Shown here: in pieces, positions 1 through 64,000 of the stretch
Layout of the letters: every line of letters begins with the position of its first letter
Numbering within the stretch: position 1 is the stretch's first letter
Assembly: GCA_040003345.1 (NCBI GenBank)
Contig: JBDUCR010000035.1
Coordinates: forward strand, 2,244-66,243
Source: a bacterium
GTDB lineage: Bacteria > Gemmatimonadota > Gemmatimonadetes > Gemmatimonadales > Gemmatimonadaceae
DNA length: 64,000 bases
Direction: 5' to 3'
The notes under the pieces: generated by a model
What the model was told of the DNA's origin: nothing
The model's input: the letters and a program-made list of their open reading frames with translations, nothing else
Database searches by the model: none
Translations under genes and position numbers: made by a program

Positions 1-42
1 ACGCATACAGCGCCAGGCTGCGGGTGATGCTCTTTTCAACCG

Positions 43-339
43 TCACGGCTGGCCCTCGCGACGCGCCTTGCGAGCCGCATCATCCAGTGCCTGCGCTTTC
101 ATCAACTTGGTGTACATGCTGTAGAAGCTGAGCCCCGCCCCGAGAAACACTCCAATGATGAGGAGCCATGGCGACGTACCAAGCTTCCGGTCCAGCCACT
201 GTCCCGCATAGAGACCCCCGAGAATCGCGATCACGAATTGAAGCCCGAGACCCGCAAATTCACTCGGAGACGTTCCCCCGGCAGCCGTTTCGCGCCTGTC
301 GTCCTTACCTGGCTGCGGGTGCCCCGATGTCCCTGTCAT
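43..339 (-). CDS. AtpZ/AtpI-like small membrane protein (putative F0F1-ATPase accessory protein)
   Basis: 98-aa ORF with two hydrophobic helices (GLGLQFVIAILGGLYAG and WLLIIGVFLGAGLSFY) and a basic C-tail. This is the layout of the small proteins that precede atp operons. Motif recall only. Confidence 0.55.
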   Translation of the reverse strand: MTGTSGHPQPGKDDRRETAAGGTSPSEFAGLGLQFVIAILGGLYAGQWLDRKLGTSPWLLIIGVFLGAGLSFYSMYTKLMKAQALDDAARKARREGQP

Positions 340-470
340 GCGAGGCGGAATCTAGCGCTTGTGAAATTTTTCGCAAGCGATTCAGACCCCTAAACCGAAC
401 ACCTCCCGAAGGCACGCCGCAGGGCTCGCAAGTGCTGTAACAGCCACAACTTTCGTTGTGACGGTTCATG

Positions 471-499
471 TTGACTATTCGTCAAGATGTTGATAAGTT
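471..499 (+). promoter_or_regulatory. sigma70-like promoter candidate TTGACT-N17-TAAGTT upstream of the first BsuPI lipoprotein gene
   Basis: TTGACT at 471-476, a 17-nt spacer, then TAAGTT at 494-499, about 68 nt before the ATG at 567. Read directly from the sequence. Confidence 0.35.
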
Positions 500-566
500 C
501 GCAACCTGTCTGATGTGTGAGCGGAAGCCCGCTCAGCTCACGACGCCGCGCCCCAATCGGTTTGCC

Positions 567-1052
567 ATGAATTCCCGCTTGCTCATCACTCTACTCTGCG
601 CCGGAGCCGTCGCACTCGCGTGCGGTTCCCTGTCACGCAACGACACGTCGGAACCGCAGAAGACGAGCAGCGCACGACATTCGAGCAAACGCGCAAAACC
701 CGACAGCACCGCCAAGGTCAACGGCGATTTCGCCGTGAAGATCGAGGCGCACGCATTGCACTTCGCGCTCAACCTCACCAACGAAAGCAAGAAACACGTC
801 GAACTGTCATTCCCAAATGGACAGCAGTACGACTTCGCGGTGCTCGACTCTGCTGGACGCGAAGTCTATCGCTGGGGACAGGGCCGGATGTTCACACAGT
901 CGGTGCAGAACAAGTTGATCGACGGCGGCAAGACCATGAGTATCGACGAGCGTGCAGAGACAACGCTGCCGCATGGCAAGTACATCGCCGTCGCAACGCT
1001 GCGCAGTTCAAACTTCCCGCTCGAGGAACGCTCCACGTTCGAGCTGCGCTGA
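567..1052 (+). CDS. lipoprotein with BsuPI-like (intracellular proteinase inhibitor) domain
   Basis: Start moved to the ATG at 567 (MNSRLLITLLCAGAVALACGS, signal peptide plus lipobox Cys). The C-terminal ~100 aa carry the BsuPI pattern: LNLTNESKKHVELSFPNGQQYDFAVLD..REVYRWGQGRMFTQ. Confidence 0.6.
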   Translation: MNSRLLITLLCAGAVALACGSLSRNDTSEPQKTSSARHSSKRAKPDSTAKVNGDFAVKIEAHALHFALNLTNESKKHVELSFPNGQQYDFAVLDSAGREVYRWGQGRMFTQSVQNKLIDGGKTMSIDERAETTLPHGKYIAVATLRSSNFPLEERSTFELR

Positions 1053-1170
1053 TCATCTCGCGCATGTGACCGCGACGAATTCGTCATGGTTGTGCAAGTA
1101 GGATCCCACGCCACTCGGGTCTCCGGGTGGCGTTTTGTCGTCCTCCTCGCGCAATGTCGCGCACGCAATC

Positions 1171-2328
1171 ATGCGCATGCCATTTCCTGCACACACACTT
1201 CGCGCTGCGACCGCTGCCGCTGTGCTTCTCTCGTTTGTAGCCGCGTGCACCAGCGATTCGAATACCTCGCCGACACAGAGTGACGCAGCGCGTGCCGTCA
1301 TCATGTTTAGACAGCTCGCCGACTCTGTGTCTCGCAGCGGCGGCGATGCGCAGCTCGGCGGCGCATACGCTTCACTCGCTGAAGTCGTGCGAATGGGCGG
1401 ACGCATCTCGCCCGTCATCATCACGGTTGACGGTGTTGCCACGCCGTTCTCCGCCACAGCACTCTACACAGAAGTGAACACCACACCGCCGTGCGCCGTT
1501 CAGGTCTGCTCGACGATCAAACAGGTGAGCATCCTCCGCACACTCATCGCCTGGCAAGACAACGACCCTCGCCGCGTCGTTGAGCTCTCGTCGGAAGCCG
1601 ACACAAACGCGATTCACGCGTATGTCTTGCCCGTGACGGTCGCATATCCCGGTACATCGGCGGCTCTCGCCTTCTTCGACGGCAAGGGCGGAATGTTTTT
1701 CGGCACGAGTGGTACACAGACATTCGGCGTCACGACGAGTGAACTTCCCTGCACTAGCGCAGCGCCTGCGCCGTTCACGCCTGCCATCTTCCCCGCGCCG
1801 CCGCTCTGCACACAGGCGAACTTCTCCGTCGCATTCAATGCCACGGCGGAGCCATCACGCTTCCTTGCGAGCAAGAACAACGCGACTGGTACGCACACCT
1901 TCTCCATGTCAGCGCAACCCGTACTCGGCGCGCGCTTTCAACTCTCCGCGATCGTACCTCCACTTCCACCAATCATCGTGACACCATCCGCCGCGTTGCC
2001 CGCGACAATTAGTGTGAAGGTGGACAGCGTCGTCACGCTGACACTCACCGTGACGAATCCATCTTCGTCGCCAGTGACGGTCAACTTCAACAGCGGGAAG
2101 CACTACGATTTTATCATCATGGACGCGACAAATCGCGCGCTGATCTGGCGATGGGGAATGGGGATGATGTTCACGCAGGCGCTCTCGTCAGAGACAATTC
2201 CGGGAAACGGAAAGCTCGAGTACACGACCCAGTGGAAGCCCGCGAACAGCGGACAGTACATTGCCGTCGGATCGCTCGTGAGCTTCTCGCACCTCGCCGA
2301 AGCGAAGGCGCCCTTCACCGTTCCTTAG
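1171..2328 (+). CDS. large lipoprotein with C-terminal BsuPI-like domain (paralogous domain to 567..1052)
   Basis: ATG at 1171 (MRMPFPAHTLRAATAAAVLLSFVAAC lipobox); the ORF-track start at 1135 is TTG. The C-terminus LTVTNPSSSPVTVNFNSGKHYDFIIMDATNRALIWRWGMGMMFTQ aligns with the neighbouring gene. Confidence 0.55.
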   Translation: MRMPFPAHTLRAATAAAVLLSFVAACTSDSNTSPTQSDAARAVIMFRQLADSVSRSGGDAQLGGAYASLAEVVRMGGRISPVIITVDGVATPFSATALYTEVNTTPPCAVQVCSTIKQVSILRTLIAWQDNDPRRVVELSSEADTNAIHAYVLPVTVAYPGTSAALAFFDGKGGMFFGTSGTQTFGVTTSELPCTSAAPAPFTPAIFPAPPLCTQANFSVAFNATAEPSRFLASKNNATGTHTFSMSAQPVLGARFQLSAIVPPLPPIIVTPSAALPATISVKVDSVVTLTLTVTNPSSSPVTVNFNSGKHYDFIIMDATNRALIWRWGMGMMFTQALSSETIPGNGKLEYTTQWKPANSGQYIAVGSLVSFSHLAEAKAPFTVP

Positions 2329-2367
2329 CGACACGGCGGCACGCCTTCTGCCTGTTCGGGGCCCACT

Positions 2368-3231
2368 ATGGCCTCCATCTGGAAGGGCGCCCTCGCATTC
2401 GGGCTCGTCAACATCCCCGTGGAGCTTCGGCCCGCGGTCCGCAGCGCCGAAACGCTTTCGTTTCGGCAGCTCGACAAGAAGCATCACAAGCCGATCAAGC
2501 TGGAGCGTGTTTCCACGGTAGACGGCAAGACCGTTCCGTGGAAAGACATCGTCAAGGGATTTGAAGTCTCGCGCGGAAAATTCGTGATCGTCGAAGATGA
2601 AGACTTCGCGTCCGCCGCGCCCGAGATGTCACGCGTCATCGAGTTGACCGATTTCGTTCCCGCTGAATCGATCGATCCACGCTACTTCGATTCGCCCTAC
2701 TTCCTCGTGCCGCGCGAGGGCGGAGACAAGGCATACGCGCTGCTGCGCGACGCACTCGCCGAGACGAACAAGGTGGGCATCGGTACCTTCGCGCTGAGGC
2801 AGAAGCAGCATCTCGCCGCCGTGAAGGCCGTAGGCCAAGCGCTCGTGCTCGAGCTCATGCGCTTCGAGAACGAGCTCGTCGATCCCAGCGAACTGAAGTT
2901 CCCGACCGCCGCGGGCGCAAAGGTGCGGCCGCAAGAGCGCGAAATGGCCGTGCAGCTCATTGAGAATCTCGCCGACGACTTCGATCCGTCGAAGTACAAG
3001 GACGAGTATCAGAACAAGCTCAAGGCGATCATCAAGGCGAAAGCAAAGGGGAAAGCAATTCCCGTCGCCGACGTCGAAGAGCCGGAGAGCACGAAGGTGC
3101 TCGATCTCGTGAGTCGTCTCGAGGCAAGTCTTGCTGCGAGCTCGAAACGCGGCGGTGCCAAGACCGCGAAGAAGAAAACGGCGAAGAAGTCCGCAGCGAA
3201 GAAGACGACTCGTCGTCGCAAATCCGCGTAG
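2368..3231 (+). CDS. ku: Ku protein (non-homologous end joining)
   Basis: N-terminus MASIWKGALAFGLVNIPVELRPA is the hallmark bacterial Ku start. Lys-rich C-terminal tail (AKTAKKKTAKKSAAKKTTRRRKSA). Confidence 0.9.
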   Translation: MASIWKGALAFGLVNIPVELRPAVRSAETLSFRQLDKKHHKPIKLERVSTVDGKTVPWKDIVKGFEVSRGKFVIVEDEDFASAAPEMSRVIELTDFVPAESIDPRYFDSPYFLVPREGGDKAYALLRDALAETNKVGIGTFALRQKQHLAAVKAVGQALVLELMRFENELVDPSELKFPTAAGAKVRPQEREMAVQLIENLADDFDPSKYKDEYQNKLKAIIKAKAKGKAIPVADVEEPESTKVLDLVSRLEASLAASSKRGGAKTAKKKTAKKSAAKKTTRRRKSA

Positions 3232-3237
3232 CGCGCG

Positions 3238-4263
3238 ATGGCGCGCACGCCCGCTCCAATGCTCGCGTCGCCGGCGGGAGATCTCCCGCTGCTCGCGGGG
3301 TGGACCATCGAGCCGAAGTGGGACGGCATTCGCGTCATCGCGGACGCGACATCTCGCGGCACACATCTCTGGAGCCGCAACGGCATCGACAAAGCGCATC
3401 AGTTTCCCGAAGTCGCCGACGGCCTGACCAGTCTCGCGAAAACCAACGGCTCGCTCATCCTGGATGGTGAGCTCGTCGCCGTCGACCGCACCGGAAAGCC
3501 GCTTCGTTTTCAGGCACTGCAGAGCCGTCATGCGAGTGGCCGCAGTTCCGCCGCCAGCGACACACCGGCAACGCGCACGGCGTTCGTCGTCTTCGACGTG
3601 CTCTCGGCATCGACGCGCGACCTTCGCAAGCTCCCCTGGACCGCTCGTCGCGAGGTGCTCGAGTCAGTCGTGCCAAAGTCAGCGCGTGGATTCGTCCGTC
3701 GAGGCGATTCGTACAAGTGCGGCTCAGCCGGCGCAAAACGGATCATCGCTGCTGCACAGCGCGACGGGTGGGAAGGGTTGATCCTCAAGCAGATGGACGC
3801 GCCGTACACGTCGGGGCAGCGCTCCCCGCTCTGGCGGAAAGTGAAGCTCGAGCACGAGCAGGAGTTCGTTATCGGCGGCTACACGCTTCCCACTACAGGC
3901 GCCGACCGCTCGCACCTGGGCGCGTTGCTCATCGGCTACTACGACGACGAGGGTAAGCTCCGCTACGCTGGCAAGGTCGGTACCGGATACACGCGCGCCA
4001 CGCTTGCGGAGCTTGGCAAGAAGCTCGGCGCCCTGCGTCGCGCGACATCTCCGTTCGTCGACGCGCCGAACAAGCGCGATCCCGCCGAGTGGGTCAAGCC
4101 GAAGCTCGTCGCCCAGATCCGCTACAATGAGATGACGGACGGCGGTGTACTGCGCCAGCCAAGCTTCCTCGGTCTTCGCGATGACAAGGATGCGAAAGAC
4201 GTTCGCCTCGAGGCGGATACGTCGCGGAAAGCGGTCCTCGAAACGCTCCGCTGCGCATCCTGA
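3238..4263 (+). CDS. ligD: ATP-dependent DNA ligase, LigD ligase domain only (no polymerase or phosphoesterase domain)
   Basis: Adenylation motif EPKWDGIR (KxDG). 341 aa. Starts 7 nt after the ku stop. The length fits adenylation plus OB domains only. Confidence 0.85.
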   Translation: MARTPAPMLASPAGDLPLLAGWTIEPKWDGIRVIADATSRGTHLWSRNGIDKAHQFPEVADGLTSLAKTNGSLILDGELVAVDRTGKPLRFQALQSRHASGRSSAASDTPATRTAFVVFDVLSASTRDLRKLPWTARREVLESVVPKSARGFVRRGDSYKCGSAGAKRIIAAAQRDGWEGLILKQMDAPYTSGQRSPLWRKVKLEHEQEFVIGGYTLPTTGADRSHLGALLIGYYDDEGKLRYAGKVGTGYTRATLAELGKKLGALRRATSPFVDAPNKRDPAEWVKPKLVAQIRYNEMTDGGVLRQPSFLGLRDDKDAKDVRLEADTSRKAVLETLRCAS

Positions 4264-4367
4264 TCACCGTCGCAACTCCCCTTCGCCCGACCTCTTTTCG
4301 TGCCGCCATTCGCCAGTCGGGTCCGACATCTGCATCATTTCGCGGGAGCTGTACGTAGGACATGTGT

Positions 4368-4396
4368 CGGGGGGTGCCACGAGGGCCCCCCGTTTT
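4368..4396 (+). terminator. candidate intrinsic terminator downstream of ku-ligD
   Basis: CGGGGGG-loop-CCCCCCG hairpin (4368-4392) followed by TTTT (4393-4396), about 105 nt after the ligD stop. Confidence 0.4.
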
Positions 4397-4481
4397 GCGC
4401 CCGGCGGCTTCTGGCGCCTCGTCCCTCCCGCTAACCTTCTCGGTACAGCCGTTGTCTCATCTTCGTGCCTAACCCGATATC

Positions 4482-5495
4482 GTGACGAGCTCTCTCAAAG
4501 TCAGCCACGCACGCGACGACAGTCGCGACCTCGAGCTGCTGGATCAGCTCGCCGCCGCGCGCGCCGCGCTGAACGAGCAGATCGCCCGCCGCATCATCGG
4601 CCAGCGTGACGTCGTGGACAACCTCGTGGCCGCCATGCTCTCCGGCGGTCACGCACTGCTCGTCGGTGTGCCCGGCCTCGCAAAGACGTTACTCGTGCAG
4701 ACAGTGGCCCAGGCGCTCGATCTTCAGTTCTCGCGTGTGCAGTTCACGCCGGATCTCATGCCGAGCGACATCACTGGCACCGAGTTGCTCGAGGAGGATC
4801 ACGCCACTGGCCGTCGCTTTTTCAAGTTCGTGCACGGGCCGGTGTTCGCGAACATTGTCCTCGCAGACGAGATCAACCGCGCGCCACCGAAGACGCAGGC
4901 CGCACTGCTTCAGGCCATGCAGGAACACAACGTCACGGCCGCCGGCAAGACGCACAAGCTGCCGGAACCGTTTTTTGTGCTCGCAACGCAAAACCCCATC
5001 GAGCAGGAAGGCACGTATCCCCTGCCTGAAGCACAGCTCGATCGCTTCATGGTGCAGCTCACCGTCGGCTATCCGTCGCGCGAGGAAGAAGAGCGCATCG
5101 TGGTGGAGACGACGTCAGATCGCGAGATCGAAGTGAAGCCCGTGCTCACCGGTGCGCAGCTGAGTGAGCTCCTCCATCTCGTGCGACGCCTGCCGGCGGC
5201 GCCGAGTATCGTGAGTTATGCAGTGAAGCTCGCGCGCAGCACGCGGCCGGATTCGCCGGAAGCGTCGCCGCTGGTGAAAAAGTACGTCAGCTGGGGCGCC
5301 GGTCCGCGCGCATCGCAATACCTGATACTCGGCGCCAAGGCCCGCGCGGCGATGGATGGCCGCGCCATGCCGGATATGGAAGACGTTCAGGCGATGGCAG
5401 TGCCGGTGCTCATGCATCGCGTCGTGCTCAACTTCCAGGCGGAAGCCGAGGGCGTGACATCGAAGTCGATCATCGACGGATTGGACAGGAAGTAG
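4482..5495 (+). CDS. MoxR-family AAA+ ATPase
   Basis: GVPGLAKT Walker [23 protein letters not shown] and [22 protein letters not shown] motifs typical of MoxR. GTG start. Confidence 0.9.
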
Positions 5496-5520
5496 GCGCG
5501 CTGCGCAGTCTCTCGCGAAG

Positions 5521-6063
5521 TCAGGTGCGCAGCTTCGCTCTCGCCTCACTCACTTTTCGCGCGAAAATCGTCGCATCCTGCTCGGAGAAGTTGGCCATCA
5601 ACGGCGTGTTGTTCAGCTTGACGTCGCGGAAAACTTCTTCGCCGTTTCTGCGCTTGAGCTGAAGACGTCCGTCCGCGTATTGCGCCGTCGACAGATCGCG
5701 CAGATGATACGCGATGCCATGATCGAACACAGGTTGAAGCGCGCCGAGTACCATGCGGGCGATCATGCGCTCGTTCGTGCCCTTGATCGAATCCGTGGCG
5801 GCACCTGCGTTCTTCATGCGATCGAGGCCGCGGTCAGTGAACTGCATCACGATGGTGGTGTCCAGCAGCACCAACGCGCCTGAGCCGTCTTTGCTGGTGA
5901 TGGCATAAGCACCGCTAGCGGGATTCGCACGCGGAACGATGTGCGCAACGGAATCCGGCAGACGCACATTGAAATTCACGCCAGTGTCCTGCGCGCGCAC
6001 GGGCGATGCGATCAGAGCGAGCGCGGCAAGAGCAGACAGCGAAAGGCGGTGGGGCAGACGCAT
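5521..6063 (-). CDS. secreted hypothetical protein
   Basis: Start moved to MRLPHRLSLSALAALALIASPVRAQ (signal peptide). The longer ORF-track start would overlap the upstream kinase gene. No recognisable domain. Confidence 0.5.
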   Translation of the reverse strand: MRLPHRLSLSALAALALIASPVRAQDTGVNFNVRLPDSVAHIVPRANPASGAYAITSKDGSGALVLLDTTIVMQFTDRGLDRMKNAGAATDSIKGTNERMIARMVLGALQPVFDHGIAYHLRDLSTAQYADGRLQLKRRNGEEVFRDVKLNNTPLMANFSEQDATIFARKVSEARAKLRT

Positions 6064-6131
6064 GCGGGATTCTCCGGCAAGTGGAAGGACGAGAATCCGT
6101 ACGCCACCGTGAATGAAAAGGTTCCGCTTCC

Positions 6132-7454
6132 TTACGCTGCGTGCTGCCGCGGATCGAGCGCGGCAGGAACATCGGAATTGAAGATGACGCTGAACGTCGA
6201 GCCGACGCCAACCGTGCTCGAGACGGCGATTTTCCATCCCATGAGCGTCGCGAGGGATTGCGTGATGCTCAGTCCCAGTCCTGTTCCGCCATAGTTGCGC
6301 GACGTCGTCGTATCGGCCTGCTGAAACGCTTCGAACACGGCTTGCAGTCGATCCTCGCGAATACCGATTCCAGTGTCCGCTACTTCGAGACGGATTGGTG
6401 CGCCGGTGGCGGGATCGGCCACGACGCGCAGTGTGACCTTGCCGCCTTCGGTGAACTTCAGCGCGTTGCCGACGAGGTTGATGATGATCTGCTTCAGCCG
6501 CGCTCGATCGGCAACGATTACCGCGCGTCGTGGAAGCTCGGCAACGAGCAGCACCTTGCGTGCTTCCGCCTGCAACTCGAACTGGCTGAGCGTCTCGCGC
6601 ACGAGCGGGCCGAGGTCAACGAGAACGCGCTCGAGATCCGTCTCACTCGCCTCGATCTTCGCGAGATCGAGCACGCCATTGATGAGATTGAGCAAATGGG
6701 CGCCGCTGGTGCTCACTCGTGTGAGGTAGATGAGATCCTGCGGGCCTATGCGTCCGTTCGTGTTTCGCAGCACGACATTCGTGAAGCCGATGATGGAATT
6801 CAGCGGCGTGCGCAGCTCATGGCTCATGTTCGCGAGGAATGTGCTCTTGGCGGCGTTCGCCGCTTCAGCCTCGCTCAGTGCACCTTCCAGTTGCTTTGAG
6901 CGCTCCTCGAGAAGTCGGTTGTTCTCCTCGATCAACGCATTCTGCTCGCGAATGTGTCCGTTTCTGCGCGCGACCTTCTGCCCTTGCAGGTAGGAGTGGA
7001 GACTGAAGACGGTCGTGTACGCAACGACGACGGCGATGCTCAGCGTTTCCGTGGTATGCGACGCAGAGAACAGATCGACGTGAAAACCCGTGAGCAATCC
7101 GACGAGCACTGCGCCGGCCGCCGTGCAGATGAGCGCCCGCAGCGCGAACAGCAATCCGCCAAAGCTGACGTTTCCCGCATTGACCCCGAGCACACCTGCC
7201 GCGTTGGGCCACAGGCTGAAGCCAGTCAGCGGGATATAGCAACCGATGAGAAACGAGTCCACGAGCAGGTTGCGTCGCTCCGCGCGCTTGCTATCGATCG
7301 CACGCGTGGCGAGGTGCCGCGCCACGTGCGGATACACGAGCGTGTGGATCACGAAGAGCACCATCGCCCAGACGGGAATCATCCGTCCCCACATGTGCGC
7401 ACCGTACAGCATGGCGAACAGTGGGTACGTTGTCACACGCACCAGAAAGTTCAT
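6132..7454 (-). CDS. membrane sensor histidine kinase (multi-TM N-terminal sensor, HisKA, HATPase_c); no response regulator adjacent
   Basis: H-box FLANMSHELRTPLNSIIGF, N-box INLVGNALKFT, G-boxes DTGIGI and GGTGLGLSI. The N-terminal ~190 aa are hydrophobic (possibly MASE2-like, weak). Start taken at the ATG at 7454 (MNFLVRV); the ORF track extends to 7607. Confidence 0.85.
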   Translation of the reverse strand: MNFLVRVTTYPLFAMLYGAHMWGRMIPVWAMVLFVIHTLVYPHVARHLATRAIDSKRAERRNLLVDSFLIGCYIPLTGFSLWPNAAGVLGVNAGNVSFGGLLFALRALICTAAGAVLVGLLTGFHVDLFSASHTTETLSIAVVVAYTTVFSLHSYLQGQKVARRNGHIREQNALIEENNRLLEERSKQLEGALSEAEAANAAKSTFLANMSHELRTPLNSIIGFTNVVLRNTNGRIGPQDLIYLTRVSTSGAHLLNLINGVLDLAKIEASETDLERVLVDLGPLVRETLSQFELQAEARKVLLVAELPRRAVIVADRARLKQIIINLVGNALKFTEGGKVTLRVVADPATGAPIRLEVADTGIGIREDRLQAVFEAFQQADTTTSRNYGGTGLGLSITQSLATLMGWKIAVSSTVGVGSTFSVIFNSDVPAALDPRQHAA

Positions 7455-7725
7455 CCTGACTGTTGGATGAACACGATGCGCCGGGAAATCCGACAGGGTG
7501 ATCGCGGCAGAAAGCCGTGGCGGTAACTTCGTCGACAAGCGTATTGTGGTCGCGAATGAGGGTATCTGCTCCGAGTATCGGCAGAAGAACGGCGCCGCGA
7601 CACACATGGCGGCCTGGCCAGGCGCCCAGCATCGGCGTCACCAGCCGCGCCCTGCCGTGCTGGAAGCGCGCCGCCGGCGTCGCGCGGGGCGTCAACACCT
7701 TTCTGGCACTCGCCCCGAGCTGCCC

Positions 7726-8967
7726 TCAGCCGTTGCGGGTCTGCAGAAAGTCGGCAAGACTCCCGAACCCGGAGCGCACGTCGTCATCACTGCCGGCAAA
7801 GGATGCGCGCACCCAGCCTTCCGTACCGAACGCGGACCCCGGCACGACGGCGACATCACACTCGTGAAGCAGCGAGAGCACGAAGTCCGCACTGGCGCCG
7901 GCCGTACGATCGCCGATCGGAAGGAAACAGTAGAACGCGCCGGCAGGCTTCACATAGTCCGGATACACGCGCGCCAACGCGCTGACGGCGAGGTCACGTC
8001 GCACTCGGAGTGCAGCAAGCATCTCGCGCTGCGCTACCTCCGCTTCAGCTTTGCTCGAGATTGCGGCGAGCGCGGCGTATTGCGAAATCGTGGTCGCATT
8101 CGATGTGATGTGCGATTGCAAACCGATCATCGCACTTGCAATCATGCGCGGCGCGATCACCCACCCGATGCGCCAACCGGTCATCGCATACGCCTTTGCT
8201 ACGCCTCCCACCGAGACGACCTCTGCGTCGGGTGCGCATGCAGCGAGAATGGAGGGTGCGTCGCCATCATATGAAAGCGGACGATAGATCTCGTCAGAGA
8301 TGATCCACCATCCACGCTCGGCAGCGAGCGCCGCAATCGCTCGCAGCTCGTCGATGTCATAGACAGCGCCGGAGGGATTCATCGGTGAGCCGAGTATGAG
8401 TCCGCGCGTGCGCGGTGTCGCGGACGCACGGAGCGAATGGACATCCACCTTCCAGCCTCGCGTGTGGTCGCCCGCAACAGCAACAGGCGTCGCACGAGCG
8501 AGGCGCACCATCTCGGCGTAACTCGGCCACGCGGGGCTCGGGATCAACACGTCGTCGCCCGGACCGAAGAGCACGAAGCACGACTCGAACAGCGCCTGCT
8601 TCGATCCGCTGGTGACGACGACCTCCGACTTGTCCACCAGTCGCCGACCCGCCGACAATTCCTGCGCCTCCGCAGCAATTGCCTCGCGCAACGCAACGAT
8701 TCCCTCCACGGCCGTATAACGCGTACGTCCTTCGGCAATCGCGCGCTCCGCCGCTTCGCTGATGAATCGCGGGGTCGCGAACGAAGGCTCGCCAATTCCC
8801 AGATCGATCACGTGACGACCGCTCGCACGCGCTGATTGCACGCGCTCCAGAATGGCAAGTGTCGCCGAGCGTGCGATGCCGTCGATGTTAGCTGAGAGTG
8901 CTGTCGTCGTGGCTGAGAACACGCGGCGCACGGAATCTGAGATTTCGTTCATATCGAGAAAGGTCAT
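7726..8967 (-). CDS. class I/II pyridoxal-phosphate aminotransferase (aspartate aminotransferase-like)
   Basis: PLP-lysine context VSVGGVAKAYAMTGWRIGW, plus the GEPSF and NPSG motifs. Confidence 0.85.
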   Translation of the reverse strand: MTFLDMNEISDSVRRVFSATTTALSANIDGIARSATLAILERVQSARASGRHVIDLGIGEPSFATPRFISEAAERAIAEGRTRYTAVEGIVALREAIAAEAQELSAGRRLVDKSEVVVTSGSKQALFESCFVLFGPGDDVLIPSPAWPSYAEMVRLARATPVAVAGDHTRGWKVDVHSLRASATPRTRGLILGSPMNPSGAVYDIDELRAIAALAAERGWWIISDEIYRPLSYDGDAPSILAACAPDAEVVSVGGVAKAYAMTGWRIGWVIAPRMIASAMIGLQSHITSNATTISQYAALAAISSKAEAEVAQREMLAALRVRRDLAVSALARVYPDYVKPAGAFYCFLPIGDRTAGASADFVLSLLHECDVAVVPGSAFGTEGWVRASFAGSDDDVRSGFGSLADFLQTRNG

Positions 8968-9026
8968 CGGATTTCCATCTTCGGCAAGGATTGCTACGTT
9001 GACTCACCCCGAACCAGTCTCGAGCC

Positions 9027-9995
9027 ATGGCAATACTTCCTCCGCAGACCCAGAAATGGCCGGCCGACAAAGCCGTGCTGTTCATTCATGGAATCGGTAG
9101 CTCGAAAGTCGGCGACTACGACCCAATCGTCGCGCAACTCGAAGCAATACTCGGCGCCGATTCGAAACAGTTTGCCCTTTACTTTCTGTACTACGATCAG
9201 ATCAACCAATGGTTCGAGACGAAGCTGCAAGCGCAGGAGCAGATCACCAAGCTCATCTCGTTTCTGAGCTCGCAGCTCGAGGCCACAACACTGGGCAAGG
9301 CTGCCGCCGACTTTGCCGGCGACGTGATCTGGCCGGTGCTCATCGCCGATGCGCGGTTGGCGATTCGTGCGGCCGTGTTGCAGCAGCTTCAACAGATCGT
9401 ACTCGACGGCATCGCGGCCAACGTGCAGCCGCGCGATCAGCACATCACCATCATTGCGCACAGCCTTGGCTGCTTTCACGCGTACGAAGCGCTGAGCTTC
9501 GCCGCGGCCAATCCTGCGGAGGGCCTCGGCCCTGCGTCAGCGGGCGTGGTGCTTCAGAATCTCATTTTCATGGCGAGTCCAGTGCAGCTCATTCGTACGA
9601 GCGCAGAGAAGCTCGGCGGTGCGGTGCCGCAGCCCAAGTCGATGTTCTCGCTGTCGTCTCCCTCGCTTCAGATTCCGTCGGAAATCGGTGATGATGGCCG
9701 GCCGAAGTTGTGCGCGAAGAACACTGTGTCGATTGTCGGCAATCTCGATCCGGTGGGTGGGTTCTTCTTCCGCTCGCAATTGCCGTGGGCGTACGCGCAC
9801 CTGCCCGGTCAGGATGAGAAGATTGACCAGGAAAAGGTGGCGACCGTGAACGGATCCGAGGAGATATCGCTGGCGTCGATACTCCTGAGCTCATTGCAGA
9901 CGCAGGAGCCGCCGAAGATCGCGCCGGAGAATCCGCATGATTGGAGCGCGTACATCGCGCGTCATGCCGACGACTTGCGGAAGTGGCTCGCATGA
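9027..9995 (+). CDS. alpha/beta-fold serine hydrolase, lipase/esterase-like
   Basis: VLFIHGIGSS oxyanion region, nucleophile elbow IIAHSLGC (GxSxG type), later GNLDPVGG and NPHDW as candidate Asp and His. No signal peptide. Confidence 0.55.
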   Translation: MAILPPQTQKWPADKAVLFIHGIGSSKVGDYDPIVAQLEAILGADSKQFALYFLYYDQINQWFETKLQAQEQITKLISFLSSQLEATTLGKAAADFAGDVIWPVLIADARLAIRAAVLQQLQQIVLDGIAANVQPRDQHITIIAHSLGCFHAYEALSFAAANPAEGLGPASAGVVLQNLIFMASPVQLIRTSAEKLGGAVPQPKSMFSLSSPSLQIPSEIGDDGRPKLCAKNTVSIVGNLDPVGGFFFRSQLPWAYAHLPGQDEKIDQEKVATVNGSEEISLASILLSSLQTQEPPKIAPENPHDWSAYIARHADDLRKWLA

Positions 9996-10972
9996 CGCGC
10001 GCATCATGGGTGGTCTCACGCGTGCGTCGCGCTGCGCTCGCGATTGGGCTCGTACACGCGAGTGCGAGCGTATCGTATGCGCAGACGCAGGCACCGCAGG
10101 CCACGCTCGCAGGCATCTTCGCGCGCCTGCGTGCGGGAGCGCAGATCGTGAACTTTGCGACGGTGAGTCCGGCAGTGGATCAACGGCTCAACAACCTGCA
10201 GTCGTATTTCACGAGCGTGAATGCGATGGGGCTAACGCTCGATGAGTTGACCGATCTCTACACGCATCGTCGTGCCGATTTGCCGACAGTGGCGCGGTGG
10301 GACCGTCGTTCGCCGTCGCTCGTACCGGGCGTCGTCGATTCGTTGGTGGCGCTCAATATCGTGGCGCATGGCCAGCTGCTGGCGGCACTGCAGGGCCGAA
10401 TGAGTCGCGACTCGTTGAACGTGTTGTACAAGCCAGTCGACGACTTCGGGACCGAGGTCTTGGTGAAGGCGAAGGCGGCGAATCAGGAGAAGCTGCGGCG
10501 GTTCTCGATCAAGTATGGTCCAGACTCACCGCATTTGAATCTGGCCGAGGTTGGGCTCAATTATCTCGGGCAGTTGTTCATTCCCGGGTTGTTGCCGAGC
10601 GAGGATGGGTGGCCGACGCCGTTTGAGCTGGTGGCGACGTATCGGACGACGGATCTCACGGCGGCGCAGTCGGCTGCGGGGCATTTGACGGGACATGTGG
10701 TGACGAGCGCGCAGCTCGGAGTGCGGATGTATGGGTTCAGCGAGACCTGTGGGAAGGGCGGACGCTTTGCTGACTTATTGAATCCATGTCAGTCGTCCGC
10801 GGGTGCGTTTGTGCTGGGGCGGGAGGATTCGCCGTTTGCGAAGGTGTGGGGGTCGGGAGCGAGAGGCGGGGTGTATTTGGCGCGCGGGAAGTATCACCTC
10901 GGTTACGTGGTGGGTGCGGAGAAGCGGGTCGTCTTCGGGGTGGATCAGCAGTTGGTGCCGTATTTGTTCTAG
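9992..10972 (+). CDS. secreted hypothetical protein, translationally coupled to the hydrolase
   Basis: ATG at 9992 overlaps the upstream stop (ATGA). Signal-peptide-like MTRASWVVSRVRRAALAIGLVHASASVSYAQ. C-terminus ends ...VPYLF. No recognisable domain. Confidence 0.5.
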   Translation: MTRASWVVSRVRRAALAIGLVHASASVSYAQTQAPQATLAGIFARLRAGAQIVNFATVSPAVDQRLNNLQSYFTSVNAMGLTLDELTDLYTHRRADLPTVARWDRRSPSLVPGVVDSLVALNIVAHGQLLAALQGRMSRDSLNVLYKPVDDFGTEVLVKAKAANQEKLRRFSIKYGPDSPHLNLAEVGLNYLGQLFIPGLLPSEDGWPTPFELVATYRTTDLTAAQSAAGHLTGHVVTSAQLGVRMYGFSETCGKGGRFADLLNPCQSSAGAFVLGREDSPFAKVWGSGARGGVYLARGKYHLGYVVGAEKRVVFGVDQQLVPYLF

Positions 10973-11117
10973 GGTTTGGTACGTCCCGACTGAAGCCAAG
11001 ATGCCGAGGAAGCTTGATTCCCCGGGCAATCAGAGACGTATCTCGTTTAGGGCCAGCGGCTTGACTCGCGGACGTGCCGGCGTTTGAGCACGGTGGCACG
11101 CCGTATTGCCTGTTGCC

Positions 11118-11146
11118 ATGACGTTCTCATGACGCCATTGTAGAGA
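11118..11146 (+). promoter_or_regulatory. tandem heptamer direct repeat (ATGACGT / ATGACGC, 11-nt period) plus TAGAGA -10-like hexamer upstream of STAND paralogue 1
   Basis: Heptamers at 11118-11124 and 11129-11135. TAGAGA at 11141-11146. 72 nt separate the second heptamer from the ATG at 11207. Confidence 0.5.
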
Positions 11147-11158
11147 TTGCTTTGCCGA

Positions 11159-11182
11159 CGCGCGCGACGCCGCTCGCAGTAC
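11159..11182 (+). repeat. 24-nt leader element CGCGCGCGACGCCGCTCGCAGTAC, identical copy at 17969-17992
   Basis: Exact 24/24 identity read from both loci, in the 5' leaders of paralogues 1 and 3. Confidence 0.8.
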
Positions 11183-11206
11183 GCGAACATTCGATACGCG
11201 AGTGCC

Positions 11207-14200
11207 ATGAGCGACGCCCCCCCGTCCGCTGCTCGGCTCATTGAGGATCTCGGCGTAAAGCCACGCTCCAGTCGGTCTGGGGCGGGCACCGTGCCGATCG
11301 ACCGCTCACCAATGCGCCTGCGCATCCTCGGCGAGTCCGCGATCACGATCGGCGGCAAGGATTACACGCCGTCCGGGCAACACTTCTTCGCGCTGTTGCT
11401 TCGGCTTGGCGTCGACGCTGGCCGGTACTATCAGCGCCACGAGGTTGCGAGCCTCTTCTTTCCACAGGCACCCACCGCGAGTGCTGCGCTGCACAGCGCC
11501 CGTCAGTTGATCTATCAGGCGGCGGCAAGAGGCGCACCGATCGTACGAGTCAATGGTGCTGTTGCGCTGGATCCATCGTGCGTGAGTATCGATTTCGAGG
11601 AAGCGATTCTCGAGGATCAGGCTTCTGTCGGCTCGCGGTATCGGCCTGTCGGCGTCCTGCCTGGATACGCTCCGTCGATTTCAGACGAGCTTGACGAATG
11701 GCTCGAATCATATCGCGCACAGCAACAGGCGCGGTTTAGACATGCACTCGTCGAGGCGATCAGTGTCCTCCGGCGCCGAGCCGACTGGCGTGGCGTGGAA
11801 GCGCGTGCGCGGGAGTGTCTCTCTCTGGATCCACTGAGCGAGCCAGCGACGCTCGCTCTTGCGGAGGCATTGGCGCATACGGGATCGAAGGAACTCGCAG
11901 TCGCCACTCTCGATGCATACCGCGTGGAAGTCGCGCGTCGCAACATCGATATCGCGATGCCTGCCGCTTTGCTACGCAAGAGAATTGCGAGTGGTCCATT
12001 GCGCGACCGCCCGCCGATGGAGACAGCGTTCGTTGGTCGCGGCGCGGAGATCTCTGCTCTGCACCGACAGTGGCAGCGCGCTCGTGACGGGAACCTTGAA
12101 TACACGCTGATTCGCGGCGAGCCCGGCTCCGGAAAGACGCGGCTGATGGAGGAATTTCACGGGCTCGTAAGCCTGTCAGGCGGAAGCAACATCATGTTCG
12201 TGCGGCGCGCGGCATCGGAACCGTTCCGACCATACGCGTTGTTTGCCGAGCTGGCGTCGCATCTCATGCGAATGCCGGGTGCAGCTGGATGCAATCCCGA
12301 GTTGCTCCCGTTCCTTACTCGCTTGACGCGTGCAACGTTCGCGCGGGAAACTGACCCGACGACACCTGACGAGACCGCGTTCATCAGCACTGGCATCAAG
12401 CGCGCGATCGTCGACTTGATTGAATCTGTCAGTGGTGAGAAGCCCTGCCTTATCCTGTTGGACGACAGCCGAGCGATAGATGATGTGTCTCTTGGGCTTC
12501 TTCGCGAGCTTCCTGCTCTGGCACCGACACTCAGAGTTCATCTGGCCATCACGTGTGACACGCTTGACTCGCGCGAAGACATGTTGCTTCCATCGTCAGC
12601 AACGCTATCGCTCACTCCACTCTGTGCAGAGGCATCGCAGGAACTGCTGACAGGCTTGTTGGCAAAAATGGATCGTCGTCTCGATACCGAGACTTTCGAG
12701 TGGTGCGTAAGGGTGGCCGCTGGCAATCCCGCCTTTTTATCGCTGCTTGGCGCGCATGCGGCTGAGTCGCCGGGGTTGCCGGACGTGCCGGTGGACATCA
12801 TCGAGGTCGTCGACAAACGCATCGCCGGCCTCTCGCCAATTGTGGTACGCGTACTCGCGGCGTGCGCGGTCCTGGGCGACGACGATTGCACTTCTCACTT
12901 GTTGGAGTGTGTGCTAGCAATCGAGCCGTTGGCACTTCTCGGTGCGCTGCATGAGCTGGAGCATGGCGGCTTGATCGCCTACAGTGATGAGCGCATTCAT
13001 TTGCGCAGTGCGCTCTTCCGCGATCGTGTTCTTCAGTCGACCGGCGGTTCGGTTTTGAGCCTCTTGCATGGTCGTTGCGCGGCCGCCATGGAGGCCGAAC
13101 CGGCGAGCGCCGGATGTGACTGGCGCATTGCATCTCATTGGAGGCGTGCTGGCCAGCACAATCGAGCACGAGCGACGCTGATGAATTCATGGCGCGCCAG
13201 CCTTCAGTTGGGACAACCCAAGCAAGCGGTCGCGAGCCTTCGCGAATACCTCTCCTTAACGACGGACACGGTTGAGCGCGTCACACTCCATGATGGCCTG
13301 ATTGAGCTGACGCAGGCTATGCGCGACGGGCAAGCAACGGTACAGGCGATCGACGAAAGGCAGAAGCTTGTGTGCGCCGCGCAGCTCAACGACCCTCGTC
13401 GCGAGGCGCTTTCGTTCGACCGTCTCGACGCGGTGTTTCACGACGATGGCGATCAGTCCGCATATGCCAGTGAGCTCGTCGCGTTCATGAATTCGCGTGA
13501 GCTGGACACTCATCGCAGACTATCTGCCTCGCTCGAACTCATGATCTGCGCTGATGCTAAAGTTGATCCGGTGCTGGCGGATATGGTGCTGAAGAAGTTG
13601 CTCGTTCCAGACGAGTCGGATCAAAGAGCGCGACACACTTATCACTCCATCAAACTCATCTTTCACAGCGTATTTGGAGACAAGAGTGAGGCGCTGCGAC
13701 TGAGTCGTGAACTCATTTCATCCACTGCTAGCGACTTTGGTCATTGGCCAGATGCTCGCGCAAGGTTCAGAGCCTCCATGGCGATCTTGCTTACCGGCGA
13801 CGCGAGAGCAGCGACGGATCTCCTCGAGGCTTGCTATGCGCGGTTTGCGTCAGCGGGGGCCCTCTCCACTTGCGTGGCGATTTCGGGACGGCTGGCCAAC
13901 TTCTATTTTGACGAAGGCGATTTGGACCATGCACGTGAGTGGGAACGACGAGCGGCAGCTCACGTAGCGGAGGATGTCGAGCGCATCTTGCCGTGCGAGT
14001 ATCTGAGTGTGCGTGCCGATCTAGCACTCGTAGCCGGTGACTTCGCGACAGCTCGTGGTGCCATCGCGGTAATGCGCGATGCGAATCCTCTTTACCGTGC
14101 GCCGCGATACAGCATGGATCTGCTAGCGTACGAACTTCGATTGGCGCAGTTTGAAGGCGCTCCTGTGGCTGATTCCGATGTTCAGCGGTTGCTGGATTGG

Positions 14201-14431
14201 CATTTTATCGCTCGCGGTTACACGCGACACGATGATGTCATGGACTCTCTTTGGGTGGGTTTAGTCGCGCAAGGACGCGCGTCGTACGCGAGCAGTCTGC
14301 TGCGGGAATACTTGTGCCACTTTCGTCGCGAGCCCAAGGTGTGCGCCTTCCTCCTAAGGACACGCACAGCCGGCGATCCGGCATGGCTTATGGCCGCGCC
14401 CACAGCAACTCCCACCGTTCGGTCAACGTAA
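11207..14431 (+). CDS. SARP/AfsR-like STAND regulator, paralogue 1 (wHTH - BTAD - P-loop NTPase - helical/TPR-like C-terminal region)
   Basis: The wHTH-like region HFFALLLRLGVDAGRYYQRHEVASLFF..SARQLIYQ aligns with the other two copies. BTAD-like LDPLSEPATLALAEALAHTGSKELAVATLDAYR. Walker A GEPGSGKT and Walker B ILLDDSRAIDD. About 650 aa of helical C-terminus. Start set at the ATG at 11207, analogous to copy 3; 11312 (MRLRILG) is also possible, and the ORF-track TTG at 11147 is unlikely. Confidence 0.8.
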   Translation: MSDAPPSAARLIEDLGVKPRSSRSGAGTVPIDRSPMRLRILGESAITIGGKDYTPSGQHFFALLLRLGVDAGRYYQRHEVASLFFPQAPTASAALHSARQLIYQAAARGAPIVRVNGAVALDPSCVSIDFEEAILEDQASVGSRYRPVGVLPGYAPSISDELDEWLESYRAQQQARFRHALVEAISVLRRRADWRGVEARARECLSLDPLSEPATLALAEALAHTGSKELAVATLDAYRVEVARRNIDIAMPAALLRKRIASGPLRDRPPMETAFVGRGAEISALHRQWQRARDGNLEYTLIRGEPGSGKTRLMEEFHGLVSLSGGSNIMFVRRAASEPFRPYALFAELASHLMRMPGAAGCNPELLPFLTRLTRATFARETDPTTPDETAFISTGIKRAIVDLIESVSGEKPCLILLDDSRAIDDVSLGLLRELPALAPTLRVHLAITCDTLDSREDMLLPSSATLSLTPLCAEASQELLTGLLAKMDRRLDTETFEWCVRVAAGNPAFLSLLGAHAAESPGLPDVPVDIIEVVDKRIAGLSPIVVRVLAACAVLGDDDCTSHLLECVLAIEPLALLGALHELEHGGLIAYSDERIHLRSALFRDRVLQSTGGSVLSLLHGRCAAAMEAEPASAGCDWRIASHWRRAGQHNRARATLMNSWRASLQLGQPKQAVASLREYLSLTTDTVERVTLHDGLIELTQAMRDGQATVQAIDERQKLVCAAQLNDPRREALSFDRLDAVFHDDGDQSAYASELVAFMNSRELDTHRRLSASLELMICADAKVDPVLADMVLKKLLVPDESDQRARHTYHSIKLIFHSVFGDKSEALRLSRELISSTASDFGHWPDARARFRASMAILLTGDARAATDLLEACYARFASAGALSTCVAISGRLANFYFDEGDLDHAREWERRAAAHVAEDVERILPCEYLSVRADLALVAGDFATARGAIAVMRDANPLYRAPRYSMDLLAYELRLAQFEGAPVADSDVQRLLDWHFIARGYTRHDDVMDSLWVGLVAQGRASYASSLLREYLCHFRREPKVCAFLLRTRTAGDPAWLMAAPTATPTVRST

Positions 14432-14571
14432 GCTGACATCGCCTACGCACTTGCGTTTCGCCTTACCCTTATTCGTCGGTTCTCACCGAGCGTTGCCCCT
14501 TGCATGGCAGGCCCCCTTCAGCTGCGCCAGCGATCTAGCCACGAGGGGCGTCTATCGACATGCCGATACCG

Positions 14572-14602
14572 ATGACGCGCCAGTGACGCTCTCCCCAATA
14601 CT
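14572..14602 (+). promoter_or_regulatory. tandem heptamer direct repeat (ATGACGC / GTGACGC, 11-nt period) plus AATACT -10-like hexamer upstream of STAND paralogue 2
   Basis: Heptamers at 14572-14578 and 14583-14589. AATACT at 14597-14602. 68 nt to the ATG at 14657. Confidence 0.5.
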
Positions 14603-14656
14603 CGGTGCAGGCTCGGCGGCGCCCCCCACTTTCCTCGATCGCCAGGACGAGAGAGC

Positions 14657-17600
14657 ATGAGCAAAGTCCACCTTTCCATTCTCGGCGATTGTATCATCGA
14701 TGTCGATGGCACCCAGGTGACTCCGGCTGCGCCGCACCTCTTCGCGCTGCTGCTCATCCTTGCGCTGGAGCGAGAGCGGAAGGTATGCCGATCCGAGCTC
14801 CAGATCCTTCTCTTCGAGCAAGGCATCGACGCGCGCCAGGCATCTCACAATTTGCGACAGCTGCTGTACCGTCTTCGCCGCATGGGCCTACAAATCGACG
14901 ACGGCCCGTCCGGCATGAGCCTCACGAATGTAGAAGTGCTTCCGCCGATGCATTGCTTGGAAGGGAAGAGCATCGAGGAGCGCGCTGTCGTCACGCGCGA
15001 ATCGCTACAGGCACTGCCGTCGTATACGCCCCGCCTTTCGAAGCCCTTCGCGGAGTGGATCGAGCAGGCAACAGAGCGGATCAACGACGGCGTTCGGAGC
15101 TTGTTGCTATCGGATCTACGAGCGTTGCGATCGTCGCGCGCGTGGCTTCACACCTCCCGCCTGGCCGCAACTCTTCTTCTGTTCGACCCTTTGAACGAAG
15201 AGGCAGTGATTGCCAGAGCGGAAGCGCTCGCGATGCTTGGCGATCGCGATTCCGCGCTCGACGCACTTGATGCGTACATGCGCGAAGCAGATGGTGGGTC
15301 TCAGAACACGCGCGAAGTACGATCACTCCGGGCGAGAATAGCCCGACGATCGCCTAGCGGGGCCGCCGAGCTTCTTCTTGGTCGGACGACGGCGCTCGAA
15401 GGACTTGAGTCCGAATGGAACAGGGCGCAGTCGGGCGGCGGCGCCCGACTGCATGTCATCATCGGCGCTCCAGGCATCGGAAAGACGCGTCTTCTACAGG
15501 AGTTTTCCGCCACCATCGGCTTGCGGCGAGCTCACGTCATTCATCATCGCTGCGATAGCCAATCGCGCGCATATCCCCTCTCGCTGTTCTCGCAGATTCT
15601 GCCGAACCTGCGCGCCATGCGCGGAAGCTTAGGTGCATCGCCGCAATACACGCAGACGCTTGATTTGCTTCGACCCTCGCTCGATTCATCTCAAACTGCA
15701 ATTCCGGAGGGGCTCTCAATCGAAGCGGTCCGCGCCGAGGTTCAGTTCGCGTTGGTGGATCTCATGGAGGCAGTGAGCTGTGAGCAGCCGATTCTTCTTG
15801 CAGTGGATGACGCGCATCTTCTCGATGACGCCTCCGTCTCGATGCTGCGCGTGCTGAGCACGTCCGCAAATGCCGCGGAGCTCTTGATCGTCGCCTGCAG
15901 TCGACCCTCCTCCGGTCCGGCGTCGCTTCTCGAGCGCGGACAGCGCGCCACTTCTCAACTTCTTTCTCCGTTGAACGCGAGTGACTCGCGAGCCTTGCTG
16001 CTCGCGCTTGCAACGACTCCGGATGCGAATCGCGACGACTTCGAATGGTGTCTCGCTCAATCCGGCGGGAACCCGTTCTACATTCACGCGCTGGCCAAGC
16101 ACGACCTCAAGCCGCCGACATTGGATTCGGTTCCGTTTGACCTTCACTCACTTGCATCCTCCTCGTACTTCGCGCTGCGCTCGCCGGCGCGTTTGGTGCT
16201 CGAGTCCTGTCTCGTACTCGGCCTCCACGCTACGATAGGTCGCGTCGGGCTCGTTTCCGGATTGGATGAGCTGGAGCTGGTGTCAGCCCTTCGCGAGCTC
16301 GAAGAGCAGGATCTCATCCGTTTCGGAGATGACAGAATCTTGGGCCCGCATTCGCTCCTTCACGATGCGCTTCGTGGGTTCGTCCCTACAACTGTGCGTG
16401 CGTTGTTGAACAAGCGTGGTGCACAAGCACTCGCCGAAGAGTGCATGGAGCGCGAATACTCCACGTCATTGGCCCTCGCCGCGGCGGATTGCTGGATCGC
16501 CGCTGGTGACGTTCTCACCGCCCTTGGTCTCCTTAGACGTTGCGCCTCCGAGGCTGCGTCAATCGGTGAGCCTGCGGCTGCCGCCGAGCTTCTCAGTCGC
16601 ATGGTTCACGCATCACTCCCGCTGACAGAGCGACGCTCGCTGTTGGACGACATCGTCAGATACGCTAGTACGGGCGGTTCCCCTCAGCTTGCGGCAGACT
16701 CATTGCGGGAGCGCTTGGCGGTTGCGCGCGCTTTGAACGAGCCATCGACGTCGACCCAAGAGCTCGAGTTCCGTATCATTGAAACGGACATGCAGAACGA
16801 AGTAGAACAGGTGGATGCCGTTGATCCGCTTCTGTCACTCCTCAATCACACTCTCTCGAGCCCCGGTCTTCGTGATCGAATACTGGTCCGCCTAATGATG
16901 ATTGCCGACGGTGAATTCGACGTGACTCTCGCCAAGTCACTTTACGAACAGTCGCTGACGCACGACGACATCAACGCGACTCGGTCGGCGAGTAAGCTTA
17001 TAGCACTTTTAGTCTACCATACGACATTTGGCAGCCGTGATCGTGCATGCGCTCTCGCCGACGAGCTGCTCGCTCGCTATCCCGTTGCCTCGCTGGATGA
17101 GCTCTCTTTGAGAGCCCGTTACAATGCGCTTTTTGCGCTTTACAGGTTGCGTCGCACTGACACGTTATGCGCGATCCTCGAAGCAGAATATCGATTCATG
17201 GCCACTCACGACATCCGCTCCGCCGCGCTACATGCTGCATCACTTCTCATGGAGGTCACGATCTCAGTTGGCGACATGGCCGCCGCAGTGCATTGGCTTG
17301 CCGCGTCGGAGGAGCTCTTATGCGGCGCCACAGTGCATAAGCTCGCGCCCCACAGCGGGCATAATTCGTCCGCTGCGCTGCTAGCAACGTTGGATGGACA
17401 CTTCGAAGTGGCGGAAAAGTTCAACGCGCTCTTGCGCGATGAATCCCGAATGAAGTCGGCTCGCTTCGAGGCGATTTGTCTTTCGTTGCGACTGCGTGTA
17501 TTTGCGTTACAAGGCTCCGTGGACGATCACAAGGAGCTTTCGCTCCGACTGAGGGATTTGTATGAGCGTGGTCGACGTCTTGGTGGACAAGACGTGATCG

Positions 17601-17800
17601 TCGAAGTGCTGTGGCGAATCGAAGCTTTGGCTGGCAATCATGCCGCCGCATCCCAAATGCTGAGTGAATATCTCAGTGATCATCGTCGGGAGCTTGGCCC
17701 GCCTGAGTGGCTTTTGCGGGTCACCACCTCGGCAGATGCCGCGTGGAAAGTATCAAAAATGGGGCAAGACCGCCGAGCGGACACGTCGACTGCGGCGTGA
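14657..17800 (+). CDS. SARP/AfsR-like STAND regulator, paralogue 2
   Basis: wHTH-like HLFALLLILALERERKVCRSELQILLF...QASHNLRQLLYRLRRMG. BTAD-like FDPLNEEAVIARAEALAMLGDRDSALDALDAYM. Walker A GAPGIGKT (about nt 15464-15487) and Walker B ILLAVDDAHLLDD. Long helical C-terminus with the conserved block GGQDVIVEVLW...YLSDHRRE. Confidence 0.85.
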   Translation: MSKVHLSILGDCIIDVDGTQVTPAAPHLFALLLILALERERKVCRSELQILLFEQGIDARQASHNLRQLLYRLRRMGLQIDDGPSGMSLTNVEVLPPMHCLEGKSIEERAVVTRESLQALPSYTPRLSKPFAEWIEQATERINDGVRSLLLSDLRALRSSRAWLHTSRLAATLLLFDPLNEEAVIARAEALAMLGDRDSALDALDAYMREADGGSQNTREVRSLRARIARRSPSGAAELLLGRTTALEGLESEWNRAQSGGGARLHVIIGAPGIGKTRLLQEFSATIGLRRAHVIHHRCDSQSRAYPLSLFSQILPNLRAMRGSLGASPQYTQTLDLLRPSLDSSQTAIPEGLSIEAVRAEVQFALVDLMEAVSCEQPILLAVDDAHLLDDASVSMLRVLSTSANAAELLIVACSRPSSGPASLLERGQRATSQLLSPLNASDSRALLLALATTPDANRDDFEWCLAQSGGNPFYIHALAKHDLKPPTLDSVPFDLHSLASSSYFALRSPARLVLESCLVLGLHATIGRVGLVSGLDELELVSALRELEEQDLIRFGDDRILGPHSLLHDALRGFVPTTVRALLNKRGAQALAEECMEREYSTSLALAAADCWIAAGDVLTALGLLRRCASEAASIGEPAAAAELLSRMVHASLPLTERRSLLDDIVRYASTGGSPQLAADSLRERLAVARALNEPSTSTQELEFRIIETDMQNEVEQVDAVDPLLSLLNHTLSSPGLRDRILVRLMMIADGEFDVTLAKSLYEQSLTHDDINATRSASKLIALLVYHTTFGSRDRACALADELLARYPVASLDELSLRARYNALFALYRLRRTDTLCAILEAEYRFMATHDIRSAALHAASLLMEVTISVGDMAAAVHWLAASEELLCGATVHKLAPHSGHNSSAALLATLDGHFEVAEKFNALLRDESRMKSARFEAICLSLRLRVFALQGSVDDHKELSLRLRDLYERGRRLGGQDVIVEVLWRIEALAGNHAAASQMLSEYLSDHRRELGPPEWLLRVTTSADAAWKVSKMGQDRRADTSTAA

Positions 17801-17931
17801 GGGTCGGCGTGCACTTCGTACTCGCGCTGAATCGTAGTGACCTCGCATTTCGACACTTCGGCCCGCTAGCAATTGGCTTGTGTTCGTACGATAGCGCTCA
17901 CTACAGGTCGTGGCCGGACTGCTCCTTGCCG

Positions 17932-17960
17932 ATGACGCTCAAATGACGCCATAGTAGAGA
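17932..17960 (+). promoter_or_regulatory. tandem heptamer direct repeat (ATGACGC / ATGACGC, 11-nt period) plus TAGAGA -10-like hexamer upstream of STAND paralogue 3
   Basis: Heptamers at 17932-17938 and 17943-17949. TAGAGA at 17955-17960. 59 nt to the ATG at 18008. Confidence 0.5.
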
Positions 17961-17968
17961 CTGCTACT

Positions 17969-17992
17969 CGCGCGCGACGCCGCTCGCAGTAC
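17969..17992 (+). repeat. second copy of the 24-nt leader element CGCGCGCGACGCCGCTCGCAGTAC
   Basis: Identical to 11159-11182. Confidence 0.8.
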
Positions 17993-18007
17993 CGCGCACC
18001 GCGAAAC

Positions 18008-21000
18008 ATGAGAAGCATGACGTACATCCGTCTTTCGATCGTCGGAGACTGTCGCATCGACGTTGATGGCGTCGCGATCACGCCGGCGTCGCCGCATCTG
18101 TTCGCGGTACTACTCATCCTCGCCGGTCGGCGAGAGGGGCAGCTCAGCCGGAACGACCTTCAGAAGCTGCTGTTCGAACCGAACGTGGCTCCGGAACAAG
18201 CATCTCACAATCTGCGGCAATTGCTGTATCGCGTCCGCCGCTTAGGAATCCGAGTCGATGAAGGCTCGTCCGGACTTTCGCTCGCCGACGTTCACGTTTG
18301 TGATCCGCTGCAGGAGACTATCGATCTCGGCGCACCGGGCCGCGCGCGGCAATCACCAGCGGCATATCGCGTTTTGCCGATATACGCTCCGCGCTTGCCG
18401 AAGTCATTTGCACACTGGGTCGACGACTTCGCGGATTGCCTGAATGGCCAACTCCGCAGCCTGTTACTCGAGGATCTCGAGCAGGCCCGCGCATCGCATT
18501 CGTGGGCGGACGCACTGACACTCTGCGACTCTCTCACGCACATCGATCCGTGCAATGCCGTCCTTCTTCGTTCGAGGGCGGAGGCGCTGGCGATGCTTGG
18601 ACGCAGGCGCGATGCACTCGCGGTGCTGGATCAGTTTCTCCAAGAGAACACGGATGACGATTGCGCGGTCAAAGCAGCGCGCGTGCTTCGTACACGCATC
18701 GAGAAATCTCCATCGCTCAAACGTGTCACCCCCCTAAAGGCGCGCGCCACGTCTCTCGCATTTCTCGATCACGAGTGGGCGAAGGCCACCACGGAAGGGG
18801 CGAGCTTGAGCGCGATAGTCGGCCAAGCTGGAATAGGCAAAACACGATTGTCCGAGGAGCACGCGGCGCGTGTCTCGTTAGCCGGAGGTCGCGTAATTCG
18901 ATATGTGTGCGATAGTCAGTCGAAGACACAGCCACTTTCCTTGTTTTCTCAGATATTAGCTGAACTCTGTTCCGCTCGTGGCAGCCTTGGAGCCTCTCCG
19001 GAACATGCACGAGCACTCGCACGACTCCGCACAGAGGCTCAAACACTGACCGAAGGCTGTGTGGAGAGTACTTCGATTGAAATCCGTAGAGCAGAGATTC
19101 AATATGCTCTTATCGATTTGATCGAGGCTGTCAGTGCGGAACGATCGCTGTTGCTTTTGATTGATGACGCTCACTACCTCGACGAGGCATCGCGTTCCGT
19201 TATCCGCGGGCTTGTCAACAATAGCGATGCCCGAGCGCAGGTTCTCGTTTGCCTTCGCCCTTCGTCGAACAACTCCTCGCTGCTTGCCGCGACGACTAAA
19301 ACGGCGATCCACGAACTATGTCCGCTGTCGGCGGCAGACAGCCGTGATCTTGTCACGCTTCTGCAGGGTGGCATCATCCCGGACGAGGAGCACGTGACCT
19401 GGTGCGTGGAACAGTCGGCTGGCAATCCGTTCTTCCTGCACGCGCTTGCGCTTCATCGAGGGAGCACGTCCACCAGTATTCCATTCCGTATCCAGTCTCA
19501 CGCAGCGAGCTCGTATTCGTCTCTTGCGGAGGCGAGCCGTAGCGTGCTCGAGGCCTGCTTGCTTCTCGCTCGGTTTGCGACCCTGGATCGCACGCGCGCG
19601 GTTGTCGGCATCGATAACGCCTGCCTTCTCTCAGCCTTTCGAGAGCTCGAGGAATACGGGCTCATTGAGTTTCGACAGGGCAGGCTCTACGGCCCACACG
19701 CGCTCATACACGACGCGTTGCTGGATTTGATCCCCACGTCGGTCGCGGCGCTTCATCATCGACGAATTGCGGAACTGCTTGAGCAGGAGTGTGTTGCAGA
19801 GCAATACGATTCTTTACTGGCATGGTCGTGCGCTCAGAGCTGGCTTGCCGCTGGGAATCCAGTTGCTGCCACTCGACTTATGCGTCGATGCGCCAGTCAG
19901 GCCGCCGCTCTCGGGGAGCCGTCGGCAGCAGCTGGATTTCTTCTTCAGCTTCTCACCTCAGCGGTGCCGTCGTCACTGAAGGGTGAGTTACTGGATGACA
20001 TCATCCACTATGCGCAGGTTGGAGGGGCCTTTCAAATATCCGCTTCGGCGCTCAGAGACAGGCTTCAGCTCGCAATCGAGCGCGGTGAGAGCGAAGGCGA
20101 TCGCAAGTCAATACAATTTCAAGTAATCGAAGCCGATCTTCTCAACGGCGCGCCAGTAGCCAGCACTCTTGCGTCCCTCATGGACCTTCTACACGACCTC
20201 TCGGCGCCGGTCTCGATCCGCACGAGGGCTGGCGTTCGATTGATTGTGATAGCCGACCTGAATTACGATGCAGTTTTGGCGAACAGCGTGTATTCCGTTC
20301 TACGTACGATCGGCATCAGCGACCTTCAACAATCGTCACATCTAACGCGCGCCGAACTGGTTTATCACGTCACGTTTGGTGACCCTGCGCGCGCACGCTT
20401 ACTCGCGGCAACACTGCTGTCGGCGTTTCCTGAACCTGACGTGCTTGAATGCGCAACCCGTGCTCGCACCTATGCGGCTTTCGCGTATTATCGAATGCGT
20501 GAAACGTCCAAGTCCCGCGAGCTCTGCGAAGCTGAGTATGCGTTCATGAAGGCGAGTGGAGCGTTCCAGTCCGCACTGTATGCTGCATCGTTGCTAACAG
20601 AAATTGCCATTACCGATGGTGACTTCGTGTCAGCGACCAAGTGGCTCGAGACCGAGAACGCTGGCTATGGAGTCGTATCGCAGCGCCCGCACTCACCTAG
20701 CCTTTGCTATTGCGCCAACGCGGCGGAACTCGCGATGATGCGAGGTGCCTTTGATGAGGCTGAGCGATTTGTTGCCCCACTCGCTGGTAACTCGTTGCTG
20801 TCCGCTCCGCGATTGAAAGCGGTATCGCTGGCATTGCTGATTCGATTGCAACAGCGTCGCGCCGAGACGAAGGTCGCAGGCGCCGACGTCGCGCTGCTTT
20901 TCGATTTGTATCAGAAAGGATGCGATTTGGGAGGCCAGGATGCCGTCGTTGAGGCGCTGTGGTGCTGTGAGATCATCACTGGCAACGCGACGGGAGCTTC

Positions 21001-21259
21001 ACGGCTTCTTCGGGACTATCTCGCAAATCATCGTCGCGAACGAGGACGCCCGGACTGGTCATTGAGACACACTACGGCTGCGGATGATGCGTGGGTCGAA
21101 TTCATTCCTGCATTGCCAAAGGTCGTGCGGGGCAGTGATAGACGATCTTCTGACCGGGCGTATTCCCGAGCCGCCTATGCTGCGCTCAACAGTGAGCGCG
21201 CCAACAGCGACGCAGCGAAGGCATCACATCCGCTTCCTGACAGGCTGGTCTTAGGATAG
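18008..21259 (+). CDS. SARP/AfsR-like STAND regulator, paralogue 3
   Basis: wHTH-like HLFAVLLILAGRREGQLSRNDLQKLLF...QASHNLRQLLYRVRRLG. BTAD-like IDPCNAVLLRSRAEALAMLGRRRDALAVLDQF. Walker A GQAGIGKT and Walker B LLLLIDDAHYLDE. C-terminal block GGQDAVVEALW...YLANHRRE, plus an extra ~70-aa tail. Confidence 0.85.
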   Translation: MRSMTYIRLSIVGDCRIDVDGVAITPASPHLFAVLLILAGRREGQLSRNDLQKLLFEPNVAPEQASHNLRQLLYRVRRLGIRVDEGSSGLSLADVHVCDPLQETIDLGAPGRARQSPAAYRVLPIYAPRLPKSFAHWVDDFADCLNGQLRSLLLEDLEQARASHSWADALTLCDSLTHIDPCNAVLLRSRAEALAMLGRRRDALAVLDQFLQENTDDDCAVKAARVLRTRIEKSPSLKRVTPLKARATSLAFLDHEWAKATTEGASLSAIVGQAGIGKTRLSEEHAARVSLAGGRVIRYVCDSQSKTQPLSLFSQILAELCSARGSLGASPEHARALARLRTEAQTLTEGCVESTSIEIRRAEIQYALIDLIEAVSAERSLLLLIDDAHYLDEASRSVIRGLVNNSDARAQVLVCLRPSSNNSSLLAATTKTAIHELCPLSAADSRDLVTLLQGGIIPDEEHVTWCVEQSAGNPFFLHALALHRGSTSTSIPFRIQSHAASSYSSLAEASRSVLEACLLLARFATLDRTRAVVGIDNACLLSAFRELEEYGLIEFRQGRLYGPHALIHDALLDLIPTSVAALHHRRIAELLEQECVAEQYDSLLAWSCAQSWLAAGNPVAATRLMRRCASQAAALGEPSAAAGFLLQLLTSAVPSSLKGELLDDIIHYAQVGGAFQISASALRDRLQLAIERGESEGDRKSIQFQVIEADLLNGAPVASTLASLMDLLHDLSAPVSIRTRAGVRLIVIADLNYDAVLANSVYSVLRTIGISDLQQSSHLTRAELVYHVTFGDPARARLLAATLLSAFPEPDVLECATRARTYAAFAYYRMRETSKSRELCEAEYAFMKASGAFQSALYAASLLTEIAITDGDFVSATKWLETENAGYGVVSQRPHSPSLCYCANAAELAMMRGAFDEAERFVAPLAGNSLLSAPRLKAVSLALLIRLQQRRAETKVAGADVALLFDLYQKGCDLGGQDAVVEALWCCEIITGNATGASRLLRDYLANHRRERGRPDWSLRHTTAADDAWVEFIPALPKVVRGSDRRSSDRAYSRAAYAALNSERANSDAAKASHPLPDRLVLG

Positions 21260-21319
21260 GCCGGTGCGCTCGACGGTTGCTTCAGCACGCGCAACTACGG
21301 ATGACGTATAGACTTGCCG

Positions 21320-22645
21320 TCAGCGCGGCGCTCCGACTGTCATCAACCGTAGTTTGCTGACGCGAGAGGTGGCACGATCGGCCGGCGGAAAAAGCCAGCC
21401 CCAAAAGTCGCTGGCTAACAACTGATCAGCGATCTGTGGATCAAACTGCCTTCCGCGACACCGAATGATTTCGGCGCGAACGACATCTTCGCCAAGAGAG
21501 CCGCGATACGGTCGCTCGGTTGTCATCGCGTCGAAAGTGTCGGCGAACATGATGATTCGCGATGCGATTGGAATGGCTTCTTGTTTCAAGCCCCTTGGGT
21601 AACCCGTCCCGTCCCAATTCTCGTGATGGTGACGCACCGCGGGAACCAATTCCCGAAGGCGCGTCATTGTTGCGATAAGCTGCGCGCCATCCTCTGGATG
21701 TTCTTTGATGACAGCCCACTCCTCAGGAGTTAAGCGTTCTTCTTTCGCTAAGATGGGCGCGTATTTGTCGTATATCTTCCCGACGTCATGCAAGAGCGCA
21801 GCAGTTCCTATTTTCTCAACCTCAGTAGCCGGCAAGCCAAGCAGGCGGGCGATCTTGATCGCGTATTCCTTGACTCTCCTCGAATGACCGGAGGTGTAGG
21901 GATCGCGTGCCTCGATCGATTTGACCATCAGTTCGAGCAACTCCTTATTCGTCTGAGCCAGCTCGAGATTCGCCGTATTCATCTGCCGAATTCCGAGAAT
22001 TGGCAACCAGAGCAAAGACGCAAACAGCGGACCGAACCGGGAGTACACCCAAGCGAATGCAAAAACCACGGGCAGCGCCATAATGTCGAGACCAACCGTT
22101 GACGCATTGTTCTCGCGCCAGACATGCATCGTCCGCGCGTTTGTGGAAAGCGCGATTACATGGCTCACTTGCAGCGTGTTCATGATAAAAACGACCGCGT
22201 ACGCAATAACGAGCGGGACGCCGACGAGTAGAGTTATCGCGTAAACCGATAACTCTTGAAGTCCGAAAAGGCTTACTCCTCCGAGCGTGCGATATACGAT
22301 AATCCCGAGCGAATAGCTCAGGATGATTTCACTACAGTTGAAGATGATCTTAAGCGGCTCCTTTTTTTTTGTAGTCTCCGAAATCACATGGGCTGCGCCG
22401 ATCGCCGCGAGCGCCGCGAAATTGGGCACCAACATCAGCGTCGTTAGGTAGGGAATAAATGAAATCGAACCTGATGCACCAGCCGGAAGCAGGAAACCCA
22501 TCAACTCTGCCGTAAGGGCGAGAAGTGATAAGGTCACTATTGTTCCTAGATTGAAGTCCGCAGCCGGAGGTGCGACGCGCCAGACCACGACGCACGCACC
22601 AATCGCTAGAGCGCAAATCAATTGTATGAATGACTTTGCTTTCAT
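21320..22645 (-). CDS. multi-TM HD-GYP domain protein (predicted cyclic-di-GMP phosphodiesterase)
   Basis: About 230-aa N-terminal region with 7-8 hydrophobic helices, then HSRRVKEYA, ALLHDVGKIY and HHENWDGTGYPRGL (HD and GYP signatures). Visibly lower G+C than the flanks. Confidence 0.85.
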   Translation of the reverse strand: MKAKSFIQLICALAIGACVVVWRVAPPAADFNLGTIVTLSLLALTAELMGFLLPAGASGSISFIPYLTTLMLVPNFAALAAIGAAHVISETTKKKEPLKIIFNCSEIILSYSLGIIVYRTLGGVSLFGLQELSVYAITLLVGVPLVIAYAVVFIMNTLQVSHVIALSTNARTMHVWRENNASTVGLDIMALPVVFAFAWVYSRFGPLFASLLWLPILGIRQMNTANLELAQTNKELLELMVKSIEARDPYTSGHSRRVKEYAIKIARLLGLPATEVEKIGTAALLHDVGKIYDKYAPILAKEERLTPEEWAVIKEHPEDGAQLIATMTRLRELVPAVRHHHENWDGTGYPRGLKQEAIPIASRIIMFADTFDAMTTERPYRGSLGEDVVRAEIIRCRGRQFDPQIADQLLASDFWGWLFPPADRATSRVSKLRLMTVGAPR

Positions 22646-22895
22646 GTGAGCAGGTACAGATAAAGTTGGTTGCGACCGCCCTTTTGCCGCTCACTCGTTC
22701 ATCAATTCCACGCGTTCGTACCGGCGAAACAGAACGAGAAAAACGCACTTAGAAACTTTGACATACGCGTCACCCCCTCTCCAAGAAAGCCGTGGATTGT
22801 CCACGTCAGTCCAGATTGTTGGCTCCGCTCGTATTCTTAAAGTTTCGCTCCGCTAACTACCGCTCTAGCAAAAGGGTCGGCCCGCACCAATACCA

Positions 22896-23678
22896 TCACA
22901 ACTCCACCCACCGATTCGTTGCATCCAACACCGCCAACACACTGGCAGTCTCTATCCCATCCTTGATCTCCGCACTCCCCGTCAGCAGCGCCGATTCACG
23001 CCCAAATCGCGTCGTCAGCGCAACGAAGACGAACTGACGCTCGAAAGCGTCAATCAGCTTTGCGCCCTCGAAGACGAGCGAACGTCCCTCGGTATCAGCC
23101 TGCTGCACCGCGACAACCGCAGCCTTAGCCGCCGTCTCCGTCCGCAGCCGATCGCTCTCGAGCCCCGTCGCCTCGCCAACGAACACGGCGTCGCCCTGAC
23201 GCACCGTTACGCGACAGCTCATGCCGCTCGCACGCGAGCGTTTGACCTCGACATCCTCGAAGTACAAACGACGCTTCCTCGACATCGGCTCCTGCAAATC
23301 CTCCGGGATCGTCACGAGCGTTCCGATCGGCGGCGTCATCCGCGCCGCACGAATCGCCTCGGCCGCTGGACCCTCGCTCGTCGCCACCGAAATCTTCTTG
23401 TGGCTCACGCGCATGCCAAGCTGCGCCAGCAGCGCGCTCTCGACGTTGCGCACGGTCTGCTTCGGCGACACGGACGTCGTCGTCAGAACATGCACCTCGG
23501 AGACCTCGCCGGACTCGCCGGGAATGATCCGTACATTCAGGACCCCGGGCAACGTAGCCAGCAGCTCTTCAGCTCGCGCGATCGGTAAAACGGTCCCCGC
23601 GATGGAGGACACGTCACCAATGGCGCGCGCCGGCGCTGAGGCGGGGGCGTTGGAGGGCTTCGCCGACACCGTCAACAA
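22896..23678 (-). CDS. hypothetical protein downstream of the sigma54 activator
   Basis: 260-aa ORF in the same orientation as mogA and the activator, with good third-position GC. TTG start is uncertain. No recognisable motif. Confidence 0.45.
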   Translation of the reverse strand: MLTVSAKPSNAPASAPARAIGDVSSIAGTVLPIARAEELLATLPGVLNVRIIPGESGEVSEVHVLTTTSVSPKQTVRNVESALLAQLGMRVSHKKISVATSEGPAAEAIRAARMTPPIGTLVTIPEDLQEPMSRKRRLYFEDVEVKRSRASGMSCRVTVRQGDAVFVGEATGLESDRLRTETAAKAAVVAVQQADTEGRSLVFEGAKLIDAFERQFVFVALTTRFGRESALLTGSAEIKDGIETASVLAVLDATNRWVEL

Positions 23679-23791
23679 TGTCTTTTTTGGGGGGAAGTGC
23701 GATCGGTGGGACTAGCGGGGAACTTCAGAACGCCGATGAGCTGGCTATTCTAGCGTACCATCGCCGGCACGCTACATGTCGCCAATAGTGC

Positions 23792-23809
23792 GCTTAAGAA
23801 TATTTAAGC
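23792..23809. repeat. AT-rich palindrome GCTTAA-GAATAT-TTAAGC
   Basis: Perfect 6-bp arms with a 6-nt spacer, 11-28 nt downstream of the activator stop codon (23820-23822). No U-tract follows on the transcribed strand. Confidence 0.6.
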
Positions 23810-23819
23810 TTGTGACGGA

Positions 23820-25388
23820 CTAGTCAAGAGAATACTCATGTTCGGGCAACCGGTACTCCTTGATCTTCCTGTACAGCGTCCGCTCTCCGATCCCAAGCAA
23901 GTCCGCCGCACGCCTGCGATTTCCCCGCGTCTCCTTCAAAGCCGCTTCTATTACCGCACGCTCCACTTCCGTCATTTTTGTGCCCGGAATCACAGTAACG
24001 ACGTTCGGAGGGGGTGTTTCGTCACGAGGACCAATCGCCGCCACTCCAACACCCGTTCCACCAGGTGCAACGACCTCACCTATAAAACCACTACGGCCGC
24101 CCGTGATCGAACTGGAACCCCGATCATCATCCATCCGCCGCCGTAATTCCTCCATCTGCAGCTTCAGCTCGAGCAGACTCCTGAGGATGAACTCGAGCTC
24201 CCGACCTTCCGCCTGACCCGACGCGCGACTGATCGGACCCACCCGCACCGGCAGAAACCTGGCACTGCCGCCGTCGCGGATCTGCCGCGGAAGGTCCTCC
24301 GGCCCGATCTCCCGCCCATGTGAGAGCACGACCATACTCTCCACGAGATTCCGCAGCTCACGCACATTCCCCGGCCACGGATACTGCATCAGCATCTCCA
24401 TCGCCTCAGCAGAAATGCCGGGAAAGGGGCGATCGTGCTGCGCCGACAAGTCGCGGATGAACCGCCGGACCAGCAGCGGAATGTCCTCGGGCCGAGCACG
24501 GAGTGGCGGTAGATAGATGCTCAGGACATTCAGTCGATAGTACAGATCCGACCGGAAGCTCCCTTCCTCCACGTGCTCCCGCAGTGGACGATTGGTCGCG
24601 GCAATCACGCGCACGTTCACGTTGATGGACTGCACGCCGCCCACACGGGTGAACTCACGCTCCTCGAGCACGCGCAGGAGTTTCACCTGCGTGGACTGAG
24701 GAATTTCGCCGATCTCGTCGAGAAAGAGCGTCCCACCATCCGCCAGCTCAAAGCGCCCAAGCCGCCGTTCGGCCGCGCCGGTGAACGCGCCCTTCTCATG
24801 ACCGAATAGCTCGCTCTCGAGCAGGGTCTCGGGCAACGCACCCACGTTCACGGCGATGAACGGTTTGTTGCGCCGAGGGCCAAGTGCGGCCAGCGCGCGT
24901 GCGACGAGCTCCTTGCCCGTACCACTCTCTCCCTCGACGAGCACCGTGCTACTCACGGGCGCCATCTGCTCGACCTTGACCATCACTTCGCGCAGCGGCT
25001 CGCTCTCGCCTATGAGACCAGTCGTCTCCTGGAGCGCATGACGCTCCATCAGGCGGCGCACCCCAAGCGCGACGTCGTCCACGACGATCGGCTTCGAGAA
25101 CAGCTCGACGTAGCCGAGCGTGCGGAGGCGTTCGCGCTGCAGCGCGTCGTCGCCGCCCATGAGGCCAACCACGGGTGTGCCCTCCCACAGCATCTCACGC
25201 ACGAGCGTGAGATTCGCCGGATCGGTCAGCTCCGCACTGAGCACAATGAGCTGCGGCTTCGCCCGCTTGATCTCGGCGCGCATGTCATCGAGTGGACTGA
25301 CGACGGCGGTCTCGACGCCATCGGCTTCGAGGCGCGCATTGAGCCGGACCGCGGGCTCGACGTCATGAAGCGTGATGAGGACGCTCAT
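23820..25388 (-). CDS. sigma54-dependent enhancer-binding protein (NtrC/Fis family) with degenerate receiver domain
   Basis: Start at the ATG at 25388 (MSVLITLHD), which overlaps the mogA stop as ATGA. AAA+ Walker A GESGTGKE, the sigma54-contact loop GAFTGA, and a C-terminal Fis-type HTH (AADLLGIGERTLYRKIKEY). In the receiver-like N-terminus the acceptor position reads LIVLSAEL (Ser instead of Asp). Confidence 0.9.
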   Translation of the reverse strand: MSVLITLHDVEPAVRLNARLEADGVETAVVSPLDDMRAEIKRAKPQLIVLSAELTDPANLTLVREMLWEGTPVVGLMGGDDALQRERLRTLGYVELFSKPIVVDDVALGVRRLMERHALQETTGLIGESEPLREVMVKVEQMAPVSSTVLVEGESGTGKELVARALAALGPRRNKPFIAVNVGALPETLLESELFGHEKGAFTGAAERRLGRFELADGGTLFLDEIGEIPQSTQVKLLRVLEEREFTRVGGVQSINVNVRVIAATNRPLREHVEEGSFRSDLYYRLNVLSIYLPPLRARPEDIPLLVRRFIRDLSAQHDRPFPGISAEAMEMLMQYPWPGNVRELRNLVESMVVLSHGREIGPEDLPRQIRDGGSARFLPVRVGPISRASGQAEGRELEFILRSLLELKLQMEELRRRMDDDRGSSSITGGRSGFIGEVVAPGGTGVGVAAIGPRDETPPPNVVTVIPGTKMTEVERAVIEAALKETRGNRRRAADLLGIGERTLYRKIKEYRLPEHEYSLD

Positions 25389-25879
25389 GCGCCGGCTCCA
25401 GCGTGATCGGTGACCGCGCCGCGGAGAATATCGACGGCGTGCCCGATGATCGGCTGTACTGCGTCGAGCGACTCGCGCACTCCGGAGGTGGAGCCCGGAA
25501 GGTTTATGATGAGTGTACGATTGCGTACACCAGCGATTCCCCGCCCCAGTGCCGCCCGGGGAAAGTTGGCGCCGGTGACCGTTCGAATGCGTTCGGCAAT
25601 GCCAGGTACTTCGCGCTCGATCACCGCCTTCGTCGCCTCCGGAGTGACATCGCGCGCGCTCAGTCCGGTGCCGCCTGTCGTTAACACGACGTCCGCGACA
25701 TCGGCGTCGCACCAGGAGATGAGCTGCCGCACGATCGCGACAGTGTCGTCAGCGACGAGCGCACGCGCAGCGACCGTCGCCGACTGTGCTTCGGCCCACG
25801 CGGCAGCCGAGTCGCCGCTGGTATCGGCGCGCTCGCCGCGAGCTCCGGCGTCGGAGATGGTAAGGACTGCGATTCTCAA
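25385..25879 (-). CDS. mogA: MogA/MoaB-family molybdenum cofactor biosynthesis protein
   Basis: IAVLTISD, the VVLTTGGTGLSARDVTPEA motif and INLPGS. Confidence 0.85.
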   Translation of the reverse strand: MRIAVLTISDAGARGERADTSGDSAAAWAEAQSATVAARALVADDTVAIVRQLISWCDADVADVVLTTGGTGLSARDVTPEATKAVIEREVPGIAERIRTVTGANFPRAALGRGIAGVRNRTLIINLPGSTSGVRESLDAVQPIIGHAVDILRGAVTDHAGAGA

Positions 25880-25907
25880 GGTGCTGATCCTTCGATGGCT
25901 CGAGCTA

Positions 25908-27017
25908 CTACAGGTGGGATGCGTTCTTGTAGAACGGCGGCTTGGTCACCGTGGCAGGTACACGTTTTCCGCGGATCTCGATCTCGAAGGTGGTGCCTTC
26001 CTTTGACGCTTCTGTCGGGAGATACGCCGTTCCGATGGGAATACCGAGCGTTGGGCTCATCGTCCCGCTGCACACCACGCCACTGGGCTGGCCGTTGCAG
26101 AACACAGGATATCCGTGGCGAGGAAAATTCCGGTCCTGCATCGTGAAGCCGACGAGCTTCTTCGCGAGGCCCTGCTCTTTCTGCTTCACGAGCACGTCCT
26201 TTCCGACGAAATCTCCCTTGGGCAGCTTCACGAGCCACGCGAGATTCGCTTCGAGCGGCGTGACCGTGTCGTCGATGTCGTTTCCGTAGAGCGCCATACC
26301 CATTTCGAGACGCAGGGAGTCGCGCGCCCCAAGTCCCGCCGGTGTGATCTGGCCGGTAGCCATCAGTGCCTTCCAGATCGGGACGGCGGATCCGTTGGCG
26401 ATGTACAGCTCGAAACCATCCTCGCCCGTGTAGCCTGTGCGCGAGATGATCGCAGGTTGTCCAGCGACTTTCCCTTCGGCGAAGTGGTAGTACTTGATCG
26501 CCGAGAGATCCGTTTCGGTGAGCGGCTGAAGGATGCCGGCGGTTTTCGGCCCCTGCACTGCGAGCAGCGTCATCTCGTCGGTGGCATCGTGGATGTCCAC
26601 GCCAAATGCAGCGGCGTGACGCGCGATGTGTGCGTAGTCCTTCGGCGCATTGCTCGCGTTCACGACCATCATGATCTTGTTCGGGAAGCGATAGACGAGA
26701 CAATCGTCCTCGATGGTGCCGCGGTCGTTGAGGATCGTCGAGTAATGCGCCTGACCGACAGCGAGTGCTGCGACGTTGTTGGTAGTCACGTGGTTCACGA
26801 AGTCGACGGCTTTCGCACCGTTGATCCAGAACTCGCCCATGTGCGATACGTCGAACACACCGCATCCCTCACGTACCGCCTTGTGCTCGGCGGTAATGCC
26901 GCTGGGGTATTGCACCGGCATTTCATAGCCGGCGAAGGGTACGATCTTGGCGCCGAGTGCGACGTGGATGTCGTGAAGCGGCGTGCGCTTGAGTGGTGCG
27001 GATGGTGCGTCGGACAT
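25908..27017 (-). CDS. gcvT: glycine cleavage system T protein (aminomethyltransferase)
   Basis: Start moved to the ATG at 27017 (MSDAPSAPLKRTPLHD...). Motifs FAGYEMPVQY, GVFDVSHMGEF and RDSLRLE. Confidence 0.9.
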   Translation of the reverse strand: MSDAPSAPLKRTPLHDIHVALGAKIVPFAGYEMPVQYPSGITAEHKAVREGCGVFDVSHMGEFWINGAKAVDFVNHVTTNNVAALAVGQAHYSTILNDRGTIEDDCLVYRFPNKIMMVVNASNAPKDYAHIARHAAAFGVDIHDATDEMTLLAVQGPKTAGILQPLTETDLSAIKYYHFAEGKVAGQPAIISRTGYTGEDGFELYIANGSAVPIWKALMATGQITPAGLGARDSLRLEMGMALYGNDIDDTVTPLEANLAWLVKLPKGDFVGKDVLVKQKEQGLAKKLVGFTMQDRNFPRHGYPVFCNGQPSGVVCSGTMSPTLGIPIGTAYLPTEASKEGTTFEIEIRGKRVPATVTKPPFYKNASHL

Positions 27018-27146
27018 GTATGAATGTGCAGTTGAGGGCGGACGCGGAATATGCGCAGATGGCATCCCTGTGTGCCAGTGTGACAGGATCGATGGCGGCA
27101 TGCGCGTTGCCCCGAATCGGTCCGTGCCCAAATGGAGTGAATCATC

Positions 27147-27452
27147 GTGAAGCTCACAAAGCGTCTCGAGTGGGGGTTGTTTGCCGCAGCAGCCGGAAGA
27201 GTGGCCGAGCCTATCGCCGAGCGGGCGGTGTTGGCCGCATGGCGGTTCGCCGCGGGCGAAGATCCGCCGGAGGATCCGGCGGCACCCGACGTGGATTGGG
27301 GTCGCGCTATCGCGTGGGCAATGACGGCGGCCGCCGCTCTCGCCGTGGCGCAGGTGATCGCGCGACGGGGTGCTGCTTTCGCCTGGGAGCGTACCACGGG
27401 ACGGCGGCCTCCACCGCGTGGCGGCAAGCGCCGGAGACGCGTGCGGGTTTGA
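27147..27452 (+). CDS. DUF4235-like small protein
   Basis: 101 aa with a GTG start. Pattern of an amphipathic helix, an acidic/Pro linker (GEDPPEDPAAPD), a W-containing helix and ...TGRRPP, as in DUF4235 proteins. Motif recall only. Confidence 0.45.
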   Translation: MKLTKRLEWGLFAAAAGRVAEPIAERAVLAAWRFAAGEDPPEDPAAPDVDWGRAIAWAMTAAAALAVAQVIARRGAAFAWERTTGRRPPPRGGKRRRRVRV

Positions 27453-27511
27453 TAGAGAGGTTAGCAAGCTCGGCCTCTTGCGTGCGAATGCGTACGGCCA
27501 CAAGGTGACCG

Positions 27512-28633
27512 ATGCGCGATGACGCGACCCGAGATGCCGCGCCTTACGTAGACGCAAAGATCGATTGGCGGATCGGCATCGCGTTCGTCGTTGGACTGAG
27601 CGCCGTATTTGCTGCGCAGGGTCGCATCAGCAGCACATCGGCGACGCCGTTCGGAACACTGTTCGAGCGGCAGCTGGTCATCTGGGCACTGTGGCTCGCC
27701 CTCGCTCCCGTGAGCTTCGACGTCGGGCGTCTGATGCGTCGACGCGGCGTGCTGCGCGCGAGCTCGATCGCGATCTTCATTGCGTCCGGACTTCTCATCT
27801 CCGTATTGCACGCCGCGCTTGCTGCAATCGTGCGATCGATTCTCGGTCTCGCGCCGAGTGAGCATCTCACGCAAGCGGTCATGATGTCGATCGCTGGCTC
27901 GCTCTCCGTCAACTTCGTCCGCTTCTGGTTCATCTCGGCGCTCTATCACGTGATGGCGTACCATCGCGAGGTTCGAGAACGCGAGGTGAATGCAGCCAAG
28001 CTGGCGGCGAGCCTGGCGCAGGCGCGGCTGGAAAGTCTCGAGGGTCGGCTGCAGCCGCACTTTCTCTTCAACACGCTCAACGCGATCACGACGCTCATCA
28101 GGCCGGATCCGGCCGCAGCGGAAGCGATGACGGGACATCTGCGTGATCTGCTGCGCGCCGCGCTCGACGTCGACAATTCGCGCGAGGTGACGCTCCAGCG
28201 CGAAATTGACATGCTCTCGCACTATCTCGCGATTCAGCGCGCGCGCTTCGAGGAGCGGCTCAACGTGATGTTGGAGGTCGAGCCGGAAGTCTTGCCTGCG
28301 TACATGCCGCATCTCATTCTGCTGCCGATTGTTGACAATGCGATCCGGCATGGTATCGCATCGCGGCAGACTCCAGGCAGTGTATGGATTCGCGGACGGA
28401 GAAAGGGCGACATGCTGCAGCTGGATGTGCAGGATGATGGTGTGGGCATTGGACGCGCACCGGCGGCGAAGGACGGTCACGGCATTGGAATCAGCAGCAC
28501 GCGCACGCGACTCCGACAGTTGTACGGCGATGCGGCGCGATTCCACATCGGGCAAGGGAGGCCCGACGGAACGATCGTCACGATCGAGCTGCCCTTTCAC
28601 ACCGAGACGCGATCAGTGCTTAGTGCGTCGTGA
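27512..28633 (+). CDS. LytS/YehU-type sensor histidine kinase (His_kinase plus HATPase_c); no LytTR regulator adjacent
   Basis: 4-5 N-terminal TM helices. Signature LQPHFLFNTLNAITTLI. ATP-binding blocks PIVDNAIRHG and DDGVGIG. The 379-aa antisense ORF is a GC artefact. Confidence 0.85.
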   Translation: MRDDATRDAAPYVDAKIDWRIGIAFVVGLSAVFAAQGRISSTSATPFGTLFERQLVIWALWLALAPVSFDVGRLMRRRGVLRASSIAIFIASGLLISVLHAALAAIVRSILGLAPSEHLTQAVMMSIAGSLSVNFVRFWFISALYHVMAYHREVREREVNAAKLAASLAQARLESLEGRLQPHFLFNTLNAITTLIRPDPAAAEAMTGHLRDLLRAALDVDNSREVTLQREIDMLSHYLAIQRARFEERLNVMLEVEPEVLPAYMPHLILLPIVDNAIRHGIASRQTPGSVWIRGRRKGDMLQLDVQDDGVGIGRAPAAKDGHGIGISSTRTRLRQLYGDAARFHIGQGRPDGTIVTIELPFHTETRSVLSAS

Positions 28634-28749
28634 GCTGAGAGCAACGTCCATCCCCACGCACTCCATTCGTCGCTGTTGGACTGATGACGCGATTGCAGAG
28701 ACATGCGGAATGGCGTTTCATGCGGCACGCTTTTGTGTATCTTGGCGGC

Positions 28750-29694
28750 ATGAATTCATCCCTGCGTTTTCTCGTCGCTGCCGCGGGTTTGCTCGTCGCG
28801 GCGCCACACGTTGTCGTCGCGCAAAATGCGGTCGCTGCACCGCAGCGCCGAGAGGTGCGTGCGGACGACGGACATCGCCTCGTATTGTGGGAGAAGCGCC
28901 CGGCGACTCTTCCCAAAGGCGAAATCGTTCTGCTGCACGGCCGCACGTGGAGCGCGCTTCCGAACTTCGACCTCCACGTCGCCGGTCAAAAAGTATCGGC
29001 GATGGATGCGCTCGTGGCGAAGGGTTACGCAGTGTATGCGCTCGACCAGCGTGGTTACGGCGCGACGGCGCGCGACACGACCGGTTGGCTTACGCCGGAG
29101 CGGGCTGCCGCCGACGCTGAGGCTGTTACCGATTGGGTCGCAGCGCACGCGCCGAACTCACGACGTCCCGCGCTGCTCGGTTACTCGCGCGGTTCGGCGA
29201 CCGTAATGCTCGCGGCTCAACGACATCCAGAAAAGATCTCTGCGCTCATCATGTATGCGCCCTACCACAACATCGTGAAGCCGTCCGCGATTCCTCCGGA
29301 GCCAGCGCGACCGCCTCGCGCCAGGACGACAGCGGAGGGCGCAGCCGAAGATTTTCTCACTCCGGATTCAACGCCGGCCGGCGTAAAGGACGAGTACGTT
29401 CGCTCCGCCACGAAGCTCGATCCCATACGCGTGGACTGGCGACACGAAGAGCAGTTCAACGTGCTCGATCCCGCCGCCATTCATGTTCCGATTCTCATCC
29501 TTCACGGTGAGCGCGATCCTTACGCGAACGCCGCGGCGCTACCTGTCTTCTACTCGAAGCTCAACGCGGTGGATCGATCGTGGATCGTGTTGGCGGGTGC
29601 CGATCACGTGGCGCATCTGGAGCGGACGTCAGCGTGGGTGCACGCGATCACCAGCTTTCTCGAACGGCCAGCGGCCGAGCGTCACGCGCGCTGA
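28750..29694 (+). CDS. secreted alpha/beta hydrolase
   Basis: Start moved to the ATG at 28750 (MNSSLRFLVAAAGLLVAAPHVVVAQ signal peptide). Motifs VLLHGRTW, nucleophile elbow LLGYSRGS, and HGERDP...ADH. Confidence 0.7.
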   Translation: MNSSLRFLVAAAGLLVAAPHVVVAQNAVAAPQRREVRADDGHRLVLWEKRPATLPKGEIVLLHGRTWSALPNFDLHVAGQKVSAMDALVAKGYAVYALDQRGYGATARDTTGWLTPERAAADAEAVTDWVAAHAPNSRRPALLGYSRGSATVMLAAQRHPEKISALIMYAPYHNIVKPSAIPPEPARPPRARTTAEGAAEDFLTPDSTPAGVKDEYVRSATKLDPIRVDWRHEEQFNVLDPAAIHVPILILHGERDPYANAAALPVFYSKLNAVDRSWIVLAGADHVAHLERTSAWVHAITSFLERPAAERHAR

Positions 29695-30245
29695 GCAGCG
29701 CGGCGCAGCAAGACGAACGTCGTCGCGTTGTCGGGACGGTCTTCGAGGCCTTCGGCGAGGATCGTGAGACCATAGTGTCTGGCCGCCCACGGTGCCGCGA
29801 TCGCCGCGGTGGAGGTATCTCGCCGGATGGCGACCATGCGTGCCGCTCCTGCTGTATCCGGTGCTTCGACGGCACGAATGGCGGGGTGCTCTGCGAGAAA
29901 GCGAGTGCACTGCTTGAGCGCGATGGGGTGACTCAGTACCTCTCGAACGTCGTCGACCATCGCGCCAGGTAACCCGAGCAATGCGAGGCGAACCGGCAGC
30001 GCGAGCTCACGAACACGCTCCAGCGACGTGAAGGGCGCCATTGCGGAGAGAGCCGCATGTACAGGCCCCGCGATGAGATTCTCGATGGGAATTACGGCAT
30101 AGTCGGCGTTGCCGTTTACGACAGCACGCACCGCGGCGTCGAAGGTGTCGCAGGGTAGCAGGGAGAGTTGTCCAGGCACGAGCAAGGCAGCGGCGCGTTC
30201 GCTGAACGCTCCGGTTTCCCCCTGAAACGCGACGATTGGGCGCAC
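29682..30245 (-). CDS. pheA: prephenate dehydratase catalytic (PDT) domain only, ACT domain absent
   Basis: IVAFQGETGAFSERAA start and a PDT-like body. The ORF ends at ...NATTFVLLRRAAQRA, directly after the position of the TRF motif. Its 13-nt 3' end overlaps the convergent hydrolase gene. Confidence 0.65.
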   Translation of the reverse strand: MRPIVAFQGETGAFSERAAALLVPGQLSLLPCDTFDAAVRAVVNGNADYAVIPIENLIAGPVHAALSAMAPFTSLERVRELALPVRLALLGLPGAMVDDVREVLSHPIALKQCTRFLAEHPAIRAVEAPDTAGAARMVAIRRDTSTAAIAAPWAARHYGLTILAEGLEDRPDNATTFVLLRRAAQRA

Positions 30246-30371
30246 ATGGCAACGTTGTCATGGCGTCCCGTGATACACAAGGAACGATGAGAATTTTTCA
30301 AGCGAAAGCGGTAAAAGCGGTGCGGAATCTTCGCCGCGCTCCGATTGACTGATCGAATTATGAGAAAGAAA

Positions 30372-30959
30372 TCATGTACGCGGCTCGCGAGCGGCGTCGG
30401 TGTGAAGCTCGCGCTCGGTCAGCGTGCGCTGATCGCCGATCTTTGGCGTGGTGCCGGTCAGTAGTGACTTCGCGACTTCGAACAGCACCATCGGACGCGG
30501 CGTGTTCACTACGAGGTATTCAACGGATTGCGCCTCGACGAGGACGAGGGCCAGACGTGGATCGTTCTCACTACCATCGCGAGCGCCTCCCTTGTCGCCG
30601 AACCACGCCTTCCAGTCCGCCTTGTAGAGTTCCTTGATCAGATTGCGATCCTGCGTAACGCTCGCGACGCCGGCGACGGAAACCCACTCGCGGCTCTTCA
30701 CATTGTAGTAGGCCAGATTCACGTGTGGATCGGACTCGAGCTCGTCGAGCTTATGCGACGAAATATCCGTCACGAACCACAGATCCGTTCCGCTGACACG
30801 CTCCTGTGTCGCCATCGGGCGGGAGACCAGTTGACCGTCTGCGCGACGCGTGGTGAACATGGCGATCTCGATGCCGTCGATGAGATCATAGAGCTCATCC
30901 AGCTTCTTGCCGGTCGAAGTCTTCTCGTCGCGATTTATATCGGGAGTGCGCTCTGGCAT
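30372..30959 (-). CDS. pyridoxamine 5'-phosphate oxidase-fold protein (general stress protein 26-like)
   Basis: Start at the ATG at 30959 (MPERTPD...). Motifs IEIAMFTTRRADGQLVSRPMATQ, DLWFVTDISSHKLDEL and PHVNLAYY. Confidence 0.7.
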   Translation of the reverse strand: MPERTPDINRDEKTSTGKKLDELYDLIDGIEIAMFTTRRADGQLVSRPMATQERVSGTDLWFVTDISSHKLDELESDPHVNLAYYNVKSREWVSVAGVASVTQDRNLIKELYKADWKAWFGDKGGARDGSENDPRLALVLVEAQSVEYLVVNTPRPMVLFEVAKSLLTGTTPKIGDQRTLTERELHTDAAREPRT

Positions 30960-31068
30960 CTGCTGTGCTCGGCGTGAGGGTAATGCTGCAATGGCAACCC
31001 TCAAGGCAGGACACGTGCCCAAGGTCGACGTGCTTCCTCACGCTCGTCCTCCACGATAGGTTCGCCGC

Positions 31069-31572
31069 ATGATACGAAATGCGATCATCGCCGTCGGCGT
31101 CTTGGTGGGTGCCTGTGCCTCGGCATCGTCGCGATCGCTTGAGGGCATTCCGCCTGTGCAGGGCGAGATGCGTAGCTCGAACGGCATTCGCTTTGTCGAC
31201 ATCGCCACTGGAACTGGCGAATCGATGGCGCCGCGGAAATGCGTGTACACGCACTACACAGGTTGGCTGGCTGATGGAACGAAGTTCGACTCGTCGCACG
31301 ATGTGACGAGCAACGGCACGGGTGGCGAACCCGTGGCGTTCATTCAGGGAACGGGGCGCGTAATGCCGGGCTGGGAAGTCGGCTTCAACGGCATGCGTGT
31401 CGGTGGGCGACGCCGATTGTACATCCCATATCAGCTCGGCTACGGCGAGAAAGGGAATCCGCCACTGATTCCCGCGCGCGCTGCGCTCACGTTCGACGTC
31501 GAGCTCATGGCAGTCGCCGACGCCGATGCACATCAATGCCGCTCGTGGAAATCCGTGAGCGGATCAGGTTGA
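31069..31572 (+). CDS. FKBP-type peptidyl-prolyl cis-trans isomerase, lipoprotein
   Basis: Lipobox VLVGAC. Motifs HYTGWLADGTKFDSS, VMPGWEVGFNGMRVGGRRRLYIPYQLGYG and LTFDVELMAV. Confidence 0.9.
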   Translation: MIRNAIIAVGVLVGACASASSRSLEGIPPVQGEMRSSNGIRFVDIATGTGESMAPRKCVYTHYTGWLADGTKFDSSHDVTSNGTGGEPVAFIQGTGRVMPGWEVGFNGMRVGGRRRLYIPYQLGYGEKGNPPLIPARAALTFDVELMAVADADAHQCRSWKSVSGSG

Positions 31573-32952
31573 TCCGCCGTTACGCCACGCTCCTCGCGTA
31601 AAATCGGGGAACTTCATCGGCGCGCTGCCTTTCGCGACGGAGTGCTCGGACAGCGGCCCCGGCGCGCTCCATGCCGCGGCGTCGTATACGTTGATGTCGG
31701 GCACGAGGCCTTCGCGCAGACAGCTGACGAGCCGCCAGGCCATGATGAAATCCATACCGCCGTGGCCGCCGGTGCGTGCTCGCTCACCCTGCGCCTTCCA
31801 CCATGGATGTTCGAATTCCGTCTTGTACTCGTCGATGCCAGCCCAGACGTCGTTCTTGCCGCGCCCTTCGACGTAAATGCGAGGCGGATAGTCCTCGAAT
31901 AGTCCCTTCGTTCCCTCGATACTGTTGATCCGGCTGTACGGACGCGGACTCGACACATTGTGCTCGAGGCGAATCGTACGGCCTTTCGCCGTCTTGATCA
32001 GCGAGCTGTTGAGATCACCATTGACGTACTTCTCCTTCCAGCGAGGATCGCTCTTCGGTACGTGCTCTTCGCGCCACTTGGTGAGGCCGAACTCCGGTGT
32101 GCTCATGGAGACCGTATAGTCGAACCGGTCGCCGTGATTGACGCCGAGATACCACGCCACCGGACCGAGGCCGTGCGTCGGATAGAGATTGCCGTTGCGC
32201 ATGGTGTGCGCGTCGCGTCGCCACAGTCCCTCATCGCGCGTTTCGAAGAGGATGGAGCGCAGGTCGTGATTGTACGCGGCGCCGCCGTGCTTGAGCTCAC
32301 CGAACACGCCGGCCTTCACCATCTGGAGAACGAGCGTCTCGTTGTACCCGTAGCAGCAGTTCTCCATGATCATGCAATGACGTCGCGTCTTCTCCGACGT
32401 ATCGACGAGCGTCCAGCAGTCCTCGAGCGTGAGCGCCGCGGGCACTTCGGTTCCGGCGTGTTTGCCGTGCGTCATGGCCGCAACGACGACGGGAACGTGC
32501 CAGCGCCATGGTGTCGCCGTGTACACGAAGTCGATATCGTCACGCGCGCACAGCTTCTCGAAATCGCGCTCGCCGCCGGAATAGACGGCCGGCTCGTAGT
32601 CGTGACCTGCCTTCTTCATCTGCGCTTTCGCCATCTCGACCTTCTCGGGCACGAGATCGCAGAGCGCCGTAATCTTCACGTTGCCCACGCCGAGCAGTTC
32701 GCTGAGCACACTGCGTCCACGGAGCCCCGTGCCCACGATGGCGATTCGCGGCACGTCGTGCGGCTCGAACTTCACGCTCATCATCGACGCGCCCGCTCGC
32801 GGCGGCACCTGGTCGCCAGCGAGCAATCGCACCGGCTCGGCGCTCGCGTCAGCCGGAAGTCCAAGCTGCGATAGTCCCAGGCCCGCACCAAGCACCGCTG
32901 CAGTCTTGAGGAGATCCCGACGGGTGATGTCGTGCTCGTTCTCGTGAGACAT
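31564..32952 (-). CDS. Tat-exported Gfo/Idh/MocA-fold, GH109-like NAD-dependent glycosidase (alpha-N-acetylgalactosaminidase-like)
   Basis: Start at the ATG at 32952 (MSHENEHDITRRDLLKTAAVLGAGLG, twin-arginine signal). Rossmann motif RIAIVGTGLRG. The blocks TPWRWH, ENCCYG, NGNLYPTHGLGP and GGHGGMD match my recollection of characterised GH109 enzymes. Confidence 0.8.
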   Translation of the reverse strand: MSHENEHDITRRDLLKTAAVLGAGLGLSQLGLPADASAEPVRLLAGDQVPPRAGASMMSVKFEPHDVPRIAIVGTGLRGRSVLSELLGVGNVKITALCDLVPEKVEMAKAQMKKAGHDYEPAVYSGGERDFEKLCARDDIDFVYTATPWRWHVPVVVAAMTHGKHAGTEVPAALTLEDCWTLVDTSEKTRRHCMIMENCCYGYNETLVLQMVKAGVFGELKHGGAAYNHDLRSILFETRDEGLWRRDAHTMRNGNLYPTHGLGPVAWYLGVNHGDRFDYTVSMSTPEFGLTKWREEHVPKSDPRWKEKYVNGDLNSSLIKTAKGRTIRLEHNVSSPRPYSRINSIEGTKGLFEDYPPRIYVEGRGKNDVWAGIDEYKTEFEHPWWKAQGERARTGGHGGMDFIMAWRLVSCLREGLVPDINVYDAAAWSAPGPLSEHSVAKGSAPMKFPDFTRGAWRNGGST

Positions 32953-32971
32953 GATGCTCCTTGAGTAGTCG

Positions 32972-34282
32972 CTACAACTGCACAGCGCCCTGTCCCGGAA
33001 CCGCGACGATGAATTCGGAGCGCGCTGCTGCCGTCGGAAACTCCCTACGATAACTCGCACTCCATTCGGTCGCGAATCGCTCCGCCTCGGCACGCGTTGT
33101 CATTGCCCAGACACTGCCACCGAAGCCCGCGCCGAATGCGGATGCCGCATCGGCACCAAGAGCGCGCGCACTCCTCTGCAGTGCCATGGTCTCGGGAATC
33201 TGATTGCCGAGTAGCGTCTCTGCGTTTCGATGACTGAGATCGACCAGAGTGCCGAACGCCTGGAGGTCGCCCGAGGCAAGCGCGCTTGCTGCCCGTGGAA
33301 TGATCTCAAATGACTCGACGACAAACTGATCGAACCGATCGAGCAACCGTTGCGACGTGAATTCCTCCGAATGGGATTCGCGAAGCACAGCGCGAATCTG
33401 ATCTGCGGCATCGTGAGCGGCGGCAACGGCATCGCCGATCGACGTGAACGAGGAATTCGAAGCTCTGTTCCAGTGCTCGAGAATGCGCACTGTCGCGAGA
33501 GAGGCTTCGTTGTATCGCAGCTTCGCCGCCGCCGTTTTCTCGGCGGCAACGCCACTGTACGCCACCACGAATGCGTGTGTAGCCGGAAAGGCCACCTCAC
33601 CCTCGGCGCGTACTGGACAGAAGGCGTAGCGACTCAGCACTTCCGAGCGACAGCAGAGGATTGCGGTCTGATCCTGACTTCCGCCGAGAGTCCCCACTCC
33701 GCGATCACCCGCGAGGGGTCCGAAGACGCGGCCATTCTCGACTGCGCCGAGGTATTCGGCGAGCTCCTCGCGTGACCGGATGACGCTTTGATAGAGCCGA
33801 TCGTCGCCGAGCGCATTTGCTGCGTGCAACGCGAGAAAGCTGGCGATGACGAGTGCGCTCGAGCTACTCATGCCTGATGCCGGCGGAAGATTGCTCGCAA
33901 ACGAGAGGTTGATGCCACGACGCACACTCGGAAAATCGCGCGCGAGTCGTCTCGCGACGGTTGCGACATAGGCGGACCAATCGCCGTCTTGCGCATGGTC
34001 GCTCTCGATGAGCGCAAGTTCTCGCGCATCGCCACGAACAGCATCGACGATGCGAATCCGCGCATCATCTCGCCGCTGAGCAAGCACCGCGAAACCGCGG
34101 TCGATGGCGCAGAGCAAACTGCGTCCGCCGGCGTAGTCGGTGTGTTTTCCGAGCACCTCGATGCGGCCAGGAACAAAGAACGCGAGCGGTTCAGTCTGCG
34201 ACGACGAATCTTCGAGCCTCGCGAGCGCCACTTCGGACTTCGCGAACAACTGCGCCGTTGCGTGCGACTCGTGCTCGGACAT
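32972..34282 (-). CDS. GHMP-family sugar-1-kinase, galactokinase-like
   Basis: Start at the ATG at 34282 (MSEHESH; 34297 also possible). Galactokinase signature PGRIEVLGKHTDYAGG and GHMP ATP motif PPASGMSSSSAL. Confidence 0.8.
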   Translation of the reverse strand: MSEHESHATAQLFAKSEVALARLEDSSSQTEPLAFFVPGRIEVLGKHTDYAGGRSLLCAIDRGFAVLAQRRDDARIRIVDAVRGDARELALIESDHAQDGDWSAYVATVARRLARDFPSVRRGINLSFASNLPPASGMSSSSALVIASFLALHAANALGDDRLYQSVIRSREELAEYLGAVENGRVFGPLAGDRGVGTLGGSQDQTAILCCRSEVLSRYAFCPVRAEGEVAFPATHAFVVAYSGVAAEKTAAAKLRYNEASLATVRILEHWNRASNSSFTSIGDAVAAAHDAADQIRAVLRESHSEEFTSQRLLDRFDQFVVESFEIIPRAASALASGDLQAFGTLVDLSHRNAETLLGNQIPETMALQRSARALGADAASAFGAGFGGSVWAMTTRAEAERFATEWSASYRREFPTAAARSEFIVAVPGQGAVQL

Positions 34283-34314
34283 GCCAGCTGTCCGCATTCG
34301 TGCGGCGAACGCAG

Positions 34315-35193
34315 TCAAAGGCGGGGCTCCACGTGCCGGAGACCATCGGTGACCGCCGCGATGTCGCTGCGACTCGAGAGATCGAGCACGCCATCGTGAA
34401 ACGCGAGCACACAAAATTTCAAACCGAGTGTATCCGTTGCGAACTGCACGGCGTCCTGGAGCTCGAGCTCGCCGCGCGGGGAAACAGCGATGCTTCGGCA
34501 CGCGTGATAGATCTCCGGTGGCAACGACCAGCTGTTCATGCCTACCAGCAATTCGCCTTGGTGTTCGGCGATTTGCTGGGCGCTTGGCTTCTCGATGATT
34601 CGCTCGAGGAGTCCATCGGAGTTCACTTTCACAATCGACATCTTCGCCACGCGGTCCGCGTCGATATTGCTCAACTGCAGGAGCGCTTCCCGCTCGAACG
34701 CAGCGACGCCCGCAGTGCCAAGCGCGCGCAACGCGCGCAACGTGTGGATCGGATAGTAGTTGTCGGAATTCAGCGTGAGCACTACGTCGCCGCTGGCGAA
34801 TGATTCCGCGGCGAGCACGGCGTCCGCCGTGCCGAGTGGCTGCGCCTGTACGGCGAAGTGAATGCGCACACGCGTCAGCTCGACTTCACCGCCGTAGTAG
34901 TCGCGCATGCGCTGGTGCTCAGGTCCGATGACGATACACACGTCGGTGATTCCGGCGTCGGCGAGCGCGCTGATGACGTAGTCGAGGAAGGGACGCGCGA
35001 TCGGGATCATACCCTTGAGTCCCGAGTCGGCCGCGCCCGATTGCGATTCGTCCAGCGGAGCGGTGGCGTCGGCACGCCGCATTCGTGTGCCGAGCCCCCG
35101 CGCGAGAATTACAGCTTTTGTCGTGGGAGTGGACAACGACTCCACCTTCGGTCGAGAGAAGATTCGACAACGAAAACAACGATCGCTCAGCAC
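34315..35193 (-). CDS. sugar-phosphate nucleotidyltransferase
   Basis: N-terminal KAVILARGLGTRMR (GxGTR pyrophosphorylase loop). The true start is possibly the GTG at 35145. Confidence 0.75.
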   Translation of the reverse strand: MLSDRCFRCRIFSRPKVESLSTPTTKAVILARGLGTRMRRADATAPLDESQSGAADSGLKGMIPIARPFLDYVISALADAGITDVCIVIGPEHQRMRDYYGGEVELTRVRIHFAVQAQPLGTADAVLAAESFASGDVVLTLNSDNYYPIHTLRALRALGTAGVAAFEREALLQLSNIDADRVAKMSIVKVNSDGLLERIIEKPSAQQIAEHQGELLVGMNSWSLPPEIYHACRSIAVSPRGELELQDAVQFATDTLGLKFCVLAFHDGVLDLSSRSDIAAVTDGLRHVEPRL

Positions 35194-35330
35194 GACAGCG
35201 CGACGTCAAGCGCAAAATGTATCGCGCGACAATTCTCCCGGTCAGGCCGGATGCACGTCGTCTTGCGCGCGGTCGGTCGTGGCGCGATTCTCCGCGACCC
35301 ATACCCAACACGCCTTTTCGCCAAATCTGA

Positions 35331-37226
35331 ATGAAGCTGTTCCCGCTCGACTGGATCATCGTCGTTGCATCGCTGCTGATCTGCTTCGTTCCTGCCCTCT
35401 TCTTCGGCAAGCGCGCGGGTCGCAGTACGTCGGAGTTCTTTGCTTCAGGCCGGTCTGTACCGTGGTGGCTCGCTGGACTCTCGATGGTTGCTACGACCTT
35501 CAGTAGCGACACCCCCAATTGGGTAACGCAACAGGTGCGGCAGTACGGCGTGGCGGGCAACTGGCAGTGGTGGGCATTCGTGCTCACCGGCGTATCGACC
35601 GTGTTCTTCTTCGCGCGGCTGTGGCGACGATCCGGCGTGATGACGGATCTCGAGTTCTACGAGCTGCGCTATTCTGGCAAGGCCGCGTCTGTGGTGCGTG
35701 CCTTCCGCGCCGTGTACCTCGGGCTGTTCTTCAACTGCTTCATCATGGGGATGGTCACGCTCGCGGCGTGCAAGATCGCGAACATCCTGTTCGCGATGCC
35801 GCCGTGGCAGACGATCCTCATCTGCGGTGTGCTCAACGTGGTGTTCGCTGCGCACTCCGGACTGTGGGGCGTGCTCGTCATCGACATGGTGCAGTTCGTC
35901 ATCAAGATGACGGCAGTAATCGCGGCGGCGTATTTCAGTCTCGTCGCCGTTGCGCGGCACCGGGGATTGGGTGACAGCGCGCTTACCGGTCTCCACGAAC
36001 TGGTGCGAACGCTCGGCTCCCAGCAGGTGAATTTTCAGGCGGGGTCACAGCCCGTGTTGTCGCCGATTAACGGCGCCGGCCAGCCCATTCTGAATATCCT
36101 GCCGAACTTCGCGATGGGCGATCTCGCGCTCATGATTTTCATCATGCCGATTGCGATCGGTTGGTGGGCCAATTGGTATCCGGGCGCGGAGCCTGGCGGT
36201 GGCAGCTACATCGCACAACGGATGCTTGCGTCGAAATCCGAGAAGGACGCGCTCGGCGGCACGTTGTTTTTCAACCTCGCGCACTACGTCTTGCGGCCGT
36301 GGCCGTGGATCATCACTGCCCTCTGCTCGATCATCATCTTCCCCGAGCTTAAAGACATCTCGGCGGCATTTCCGGGAGCGGATCCGCGACTGATTGGCCA
36401 CGACAGCGCCTTTCCCGCGATGCTGAAGTTCCTGCCAGTTGGCTTCGTCGGGTTGATGGTGGGTGGACTCATCGCCGCGAACTCGTCCACCATACTTACG
36501 CATCTCAATTGGGGATCGTCGTACCTCGTTCACGACTTCTATCGACGCTTCATCCGCAAGACTGAAAGCGAGCGACATTATGTGAACGTTGGTCGTGCGT
36601 GTACTGTCGCGCTGTACATCGTCGCGGCGCTCCTGAGTCTCGTACTCGATTCAGCGCAGGAAGCGTTCGAAGTGCTCATCTCCATCGGCGCGGGCACTGG
36701 CCTGCTCTATCTGTTGCGATGGTATTGGTGGCGCATCAACGCGAGCTGTGAGGTGGTCGCAATGATCGCGTCCTTCACGATCTCTCTCGTGTTCTTCATC
36801 ATGAAGAAGACGGGCCACGCGCTTCCGTTTGCGCAGACCGTGTTGTTCTCGGTGGCATTCACGACGATCTGCTGGTTTACCGCCGTCTTCGTCAGCGCGC
36901 CAACCAGCCGCGAACGTCTCATCACTTTTTATAAGAGGGTCCATCCAGCGGGACCTGGATGGACCATGATTCGCGAGGAGGCGGGCGTGAGCATCGCCGA
37001 GGCAGCGGCGCATGGCGATCACATGGGGATGGCCACGCTCGGCTGGATTTCCGGCTGTGTCACGATTTGGTCGTCGCTGTTCGCGATCGGCAACTTCCTC
37101 TATGGTCGCATGCAGGCGGCGACGATTTTATCGGCGGTGTTCGTCGTGAGCGGATTGACGCTGCTGTACGTCGTCAATCACTTGTGGGACAAGGCACCAA
37201 CGGCCTCGGCGACTTCGTCGGCGTGA
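35331..37226 (+). CDS. sodium:solute symporter family (SSF) transporter
   Basis: 631 aa with 13 or more hydrophobic helices. N-terminal GRSTSEFFASGRSVPWWLAGLSMVATTFSSDTP is typical of SSF. Divergent from the kinase/nucleotidyltransferase operon. Confidence 0.85.
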   Translation: MKLFPLDWIIVVASLLICFVPALFFGKRAGRSTSEFFASGRSVPWWLAGLSMVATTFSSDTPNWVTQQVRQYGVAGNWQWWAFVLTGVSTVFFFARLWRRSGVMTDLEFYELRYSGKAASVVRAFRAVYLGLFFNCFIMGMVTLAACKIANILFAMPPWQTILICGVLNVVFAAHSGLWGVLVIDMVQFVIKMTAVIAAAYFSLVAVARHRGLGDSALTGLHELVRTLGSQQVNFQAGSQPVLSPINGAGQPILNILPNFAMGDLALMIFIMPIAIGWWANWYPGAEPGGGSYIAQRMLASKSEKDALGGTLFFNLAHYVLRPWPWIITALCSIIIFPELKDISAAFPGADPRLIGHDSAFPAMLKFLPVGFVGLMVGGLIAANSSTILTHLNWGSSYLVHDFYRRFIRKTESERHYVNVGRACTVALYIVAALLSLVLDSAQEAFEVLISIGAGTGLLYLLRWYWWRINASCEVVAMIASFTISLVFFIMKKTGHALPFAQTVLFSVAFTTICWFTAVFVSAPTSRERLITFYKRVHPAGPGWTMIREEAGVSIAEAAAHGDHMGMATLGWISGCVTIWSSLFAIGNFLYGRMQAATILSAVFVVSGLTLLYVVNHLWDKAPTASATSSA

Positions 37227-37653
37227 CCTTCGGGTTTCACTTTCTCGAAGACGCGAGCGATGCGACCCTTTGCGTCAATGAGGAACGTTGTGCGATTGAC
37301 GCCCCAATACTTCTTGCCCCACATCGACTTCTCTGCCCACACGCCGTACTGGTCGCAGACGGCATGTTCCGTGTCGGCCACGAGGGGATAGGTGAGGCCG
37401 AATTTCTGTTTGAACTTGACGTGCTTCTTCGCGGGGTCCGGGCTCACGCCGATGATGCGCGCTTTCAGTCCATCGAAGCGTGGAATGGACGTCTGGAACG
37501 CGCAGGCCTCGACGGTGCAGCCGGGTGTGTCGTCTTTCGGATAGAAGAAGAGCACCACGGGTGATCCACGCAGCGACGACAACGCCAGTGTCGATCCGTC
37601 GTCCATGGTGGCGGTGAAATCTGGAGCGAGCTCTCCGGCGGCGGGAATTGGCA

Positions 37654-37654
<1 letters not shown>
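37178..37654 (-). CDS. bcp: thiol peroxidase Bcp (peroxiredoxin)
   Basis: VVLFFYPKDDTPGCTVEAC active-site motif. The start overlaps the argF stop (TGATG). Confidence 0.9.
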
Positions 37655-38574
<920 letters not shown>

Positions 38575-38834
38575 TGGGCGGAGTGAGAGGGAGCGTGCGG
38601 GCTGAGAAGCTAATGGGCGCTCGGAGTCGTGAGCAAGCAACGGACGCTGTGATGGCAACAGGCAAGACGTGACACTCAGCGGGCAGAGTGCGCTAATTCA
38701 ATGCTATTAAACGACTTACCACTATTGTGTTCGATTGGATGGCGTGCGGCGGAAGATCAGCATCGCGGTTCACCGAGCCGTATTGGGTCATTATGTCTGA
38801 AATTACACAGCAATATTTATTACCGAATTGTAAT

Positions 38835-38863
38835 TTGACATATCTCACAAGCGCAGACATTAT
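38835..38863 (+). promoter_or_regulatory. sigma70-like promoter candidate TTGACA-N17-CATTAT inside a low-GC islet, overlapped by a 10-bp inverted repeat
   Basis: TTGACA at 38835-38840 and CATTAT at 38858-38863. TGAAATTACA (38798-38807) and TGTAATTTGA (38829-38838) form a 9/10 inverted repeat overlapping the -35. Confidence 0.35.
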
Positions 38864-38950
38864 GCCTTGCGCAGAAGATCAGCCCGGCTTCCGCGCTCAG
38901 CAATACGCTCACCACCATACCGCCGCGAAGACGCGACGGGAGGAACCCCC

Positions 38951-39211
38951 ATGCTGCACGCATCCGCCCTTGCAGTCGGCTGGAAGTCTGCCTTACTCGC
39001 GCTATTTCACTCGCGCGACCTGAGCACCGCAGCGAATGTCGACGCCGAGAACGACATCCCGAAGTTGTGCCTCGAGGGTGATGACGAGATCGAAGCCTTC
39101 CATCTCGATGACACCGAAATCGCCGTTCGTCTCGTGAAGGTACCCGGCTTCCACGATTACAGAACGCCACCACACGCCAACCTGTTGTTCCCGTCACGGC
39201 CCATTCTGTGA
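38951..39211 (+). CDS. candidate small protein (86 aa), unknown function
   Basis: ATG preceded by GGGAGG (38938-38943) with 7-nt spacing, about 90 nt downstream of the promoter candidate. Hydrophobic N-terminus then an acidic region (DDEIEAFHLDDTEIA). No homology recognised. Third-position GC is lower than in neighbouring genes. Confidence 0.3.
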   Translation: MLHASALAVGWKSALLALFHSRDLSTAANVDAENDIPKLCLEGDDEIEAFHLDDTEIAVRLVKVPGFHDYRTPPHANLLFPSRPIL

Positions 39212-39249
39212 CGATGCCTCAGTTGGCACCGCACGACGACAGCGCGCCG

Positions 39250-39630
39250 TCACTCGACGCATTTCCCCAGGTTCTCATCATCAATGAGGGCCTGCAACTC
39301 TTCGCGCACACGCTTGGCGTCGACGACACTACGCTCGTCGCCGCAGTCTGCGAGCTCGAAGAAGGCATCCTCGGGCTGCGACGTCATCACGGCACGCGCG
39401 CGTCGAGTGTGGACCTGCTCAATGCGCGAATTGACCGTCGCGGCGACCTGTGCGACCTGGGCGACGCGATTCTCCGCGAGCTCGATCGTCGAAGCGCCAG
39501 CGGCAACCTGAGCTGCCAGTTACTTCGCGACAGCGTGCTCAGACTTCGTGAAAATGCGGACAAGCTCTCGTTTGGTGACGCAGACGACGCACCCGATGTT
39601 CATCATTCCGCACTTCATCTGCACGTCTAG
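39250..39630 (-). pseudogene. decayed partial copy of the hslU 3' end (C-terminal domain fragment)
   Basis: My translation of the minus strand gives DVQMKCGMM...FTKSEHAVAK*LAAQVAAGASTIELAENRVAQVAQVAATVNSRIEQVHTRRARAVMTSQPEDAFFEL...VREELQALIDDENL. This is colinear with Hsl[10 protein letters not shown]...[66 protein letters not shown]...[14 protein letters not shown]. It has an in-frame TAA (39520-39522), an internal deletion of about 38 codons and no start codon. Confidence 0.6.
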
Positions 39631-39640
39631 GCTCGATTGA

Positions 39641-41125
39641 TCAGAGGATGTATTTCCGCAGGTCTTCATCTTCGACGATCGACTTCAGCTTTTCACGCAC
39701 CGCTTCGGCGTTAACGACAATGCGCTTCTCGCCGCCATCAGGAAGGTCAAAGAGGGTGTCTTCGAGCTGCGTCGTCATCACCGTATGAAGACGCCGAGCG
39801 CCGATGTTTTCCATGCGCGAGTTGACAGTCGCAGCGATCTTCGCGATCTCGGCGATGCCATCTTCTGTGAACTCGAGCGTCGCTCCGTCCGCGGCAACGA
39901 GAGCTGCATACTGTTTCGTGAGCGCGTTCTCAGGCTCCGTCATGATGCGGACAAAATCCGCTTCGGTAAGCGACTTGAGCTCGACGCGAATCGGGAATCG
40001 GCCTTGCAGTTCGGGAATCAGGTCGCTCGGCTTGGAGACGTGAAATGCTCCCGCGGCGACGAAGAGAATGTGATCGGTCTTCACCATTCCGTACTTCGTC
40101 TGCACGTTCGAGCCTTCGACAATCGGGAGGAGGTCGCGCTGGACGCCCTCTCGCGAGACGTCTGGCCCTCCCATCTGACTTTTCTCGCCGGCGATCTTGT
40201 CGATCTCGTCGAGGAAGACGATGCCGAGTGTTTCGACGCGCTCCAGCGCGTCGGCGGTGACGTCTTCCATGTCAACGAGCTTCTCGAACTCCTGCTCGAG
40301 AAGAATTCGCCTGGCTTCGCTCACCTTAACCGTGCGCTTCTTCTTTCGCTGCGGCATCATGTCGCGCAGCATCTCGGTGAAGTTCTCCATGTTCTCCGGC
40401 GCGCCTTGCGACGCGAACATGTCGAACATCGGACTCGCGCTCGGCACAACTTCGATCTCCACCTCGCGACCGTCGAGCTGGCCGTCGAGCAACAGCAGCT
40501 TGAGCTTTTCGCGCGTGCGCTTGTAGCGCTCAGCTGACGCGTCGCCCGCGACCTCCTTGTTCACATCACCGGTGCTCGACACGACGAACACGCCGCCGAC
40601 GTCGCCTGCAGAGGCAATTGCCGGTTCCTCGTCAGCGCCGTTTCCCTTTGCGGGCGCCGTCTTGTTCTCGACGGGCGGGGGAAGCAACAGATCGAGCAGC
40701 CGATCGTCCACTCGTTCGTTCGCGAGATCTTCCACTTCGCTCTCGCGCTCCTGACGCACCATCTCGATTGCGCTGTCTACCAGATCGCGAATCATTCCTT
40801 CCACGTCGCGGCCAACGTAGCCCACCTCGGTGAACTTCGATGCCTCGACCTTGATGAACGGCGCACCGGTGAGCTTCGCGAGACGACGCGCAATCTCCGT
40901 CTTGCCCACGCCGGTTGGTCCGATGAGGATGATGTTGTTCGGCGAGATCTCGTCGCGGATGGCCTCGGGCGCCTGCTGTCGCCGCCATCTGTTGCGAAGC
41001 GCGATGGCCACAGCCTTCTTCGCATCCGCCTGGCCGACGATGTAGCGATCGAGCTCCGCGACGATCTGCCGCGGCGTCAGGTCCGCGAGCCGCGCGAGTG
41101 CCTGCTGCGTTCGTGGCGACGCCAT
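39641..41125 (-). CDS. hslU: ATP-dependent protease ATPase subunit HslU
   Basis: [26 protein letters not shown], Walker [16 protein letters not shown], Walker [11 protein letters not shown] and a C-terminal [15 protein letters not shown] block. Confidence 0.95.
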
Positions 41126-41670
41126 CAGCTTGCCTCGAGCACAGTGATGTTGGTGTTCGTGTAGACACAGATTTCGCCGGCGATGGTGAGACTCTGGCGC
41201 ACGATGTCTGCGGCACTCAACTCCGTGTTTGCCGCGAGCGCTCGCGCCGCGGCCAGCGCATATGCGCCACCGGAGCCGATGGCAAGAATGCCATCATCAG
41301 GCTCGATCAGTTCGCCGGAGCCCGAGATGACGTATCCGTGCGCGGCGCTGGCGATGACGAGCAGCGCTTCGAGCCGTCGTAGCACGCGATCACTGCGCCA
41401 ATCCTTCGCGAGCTCGACCGCGGCGCGCGGAATATTGCCCGGATAGCGCTGCAGCTTTTCCTCGAACTTCTCGAAGAGCGTGAGCGCATCGGCGGCAGAG
41501 CCGGCAAAACCGGCGAGCAACTTTCCGTCGCCAATCGCGCGAACCTTGTTCGCCTTCGCTTTCATGACGGTGTCGCCGACGGTAACCTGGCCGTCGCCTC
41601 CAAGCGCCACTTTGTTGCCGCGCCGCACCGCGAGGATGGTGGTGGCGCGAATTCTCGGTAGTTCGGACAT
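41125..41670 (-). CDS. hslV: ATP-dependent protease subunit HslV
   Basis: [21 protein letters not shown] and [14 protein letters not shown] motifs. 9-residue N-terminal extension before the Thr-Thr. The stop overlaps the hslU start. Confidence 0.95.
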
Positions 41671-41720
41671 GCGCGAAAGTTAGTCGGTCGCTCGCGAGCG
41701 CGGCGAACGTCTCGCACAGA

Positions 41721-43520
41721 TCACGCGGCGAGTACCAATGCTCCCTTTTCGTCGAGACGAAACTGACCGACGATCTCCTCGAGACGCTCGGCCTGGGCCG
41801 ACATCTCCTCCGCCGTCGCAGCGAACTCCTCTGCAGTCGCAGCATTGCGGCGTGTGAGGTCGTCAACCTGCGCCATCGAACGCTCGACTTCCGTCAGACT
41901 TGTGGCCTGTTCCGCCGACGTGTCGGCCAGCTCCTTCACGAGCTGAGCTGTGCTGGCAATTGCGGGGACCAAGGTCGCGAGAATCAATCGCGAGCGCTCA
42001 CCCGTCTTGCGACTCTCATGGGTGACGCGACCGATGTCGGCGGCGGCAGTGCTGGAGCTCAACGCAAGATCGCGCACCTCTTCGGCGACGACGCCGAATC
42101 CGCGGCCATGCTCACCGGCACGCGCTGCTTCGATAGCCGCATTCAGCGCAAGCAGGTTGCTCTGACTGGCAATCTCCTCGATGATGGACGTTCGCGTAAA
42201 GATCTCGCGCGCCGAGTCGATGCCTTCCTGCACGAAGCGCATGCCTTCCTCGGCGCTCGCGGCGCCCTCGCGCGCCTGCACTTCCATTGCCTTGCCGCGT
42301 TCCGCATTGAGACGCACCGAGCTTCCGATGTTGCCGAGTCGCTCGACGGTTTGCCGGATTCCCGCTGCGCCAACGTTCGAGCTCTCGGAAAGCTCCTCTG
42401 CGGAGCTGCGCATTTCCGAAGATGACGCCGCGATGGCCTGTGACGCCTGGCGCAACTCGGACATCACCGCGCGGAGGCGCACAACCATCGAGGTGAACGT
42501 CCGGCCAAACGCATCATCGGACGAGCGAACGCGAACATCGACGGTGAGATCACCCGACGCGATCTGCTCCGCCATCGCGGACATGTCTGTGAGATAGGCG
42601 ACCATCGAGCTGAGCGCCTTGCCGAATTCGTCGCTATCCGATCGCGGGCGCACGGTGCGACTCAGCTTGCCGGTGGCGACGTCCTGCGCCACCGCTGCCA
42701 TTTCCTTGAGATAGTGCACCATGCCGCGCATCGAGCGCAGCAGGCGACCAACTTCGTCGTTACCATCTCCTTCAATGCTCGCCGAAAGATCGCCTGCGGC
42801 GATTCGGTCGGCGACATCGGCGACGTTGTCGAGCGGCTCGGTGAGTGAGCGCGTCGTCGCAACGGCAACTGATGCGAGGGCCGCCATCGCGAGCAACGAA
42901 ATCAGCACGACGCCGACCAGTCCGATGATCTCGAGACGTCGCGCCGTAGCGAATGCATCGGCAATCGTCAGCTCGTCCGCGGTCATTCGCGCATCGATCG
43001 TGGTGCGAAGCTCGTTGTATTGCGCGATCATGGCCGAGACTGAAGCCATGGCAGCGTCAGTCGTGTTGCCTTCGATGAGCAACAGACTCCCGCGATGCGC
43101 CGTGTCGAAATAGCGATTGAACAACGTCGCGATGAGCGAGTCCCTGGCGACGTCCGTCTTCGTCGCGGCTGCCGTTGCCATGTGCGTCCGGAAGACCTTC
43201 TGCACGGAGTCCGAGGCGGACAGCATCAGGCTGTCGTGCGCACCGACCGCGTTCTGAAACGCGACCTGCAGCCCACCCAGCGTCTCGCGCATGTCGCGAC
43301 TCGCGCGCATGGACGGGTAGTGACGCTGCTCGATCTGCCGCAGCCGCTGCGAATTCAGAATTCCAATTCCAGTACTGAGCACGAGAATGAGTGCAAGCGC
43401 GGCGCCGGCACCAAGCGGAAGGAGGCGTATCCGTTCACGAAAAGGACGATCGGCGAGATAGCTCGACCATCGATCGACTGCAGCGTCGAAGAACGGCATC
43501 GCATGCCTCAACTCGATCAC
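41721..43520 (-). CDS. methyl-accepting chemotaxis protein (TM sensor, HAMP repeats, MCP signalling domain)
   Basis: Highly conserved hairpin [42 protein letters not shown]-like segments ([38 protein letters not shown]). Confidence 0.85.
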
Positions 43521-43945
43521 GGTGTGACTTCCAGAGTCTTTATCCCTGCGCCCACGGTGGCGATGGAGACATACCCGATCGCGCCAGGTGTCGCAGCGAC
43601 ATACGCGGCGATCTCCGCGTCGGTTGCCTTCTCGATTGGAGGACTCGCGCGGCCGGCGAAGATCTGCTGCTGCCAGAAAGTCTTCACGGATCCGACGTCG
43701 CGACCGAGTACGGCCTTCGAAAAAGCCTGACGCACTGGCGACGCACTATTGAGATCGACCACCACTACCGGCGCGCCACTCGGCAATTTGGAATCCTGTT
43801 TGAGAAACAGACGAGTGAGATGCGCACGGCTGACCGCGACGTCCGTTACAGACGCATTGGCAATGACCTTGTATCCCTGCGCCTGCAGTTGCCCCGCGAT
43901 GAGTACGGATGCGATGACGACCGGAGCACGACGTATGTAGGACAT
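43517..43945 (-). CDS. small periplasmic PstS/PBP-like substrate-binding-domain protein
   Basis: Signal peptide, then KVIANASV...[22 protein letters not shown]...PGAIGYVS, the pattern of short phosphate-binding-protein-like modules. 4-nt overlap with the MCP start. Confidence 0.55.
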
Positions 43946-43957
43946 GGTCGTATCTCC

Positions 43958-45076
43958 TCAGAAGCTGAATTGAGCGCCGAAGCGCAGAAGTGTCGTGTGC
44001 GTCTTGAGCTGGCCGGCCGCGATGGTCGACGTAAGGAGCTCGGGATGCGGAAGTGAAAAGCGATTTCCGTCGATCGAGTGGAGGTCGAGCTTCAGCACGA
44101 GCTCACGAGACCACCAGTAGTTGAGGCCCAGCGCGACCTCGTCGTGCTCCTGCAGCGAGGGCACGTTCGTCGCCGCAATCCCGTTGAACGTGTTTTCGAG
44201 AACATCGTACTGCATCGCGCCCTGCCACCGCGGCGTAAAGAAATACGCCACTTCTCCGTAATAGCCGAGTGCATCTTCGTCGCCGACCTGATGCTCGTTG
44301 GCGAGCTCACTGCGAACCCACCATTTGTCGGAGAGATACTCCAACTGTGCGCCTCCAACGTTGCGACGATTGGCGGCGGGCTCATTCAACGTTCCCGTGT
44401 ACGCCGAGCCACCAACGCTCAAACCATCGATCGGCGTGTGCAGCACCAATCGGCCACCAACGACGTTACGCGTGGACTGCAGCTCGACCTCGTTCCCAAT
44501 GTTGTCGAGCGACTCGCCACGATAGAACGATTCGACGCTGTGCGATTTCTCGAGATCACTTCCGCCCACGTACAGGTCGTAGTCGGACGTCCAGTTGGAG
44601 CCGAGCGTCTGAGAGCCCGTGAGCCCAACGCCTTTATAGGACTGGCCGACGAATCCGACCGACCCATACACACTCTGCGGGAGTGAGAGAAAGGGACGCA
44701 CCGTGCCGACCGTATATAGCTCGGTATAGATCCCGAATGGCTGCTTCACCTGACCCGCGCGAAGACTCAGCTTGTCATTCACCTTGACCTCGGCAAACGC
44801 GAAGTCGAGGACGTTCACATTCCCATCATCGTTCTGCTGCCATTCCGCCTGGGCATGGACGCGCAGCAGGTCGTTGACCTGCACACCGAGATTCAGCGCG
44901 AACTGGGAATGCCGGAAATCGCCTTCGGGTAGACCACCGAGGTAAACATTGGTGGCCGATGTGCGACCGAAGCTCCAGCCCCCAAAGCCGTGAAGATCTA
45001 TCTTCGCCGCATCCTGACTGTGCACCGGGAATGCGGCCGCAAATACGAGGGACAGGGCAAGCGTGGCGCTTCGCAT
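43958..45076 (-). CDS. outer-membrane beta-barrel porin
   Basis: Signal peptide MRSATLALSLVFAAAFPVHSQ, alternating amphipathic strands, aromatic girdle residues and a C-terminal ...RFGAQFSF (terminal Phe). Confidence 0.65.
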   Translation of the reverse strand: MRSATLALSLVFAAAFPVHSQDAAKIDLHGFGGWSFGRTSATNVYLGGLPEGDFRHSQFALNLGVQVNDLLRVHAQAEWQQNDDGNVNVLDFAFAEVKVNDKLSLRAGQVKQPFGIYTELYTVGTVRPFLSLPQSVYGSVGFVGQSYKGVGLTGSQTLGSNWTSDYDLYVGGSDLEKSHSVESFYRGESLDNIGNEVELQSTRNVVGGRLVLHTPIDGLSVGGSAYTGTLNEPAANRRNVGGAQLEYLSDKWWVRSELANEHQVGDEDALGYYGEVAYFFTPRWQGAMQYDVLENTFNGIAATNVPSLQEHDEVALGLNYWWSRELVLKLDLHSIDGNRFSLPHPELLTSTIAAGQLKTHTTLLRFGAQFSF

Positions 45077-45226
45077 CGAGAGCTCGGAGCTGGAGAAATG
45101 GCCGAAATGCGCCGAACGACGACTTGTCGTCCGCGCCTAACAGCGGGCATGCCGCACGCATCGCGAGCGATGCATGCGAACTGTTGCCATGCCCTCAGCA
45201 TCGGCACATCGCAGCCAATTCAGGAG

Positions 45227-45616
45227 CTATCGCGGCAGAAGCGGGCCCTTGGGCGGCGTACGAGGAGGCCGCGGTCTCGACGTCGCCGGAGCGCCGCGGC
45301 GCAGCGAACCTCGGTTCACGATCCTGTCGCGCAGATACCGACGGTTCTTGAACACGCCAAAAAGAAACAGCGCGGTACCGACGAGGACGGCGACAGTCGA
45401 ATACGGCCAGGTATCGCGCCCGATGAGCGCAGCGGACATGCAGAGCACTGCAAGGCCGATACACGCTTCTCCGCCAATACTCCGCTCCGTTCGAGCCTGC
45501 CGGCGACGCTCGGCGCGATGGGTCATCTCCTCCGGAAGCCACGCGTCGGCGAGAATCGCGAGGCCAATGAGAGCGACCAATGCTCCGAGTATCAGGGGGA
45601 TCGTTTCGACGCGCAA
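45227..45616 (-). CDS. small integral membrane protein with Arg/Pro-rich tail
   Basis: Three clear TM helices (IPLILGALVALIGLAILADAWL, ACIGLAVLCMSAALIG, VAVLVGTALFLFGVF). Preferred over the overlapping 277-aa plus-strand ORF, which has no motifs. Confidence 0.45.
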   Translation of the reverse strand: MRVETIPLILGALVALIGLAILADAWLPEEMTHRAERRRQARTERSIGGEACIGLAVLCMSAALIGRDTWPYSTVAVLVGTALFLFGVFKNRRYLRDRIVNRGSLRRGAPATSRPRPPRTPPKGPLLPR

Positions 45617-45658
45617 CGCACGGACTCCGCAGTGGGGATGCCACTCACAAAGCGATCT

Positions 45659-46624
45659 TCATGCCCGAGGGTGTGCCTTTTGATAAACCTGCTTCAGCCG
45701 CTCCACGCTCGTGTGCGTATAGATCTGGGTCGTCGAGATGGACGCATGGCCCAGCAGCTCCTGCACGGCGCGAAGATCGGCGCCGTTATCGAGCAGATGC
45801 GTGGCGAAGGTGTGGCGAAGTGAGTGGACGCTGAGACCGGCATCCTCATCGATCTCCGACAGGAAAGCGGACACTACTTTTTGTACCATTCTCGCCCCGA
45901 TGCGTTTGCCCGTGCGCGCGAGGAAGTAGGCCGATCGCTGTCCTGCCGAGCCAACACCTCGCAGCAGCTCATCGCGCTTCGACTCGTAATTTCTGAGCGC
46001 GAGTGATGCGTGGTCGCCGACCGGGACGATGCGCTCTTTGCGTCCCTTGCCGCGAACCTTGGCCTGCTGGCTCACGAGATCGACGTCGCCGGGATTGAGC
46101 CCCTGCAGCTCCGACAGGCGGATGCCGGTGGAGTAAAAGAGCTCGAGAATCGCGAGATTGCGCACATCCGTGAAGTTGCCTTCCATTGCGCGAAACTCGG
46201 CCATCTGGAACAGCAGCTCGATTTGCGCGCGATCGAGGTAGCTCGGCAGATACTTGTCCAGCTTCGGCGCACCGACAGCACGCGCCGGATTCGCCTCGAC
46301 CATCTCGTTGCGGTGCATCCAGCGATAGAAGCTTCGGACGCCCGAGAGCGTGCGCGCCATTGTCCGCTTGCCCACGCCGCGACGCGCGAGATGCGCGAGG
46401 AAGCCGCGCATCGCCAGTCGGTCCACGCCTTCCCAGCTCCACGCTGAAATACCGTAGTAGCCGCCGAGGAACGACACAAACTCGTGGAGATCGCGCTCAT
46501 ACGCCTTCACCGTATTCGGCGAGACGTCGCGCTCCTTTGTCAGGTGACGCAGATACTCATCGACGTCGGGCGGAGTCGCGGCAGCCCGTGCTTCCGCCGC
46601 TGCGTTGTCCGCCTTGCGTGGCAT
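45659..46624 (-). CDS. xerC: tyrosine recombinase XerC/XerD family
   Basis: Start at the ATG at 46624 (MPRKADN). N-terminal SAM-like domain (SPNTVKAYERDL). Catalytic region GIRLSEL, HSLRHTFATHLL and GHASISTTQIYTH. Confidence 0.9.
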   Translation of the reverse strand: MPRKADNAAAEARAAATPPDVDEYLRHLTKERDVSPNTVKAYERDLHEFVSFLGGYYGISAWSWEGVDRLAMRGFLAHLARRGVGKRTMARTLSGVRSFYRWMHRNEMVEANPARAVGAPKLDKYLPSYLDRAQIELLFQMAEFRAMEGNFTDVRNLAILELFYSTGIRLSELQGLNPGDVDLVSQQAKVRGKGRKERIVPVGDHASLALRNYESKRDELLRGVGSAGQRSAYFLARTGKRIGARMVQKVVSAFLSEIDEDAGLSVHSLRHTFATHLLDNGADLRAVQELLGHASISTTQIYTHTSVERLKQVYQKAHPRA

Positions 46625-46629
46625 GTGCG

Positions 46630-47988
46630 CTATGCGCCCGCGCTCGTTGCAACGAGCGCGTCGTCGCGCCACTTCGCCATGTGCTCGAGCGCGCGCTGTG
46701 CCAGCTGCTCCTTCTTCGCACGTTTGTCCTTCACCCGCTTGCCCAGATCGTCGACCAATCCGAAGTTCGCGTTCATCGGCTGGAAGTGACGCGGATCCGC
46801 TTCGCGCAGATATCGGTAGAGGGCGCCGAGCATCGTCGTCGTTGGCGGTACCACGGGTTCTTCGCCGGCGAGGAGTCGCGAGAGATTGATGCCCGCGAGC
46901 AGCCCGGTTGCCGTGCTCTCGGTGTAGCCTTCGACGCCAGTGAGTTGGCCGGCGAACAGCGTCGTCGGATCGTCACGCAGCGAGAGATGCGCCGTGAGCG
47001 CAGCCGGCGCGTTCAAGTACGAGTTGCGGTGAATTGAACCGAAGCGGAGAAACTCCGCGTTCTCGAGCCCGGGAATCAAGCGAAAGACACGCTGCTGCTC
47101 CGGATAGCGGAGTCGCGTCTGGAAGCCGACGAGATTCCACATGCGACCGCCGCGATCCTCCATGCGGAGCTGCACAATGGCGTACGCCTCGCGGCCTGTG
47201 CGCGGATCGGTGAGACCAACCGGCTTCATGGGCCCGAAGCGCAGCGACTCACGCCCGCGTCGTGCCATTTCTTCGGCCGGCATGCATCCTTCGAAGTACG
47301 GCACGGCGTCGAACTCGTGCGCCGTCGCGAGATCCGCCTGTGTGAGCGCGTCGAGAAAGCTTTCGTACTGCTCGCGCGTCATCGGACAGTTGAGATACGC
47401 GCCATCGCCCTCGCCTTCCATCGTCTCCTTGCCGTAGCGTGACGCGCGAAAGACGACGTCGTGATCGATCGAATCGTAGTCGATGATCGGCGCGATGGCG
47501 TCGTAAAACGCGAGTGACTCCACGCCGAGCCGCGCACGAATTGCGGCGGCGAGAGCATCAGAGGTCAATGGCCCGGTTGCAACGATGCCAGGCGACGGAA
47601 GCGTCGAAACCTCTTCGCGCACCACTGCAATACGGTGATGAGCCAGGACTCGCGCATTCACGGCCGCCGAAAAGACATCGCGATCGACGGTGAGCGCGCT
47701 ACCGCCCGGAACGCGCGCCTCGTCGGCACACTCCAGAATCATGCAGCCGAGGAGACGCATTTCGGCTTTGAGGAGGCCGTGCGCGTTCGTCGTTTCTGTG
47801 CTCTTGAACGTGTTGGAGCACACGAGCTCGGCGAGACGCTCGGTCTTGTGAGCCTCGGTACCGCGCACGGGACGCATCTCGTGCAGCACGACCTCGTGCC
47901 CGCGCTCGGCGAGCTGCCACGCGGCCTCGCTGCCGGCGAGTCCGCCACCGACGATCTGGATGGGACGCTGAGAGGATGGTACACGCAT
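46630..47988 (-). CDS. trmFO: methylenetetrahydrofolate-tRNA-(uracil-5)-methyltransferase TrmFO (Gid)
   Basis: FAD motif IQIVGGGLAGSEAAWQLAERG, plus CSNTFKS and GQLTGVEGYTES. Start taken at the ATG at 47988 (MRVPSS). Confidence 0.9.
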   Translation of the reverse strand: MRVPSSQRPIQIVGGGLAGSEAAWQLAERGHEVVLHEMRPVRGTEAHKTERLAELVCSNTFKSTETTNAHGLLKAEMRLLGCMILECADEARVPGGSALTVDRDVFSAAVNARVLAHHRIAVVREEVSTLPSPGIVATGPLTSDALAAAIRARLGVESLAFYDAIAPIIDYDSIDHDVVFRASRYGKETMEGEGDGAYLNCPMTREQYESFLDALTQADLATAHEFDAVPYFEGCMPAEEMARRGRESLRFGPMKPVGLTDPRTGREAYAIVQLRMEDRGGRMWNLVGFQTRLRYPEQQRVFRLIPGLENAEFLRFGSIHRNSYLNAPAALTAHLSLRDDPTTLFAGQLTGVEGYTESTATGLLAGINLSRLLAGEEPVVPPTTTMLGALYRYLREADPRHFQPMNANFGLVDDLGKRVKDKRAKKEQLAQRALEHMAKWRDDALVATSAGA

Positions 47989-48050
47989 CGTGGAAACATA
48001 CACGCTGAGAGCGCATGGCAGGCGGAGCCATGTACGGCAAATGATGACGT

Positions 48051-49193
48051 GTGCCGATGCTCAGAAGCATGACTTTGCGACACCGGACCAGTGTCCTGAC
48101 TCGTGCGAGCTTGCTTGCCGCGTGCGTGGCCCTCGGTGCGTGCAGCGACCGCAGCTCGCCATATCACATCGGCATCGTGCTCGACGAGGATGGAATGCGG
48201 GGCGCACGGCAGGCGTCGGAACGAGTCAATATCAACGGCGGCATCAACGGACACCTGATTGTGCTCGTCAACGCCGCTGGTGCGGGAAGCACAAAGGCGC
48301 GTGTTGCGCTCGAAACCGCGGAGCGTGTCGCCTCCGACCCGACGATTCTTGCCGTTGTTGGACATACCAACAGCAGTGCGAGTCTTGCCGCATCACAGGT
48401 GTATAACGCCCGACATCTGGTGCAGATCGCGCCAACGAGCTCCTCGCCGCTCTACACCAACGCTGGGCCGTACAGCTTCCGTCTCGTCGGCAGCGATGTG
48501 CATCAGGGAGTGTTTCTCGCAACGCAGGTACTGGAGCGCTCTCCGCGCCCTCGTACTGCGGTCCTTTTCGTCAACGACGACTATGGCCGTCCGCTGCGCG
48601 GCGTGCTCGTCGCGCGGCTGCATGCGGCGGGGCTCGATCCGGTGTACGACTCACCGTATTCGGACATTTCAGACAACGCCGAGGTGGTGACGGCGATGGC
48701 GCGCACACACCCGGACATGTTGATCTGGATCGGACGCGCTTATGACTACGGGCCGATCAAGAGAAAGATCGATAGGGCGCTGCCACAGCTCGTGGTCCTG
48801 GCGAGCGATGGCTTTTCGGGCGGAGACGCGGCCAACGACACGCTGCACTTCTTCGACGGCATCAGCTATGTGAGGCTCGTCGACGTGGGTCGCGTCGACT
48901 CGAGCTGGACGCAGATGCGCGCCAAGTATGCGCGCGAGAAGTGGGGAGTCCCTACCGATCAGGCCGTTCTCTCGTATGACGCGGTGATGCTGCTCGCGGA
49001 AGCAATTCGACATGCGGGTCCGAACCGCGAAGCGATTCGCGACTGGCTGTCGCATGTTGGACGTGACGCGCCTGCGTTCGAGGGAATGAGTGGGACGATC
49101 GCGTTTCCATCCGGCGGCGACCGTCGGCCCCAGTATTTCATCAATACACTCGGCGGTGCCGTTCCGAAGACGACGATCGCGGGGATGAAATGA
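48051..49193 (+). CDS. LivK-like (type I periplasmic binding fold) solute-binding lipoprotein, copy 1
   Basis: Lipobox LAACVALGAC. Motifs YHIGIVLDEDG, INGGINGH, LAVVGHTNSSASLAASQVYN and GPYSFRL. The start could be the ATG at 48057 or 48069. Confidence 0.8.
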   Translation: MPMLRSMTLRHRTSVLTRASLLAACVALGACSDRSSPYHIGIVLDEDGMRGARQASERVNINGGINGHLIVLVNAAGAGSTKARVALETAERVASDPTILAVVGHTNSSASLAASQVYNARHLVQIAPTSSSPLYTNAGPYSFRLVGSDVHQGVFLATQVLERSPRPRTAVLFVNDDYGRPLRGVLVARLHAAGLDPVYDSPYSDISDNAEVVTAMARTHPDMLIWIGRAYDYGPIKRKIDRALPQLVVLASDGFSGGDAANDTLHFFDGISYVRLVDVGRVDSSWTQMRAKYAREKWGVPTDQAVLSYDAVMLLAEAIRHAGPNREAIRDWLSHVGRDAPAFEGMSGTIAFPSGGDRRPQYFINTLGGAVPKTTIAGMK

Positions 49194-50335
49194 TGCGGAG
49201 TCGCCGGTCCGCGGCGGTGTTGTTCCTGACGACGCTTGCCTTGGCGAGTTGTCGGCGAGACGCGCCGTATCGCATCGGCGTTGCGGTCGACGAAGACGGG
49301 ATCCGCGGCGCCGATCTTGCCGCAGCACAGGTCAACGCGGCCGGTGGCATCAACGGACACATGCTCGAGCTGCGTTCGGAGCGCCGTACATCGAGCACCT
49401 CCGCGCAGATCGCGCTCGCGTCGGCGGAACGGCTGGCGAGCGATCCGTCGATTCTTGCGGTGGTGGGGCACACGAACAGCAGCGCGAGCCTTGCCGCATC
49501 GCAGGTCTACAATTCACGCCATATCGTGCAGATCGCTCCGACCAGCACGGCGCCGCTCTACACGAAGGCCGGACCGTACAGCTTCCGTCTTGTTGCGAGT
49601 GACGTTCATCAGGGCGTCTTTCTCGCCAACGTAGTGAAGGCATTGAGCCCGCATCCGAAGATGGCCATCGTATTCGTGAACGATGACTACGGCCGCGCGT
49701 TGCGAAAAGTGTTCGTCGAGCAGTTGCACCTGGCTGGAGTCACGCCGATGTATGAGGCACCGTACGCGGAAGGCGATGACATGACCGACCTGCGGGAGAT
49801 CGTCGCGTCGCTCACCTCGTCGCGCCCCGATCTTCTCGTGTGGATCGGTCGCGCGCGCGAGTTCAGCCTGATCGCCGCCGAGATCCATCGCGCCCTGCCG
49901 ACGCTCCGTGTCCTTGCCAGCGACGGCTTCAGTGGTATCACCACCTCTCGCGATTCTGCGCGCGTTCTCGATGGCATCCGCTGCGTATCGCTCCTGGACT
50001 TCGAGCGACCGGATTCGGCACTGCGCAACTTCCGTATCGAGTACGAGGCGAAGGCGGGAATCGGAGAAGTGACCGATGCCTCAGTGCTGTCGCACGATGC
50101 CGTGATTCTGCTCGCGGAGGCACTGCGGGCCGTGGGTCCGAATCGCACCGCTATCCGCGATTGGCTGGCACAAGTTGGTCGAGAACGACCAGCGTTTGCG
50201 GGCCTGAGCGGGCGAGTTGCCTTCAACGCCGACGGCGACCGCGAGCCGCAGTACTACCTCCGGGTCATTGGCGCGCGCAGGCCCGGTGGCGTCAGGACCG
50301 TTGCCACCACATGGGCGGCGTGGGGACGGTACTAG
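49190..50335 (+). CDS. LivK-like solute-binding lipoprotein, copy 2 (tandem paralogue)
   Basis: ATGA overlap with copy 1. Lipobox LALASC. Long identical blocks shared with copy 1 (LAVVGHTNSSASLAASQVYN, GPYSFRL, SDVHQGVFLA). Confidence 0.8.
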   Translation: MMRSRRSAAVLFLTTLALASCRRDAPYRIGVAVDEDGIRGADLAAAQVNAAGGINGHMLELRSERRTSSTSAQIALASAERLASDPSILAVVGHTNSSASLAASQVYNSRHIVQIAPTSTAPLYTKAGPYSFRLVASDVHQGVFLANVVKALSPHPKMAIVFVNDDYGRALRKVFVEQLHLAGVTPMYEAPYAEGDDMTDLREIVASLTSSRPDLLVWIGRAREFSLIAAEIHRALPTLRVLASDGFSGITTSRDSARVLDGIRCVSLLDFERPDSALRNFRIEYEAKAGIGEVTDASVLSHDAVILLAEALRAVGPNRTAIRDWLAQVGRERPAFAGLSGRVAFNADGDREPQYYLRVIGARRPGGVRTVATTWAAWGRY

Positions 50336-52365
50336 TGCGCGTCAGGCGATCGCGTGGGACCCTTCGCCGCGCGCTGCTGTTCAGCGGATTGCTGGTCGTT
50401 CTCGCTGCCGGCGCAGCGATGCTTGGCTCTGTGTCGCTCGCAATGTCGCAGCGCGACGCCGTCGAGCGTGACAGCGACGCCTTCATGGACGAACAGCGAA
50501 TCGCCGACCAGATCGTCGCGCTCACCTACGAGCAACAGCTCGACGCGTACCGCTTCCTGCAGCGCGCCGACACTCTCTATCTGAACGGCTTCAACGCTCG
50601 AGGCGAAGAGGCGTATCGCGAGATGCGCGGTTATCTCTTTCACGAGTTGTCCACCGATGCGCGGCTGCAGGTGGAAAGCATCAAGGAAGCGCATCAGCAG
50701 TTCGAAGTCGCTGCCGAACGCGCGTTCGATCTTGCACAGCGCGGCCAGTCCGCCGCTGCGCTTCTGCGACTCGAAGGCATGGATCGAAGAGCCGCCGTGC
50801 TGGACGCCGCGGTCAGGCAGTTTCTGCAAGCGCGCGCACAGCAGCGCGACGCGTTCCGCCACGAGCACGAGCTTCTCGCGCAGCGTCTTCAGCTCGCGCT
50901 GATGGTCGGCGCGGGCGCACTCGTACTGCTCGCGGTGATTCTCGCCACGGTTCTGCGACGCAGAGTGCTCGTGCCGCTCGATCATCTCGCGACTGCCGCG
51001 CGTCTGCTCGGCGAAGGTGACACCAGTGCTCGCGTGCCGCAGCAGACGTATGAAGAATTCGATCTGATGGCGACCGGTTTCAATCAGATGGTCGACCGCG
51101 TGCAGGCTTCGCGCGAGGAAGTCGTCGCGCAGAATCACGAATTGCGCGCGGCGCTCTCACATCTGCGCACAACGCAGGAGGAGCTCGTGCAGCACGAGAA
51201 GCTGAGCGCGATGGGGCAGATGCTCGCCGGCCTCGCGCACGAGCTCAACAATCCACTTGGCGGTATCCTCGGCATGGCAGAACATCTTCGTATCGAACTG
51301 GCAGAATCACCGCACGCAGCCGTGCGCGAGATCGGCACCGAGCTCGCGCAACCACTCGAGCGTGAAGCGCTTCGCGCGAACGCGCTCGTGCGCAGCCTCC
51401 TCAGCTTTGCGCGCAAGCCCTCGGGCACGCTGGAGTCGGTGGGGCTCGCAGCCGCCGTGAGCACAGCAGTGGGATTGCGCGCACATGCGTTCGCGCTCGC
51501 GGGCAAGACGTTGTACGTCAATGTGTCGCCGGAGCTCCACGTCCTCGTGGATGGACAGAAGCTGCAGCATGCACTGGTCAATCTCATCAACAATGCACTC
51601 GATGCCGTGCTCATCTCGGGCGGTGACGGACTGACGATCACCGCGGCCGCAGAAGGTACCGACCTCGTTCGCCTCGATCTCGACGACGATGGCTGCGGCT
51701 TCGCCGACGTCACGGCGGCATTCACGCCATTCTACACCACGAAGGCGGCCGACAAGGGCACGGGGCTCGGTCTGGTGCTCGTCCAGCGCTTTCTCAAGGA
51801 ATTCAACGGCACCGTCACCGTCGAGAACCGCGAACGCGCTGGTGCGCGAGTCACACTCCGTCTGCGTCGTGCGAGCGATACTTCGGATGCGATTGCCTTC
51901 ACACCCCCTCCACAGACGGAGGCGGCAGTCCGTGTCGCGCACCCGACGAATGTCTCACCGCCGACGGCCGACGTCCCTCGCCAACGTGTGCTCGTCGTCG
52001 ACGACGAACCGTCGATTCGAGAAGTGCAGCGACGCCTGCTCGTCCGCGCCGGCTACGAGGTCGTCGTCGCCGCATCAGGCAGCGACGCACGACAGATCCT
52101 GGAGAGCCAGTCGGTCGACCTCGTGATATCCGACCTGCGTATGCCGGGCGAGATGGACGGCTATGACCTGCTCAAGTGGATGGAGGTCGAGCGGCCCGAG
52201 CTCGCGCGACACGCGCTGCTCGCGACGGGTGACGTGAGCGGTGCGGCATCGGTTGCGTTTCCCGTTCCCCCCGAGCGGATTCTCAACAAGCCGTTCGAGG
52301 GTGCGGAGTTCGTGCGGCGCGTTCGCGCCGCACTCGATCAGGTTGCGTTGGAAGCCGCGATCTGA
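50311..52365 (+). CDS. hybrid sensor histidine kinase (2 TM, HAMP, HisKA, HATPase_c, C-terminal receiver)
   Basis: Start at the ATG at 50311, or the GTG at 50335 overlapping the upstream stop. H-box LAGLAHELNNPLGGI, N-box LINNALDAV, G-box KGTGLGL. Receiver RVLVVDDEPSIREV...DLVISDLRMPGEMDG...NKPF. Confidence 0.85.
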   Translation: MGGVGTVLVRVRRSRGTLRRALLFSGLLVVLAAGAAMLGSVSLAMSQRDAVERDSDAFMDEQRIADQIVALTYEQQLDAYRFLQRADTLYLNGFNARGEEAYREMRGYLFHELSTDARLQVESIKEAHQQFEVAAERAFDLAQRGQSAAALLRLEGMDRRAAVLDAAVRQFLQARAQQRDAFRHEHELLAQRLQLALMVGAGALVLLAVILATVLRRRVLVPLDHLATAARLLGEGDTSARVPQQTYEEFDLMATGFNQMVDRVQASREEVVAQNHELRAALSHLRTTQEELVQHEKLSAMGQMLAGLAHELNNPLGGILGMAEHLRIELAESPHAAVREIGTELAQPLEREALRANALVRSLLSFARKPSGTLESVGLAAAVSTAVGLRAHAFALAGKTLYVNVSPELHVLVDGQKLQHALVNLINNALDAVLISGGDGLTITAAAEGTDLVRLDLDDDGCGFADVTAAFTPFYTTKAADKGTGLGLVLVQRFLKEFNGTVTVENRERAGARVTLRLRRASDTSDAIAFTPPPQTEAAVRVAHPTNVSPPTADVPRQRVLVVDDEPSIREVQRRLLVRAGYEVVVAASGSDARQILESQSVDLVISDLRMPGEMDGYDLLKWMEVERPELARHALLATGDVSGAASVAFPVPPERILNKPFEGAEFVRRVRAALDQVALEAAI

Positions 52366-52369
52366 GTCG

Positions 52370-54826
52370 TCAGCCCGCTAACACAGCGTCCAGTGGCTCG
52401 GCTGGTTGCGGCACGTCCCACTCATTGCCGCACTTGAGACACTTCCTGAAATCGCCACGCGTCTTGGTGAACTTCATTTCTGCACCAACGTACGCGCATT
52501 CAGGACAGACTTCAGACACCGGCTTGTTCCACGCCACGAAGTCGCACGTCTCGTTCGAGCACGCATAGAACGCAGTGCCACGCTTCTTGGAGCGACGCTC
52601 GACGAGCTCGCCGCCATCCTTCGGACAGAAGACACCCGTTGGCATCGACCGCGTTCCCCGACACTTGGGAAACGTGCTGCACCCGAGAAACTCACCACTC
52701 CGTCCCTGACGAACGACCATCGGTTGCCCGCAGAGATGGCAGGCGATGTCCGTCATCACAGGCTTCGCTTTCTCGCCCTTGAGTGGACGCGTGTACTTGC
52801 ACGTCTTCGGATGATTCTCACAGGCGAGGAATGGTCCGAAGAATCCGCCGCGTGGCTCGAGATGTCCTCCGCAATCGGGACAGCGCTCGTTCACGATCGC
52901 CGAAAGGTCGTGCGCTACCGCGATGAGTGCGCCGAACTGCACGTTCTTGAGGGACTTGTCGAACGGCCCCCAGAAATCCTGCAGCACGTTGCGCCAACCA
53001 AGCTCGCCCTCTTCCACCTTATCGAGCTCGAGCTCCATGCCGGATGTGAAGTCGACGTTGAAGATGTCGGGGAATTGCTTCACCATCACCTTCTCCACCG
53101 TCTCGCCAAGCTCGGTCGGGAAGAAGCGTCGCTGCTCGAGATTCACGTACCGACGATCCGCCAGCACGCTGATGATGCTCGCGTACGTCGACGGACGACC
53201 GATGCCGAGCCGCTCGAGCTCTTTCACGAGACTCGCTTCCGAAAAGCGCGGCGGCGGCTCGGTGAAATGCTGCGACGGTGTGATCGATTGTACGGGCACG
53301 TTCTCGCCAACCTCGACGACAGGCAGCTCGTTCTCGTCTTCCAGCGCCTTCGAGTCGCCCTCCTCGCGCGTCTCGCGGTAGAGCGCGAGAAAGCCCTGGA
53401 ACTTGATGATGCTTCCTGTCGAGCGGAACAGATACGAGCGACGTCCGATCTGCGGCTGCTCCTTCGCCGCGATGTCGAAATCCACAGTAGTCGTATCGAA
53501 CACCGCGGGCGCCATCTGCGATCCCATGAACCGCTGCCAGATGAGCTGATAGAGCTTGTACTGATCGGGACTCAGGTATCTGCGAATGTCGTCGGGACGA
53601 CGCGTCGGATCCGTGGGACGCACGCTCTCGTGTGCGTCCTGCGCGTTCTTCGCCTTGCCACTCTCGTACAGCTGAATCTTGTCGGCAAGAAACTCCTTGC
53701 CGAACAGCGTGCGCAGATATTCACGCGCCGCAGTCGCGGCGCTTTCCGCAACACGCGTAGAGTCGGTACGCATGTACGTGATGAGACCGACCGCGCCTTC
53801 CGGCCCGATGTCGATGCCCTCGTAGAGATCCTGCGCAACACGCATCGTCCGCTTGGAGCCGAACGACAGCTTCTTCGCTGCTTCCTGCTGGAGCGTTGAC
53901 GTCGTGAACGGTGCCGACGGATTCTTCCGACGCTCGCGACGCTTGACCTCAGTGACGCCAAACGTCTTGCGCCCCTCGAGATCGGACAGAATGCGCGTGG
54001 CTTCGCTCTCGTTGTGAATCTCCGCCTTCTTGCCGTCGATCTGATGCAGCTTCGCCGTGAAACGCTGCCCTGCCTTCTCGAGCAACGCTTCGATCGACCA
54101 ATACTCAACCGGATTGAACGCGCGAATCTCGCGCTCGCGCTCGACGATCAGCCGCAGCGCAACGGTCTGCACACGACCAGCGGAGATGCCCTTCTTCACC
54201 GTCTTCCACAGCACGGGACTCGCCTTGTAGCCCACGAGCCGGTCGAGCACGCGGCGCGCCTGCTGCGCCTCGACTTTCTTGTCGTCGATGGCGCCCGCCT
54301 GCGAGATCGCGAGTTGCACGGCGTCCTTCGTGATCTCGTGAAAGAGCACGCGACGCACCGGAATGTTCGACACCCCACGCTTCGGCCGGATCTGCTCGGC
54401 GACATGCCATGCGATGGCTTCGCCTTCGCGATCAGGATCGGTCGCGATGAACACTTCCTTCGAGTTCTTCGCCGCCTGCTTGAGATCAGCGATCGTTTTT
54501 TCCTTGCCCGGAATCGGAACGAGCTCCGGCTCGAAGCCGTGCTCGATGTCGATGCCGAGCTTCTTCTCGGGAAGATCCATGATGTGGCCGACGGTGGCCT
54601 TCACCCGGTACGCGCGACCGAGATACTTGCCGATCGTCTTCGCCTTCGCCGGCGACTCGACGATGACGAGCGACGTCGTTCCCGCCGGCTCATCCGGGTA
54701 CTCCTCCTCTGCAACGGCCGCTTTTTTCGTGCGGCCGCCCGCCACCTTCGTGGCTGTTTTCTTTTTCGCGCTGACGGCCGTCTTCTTCGTCGCAGCACGT
54801 TTGGTTGTCGTCTTCTTTGCCGCCAT
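52370..54826 (-). CDS. topA: DNA topoisomerase I with Lys/Ala/Thr-rich N-terminal tail and four C-terminal Zn-ribbon motifs
   Basis: Start at the ATG at 54826 (MAAKKTTTKRAATKK...). TOPRIM LVIVESPAKAKTIGKYLG, active-site region ITYMRTDS, and C-terminal CPDCGG, CHLCGQ, CPKDGG and CPECA motifs. Confidence 0.95.
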   Translation of the reverse strand: MAAKKTTTKRAATKKTAVSAKKKTATKVAGGRTKKAAVAEEEYPDEPAGTTSLVIVESPAKAKTIGKYLGRAYRVKATVGHIMDLPEKKLGIDIEHGFEPELVPIPGKEKTIADLKQAAKNSKEVFIATDPDREGEAIAWHVAEQIRPKRGVSNIPVRRVLFHEITKDAVQLAISQAGAIDDKKVEAQQARRVLDRLVGYKASPVLWKTVKKGISAGRVQTVALRLIVEREREIRAFNPVEYWSIEALLEKAGQRFTAKLHQIDGKKAEIHNESEATRILSDLEGRKTFGVTEVKRRERRKNPSAPFTTSTLQQEAAKKLSFGSKRTMRVAQDLYEGIDIGPEGAVGLITYMRTDSTRVAESAATAAREYLRTLFGKEFLADKIQLYESGKAKNAQDAHESVRPTDPTRRPDDIRRYLSPDQYKLYQLIWQRFMGSQMAPAVFDTTTVDFDIAAKEQPQIGRRSYLFRSTGSIIKFQGFLALYRETREEGDSKALEDENELPVVEVGENVPVQSITPSQHFTEPPPRFSEASLVKELERLGIGRPSTYASIISVLADRRYVNLEQRRFFPTELGETVEKVMVKQFPDIFNVDFTSGMELELDKVEEGELGWRNVLQDFWGPFDKSLKNVQFGALIAVAHDLSAIVNERCPDCGGHLEPRGGFFGPFLACENHPKTCKYTRPLKGEKAKPVMTDIACHLCGQPMVVRQGRSGEFLGCSTFPKCRGTRSMPTGVFCPKDGGELVERRSKKRGTAFYACSNETCDFVAWNKPVSEVCPECAYVGAEMKFTKTRGDFRKCLKCGNEWDVPQPAEPLDAVLAG

Positions 54827-54830
54827 TTTC

Positions 54831-55067
54831 CTAGTGTACGGTCTGAGTATCCGCCGCGGCGCCGGGATCATCGAATCCGGCTCCTTCCATCATTGCGCGC
54901 AAGTCGTCGAGCGCGATGCGTCCATCGAACTGCAGCATCGCCCGCTCGATCACCTGCTCGAGCTCCGCGGGGTTGAGCGCTCCGGCCCCGGCCAGCGCCA
55001 GCAGATGCCCCCAGGCTTCCGTGGCAAACCGGCCTCGCTCATGTGGCCCTAGAACGCGAATCGTCAT
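54831..55067 (-). CDS. small hypothetical protein immediately upstream of topA
   Basis: 78-aa ORF whose stop lies 5 nt before the topA start. No motif recognised. It occupies the position that smg has in proteobacterial dprA-smg-topA, but this is positional only. Confidence 0.3.
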   Translation of the reverse strand: MTIRVLGPHERGRFATEAWGHLLALAGAGALNPAELEQVIERAMLQFDGRIALDDLRAMMEGAGFDDPGAAADTQTVH

Positions 55068-55294
55068 GTCTCCTCGTGCCTCCGTCGGCGCACGATACAG
55101 TAGTGCCGCGCCGTACGGTCATCGTTGCCACTCGTCTGACACCAGTCCCTCGCCCGCGGATCCGTCCGACGAGACCAAGCCGGTGTACGCTCGAGCCGTC
55201 GCGGGAGTGCGACGAAACAGGACGAGCAGCGATCTGTCGCTCTAAGGTAGTGGTGCCGTCAACCGCGTGGCGAATTTCGACGCGAATTGCCGCC

Positions 55295-55852
55295 TCACAC
55301 AGGGGGAAGACGAGAGGCGATGTAGTACGCAACTTCTTGCGCTGCAAGACGTTCCACGTCGACGACCAGATCATTGGCCTCGTACGACGAACGGCGCGTC
55401 TCCAGTAGCCGCTCGAGCTCGCCTCGCGGATTTGGACGTACCAGCAATGGCCGACCAGCAGGTGATTCACCCAGACGCTTGAACGCCGTCGCCGGAGTTA
55501 CGCGAAGATAGATCATCAATGCCGGAGGACGAAGAAGTGCGACCGTTTCCGCTTGCGTCACCCAGCCACCGCCCGGCGCCAGAATCATGTTCCCTACCTC
55601 CGCCACCTCACGCGTCAACTTCGCTTCCAGCAGCCGGAAGCTCGGCTCCCCGCGCTGCGCGAAGATCTCCGTGATCGACATACCCTCTCGCCGCGCGATC
55701 TCCAGGTCGAAGTCGAGGTACTGCCGGTTGAGCTGACGACCAAGCAGCATCCCCACCGTGCTCTTTCCCGATCCGGGGAGCCCGATGAGAATGATGTGCG
55801 GCCGCGAAAGATCAGCCGCCGAGCCGGGCTGCGAGGTGCGAAAGGTAGGCAT
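55295..55852 (-). CDS. aroK: shikimate kinase
   Basis: Start at the ATG at 55852 (MPTFRTS), which overlaps the aroC 3' end by 41 nt. P-loop LIGLPGSGKSTVG and GGG motif APGGGW. Confidence 0.85.
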   Translation of the reverse strand: MPTFRTSQPGSAADLSRPHIILIGLPGSGKSTVGMLLGRQLNRQYLDFDLEIARREGMSITEIFAQRGEPSFRLLEAKLTREVAEVGNMILAPGGGWVTQAETVALLRPPALMIYLRVTPATAFKRLGESPAGRPLLVRPNPRGELERLLETRRSSYEANDLVVDVERLAAQEVAYYIASRLPPV

Positions 55853-57008
55853 TGAGGTTTCGCTGGACTTCGGCGAGAGAGTCTCCACCGAACTTCTCGA
55901 GCATCGCATCGCCGAGCACGAGCGCTGCCATTGCCTCGGCAATGACACCCATAGCGGGAACCGCTGTCACGTCGCTTCGCTCGGCTGTTGCCTTCGCGGA
56001 AGCACCCGTCGCCATGTCCACAGTGCCAAGCGGACGCATGAGTGTACTGATCGGCTTCATCGCGACACGAACGACGAGTGGCTCACCGGTCGTCATCCCG
56101 CCTTCGAGCCCACCAGCGCGGTTCGTCGGACGACGCACATTCCCTGCGCGCGTGCGTCCTGGTGCAGGCTCGATCTCATCGTGGACTTCGGCGCCAGTGA
56201 CGCGCGCGGTGCCGAAGCCCATGCCGATCTCCACGCCCTTCACCGCGGGAATGGACATCATCGCCGCGCCAAGGCGTCCGTCGAGCTTACGATCCCACGA
56301 GACATGGGAGCCCAGGCCAACGGGCAGACCCTCCACGACCACCTCGCAGATTCCGCCGAGCGTGTTGCCATCCTTCTTTGCCGCGTCGATGCGCTCGATC
56401 ATGACGCGCTCTGCGTGCCGATCCAGCGTTCGCAGCTGTGATGCGTCCGCAGCAGTGTTCAGATCTGTGGGCATCTCCGCGGGCCGTACGGCGTCGACGC
56501 CGCCCAGATGCACGAGATGACTGCCGATTGAGACGCCGAGCTCTGAGAGCATCCTGCGCGCAATGGCGCTTGCTGCAACGCGAGCGGTCGTCTCGCGCGC
56601 GGACGCACGCTCGAGGATGTCGCGCGCGTCATCACGGTCGTATTTGAGAATGCCCGTGAGGTCCGCGTGGCCGGGCCGCACGCGTGTAACGGCGCGACGA
56701 CGCAGCGCTCCGCCCGCGTCGCCTTCGCGCGGGGCGGGGTCCATGATCTCTTGCCAGTTCGCCCAGTCGCGATTGCGGATGAGCATGGAGATCGGACTGC
56801 CGATCGTTTCTCCCGCGCGCACGCCCGAGAGGAGCTCGACCGTGTCGCGCTCGATCTGCATGCGTCGACCGCGACCATAGCCCTGCTGGCGGCGCGCGAG
56901 CTCGGCGTCGACGTCAGCGGCAAGCAACGGTACACCGGCTGGCATTCCTTCGAGCACGCTGACGAGCGCCTGACCGTGCGACTCGCCGGCGGTGGTGAAG
57001 CGAAGCAT
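55812..57008 (-). CDS. aroC: chorismate synthase
   Basis: Start at the ATG at 57008 (MLRFTTAGESHGQALV). Motifs GYGRGRRMQIE, RPGHAD and RSDVTAVPA. Confidence 0.95.
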   Translation of the reverse strand: MLRFTTAGESHGQALVSVLEGMPAGVPLLAADVDAELARRQQGYGRGRRMQIERDTVELLSGVRAGETIGSPISMLIRNRDWANWQEIMDPAPREGDAGGALRRRAVTRVRPGHADLTGILKYDRDDARDILERASARETTARVAASAIARRMLSELGVSIGSHLVHLGGVDAVRPAEMPTDLNTAADASQLRTLDRHAERVMIERIDAAKKDGNTLGGICEVVVEGLPVGLGSHVSWDRKLDGRLGAAMMSIPAVKGVEIGMGFGTARVTGAEVHDEIEPAPGRTRAGNVRRPTNRAGGLEGGMTTGEPLVVRVAMKPISTLMRPLGTVDMATGASAKATAERSDVTAVPAMGVIAEAMAALVLGDAMLEKFGGDSLAEVQRNLNAYLSHLAARLGG

Positions 57009-57060
57009 GGAGGAGAGAGTGAGACGGAGAGAGGAAAGTGTGGAACGATGAATGGAGGAG

Positions 57061-57106
57061 GATAAAAGGAAGAGAGGACGAGAGGAACACTTCCTCTCGC
57101 CCTCTC
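57061..57106 (-). terminator. candidate intrinsic terminator after the giant lipoprotein gene
   Basis: On the minus strand, GAGAGGGCGAGAGGAA-GTG-TTCCTCTCGTCCTCTC (16-bp stem with one mismatch, 57072-57106) is followed by TTCCTTTTATC (57071-57061). It lies 29 nt after the stop at 57135. Confidence 0.5.
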
Positions 57107-57134
57107 TGTTCCTCTCGACCATACCGCTACTGAA

Positions 57135-60100
57135 TCATGGTCCCGGAAGAAGGTCCGTCGCAGTCACGTCAATCACGACCAACCCCTTCGTGGACACTCC
57201 GAAGAGCTTGAACAGCACTGTCGGCGGATCGCTCGGGAACCGTGGTGTCGCGCGGAGAGGACCGTAGAGATTGAGCTTGGTCGCGAGCGAGCCTCGTACG
57301 AAGTCGTAGTACGCGATGTCCACCGCCTCGATCGTTCCATTCGCTGAAGCGACGAATGCGAGTCGATCGGATTGTGGTGTATTCACCCCGTCCGCGTTCG
57401 GATGGAATGCGATACCCGATCCTGTGGCGAACGTGGTCTTCTTGCCTTGCAGGCGTTGCGTGAAAGGCGTGGTGACGAAGGAGAACGCGGTCTCCGTACC
57501 ATGCACGCCAAGCGTCTTGCCTGTCTTGTCGAGGGCGACACCGAAGACCTGATCCGACTGATTGTTCATCAGGTCGATGATGTTGAGGGCGCCCGACGCG
57601 TACGTGTAGCGATTCGGAACGCTGCCATCGTCCTGCAGCAGGAAGTTGCGCGCGACCGGCGCCTTGTGGCCTTCGCCGAAGGTGATCCACTTACCGTCGC
57701 CGCTGGCGGCGACGAAGGTGGTGTCGGTGAGTCCGAGTGAGTTGATGTCGATATCCTGCCGGAGCTCGATGTCACTTGTCGGCAGTGCAGCAAGCAACGC
57801 CTGCGCTGCGGCTCTGACACCGAACGAGCTGGTGCCGCAGACGTCGACGGTGGTGTTCGAGCCGGACGGATGATCGCAGATGGAGACGACGTCGCTCTGC
57901 GTCGTATTGGGTGGGGCGTGGAAGACGAGAACCGAGTCCGCGTTCGCGATCACGAACGAGTTCGGGTCCGTGCCCGCAGACGCAAAGTCGAGAATGAAAC
58001 GTTCGTCTGGAGCCGACGTGGCGCCGCCGGTACCGGGGTCAACGAACCGGATGGTGCCCTGCGGCGCCTGGGTCGTTGGCTTGGTCGAGATGTACAGCCG
58101 CCCCGATGCACTCTGCTCCACGTACTGCGGGCGATCGGAGAAGGACTTGAAGATCACCGAGCTGATTCTGATCTGGGCGGTCGATGGATCGCGCACTTCC
58201 GAGAGCTGGAAGAGATACGACGCTCTCGTGACCAGACGGTTGGTGAGATCCTCGTGCATGCCGGCGGCCGCGCCGCCGATGTACACGCGGCTCAGGTTCG
58301 TACCGCCGGAGTTCGCGACGAATAGCGTGTCCTTTGCCGGAGCCGTGCGTGAAAGCGTCATGCCCCACGGCTGCGATCCGACGACGATTCCATTCGAAGC
58401 GAACGACTTGTTCGCGTCCTCCCAGACCTCGAGACGACCGAAGTTGATGTTCGAGAGGAAGATGTGTCCGGAGTTCGCGTCAACCTGGAGATCGGCGATG
58501 GTGCCGTTCCGGTTGGCGGGAAGCGGATAGGTCTTTCCGTACACCACGAGCGCCGTATCAGCGAAGGCGTTTGCGGCATTCGGTTGTGGAATGTTGACGC
58601 CGGCGCGGAGCGAGTAGCCGAGACGCCCGCCCTGATCGTAGGCGAAGGAGATGATGGTGATGCGCTTGCCTTGCGCCGTCGACGGAAGATTCAACGGAAT
58701 GGCAACGACAGCAGTGGACGGGAACGGCGACGTCAGGGCGACGCTATCGCGTCTGATGACCGTCCCTGTCCCATCGCGCATCTCGAAGCCGACATACGTG
58801 ATGCCGTTGCCGAGCGCCGTGATGGTAACCGAGTCCGAGGTCTCGACACGCGCAGCGATGGCCTGAGTGACTCGCGGTGCTGGCGGCGAACCGGCGCGCA
58901 CGGCGATGGTCATCGGCGACGACGAGCCGTCTTCGCCATTCACGTCGGTCGAGATCGGCGTGATGGTGATGAGCGTCTTGACGATTGCATCAGCAGGAAT
59001 CGGGATCGTTGCCGACGCCGTCAATAGTCTTGTTGGTGACGACGGTGTAAAGACGATCGTAGTATCGAGCTTGGTGGGCCAGCTCGGATCGCCCTGTACG
59101 CGGAAGCCGAGGCTCGCGACACCAACAGTGGAGGTAGCCTGCACTGCGACCGTCAAGCCCGCGCCGCGATTGGCGCTGTCGCCCGCGATCGGACTGATGA
59201 ACGTGACGCTCGGGCCGCTGACGAAGCGGATCTTGAGACGCGTCGTATCTGCGTTCGCTGATTGATCGGAGACGATACCGACAACGATGAGCGAGTCCGT
59301 CAGCGTATCGATCGGCGTCGCCACCTTGAGATAGCGCGTGATGGTCGTATCGCGCACTCCGAGCGGGAATCCGGTGGCGTTCGGAGCTGAGACGGGCACG
59401 AAGCGCGCTATCGTGTCAGCCGTGCCAAGCGCCGGGATACCGCGCGGCGAGACACCGGAGAAGGAGACGAATTTGAGTCCGACGTTATCCGTGATGTGTG
59501 CCGTGACGAGCAGCGAATCGCCGACGTTTACCTTGCCGCCGAGTCTCGGCGTGATGAAGGTGAGCTTTGGCTTCTGGAGATCGACAACGTTGAACGAGAC
59601 ACTCGTGCCGAGCTTGTTGGCGATGCCCGACGCATCCCGTGCGAAGCCGGTGATGACGTAATTGCCGACTGGCGTCGAATCCGGAATCACGATCTTGAAC
59701 GCGACTGGTCCGAACAGACGTGGAGTGGTGCCTGCGGGAACGAAGCTGCTGTCGGTCTTGATGAGCAGACTGTCCGTCGCACGCGGAAGCAGCAGACGAT
59801 AGCCAACGTACTTGAGGCCCGAGCTATCGCTGGCCGTGAGACGAACGTCGAGTGTATCGCCACCCTTGAGCGCTCGGCTTGCACCCGATGAGTTCACGGT
59901 GACCACCGGACCAGTCGTATCGGCAATGGCGATGACGAGCGAGTCGACCTTCGTATTGAGGCCGACGTCGGTGACCGTCGTGCGAATGGTGACGTGATCG
60001 CCGTTTACCAGGCCCACGAGCGGCAATGTGAGCGTGCGCGTGGTGGTGAGCTGCGACGGTGTGAGCGTCAGCGTATCCGCGCCGAGAACCTGTGCACCGT

Positions 60101-60344
60101 TGCGCACGGTCGTCATGACCGTTGAGATGCCGGTGTTGTCGCTCGCGGTGATCGAGATCGACGCAGCAGCGCCAACGTCAACCGTGTTGTTCGTGCCTCC
60201 GCTGAGGCTGAACCGCACGGTTGGGCGCGACACATCGTCGATGAGACCACCGGGTTGCGTTGGCAGACGCGTGTCGCAACTCACGACCATCGACACGCCG
60301 AGGGCGAGCGCCGCGAAGCGCAGAGAAAACATTTTATGTGTCAT
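57135..60344 (-). CDS. giant lipoprotein with multiple Ig-like repeats and a C-terminal beta-propeller-like region, encoded between pilQ and aroC
   Basis: Lipobox LGVSMVVSCDT. At least four repeats carry the xASDxxG(I/L)xxV-type motif (ITASDNTGISTV, LTASDSSGLKYV, AHITDNVGLKFV, VQATSTVGVASL). The C-terminal ~450 aa have YVTN-like strands (LFVANSGGTNLSRVY). 17 nt downstream of pilQ. Confidence 0.7.
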   Translation of the reverse strand: MTHKMFSLRFAALALGVSMVVSCDTRLPTQPGGLIDDVSRPTVRFSLSGGTNNTVDVGAAASISITASDNTGISTVMTTVRNGAQVLGADTLTLTPSQLTTTRTLTLPLVGLVNGDHVTIRTTVTDVGLNTKVDSLVIAIADTTGPVVTVNSSGASRALKGGDTLDVRLTASDSSGLKYVGYRLLLPRATDSLLIKTDSSFVPAGTTPRLFGPVAFKIVIPDSTPVGNYVITGFARDASGIANKLGTSVSFNVVDLQKPKLTFITPRLGGKVNVGDSLLVTAHITDNVGLKFVSFSGVSPRGIPALGTADTIARFVPVSAPNATGFPLGVRDTTITRYLKVATPIDTLTDSLIVVGIVSDQSANADTTRLKIRFVSGPSVTFISPIAGDSANRGAGLTVAVQATSTVGVASLGFRVQGDPSWPTKLDTTIVFTPSSPTRLLTASATIPIPADAIVKTLITITPISTDVNGEDGSSSPMTIAVRAGSPPAPRVTQAIAARVETSDSVTITALGNGITYVGFEMRDGTGTVIRRDSVALTSPFPSTAVVAIPLNLPSTAQGKRITIISFAYDQGGRLGYSLRAGVNIPQPNAANAFADTALVVYGKTYPLPANRNGTIADLQVDANSGHIFLSNINFGRLEVWEDANKSFASNGIVVGSQPWGMTLSRTAPAKDTLFVANSGGTNLSRVYIGGAAAGMHEDLTNRLVTRASYLFQLSEVRDPSTAQIRISSVIFKSFSDRPQYVEQSASGRLYISTKPTTQAPQGTIRFVDPGTGGATSAPDERFILDFASAGTDPNSFVIANADSVLVFHAPPNTTQSDVVSICDHPSGSNTTVDVCGTSSFGVRAAAQALLAALPTSDIELRQDIDINSLGLTDTTFVAASGDGKWITFGEGHKAPVARNFLLQDDGSVPNRYTYASGALNIIDLMNNQSDQVFGVALDKTGKTLGVHGTETAFSFVTTPFTQRLQGKKTTFATGSGIAFHPNADGVNTPQSDRLAFVASANGTIEAVDIAYYDFVRGSLATKLNLYGPLRATPRFPSDPPTVLFKLFGVSTKGLVVIDVTATDLLPGP

Positions 60345-60361
60345 AGATGCTCCAGGTGCGG

Positions 60362-62446
60362 CTAGCGCCGCACCGCCTCGGAGGGCGACTGCCCCTCATC
60401 GATGATGTGAGGCGTGATGAGGATAAGCAGGTCGCGACGTTGCTCCTGCCTCGTTGTGTAGCCGAAGAGCCGTCCGACGAACGGAAGATCCACGAGCAGA
60501 GGAATGCCGGATTTCGTGACGCGAACACTTGTCTGCGTGAGGCCACCGATGACCACGGTCTGTCCGTCGGCGACCAGCACGTCGTTCCTGGTGCTGTTGT
60601 TGTCGATCAGCGTTCCGTTATTGGTGAAGCTCACGTCGGAATTCGTCACTTCGACGTGCATCAGGATCTGACGATTGTTGGTGACACTCGGCGTGACGAG
60701 CAGCCGGACACCGGTCTGCACGCGCTCCACCGTCACTGGGCCTGTCAGTGCCGTTCCCGCGCCGCCGCTGCTGACGAGCGGAACGAAAGGAACCTGAACG
60801 CCAGACGTCAGCTCCGCCGTCTTGTTGTTGATGATCGTGACACTCGGCTCGGCCTGTACGTCGAGCAGATTCACTTCCTGCAAAGCGTCGAGGAACGTGC
60901 TGAAGTCGAAGTTGCCAAGCGCCGTGGAGTAGATGAGGCGGAGTGCCGCGCCCGGAACGTTGCCCGACGCGTTAGCGATGGCCGACACCGTGTTGCCGCC
61001 AAGGAGCACACGCGGCGGATCGTTCGGATTTCCGGGATGACCGAGTGTGTCATTGCGCTGGATGATCGTACTGAAGAACTGCTGCGCAGACCCGAGATCG
61101 TACTTGATGCCAAGCGCGTCGAGATCCGTGCGATTCACGAGAACGATCTTGCCCTTGATGTTGACTTGCGGCTGACGCAGATCGAGCGTGGACGCGAGCG
61201 ACACGAGATCATCGACGATGCTCACCGGCGCCGTGATGCCGACGCTGTTCGTCTCTTCATCGAACGTCACGCTACCGCGACCGACGCAGGTCGCTGGCGC
61301 GGCGCTCGATCCCGCCGCAACGGGCGATGAAGAGCTAGGCGCCGACTGCGATACACTGGATCGCGGCGGCTGACCTGCGGGCTGCGCGGCAGGTGCGTTA
61401 GCGGCACCGGCACCGGCCGCGGGCTCCGTAGGAATGCACTGCAGCAAACGCTGCCTGATCTGCTCACCAACCTGCGTCGCACGCTGATAGTTCAACCGAA
61501 CGATGCGGGTGCTGAGTGGCTCCGTCTGCGCGCGTGCCGCGATGCGATCCTGCGTGTCGACGATGATGATGCCGTTCGCATCTTCGGTGGCGGCCAGTCC
61601 CTGCGCCGCGAGAATCGCCTGAAGCGCGACATCCCATGGCTGATCCTTGATTTCTGCGTCGACCTTGAGCGTACCGACGTTAGAGCTCGGAATGATCGTC
61701 CGGCCCGAGAACGACGCGAACGCCGCGAGTACGTCGCGAATGTCCGAGCCTTGATAGATGACGGTAATGCGCGGCTGCTGTGAGCGCTGCTGCGATTGCT
61801 GCGCTGCCTGCGTCGGCGATTGCACCTGCTGCTGTACGTTCGTACGCATCGGGCGTGTATCGGCGACATCGCGCGACTCGCGCACGTTGTCGGCGACGGC
61901 GCGATCGATCGTGCGATCGGGAGCAGCTGCCGGTTCGCCGGCAGGACGCTTCTCCGCGAGCGTGACGGTCTTCTTCTTCTCCACGACAGGAGCGTCATTT
62001 GCGTCCGGAGCGTCGCCGTCGCCGATGTGCCAGGCAGCGAACTGCGCACCGGCAGGCACCGTCACGGCAACGCGAACTTCGCCGTCCGTGCGAGACACCT
62101 GATACGAGCGCGGGCCGTCGAGATACAACACGACGCGCACGGTGTTCTTGCGAAAATTGGAGAAGCGCACGTCGCTGATCCCGCCGCGCGACACGTGATC
62201 GTATCCGCTCGAGCCCAGGCCGAGCGAAGCGCCGGAGAGGTCGAGCACGATGCGATCCGGAGAGCGGAGCGTGAAGTCACGTACCTCGAGACCACCGGCG
62301 ACTCCAATCACCAGCTCTGCTTTCCCGCTTGACGGGACGATGCTGAGCGACGTGACAGAGCCCTCCGCCGGGCGGGCTTCGGCCGGCTGGGCGCTTGGCC
62401 CGAGCAGGAGGGCCGAAGCAACGATGACCGCCAGGACTGGCTTCAT
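60362..62446 (-). CDS. pilQ: type IV pilus secretin PilQ (AMIN domain, N-domains, secretin domain)
   Basis: AMIN-like SLSIVPSSGKAELVIGVAGGLEVRDFTLRSPDRIVLDL. Secretin core VTNNRQILMHVEV...GQTVVIGGL...SGIPLLVDLPFVGRLFG. Confidence 0.9.
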   Translation of the reverse strand: MKPVLAVIVASALLLGPSAQPAEARPAEGSVTSLSIVPSSGKAELVIGVAGGLEVRDFTLRSPDRIVLDLSGASLGLGSSGYDHVSRGGISDVRFSNFRKNTVRVVLYLDGPRSYQVSRTDGEVRVAVTVPAGAQFAAWHIGDGDAPDANDAPVVEKKKTVTLAEKRPAGEPAAAPDRTIDRAVADNVRESRDVADTRPMRTNVQQQVQSPTQAAQQSQQRSQQPRITVIYQGSDIRDVLAAFASFSGRTIIPSSNVGTLKVDAEIKDQPWDVALQAILAAQGLAATEDANGIIIVDTQDRIAARAQTEPLSTRIVRLNYQRATQVGEQIRQRLLQCIPTEPAAGAGAANAPAAQPAGQPPRSSVSQSAPSSSSPVAAGSSAAPATCVGRGSVTFDEETNSVGITAPVSIVDDLVSLASTLDLRQPQVNIKGKIVLVNRTDLDALGIKYDLGSAQQFFSTIIQRNDTLGHPGNPNDPPRVLLGGNTVSAIANASGNVPGAALRLIYSTALGNFDFSTFLDALQEVNLLDVQAEPSVTIINNKTAELTSGVQVPFVPLVSSGGAGTALTGPVTVERVQTGVRLLVTPSVTNNRQILMHVEVTNSDVSFTNNGTLIDNNSTRNDVLVADGQTVVIGGLTQTSVRVTKSGIPLLVDLPFVGRLFGYTTRQEQRRDLLILITPHIIDEGQSPSEAVRR

Positions 62447-63105
62447 CTAATCCTCACCTTTGAAGAATCAACCAAGAACAGCGAGTCCTGACGGCTTAGC
62501 CCGAACTCGTCAATCGTGAAGATCACTGCGCGCGGCTTGATCTGGGCGACGCGCATCCGGCCAAGTGACATGCCTGCGTTCACTCGATACTGCGCGTTGG
62601 TCAGGATGTCGCGCATGATTGCGACACTTCGACGACCAGACGCTTCGTACAGAATCCCGACGAGTTTGAGGTCGGAGAGCAACGGCCGGAGATCCTCCGT
62701 AAGGATCAACGAAAAGAACGGATCGCGGCGCGTGTCGGGCTCGTACGTAAAGACTTCGCGTGTGACGGGTGCCATTACGCCGGGCACGACGGTGGAAGGA
62801 CCTCTGCCAGTTGGAGCAGCAGACACTTCTAACTGCGGCGCAGCGACACTTCCCGGCCCGGACGCAGGCGCAGGCGCTCCGCGACGCGACGGTAGATCCT
62901 GTCCCGTCTGCGAAGAAGTATTTTCATTGGTCGCATCAACTGCCTTCTGTGCAGCCCGCTTCGGTGCATTGATATCCGGCATGCGCTGCGCAGACGCCGA
63001 CGCCGCGCCACTCGCGCTGAGGAGCGCAATCGTGACGAGTTGCGCGTAGCTCCGCGTTGTGGAAGCGACCATCAATACACTGCGTTTCCTGATGCTGTCG
63101 AACAC
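62443..63105 (-). CDS. pilP: type IV pilus assembly lipoprotein-like PilP
   Basis: Position between pilO and pilQ with a 4-nt overlap. Signal sequence, low-complexity linker, RRDPFF motif and a C-terminal beta-domain. Confidence 0.6.
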   Translation of the reverse strand: MFDSIRKRSVLMVASTTRSYAQLVTIALLSASGAASASAQRMPDINAPKRAAQKAVDATNENTSSQTGQDLPSRRGAPAPASGPGSVAAPQLEVSAAPTGRGPSTVVPGVMAPVTREVFTYEPDTRRDPFFSLILTEDLRPLLSDLKLVGILYEASGRRSVAIMRDILTNAQYRVNAGMSLGRMRVAQIKPRAVIFTIDEFGLSRQDSLFLVDSSKVRIR

Positions 63106-63752
63106 TATTTCTCTCCCGGCTTCGGCTTCTCGATACCCGTCGTCGGCGTGCCCTTCACCGACGATGGAGGTAGCGGCGCGCGTGCGACGTATGTCTGAAT
63201 CTCGAAGCGTGCCTCGAGAACCTGCGACTTGTTTCCCTTCGGAGCGCGCGGATCGACACCCGTTGGCGTGAGCGTCAGGTTGATCGGCGCGACGATGCGC
63301 TGCAGCGTTCCGATGTTCGTCAGAAACACGCCGATCTGGTGATAGGCGCCCTTCACGCTGAGGCGATACTTGTATGCCTCGTACTGATCGCCAGTGAGCG
63401 ATGGCAACGGCTGCACATCCGCGATGTCGAGACCGACGCGGCGCGCTGCGGTGGATACCTGATCGAGCAGCGCCGGTACTTCGTTGCTGGTCGGCACGAG
63501 CAGACGCATCACCGCGAGGTCCTGCGCGAGATGCTCGGCCTGGACTTTCAGTTCGTTGGTCTTTCCCTGTGCCAGCTCAGCCTTCGCGCGCTGGTTGATC
63601 ACCTGCAGCGAATCGAGACGCAGCTGACTCGCGGTGATCTCCTGGCGCTTCGGATCCCACACGTACATGTAGTACACGACGACGAGCGCGATCGCGGCGG
63701 CGCCGATCCCGGCAAGTATCTGGTCGCGTTTGTTGGTCGGGAAAATAGCCAT
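63105..63752 (-). CDS. pilO: type IV pilus assembly protein PilO
   Basis: Single N-terminal TM helix (ILAGIGAAAIALVVVYYMYVW), a coiled-coil, then a ferredoxin-like C-terminus. Position in the pilN-O-P-Q order. Confidence 0.7.
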   Translation of the reverse strand: MAIFPTNKRDQILAGIGAAAIALVVVYYMYVWDPKRQEITASQLRLDSLQVINQRAKAELAQGKTNELKVQAEHLAQDLAVMRLLVPTSNEVPALLDQVSTAARRVGLDIADVQPLPSLTGDQYEAYKYRLSVKGAYHQIGVFLTNIGTLQRIVAPINLTLTPTGVDPRAPKGNKSQVLEARFEIQTYVARAPLPPSSVKGTPTTGIEKPKPGEK

Positions 63753-63755
63753 GAG

Positions 63756-64000
63756 TTATTTCACCGACACGGCAAGCGGAACGCGCTTCATCATGATCTG
63801 GTCTGGACGCGAATACAGCATGTCGAGCGTGAACTGCGTGATTTCCTTTCCGTTGTCGTTCGCGCGCTCGGACTTGGCCAGCTGGATCTGCTCCAGGAAT
63901 GGCGAGGCCTCGAGCTGGCGGATGAAACGAGTGAGCGCCTGAATGTCGACCGTGTTGCCGACGACGCGCACACGCACCGTATCGCGTGGGATGGTCGTGT
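63756..64000 (-). CDS. pilN: type IV pilus assembly protein PilN, 3' part only (gene continues beyond the window)
   Basis: C-terminal sequence ...VVGNTVDIQALTRFIRQLEASPFLEQIQL... is typical of PilN. The reading frame stays open to the window edge. Confidence 0.6.
   Translation of the reverse strand, partial: TTIPRDTVRVRVVGNTVDIQALTRFIRQLEASPFLEQIQLAKSERANDNGKEITQFTLDMLYSRPDQIMMKRVPLAVSVK

Follow-up and report, generated by a model that had tools for sequence, protein, structure and literature searches.

A tandem array of three probable large-SARP regulators, each preceded by a predicted operator, at a conserved locus of Gemmatimonadota

Large regulators of the SARP-LAL kind are described in Streptomyces, where PimR, SanG, PolR and FilR are proteins of about 1,000-1,100 aa with an N-terminal SARP module and, at the centre, an ATP-binding region that belongs to the LAL/MalT (AAA_16) type and not to NB-ARC. 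They lack a LuxR HTH, and their sites consist of two or three heptamers in an 11-bp register, overlapping the -35 position for SanG and PolR (PMC10972967). AfsR of Streptomyces coelicolor has the order SARP, NOD, arm and TPR of the STAND logic, with an NB-ARC NOD bearing an F/Y-HD switch motif. It is phosphorylated by AfsK and acts on the separate small gene afsS. Its target comprises two 11-bp direct repeats, the upstream unit overlapping the -35 (PMC10936776). EmbR of Mycobacterium tuberculosis joins a wHTH and BTAD to a C-terminal FHA domain and has neither NTPase nor TPR sensor. The peptide-sensing RRNPP regulators are HTH and TPR receptors whose genes adjoin that of the small secreted peptide they recognise, and they have no NTPase. 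MalT of Escherichia coli (1hz4, 8bob), the STAND/LAL prototype, is an ATP- and ligand-dependent switch that binds repeated asymmetric boxes, its DNA-binding domain being a C-terminal LuxR-type HTH.

Here we report three consecutive same-strand genes, referred to as A, B and C, in a 64-kb window (the whole stretch of DNA analysed) from a soil member of the Gemmatimonadota. With a probability that we put at roughly 70%, their products are transcription-factor paralogues from a divergent large-SARP subfamily of Gemmatimonadota, SARP-LAL-like and working as operator-binding ATP switches. They share with the SARP-LAL proteins their size, their N-terminal module, the AAA_16 type of their ATP-binding region and the lack of a LuxR HTH, and differ in coming from Gemmatimonadota rather than Actinomycetota, in a SARP module too divergent for Pfam, in the lack of a biosynthetic cluster in or near the locus, in a different putative operator heptamer, TGACGC(C), placed before the regulator's own gene, and in occupying a fixed locus in one to three tandem copies. 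Like AfsR, they lie outside any cluster; unlike AfsR, they have an AAA_16 NOD with a conserved 'GPH', and no equivalent of afsS or AfsK is seen at the locus. The original prediction for this DNA, which likened the proteins to both AfsR and MalT, held for the shared domain order but not for the NTPase, which is of the MalT (LAL) type. It had also assumed that large SARPs normally lie beside a secondary-metabolite cluster, a weak premise given that 58% of AfsR-like proteins are classed as ectopic in a phylogenomic survey (bioRxiv 10.64898/2026.09.02.748808) and that AfsR, too, is ectopic.

Three paralogues and their shared architecture

An ORF scan found the three long plus-strand ORFs, of about 1,040-1,090 aa each, where they had been predicted. 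Gene A (11207..14431, AAA_16 E 1.2e-16) lies in an ORF that spans 11147-14431 and opens with a TTG codon at 11147; the previously proposed ATG at 11207 is in frame, while alignment with the family puts the N-terminus, 'MRLRILGE', at 11309 and gives a protein of 1040 aa. The database gene call for A (P0121), at 804 aa, spans 77% of this 1040-aa sequence and so lacks about 240 N-terminal residues. Gene B (14657..17800) encodes 1047 aa, and gene C (18008..21259, AAA_16 E 1.7e-14; family-aligned start at ATG 18017) encodes 1083 aa. Identity is 42% between B and C and 26% between A and B; A, the most divergent of the three, falls in a clade of its own at 44-53% identity. A, B and C represent old paralogue lineages rather than the products of a recent triplication.

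The three proteins are built alike. Each begins with a SARP module made of an OmpR-type wHTH and a BTAD, continues with a STAND NTPase of the AAA_16/MalT type and a helical arm, and ends in a TPR/SUPR sensor resembling that of MalT. In the structural model of B the wHTH occupies residues about 1-97, the BTAD about 98-235, the P-loop NBD about 236-440, a helical and winged-helix region about 441-600, and the arm with TPR/SUPR repeats about 600-1047. At the level of Pfam, AAA_16 is above threshold in A, B and C (E 1e-14 to 1e-18) and AAA_22 is also matched, with no match to the GerE/LuxR HTH and none to NB-ARC at E <= 0.01; the NCBIfam match is partial and falls on the ATPase/TPR portion of a kinase-cyclase fusion. 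Trans_reg_C is not detected by Pfam in any of the three proteins, and BTAD is absent from B and stays below its gathering score of 22.1 in A and C, at 16-17 bits, so that it is solely through profile-profile comparison and fold that the wHTH and BTAD are confirmed here. Some family members do match on their own: BTAD in 5 of 27 (best E 1.4e-5) and Trans_reg_C in 3 of 27.

With hhalign, the N-terminal profile matches bona fide Trans_reg_C+BTAD+AAA_16+TPR proteins at 99.3% (E 1.7e-20, 231 columns) and the full-length profile does so at 100% (E 1.7e-70, 969 columns). The AF2 model of the N-terminal region (pLDDT 93.6) shows a beta-sheet, three helices and a beta-hairpin wing. Its six strong Foldseek matches in the PDB are all AfsR (8k60 and 8hvr, TM 0.66-0.68) or EmbR (2fez and 2ff4, TM 0.67 for 2fez) within a range of 0.65-0.68, and below them come TPR-only matches with E >= 0.01. 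In both hhalign and Foldseek, the aligned region takes in the whole 1-238 module. The full-length AF2 model of B (pLDDT 91.9, pTM 0.85) best matches the STAND-TPR protein 6mfv and MalT (8bob), then SAMD9, Apaf-1 and CED-4, with plant NLRs and an Avs5 structure also matched, and the family profile matches MalT domain III (1hz4) at E 9e-13. The proposed combination of SARP, STAND NTPase and helical repeat sensor is borne out by Pfam, hhalign and fold alike for the central domain, and by hhalign and the AfsR/EmbR matches for the wHTH and BTAD. The original prediction had named a lack of matches to wHTH/BTAD models as a result that would refute it; with Pfam this result was formally obtained, and it is the more sensitive comparisons that recover the two domains. 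An OmpR-type wHTH (from hhalign, AF2 topology, Foldseek and the 3 of 27 relatives) with a BTAD directly after it marks these proteins as SARPs, and its union with a LAL/MalT-type AAA_16 and no LuxR HTH as SARP-LAL-like. The P-loop NBD, Walker A and B, GxP helical domain, winged helix and C-terminal repeats of STAND NTPases are likewise present, whereas the NB-ARC-clade NOD with an F/Y-HD switch motif that typifies AfsR is not found in A, B or C.

The sequence motifs quoted in the original prediction all exist. Walker A reads GEPGSGKT, GAPGIGKT and GQAGIGKT among the three copies and Walker B hhhhDD; both motifs and GNPF are intact throughout, while a near-invariant sensor Arg is missing from A. 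The recognition helix is the best conserved segment of the family (H64, R67, Q68, Y71) and appears as QASHNLRQLLYRLRR in B and C and in the degenerate form ALHSARQLIYQAAAR in A, where several of the basic residues are missing. The C-terminal block LGGQD..VE.LW....YL..HRRE is complete in B and C and partial in A. The family conserves 'GPH' (H565); an HD at 569-570 occurs in B and C, and neither in A nor in the family consensus. Given its missing sensor Arg and basic residues, copy A may behave differently from B and C.

A tandem repeat upstream of the genes

Nearly every copy in the family is preceded by a tandem direct repeat, TGACGC-N5-TGACGC, in an 11-bp register, a geometry that agrees with published rules for SARP sites and the afs box (PMC10936776; PMC10972967). 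The predicted operator/promoter of A (11119..11147, plus strand) reads TGACGT-tctca-TGACGCC-attg-TAGAGAT, with a -10-like hexamer after a pair of 11-bp direct repeats; that of C (17933..17961, plus strand) reads TGACGC-tcaaa-TGACGCC-atag-TAGAGAC, and the predicted operator of B (14573..14590, plus strand) is TGACGC-gccag-TGACGCT. As proposed, each copy has a putative SARP-style operator of its own: exact TGACG-N6-TGACG matches number 3 in the window against 0.47 expected, one per copy, a count reached in none of 100 shuffles. The 391 kb of sequence from 19 loci contain 22 exact matches. Of these, 21 are no more than about 190 bp ahead of a STAND gene, those of relatives at 27-30% identity with different upstream neighbours included. 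The element is missing in L052 and ahead of the second copy in each of L014 and L015.

SARPs as a family use direct heptamer repeats, in an 11-bp or 22-bp register, located at the -35 or overlapping it. In the present element the upstream repeat occupies the expected -35 position, and in about half of the sites a -10-like TAnnnn stands at a fixed offset. The downstream heptamer is 4 nt from this putative -10, compared with the 8 bp found for AfsR and usual for SARPs. Over about 80 bp, the C operator and its leader are much closer to the sequence ahead of A than the A and C coding regions are to each other; within the array, the C operator region is also the one non-coding stretch where DNA similarity to locus L015 is seen. 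A PWM scan of the window and related loci gave no further sites except a strong one at 8050 on the minus strand of L008; since this is the sole strong site away from a STAND promoter, no targets beyond the STAND genes themselves were identified.

A conserved position with variable content

All named sources of the family are Gemmatimonadota, and about 40 independent contigs carry it at one conserved chromosomal position. Neither this neighbourhood nor the related contigs contain biosynthetic genes, as had been noted for the window; the actinomycete origin and cluster control usual for SARPs, which are habits of that family rather than structural criteria, do not apply here. The triple array is not conserved among relatives: three copies occur in this window only, one copy in 14 loci and two in 6. 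Upstream of the array lie a weak alpha/beta-hydrolase-like ORF and a second ORF without assignment; downstream, convergent with the array, is the HD-GYP gene that had been predicted (21320..22645, minus strand), which encodes a MASE9 and HD-GYP c-di-GMP phosphodiesterase (Pfam HD_5, HD and MASE9; HDxGK and GYP motifs in the translation). Beyond it on the minus strand are two constant neighbours, a highly conserved gene for a 260-aa protein (u260; 22896..23678, mean column identity 70%) with no Pfam match, and a sigma-54 enhancer-binding protein gene (EBP; 23820..25712, Sigma54_activat at E 1e-69 and HTH_8).

The idea of a self-contained module is overstated, as the array and these three genes stay together in 20 of 22 contigs sampled with the 260-aa gene as seed. 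In the two others, L056 has a TPR-GGDEF gene at this place, and in L058 the gene that follows the 260-aa one is NirB. Among the STAND-seeded loci, HD-GYP adjoins STAND in 18 of 19, the sequence of the last (L019) ending inside the STAND gene, and this linkage persists where upstream neighbours differ; genes for GcvT and MoCF are equally constant. Two-component genes occur near some related loci, and mobile-element genes near the array in a single relative, L001.

Just upstream of the HD-GYP gene, a micro-ORF, MSKFLSAFFSFCFAGTNAWN (22702..22764, minus strand), follows a very strong Shine-Dalgarno sequence. It is conserved in 14 of 15 loci (L016 having been read by eye, and a scripted GTG start giving a different peptide in L018) as 17-26 codons ending in W-x-stop after the ribosome-binding sequence GGAGGTGAC. 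It is about 1.5 kb from the array, beyond HD-GYP, and neither adjacent to nor co-oriented with the STAND genes. We treat it as context, a tie to the STAND genes being conjectural. Against the closest genomes, DNA similarity breaks down exactly from 10976 to 22898, the stretch that holds the array, the MASE9 half and the micro-ORF, with flanks 70-86% identical. At the protein level, STAND domains share about 22-61% identity, compared with 76-94% for MoxR, 59-92% for EBP and 53-88% for u260; MASE9, the membrane-sensor half, is hypervariable (35-64%) next to the catalytic half (55-86%). By these sequence comparisons, divergence is much faster in the array and in the sensor half of HD-GYP than on either side of them.

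Proposed mechanism and alternative explanations

In the mechanism that we favor for a large-SARP switch, the C-terminal helical repeat domain would keep the protein autoinhibited until a ligand or partner binds, and ATP binding at the NOD would then free or oligomerise it. Two SARP modules, head to tail, would bind the tandem repeats TGACGC-N5-TGACGC(C), whose placement at the -35 position with TAnnnn past the downstream heptamer would reproduce the geometry of AfsR at afsS; RNA polymerase would be recruited last, the proteins acting as activators rather than repressors. The repeats might instead be bound by a different regulator, such as an OmpR-family response regulator, with the STAND proteins under its control and acting on unrelated targets. 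Direct repeats spaced by 11 bp are a general feature of OmpR/PhoB-type winged-helix proteins and not peculiar to SARPs, the pairing of protein and repeat is our own inference, and the two-component genes near some loci could supply such a regulator. However, the element accompanies the STAND gene across lineages whatever lies upstream, it is duplicated along with each tandem copy, and the conservation of the repeat is matched by that of the recognition helix, so we regard this alternative as improbable.

The fast divergence and copy-number variation invite two further explanations. An antiviral role, in which Avs- or NLR-like immune sensors duplicate and evolve quickly in a phage arms race, could draw on the matches to Apaf-1, CED-4, plant NLRs and Avs5, but appears very remote: the N-terminus is a DNA-binding SARP module instead of a nuclease, protease, SIR2 or TIR effector, PADLOC models match neither A nor C, and B solely through a 15-bit P-loop hit, and the genes hold a fixed core-genome position with a conserved self-operator, not a defence island, with mobile elements nearby in L001 alone. 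The array, the polymorphic MASE9-HD-GYP gene and the micro-ORF could also form one strain-variable, pherotype-like signalling cassette, in which the TPR/SUPR sensors read a signal made or controlled by the neighbours; changes in copy number would then alter the sensor repertoire, and the cue might be, for example, the micropeptide or one linked to c-di-GMP. The tight linkage in both seeded samples, kept with different upstream neighbours, is what such a cassette would lead one to expect, as are the exact limits of the similarity drop, the low identities of STAND and MASE9, and a micro-ORF whose type follows that of MASE9. Yet micro-ORF type is unrelated to the STAND clade present, no STAND operator precedes the HD-GYP, micro-ORF, 260-aa or EBP genes, convergent orientation means that STAND and HD-GYP are not one operon, plain synteny explains their linkage given that GcvT and MoCF are just as constant, and L056 and L058 break it. 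We consider this cassette unlikely. Also doubtful is its more specific form, a hypervariable Gemmatimonadota cassette of array, MASE9 half and ~20-aa micro-ORF within a conserved backbone, where one to three interchangeable STAND sensors, using a common DNA code, couple a strain-specific cue to transcription; if true, NLR-type transcription factors would here underlie a pherotype-like system.

On the large-SARP reading, the subfamily is new and divergent while its kind is already known. Because a predicted operator precedes each copy and the recognition helix is the best conserved segment, A, B and C probably autoregulate, in the arrangement of AfsR and afsS, and cross-regulate, serving in parallel as sensors that have one DNA code in common, and they probably have further targets elsewhere in the genome.

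Three large regulators with a divergent SARP module

The array consists of three long same-strand open reading frames, lying where the original prediction had placed them: A at 11147-14431 (+), which opens with TTG, has an ATG at 11207 and a family-aligned N-terminus at 11309; B at 14657-17800 (+; 1047 aa); and C at 18008-21259 (+; 1083 aa). Identities of 42% between B and C and 26% between A and B agree with the paralogy claimed for them, and the quoted motifs are all present in the translations, namely the Walker A variants GEPGSGKT, GAPGIGKT and GQAGIGKT and a Walker B of the form hhhhDD; a GNPF (GxP) motif is also found in all three. The helix QASHNLRQLLYRLRR occurs in B and C and in degenerate form, ALHSARQLIYQAAAR, in A, and the C-terminal block LGGQD..VE.LW...YL..HRRE, predicted for the whole array, is present in B and C and only partial in A. 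Copy A also lacks the near-invariant family sensor arginine (R416 of B) and several basic residues of the recognition helix, and may be a functionally shifted paralogue. The database gene call for A (P0121) has 804 aa, 77% of the 1040-aa query, which means that about 240 N-terminal residues are absent from it.

The N-terminal winged helix and BTAD domain of the original prediction failed at the level of Pfam and were recovered by profile-profile and fold comparison. Above threshold, Pfam recognized only AAA_16 (E 1e-14 to 1e-18) and AAA_22 in A, B and C; Trans_reg_C matched none of them, and BTAD was sub-threshold in A and C (16-17 bits against a gathering score of 22.1) and without a Pfam match in B. 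NCBIfam gave just a partial match, to the ATPase/TPR region of a kinase-cyclase fusion, and neither phmmer with B nor hmmsearch with the N-terminal profile retrieved AfsR or EmbR from the PDB sequences, the matches being TPR-like only. When 27 family N-termini were scanned singly, BTAD matched five and Trans_reg_C three. Aligned with hhalign to proteins of Trans_reg_C+BTAD+AAA_16+TPR architecture, however, the N-terminal family profile scored 99.3% (E 1.7e-20, 231 columns) and the full-length profile 100% (E 1.7e-70, 969 columns), so that relying on sequence models only would have led to a false rejection of the SARP assignment.

An AlphaFold model of full-length B, built on an alignment of 85 family sequences (pLDDT 91.9, pTM 0.85), begins with a beta-sheet, three helices and a beta-hairpin, the pattern of an OmpR-type winged helix, and continues with a domain made of helices only. 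Its best Foldseek matches are the STAND-TPR protein 6mfv and MalT (8bob), then SAMD9, Apaf-1, CED-4 and NLRs; AfsR was not seen among them because the NOD and TPR regions dominate the full-length comparison, and the N-terminal region was therefore modelled separately. Residues 1-238 (pLDDT 93.6) gave exactly six strong PDB matches, all to AfsR (8k60, 8hvr) or EmbR (2fez, 2ff4) at TM 0.65-0.68; the next matches, at E-values two orders of magnitude higher, are TPR-only structures. The family profile also matches domain III of MalT (1hz4; E 9e-13). Together, these profile and model comparisons yield a predicted architecture that is a SARP module followed by an AAA_16/MalT-type NOD, an arm and a MalT-like TPR/SUPR sensor.

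A search with B returned about 93 full-length relatives of 1,015-1,080 aa, after which there is a wide gap in E-value, from 1e-40 to 1e-18. Copy A belongs to a clade of its own, with about 12 relatives that are 44-53% identical. All named sources are Gemmatimonadota MAGs or soil metagenomes, and a pattern-seeded scan of GTDB representative genomes, run with an 18-sequence family alignment, found full-length relatives in nine assemblies, Gemmatimonadota only. In a neighbour-joining tree, the clades of B and C are sisters and that of A branches more deeply. Old paralogue lineages are thus brought together in the array; a recent triplication is ruled out, as each copy sits in a separate clade with its own relatives.

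A conserved direct repeat before the regulator genes

A SARP-style operator had been predicted before each copy, and the pattern TGACG-N6-TGACG indeed occurs exactly three times in the 64-kb window (11119, 14573 and 17933), once upstream of each gene, against 0.47 expected and with no shuffle reaching three. Across 19 related loci (391 kb) there are 22 exact matches, 21 of which precede a STAND gene at a distance of up to about 190 bp, mostly of 55-90 bp, with the consensus ttGCGa-TGACGC-nnnAr-TGACGC(C). About half of the sites carry a TAnnnn hexamer (TAGAGA, TACAAA, TATAAA or TAGGAT) 4 nt after the second heptamer. If this hexamer is a -10 element, the upstream repeat, 16 nt away, would take the place of the -35 and the downstream repeat would lie in the spacer, which is the arrangement of the afs box, two 11-bp repeats of which the upstream one overlaps the -35 (PMC10936776). 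The conservation of the repeat is paralleled in the proteins, where the recognition helix of the winged helix is the best-conserved segment of the family, with R67 and Q68 invariant and H64, L66, L70 and Y71 nearly so.

The repeat is missing upstream of the STAND gene in one related locus (L052) and before the second STAND copies of two others (L014 and L015); in L015 the second copy abuts the first. A PWM scan of the window and the related loci found no further operators before neighbouring genes. The only strong TGACGC-N5-TGACGCC site outside STAND promoters lies in locus L008 (8035-8050, -), at the stop codon of an L-PSP (RidA-like) gene, and may mark an unannotated small transcript under STAND control or be due to chance. 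About 80 nt downstream of that site, a GAGCGGAGCGGAG box occurs together with a strong GC hairpin, a combination that recalls the element preceding the micro-ORF described below. Scanning the array for generic sigma-70 promoters and terminators gave nothing above shuffles, and a search for sigma-54 promoters before the HD-GYP, 260-aa and enhancer-binding protein genes, with inspection of the 'TTGC' before the operator, gave no consistent GG-N10-GC.

The leaders of A (11148-11190) and C (17962-17992) contain a near-identical stretch, CGCGCGCGACGCCGCTCGCAGTAC, of which L015 has a close version (about 7940-7975) and L005 and L003 have looser ones containing GCGCGACG. Given an identity of only about 26% between the A and C proteins, the operator and leader common to both genes suggest that the promoter region has undergone gene conversion or that a 5'-UTR element is conserved.

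A fixed and hypervariable locus beside an HD-GYP gene

Upstream of the array lie, in order, genes for a MoxR ATPase, a MASE2 histidine kinase and an aminotransferase, a weak alpha/beta-hydrolase-like ORF and an unknown ORF; downstream, on the opposite strand, are a MASE9-HD-GYP phosphodiesterase gene (21320-22645, -), an unknown 260-aa gene (22896-23678, -), a sigma-54 enhancer-binding protein gene (23820-25712, -) and GcvT. The predicted absence of biosynthetic genes beside the array holds for all loci compared, none of which contains a biosynthetic cluster; since a recent survey finds 58% of AfsR-like proteins to be ectopic (bioRxiv 10.64898/2026.09.02.748808), a missing cluster is in itself not unusual.

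Of 19 non-redundant loci seeded on the STAND protein, one (L019) breaks off within the STAND gene and is uninformative. In the others, the position of the STAND gene or genes is constant, immediately convergent with HD-GYP except in L001, the only place where the pair is separated, and this arrangement is kept in relatives of 27-30% identity with entirely different upstream neighbours (L007, L008, L010). Between the two genes in L001 (13223-17251) are DDE_3, IS21-type (IstB) and rve transposase genes. In a second, independent sample of metagenome contigs, seeded on the 260-aa gene, 22 of the 23 contigs with room have HD-GYP after it and STAND follows HD-GYP in 20 of 22, a contig that ends too early to tell (L096) being counted as an exception; in L058, NirB follows the 260-aa gene. 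In L056, the gene convergent with HD-GYP (11778-13253, -) encodes a TPR-GGDEF diguanylate cyclase instead of a STAND regulator, and by these domains a predicted c-di-GMP synthase with a TPR sensor fills the STAND position. Informative loci have one STAND copy in 14 cases and two in six, three being found in the window only, and mixed arrays (the window, L051, L006 and L014) always run in the order A-type, B-type, C-type.

The 260-aa protein has a mean column identity of 70% and many invariant residues (among them those of PKxxVRNVESAL, GMRVxHxKISVAT, FEDVE, LLTGS). It has more than 500 relatives in soil metagenomes and no Pfam, NCBIfam or PADLOC match, and its gene carries its own sigma-70-like promoter (TTGACTAG...TAAATATTCTTAAG).

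The flanking proteins are 83-94% identical to those of the closest genomes (L005 and L015), whereas identity is no more than 39-56% per domain for the best STAND match there and 39-40% for the MASE9 half of HD-GYP. DNA similarity to L015 collapses over 10976-22898, except in the operator and leader of C (17930-17991), the NTPase core and the HD domain. Against both genomes the collapse takes in the STAND array and the 5' (MASE9) half of HD-GYP between flanks of about 70-86% identity, and GC across 10976-22898 is lower (0.57-0.60 against 0.62-0.645). On these alignments, the array and the sensor half of HD-GYP are a hypervariable island in a conserved backbone, which would fit diversifying selection or allelic replacement; that the genomes closest by their flanks have the most divergent HD-GYP sensor suggests the latter.

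Between the 260-aa and HD-GYP genes lies a hydrophobic micro-ORF of 17-26 codons (22702-22764, -) that ends in W-x-stop. It is found at the same position in L001, L003-L005, L007-L010 and L013-L017, with the peptides MSKFLSAFFSFCFAGTNAWN in the window, MISFLVGFFSFCFTGTQTWN in L003, MDSLLAWIFSAISFAGLNGWG in L001 and MLALMIKVCSFGFAVWS in L005. An extended Shine-Dalgarno sequence, GGAGGTGACGC, precedes it, and further upstream are two to three AGCGGAGC boxes and a hairpin whose stem covaries between loci, the elements reaching to about 22860; GAGCGGAGCC occurs once in the window (22821-22830). There is no Rfam match here, nor does an Rfam scan of window positions 10-26 kb at E <= 1 return any. 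Across loci, peptide type varies together with the MASE9 type of the HD-GYP that follows. The product of the micro-ORF could be a leader peptide or an arrest peptide, a small partner in the membrane or the precursor of a signalling peptide.

A proposed activator family and its place among large SARPs

We favour, at a probability of about 0.7, the reading that the array encodes an ATP- and ligand-gated family of SARP-type activators with auto- and cross-regulation. A, B and C would bind their own promoters as head-to-tail dimers and, because the DNA code is common to all three, would be able to cross-regulate. A functional link of the array with HD-GYP and the micro-ORF in one cassette is of higher interest and lower probability: genomic linkage and shared hypervariability speak for it, but the genes are convergent, housekeeping neighbours are equally constant, HD-GYP and the micro-ORF have no operators and peptide type is uncorrelated with STAND clade, and we regard such a link as unlikely. 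Binding of the repeat by another OmpR-type regulator seems at least as doubtful. An Avs-like defence role is rejected as highly improbable on account of the N-terminal domain, a negative PADLOC scan for defence systems and the core-genome location.

The proteins of the array form a new subfamily within a class that is already known. Fold and profile evidence alike give them the structural features of SARPs; they are remote members of the large SARPs and probably function in the same way. They differ from AfsR, whose NOD is of the NB-ARC type, and have the architecture of the SARP-LAL group (PimR, SanG, PolR; PMC10972967), to which they are closest going by published descriptions of these proteins, PimR and SanG having been compared by description only. 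What is new is the phylum, the divergence that hides the module from Pfam, the self-operator sequence, and a fixed, copy-number-variable and fast-evolving locus beside a c-di-GMP phosphodiesterase; our literature search found no paper linking SARPs to Gemmatimonadota.

These findings extend the large-SARP (SARP-LAL-like) class well outside the Actinomycetota and away from antibiotic clusters, and they reveal a whole lineage whose DNA-binding module goes unnoticed in annotation at the Pfam level and whose proteins are named 'AAA family ATPase' or 'hypothetical' in databases. With TGACGC-N5-TGACGC as a phylogenetically footprinted operator, an NLR-type transcription switch of bacteria becomes open to experiment in a soil phylum that has been little studied. 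The locus itself clearly illustrates how a regulator array can keep a fixed chromosomal position, beside a polymorphic c-di-GMP phosphodiesterase, and yet evolve fast and vary in copy number, and as such provides a lead on strain-level signalling diversity in Gemmatimonadota.

Follow-up and report, generated by a model that had tools for sequence, protein, structure and literature searches.

Pairs of TGACG repeats one helical turn apart upstream of a family of AfsR-like regulators in Gemmatimonadota suggest a self-activating promoter circuit

Three long paralogous open reading frames follow one another on the plus strand of the window, i.e., the whole 64-kb stretch of DNA that was analysed. 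Paralogue 1 (11207–14431; 1074 aa if translation starts at ATG 11207), paralogue 2 (14657–17800; 1047 aa) and paralogue 3 (18008–21259; 1083 aa) encode putative SARP-NOD-TPR regulators. The product of copy 1 is 28% identical to those of copies 2 and 3, which share 42% identity between them. Convergent with paralogue 3 is a minus-strand gene for an HD-GYP-like HD_5/MASE9 protein (21320–22645), followed on the same strand by two more conserved convergent neighbours, a gene for a 260-aa protein with no Pfam match (22896–23678) and a gene for a sigma-54 enhancer-binding protein (23820–25712). The minus-strand genes between 21320 and 25712 are context for what follows; no spaced pair of the kind described below precedes them in the window. 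At positions 468–4263, the window encodes two proteins with BsuPI (intracellular proteinase inhibitor) domains and, after them, an NHEJ pair of Ku and an ATP-dependent DNA ligase; the BsuPI genes show synteny in 26 loci.

The intergenic region in front of each paralogue contains one pair of direct heptamers on the plus strand. Box 1 (11118–11135), located upstream of paralogue 1, consists of ATGACGT (11118–11124) and ATGACGC (11129–11135) separated by tctc. Box 2 (14572–14589) consists of ATGACGC (14572–14578) and GTGACGC (14583–14589) separated by gcca, and box 3 (17932–17949) of ATGACGC (17932–17938) and ATGACGC (17943–17949) separated by tcaa. When the window sequence was read back, all six heptamers were found on the plus strand where the initial annotation had placed them, and the 11-nt period it had described holds at all three boxes. 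A scan of both strands of the 64-kb window with the spaced pattern RTGACGYNNNNRTGACGY (RTGACGY-N4-RTGACGY) returned three matches, all of them these plus-strand boxes, which agrees with the earlier statement that the window has no further pair spaced by 11 nt. Dinucleotide-preserving shuffles of the window contained 0.05 spaced pairs on average, and none of 100 shuffles reached three. The single heptamer is not enriched in the window (75 observed, 71.7 expected), and pairs with one mismatch also occur there at chance level (13 observed, 11.5 expected). It follows that the signal resides in the exact pair at the 11-nt period.

All three proteins carry an AAA_16 P-loop NOD (residues ~240–446, E-values of 1e-15 to 1e-18; residues 240–412 in paralogue 2) with an invariant GxGKT(R) Walker A motif, in line with their initial description as STAND-type proteins. 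The same description assigned them an N-terminal winged helix-turn-helix and BTAD. Residues 1–250 of paralogue 2 (14657–15406) were modelled with AlphaFold2 from a 21-sequence alignment. The model (pLDDT 90.7, pTM 0.82) shows strand, helix and wing elements followed by helices, and the six best matches returned by Foldseek from the PDB are the SARP domain of AfsR in transcription initiation complexes (8k60, 8hvr) and EmbR (2fez, 2ff4), with E-values of 1e-5 to 6e-5 and TM-scores of 0.63–0.66 over ~254 columns at an identity of 17–19%. These are the only PDB matches at E < 1e-3; the next ones are generic TPR proteins at E > 0.02. The model gives the N-terminal 250 residues the fold of a SARP domain, i.e., an OmpR-type winged helix plus a BTAD, as had been assigned. 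The C-terminal ~600 aa of paralogue 2 are helical-repeat-like, and the domain architecture of paralogue 3 is the same.

The relationship to AfsR and EmbR, as modelled, is visible at the level of the fold only. The Pfam Trans_reg_C profile (PF00486) does not match the proteins of the window, and the BTAD profile (PF03704) scores 15.3 and 15.8 bits with copies 1 and 3 (E ~0.02), below the cut-off of 22.1, and does not match copy 2. Among 21 N-terminal sequences of the family, sub-threshold matches were obtained for BTAD in 8 (best E-value 1.5e-5) and for Trans_reg_C in 6 (best E-value 0.0096), a weak hint in the same direction as the predicted fold. When a profile HMM of the N-terminal domain was run against PDB sequences, only TPR proteins were retrieved. 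No Response_reg match was found in the proteins of the window and the winged helix is N-terminal, a layout different from that of OmpR/PhoB response regulators. Pfam detects no significant TPR match in the last ~600 aa of the window proteins; some homologues have precomputed TPR_MalT/TPR_12 matches. The nearest database proteins, which are 42–51% identical, come from Gemmatimonadota MAGs and soil metagenomes (several of these contigs carry two paralogues), and many members bear the JGI label "DNA-binding SARP family transcriptional activator". Taken together, the model and the domain order describe strongly diverged large SARPs composed of a SARP domain, a NOD and a long helical C-terminus. 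The putative recognition helix of the family, H-x-L-R-Q-L-L-Y-R-L-R, is near-invariant, with R67 and Q68 invariant; paralogue 3 has SHNLRQLLYRVRRLG at this position. Copy 1 and its counterpart in locus L003 share a divergent helix, HSARQLIYQAAARG, and keep the same box, and copy 1 may thus be acted on by copies 2 and 3 and not bind the box itself.

In order to follow the boxes beyond the window, GTDB was scanned with a 10-sequence alignment as a seed, one genome being used per species, and 60 loci were retrieved, nearly all of them from Gemmatimonadota. Three distant homologues fetched separately brought the set to 63 homologous loci, Gemmatimonadota MAGs being the source of almost all of them. 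For each family gene of the window and the 60 loci, the N-terminus was located and 300 nt upstream of it were inspected. A TGAC-N7-TGAC pair is present within these 300 nt upstream of 52 of ~63 family genes, 49 of which lie outside of the window. One of the sites belongs to a locus of Gemmatimonas phototrophica (L041), a member of a cultured genus. A TGACG-N6-TGACG pair is also located in front of the three distant homologues, which are 25–28% identical.

When the sites were aligned on the pair, the R-T-G-A-C-G columns of both repeats were found to be invariant or nearly so (1.5–2.6 bits), with a weaker preference for G at positions −2 and +9 and for C or G at the seventh heptamer position. 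The consensus is therefore two direct (G)RTGACG(S) repeats with an 11-bp period, GRTGACGS-N3-GRTGACGS, and all three boxes of the window are in register with this logo. The heptamer had been annotated as (A/G)TGACG(C/T), which fits the six copies of the window; across the family, the seventh base is C or G instead of C or T. No third repeat is present in the family sites at plus or minus 11 or 22 nt. Nearly all flanking columns between −45 and +110 contain at most 0.2 bits. Since the upstream DNA has diverged to randomness except for the pair, simple inheritance by duplication is excluded.

The 11-nt spacing stands out in the same way. In 636 kb of DNA (the window and the loci, both strands), 53 TGACG pairs are spaced by 11 nt, and every other spacing from 5 to 40 nt is represented by 1–13 pairs. 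Of the 53, 51 precede family genes. The enrichment upstream of genes that the initial annotation had proposed to look for by a scan for the spaced pair is thus present in the 636 kb of Gemmatimonadota DNA. The remaining two pairs are L013:9167 and L006:11694(−). The former belongs to a second box that lies, together with a promoter and the first ~60 nt of a leader, directly after the stop codon of the STAND gene (L013, 9160–9260). This region is near-identical to the gene's own upstream region and has no gene behind it; judging from its sequence, it was left behind by a tandem paralogue that has been lost. The latter (L006, 11679–11694, minus strand) lies ~88 nt upstream of an ORF of 262 aa that heads an operon with an HD-GYP gene, and no other TGACG-N6-TGACG pair precedes a gene outside the family. 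This operon is a candidate target on sequence grounds; at the equivalent position in 26 other loci, window included, no pair was found, so L006 is one of 27. No further targets were found in the 636 kb, and a circuit in which a regulator has no local target but its own gene gives an incomplete picture.

A larger search was made in metagenomes with the pattern GNTGACG-N6-TGACGNC-N8-ANNNT, which has ~14 fixed bases. None of the 121 matches listed (in at least 120 stretches) precedes a family gene. Applied to the known loci as a positive control, the detection pipeline recovered 51 of 53. With ~14 fixed bases, chance matches and unrelated elements rich in TGACGTCA dominate at metagenome scale, and the scan is uninformative on the regulon. 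An AT-rich element, GTTTTATTACGATGACGTCACTGTGACGTCATTTATAAACATTAAATATG, with two TGACGTCA palindromes recurs on many unrelated-looking metagenome contigs (L073, L096, L117, L127, L134, L138, L143, L156, L161, L170, L172, L176 and L180). It is unrelated to the Gemmatimonadota box and clearly a repeated or conserved element, belonging to another organism or a mobile element.

In a numbering that starts at the T of the first TGACG, the aligned sites conserve, besides the repeats, an A at +26 (67%) and a T at +30 (73%). An A-N3-T with its A at +26 is present in 34 of 52 sites and with its A at +25 in another 11 (45 of 52 in total, compared with a per-position background of 3%), which leaves a gap of 8 nt (34/52) or 7 nt (11/52) after the second heptamer. 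We take the fixed A-N3-T as the predicted signature of a −10 hexamer (nAnnnT). The family logo places the predicted −10 elements of the window at GAGATT (11143–11148, with A 11144 and T 11148), AATACT (14597–14602) and GAGACT (17957–17962), all on the plus strand and all 7 nt after the second heptamer, i.e., with the minority gap and not the 8 nt of most sites. The corresponding transcription starts are predicted at ~11154–11156, ~14608–14610 and ~17968–17970. Previously, the −10 had been read as TAGAGA in copies 1 and 3 and as AATACT in copy 2. Both hexamers exist where claimed, and AATACT is retained; TAGAGA was dropped in favour of GAGATT and GAGACT because of the family-wide A-N3-T register, the earlier assignment for these two copies being probably off by 2 nt.

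No −35 hexamer is present at a usable spacing, the spacer to the A-N3-T being 19–20 nt from the first TGACG and 8–9 nt from the second, and a σ70 consensus scan called no −35/−10 promoter in the three intergenic regions. The SARP-type geometry that had been suggested is thus found here: an 11-nt period, an A-N3-T 8 or 7 nt after the 3′ heptamer, and no −35. Just 5′ of box 1, at 11100–11115, lies TGGCACGCCGTATTGC, a TGGCAC-N6-TTGC sequence resembling the −24/−12 elements of σ54 promoters. With one base in excess and no conservation in homologues, it was rejected as a σ54 promoter of copy 1 and is considered a chance occurrence.

The distance from the pair to the start codon varies, typically from 41 to 100 nt, and is 196 nt for copy 1 of the window. 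Since the distance to the A-N3-T is fixed and that to the start codon is widely variable, the pair is more probably a promoter element acting at the DNA level than an RNA element. The initial annotation put the pairs 59–72 nt before the start codon. This is correct as measured to ATG 11207, 14657 and 18008 (72, 68 and 59 nt); for copy 1, the start itself is uncertain. The N-terminus common to the homologues (MRLRILGE) begins in copy 1 at ATG 11312, in which case the pair may lie ~177 nt from the real start. Over the ~57 nt that extend to ATG 11207, aligned with ATG 18008, copies 1 and 3 are ~85% identical. Within this stretch, in the predicted 5′ leaders, lies a 24-nt block, CGCGCGCGACGCCGCTCGCAGTAC (11159–11182, plus strand), that is identical to 17969–17992 and far better conserved than the coding sequences of the two copies; its 16-nt core also occurs in one other genome, at L004 5954–5969. 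From its sequence, the block would either belong to the leader as an element of its own or bear witness to a transfer of promoters between the paralogues. The simplest reading is that a copy-3-type promoter was transplanted together with the first codon in front of copy 1, which would give copy 1 either a 35-aa N-terminal extension or a leader of ~157 nt.

Eleven homologues have no pair in the 300 nt upstream (L009, L010, L016, L019, L020, L021, L024, L028, L032, L044 and L057). They form a coherent subclade that has the same recognition helix as the rest of the family. Ten of the eleven (L020 was not aligned) share a different long upstream region, ~250 nt before the match at ~6000, with a single (A)TGATGAYG, a TCTGGCGCA motif, CATACTGG, the −10-like CCATACTGG and a TTCCCCCCGAAG stretch, which points to another promoter and leader architecture. 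Because the box-less subclade has the same helix, there is no covariation of helix and box that would tie the protein to the site. With a helix that is essentially invariant, this subclade included, covariation has no power as a test of the binder.

The surroundings of the family genes are conserved as well. An upstream MoxR-type AAA_3 ATPase recurs in 40 loci, and downstream, convergent with the family genes, the fetched loci contain the HD_5/MASE9 gene (30 loci), the gene for a ~270-aa protein (~260–280 aa; 28 loci) and that for the sigma-54 enhancer-binding protein (27 loci). The convergent module is also present at L006 8934–13734, L013 9285–10631 and L181–L184 ~4650–6090. This synteny suggests a functional link to c-di-GMP or sigma-54 signalling. 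Other neighbours are Ku/LigD, histidine kinases and GcvT. Neither a biosynthetic gene cluster nor a conserved response regulator gene was found among the neighbours.

The box is conserved, stands in a fixed register with a −10-like element and is specific for genes of one family, whose products have a SARP fold at the N-terminus. The reading that we favour, with a probability of roughly 65%, is that of an AfsR-like (SARP-NOD-TPR) family of Gemmatimonadota whose members activate their own and each other's promoters, in agreement with the auto- and cross-regulation suggested in the initial annotation. From the above, we infer that the family proteins are the binders, that their effect is activating and that transcription starts at the predicted positions. 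The family proteins are the putative binders because their domain type is one that uses this geometry, because the recognition helix is as conserved as the TGACG core, and because the box is near-exclusive to their own promoters, each tandem paralogue having one. The promoter would consist of two (G)RTGACG(S) repeats one helical turn apart with an nAnnnT 7–8 bp further on and no −35, and would depend on an activator. By analogy with cryo-EM structures of AfsR at the afsS promoter, two SARP domains would bind the repeats side by side, head to tail; occupying the place of the −35, the pair would recruit RNA polymerase and σ region 4 ("sigma adaptation"), and transcription would start ~7 nt after the −10. 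Given that the box is nearly confined to the promoters of the family, positive auto-regulation with cross-regulation among paralogues is the simplest circuit; it would be gated by a signal sensed by the NOD-TPR part. Box and regulators together point to a self-activating switch as in the antibiotic regulators of Streptomyces.

The most serious competitor to self-activation, a live but clearly less probable alternative, accepts a real tandem winged-helix site and assigns it to another protein, an OmpR/PhoB-type response regulator or a small SARP, with the STAND genes as its regulon. PhoB/OmpR boxes have the same geometry (7-bp direct repeats with an 11-bp period in place of the −35), and three features described above fit such a binder: recognition helix and box do not covary, the box-less subclade has the same helix, and copy 1 combines a divergent helix with the same box. 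A global regulator, however, would be expected to show more targets than the 51 of 53 pairs (636 kb) in front of family genes and the one in front of another gene. No response regulator gene is conserved in the neighbourhood, and the family itself carries a DNA-binding domain of the type that uses this geometry. Far less probable is the idea that the first TGACG is merely a −35-like (TTGACA-like) element for the housekeeping or an alternative/ECF σ factor, with the second copy incidental and no dedicated activator involved. ATGACG does agree with TTGACA at 4 of 6 positions, and with a 17-nt spacer it reaches TAGAGA in the window. Yet the conserved A-N3-T falls at +25/+26 to +29/+30, which leaves the unusable spacers given above (19–20 nt from the first TGACG and 8–9 nt from the second); both repeats, including the purine that precedes them, are equally and completely conserved, as a spacer would not be; and the σ70 scan calls nothing in these regions.

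It is more improbable still that the repeats act in RNA, as a 5′-UTR element or as the site of an RNA-binding protein. The pair does precede the start codon by 41–100 nt, and the transcription start is a prediction, but the repeats are direct and not inverted, their register is fixed to the −10-like element instead of the start codon, and a period of one helical turn is a property of double-stranded DNA. The lowest probability of all falls to the view that the pairs are a chance pattern or non-functional relics of tandem duplication or of promoter gene conversion. What speaks for it is the ~57 nt shared at ~85% upstream of copies 1 and 3, whose proteins are 28% identical, which suggests promoter transfer. 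Upstream of copy 2 and of ~50 homologues from different genomes, on the other hand, the pair and the A-N3-T are all that is shared, and none of the 100 shuffles contained as many as three pairs. We regard relics and chance as effectively refuted by the family footprint and the spectrum of spacings.

A wider proposal goes beyond the circuit of self-activation and is put forward tentatively, with somewhat less than even odds. It holds that the locus represents a phylum-wide syntenic module, in which AfsR-like regulators, often in tandem, form a closed loop of positive feedback and cross-activation via a dedicated GRTGACGS-N3-GRTGACGS box essentially confined to their own promoters and are constantly paired with a convergent HD-GYP (c-di-GMP phosphodiesterase-like) gene, the ~270-aa gene and a sigma-54 activator. 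If true, no SARP box or SARP circuit would have been defined outside Actinomycetota before, and the module would offer a case of a SARP whose main conserved target is itself, i.e., a bistable switch and not a pathway activator.

SARPs have been studied almost entirely as activators of antibiotic pathways in actinomycetes. Their protein architecture and promoter geometry are seen here, strongly diverged, in the conserved core genome of a soil phylum that has received little attention, and the "sigma adaptation" layout of SARP promoters would accordingly be older and more widely distributed than work on Streptomyces suggests. For studies of regulation in Gemmatimonadota, the box offers a precise handle, with a defined operator, a predicted −10 and transcription start, and a putative auto-activation circuit that can be tested in cultured Gemmatimonas species. 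Actinomycete origin and control of a secondary-metabolite cluster are not traits of the present family, which comes from Gemmatimonadota MAGs and has no such cluster, and our literature search found no paper on SARPs in Gemmatimonadota. Among SARPs, the closest in layout is AfsR of Streptomyces coelicolor, a large SARP with the same order of SARP domain and NOD; a long helical C-terminus follows here. Like afsR, the family genes do not lie beside a biosynthetic cluster, which makes them similar to a global regulator and unlike cluster-situated SARPs. They differ from AfsR in the low identity (17–19%), in that Trans_reg_C and BTAD remain below threshold in the window proteins, in belonging to Gemmatimonadota and not Actinomycetota, and in forming tandem arrays of 2–3 paralogues. 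The afs box of the afsS promoter has the same two direct repeats, the same 11-bp period, a poor or absent −35 and the same distance to the −10. In contrast to the afs box, the core of the repeats is RTGACG, and the box stands in front of the regulator's own gene, the classical target of AfsR being afsS.

According to the rule described for SARPs, the direct repeats are 11 bp apart and the 3′ repeat is located 8 bp from the −10; two adjacent protomers occupy the 22-bp afs box, which lies across a poor −35, and contact σ region 4 and the RNAP core, an arrangement termed "sigma adaptation" (PMC10936776). The heptamers of small SARPs are direct repeats, usually with 4-nt spacers, that lie over the −35, and here too 8 bp separate the 3′ repeat from the −10 (PMC10936776; PMC10972967). 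Heptameric direct repeats at the −35 and the same −10 rule are thus common to our family and to small SARPs such as ActII-ORF4, DnrI, RedD and CcaR. Small SARPs lack NOD and TPR parts, are situated in clusters and often have three repeats. The family box, by comparison, has exactly two repeats and no biosynthetic cluster nearby.

EmbR of Mycobacterium tuberculosis has the SARP-domain fold (2fez, 2ff4) and is among the top structural matches. It carries a C-terminal FHA domain instead of the NOD-TPR part, and its targets are the embCAB genes. Outside the SARPs, PhoB and OmpR boxes are pairs of 7-bp direct repeats that a 4-bp spacer sets one helical turn apart, and they replace the −35; their winged helices bind head to tail and contact σ region 4. 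Unlike PhoB and OmpR, the family proteins have no receiver domain, and their N-terminal DNA-binding domain is fused to BTAD-NOD-TPR; the family repeat differs from the CTGTCAT of the pho box in sequence and in strand sense, and no Pho-type gene with the box was found in the 636 kb examined. In kind, the mechanism proposed here is a known one; what is new is the very divergent family and the phylum in which it occurs.
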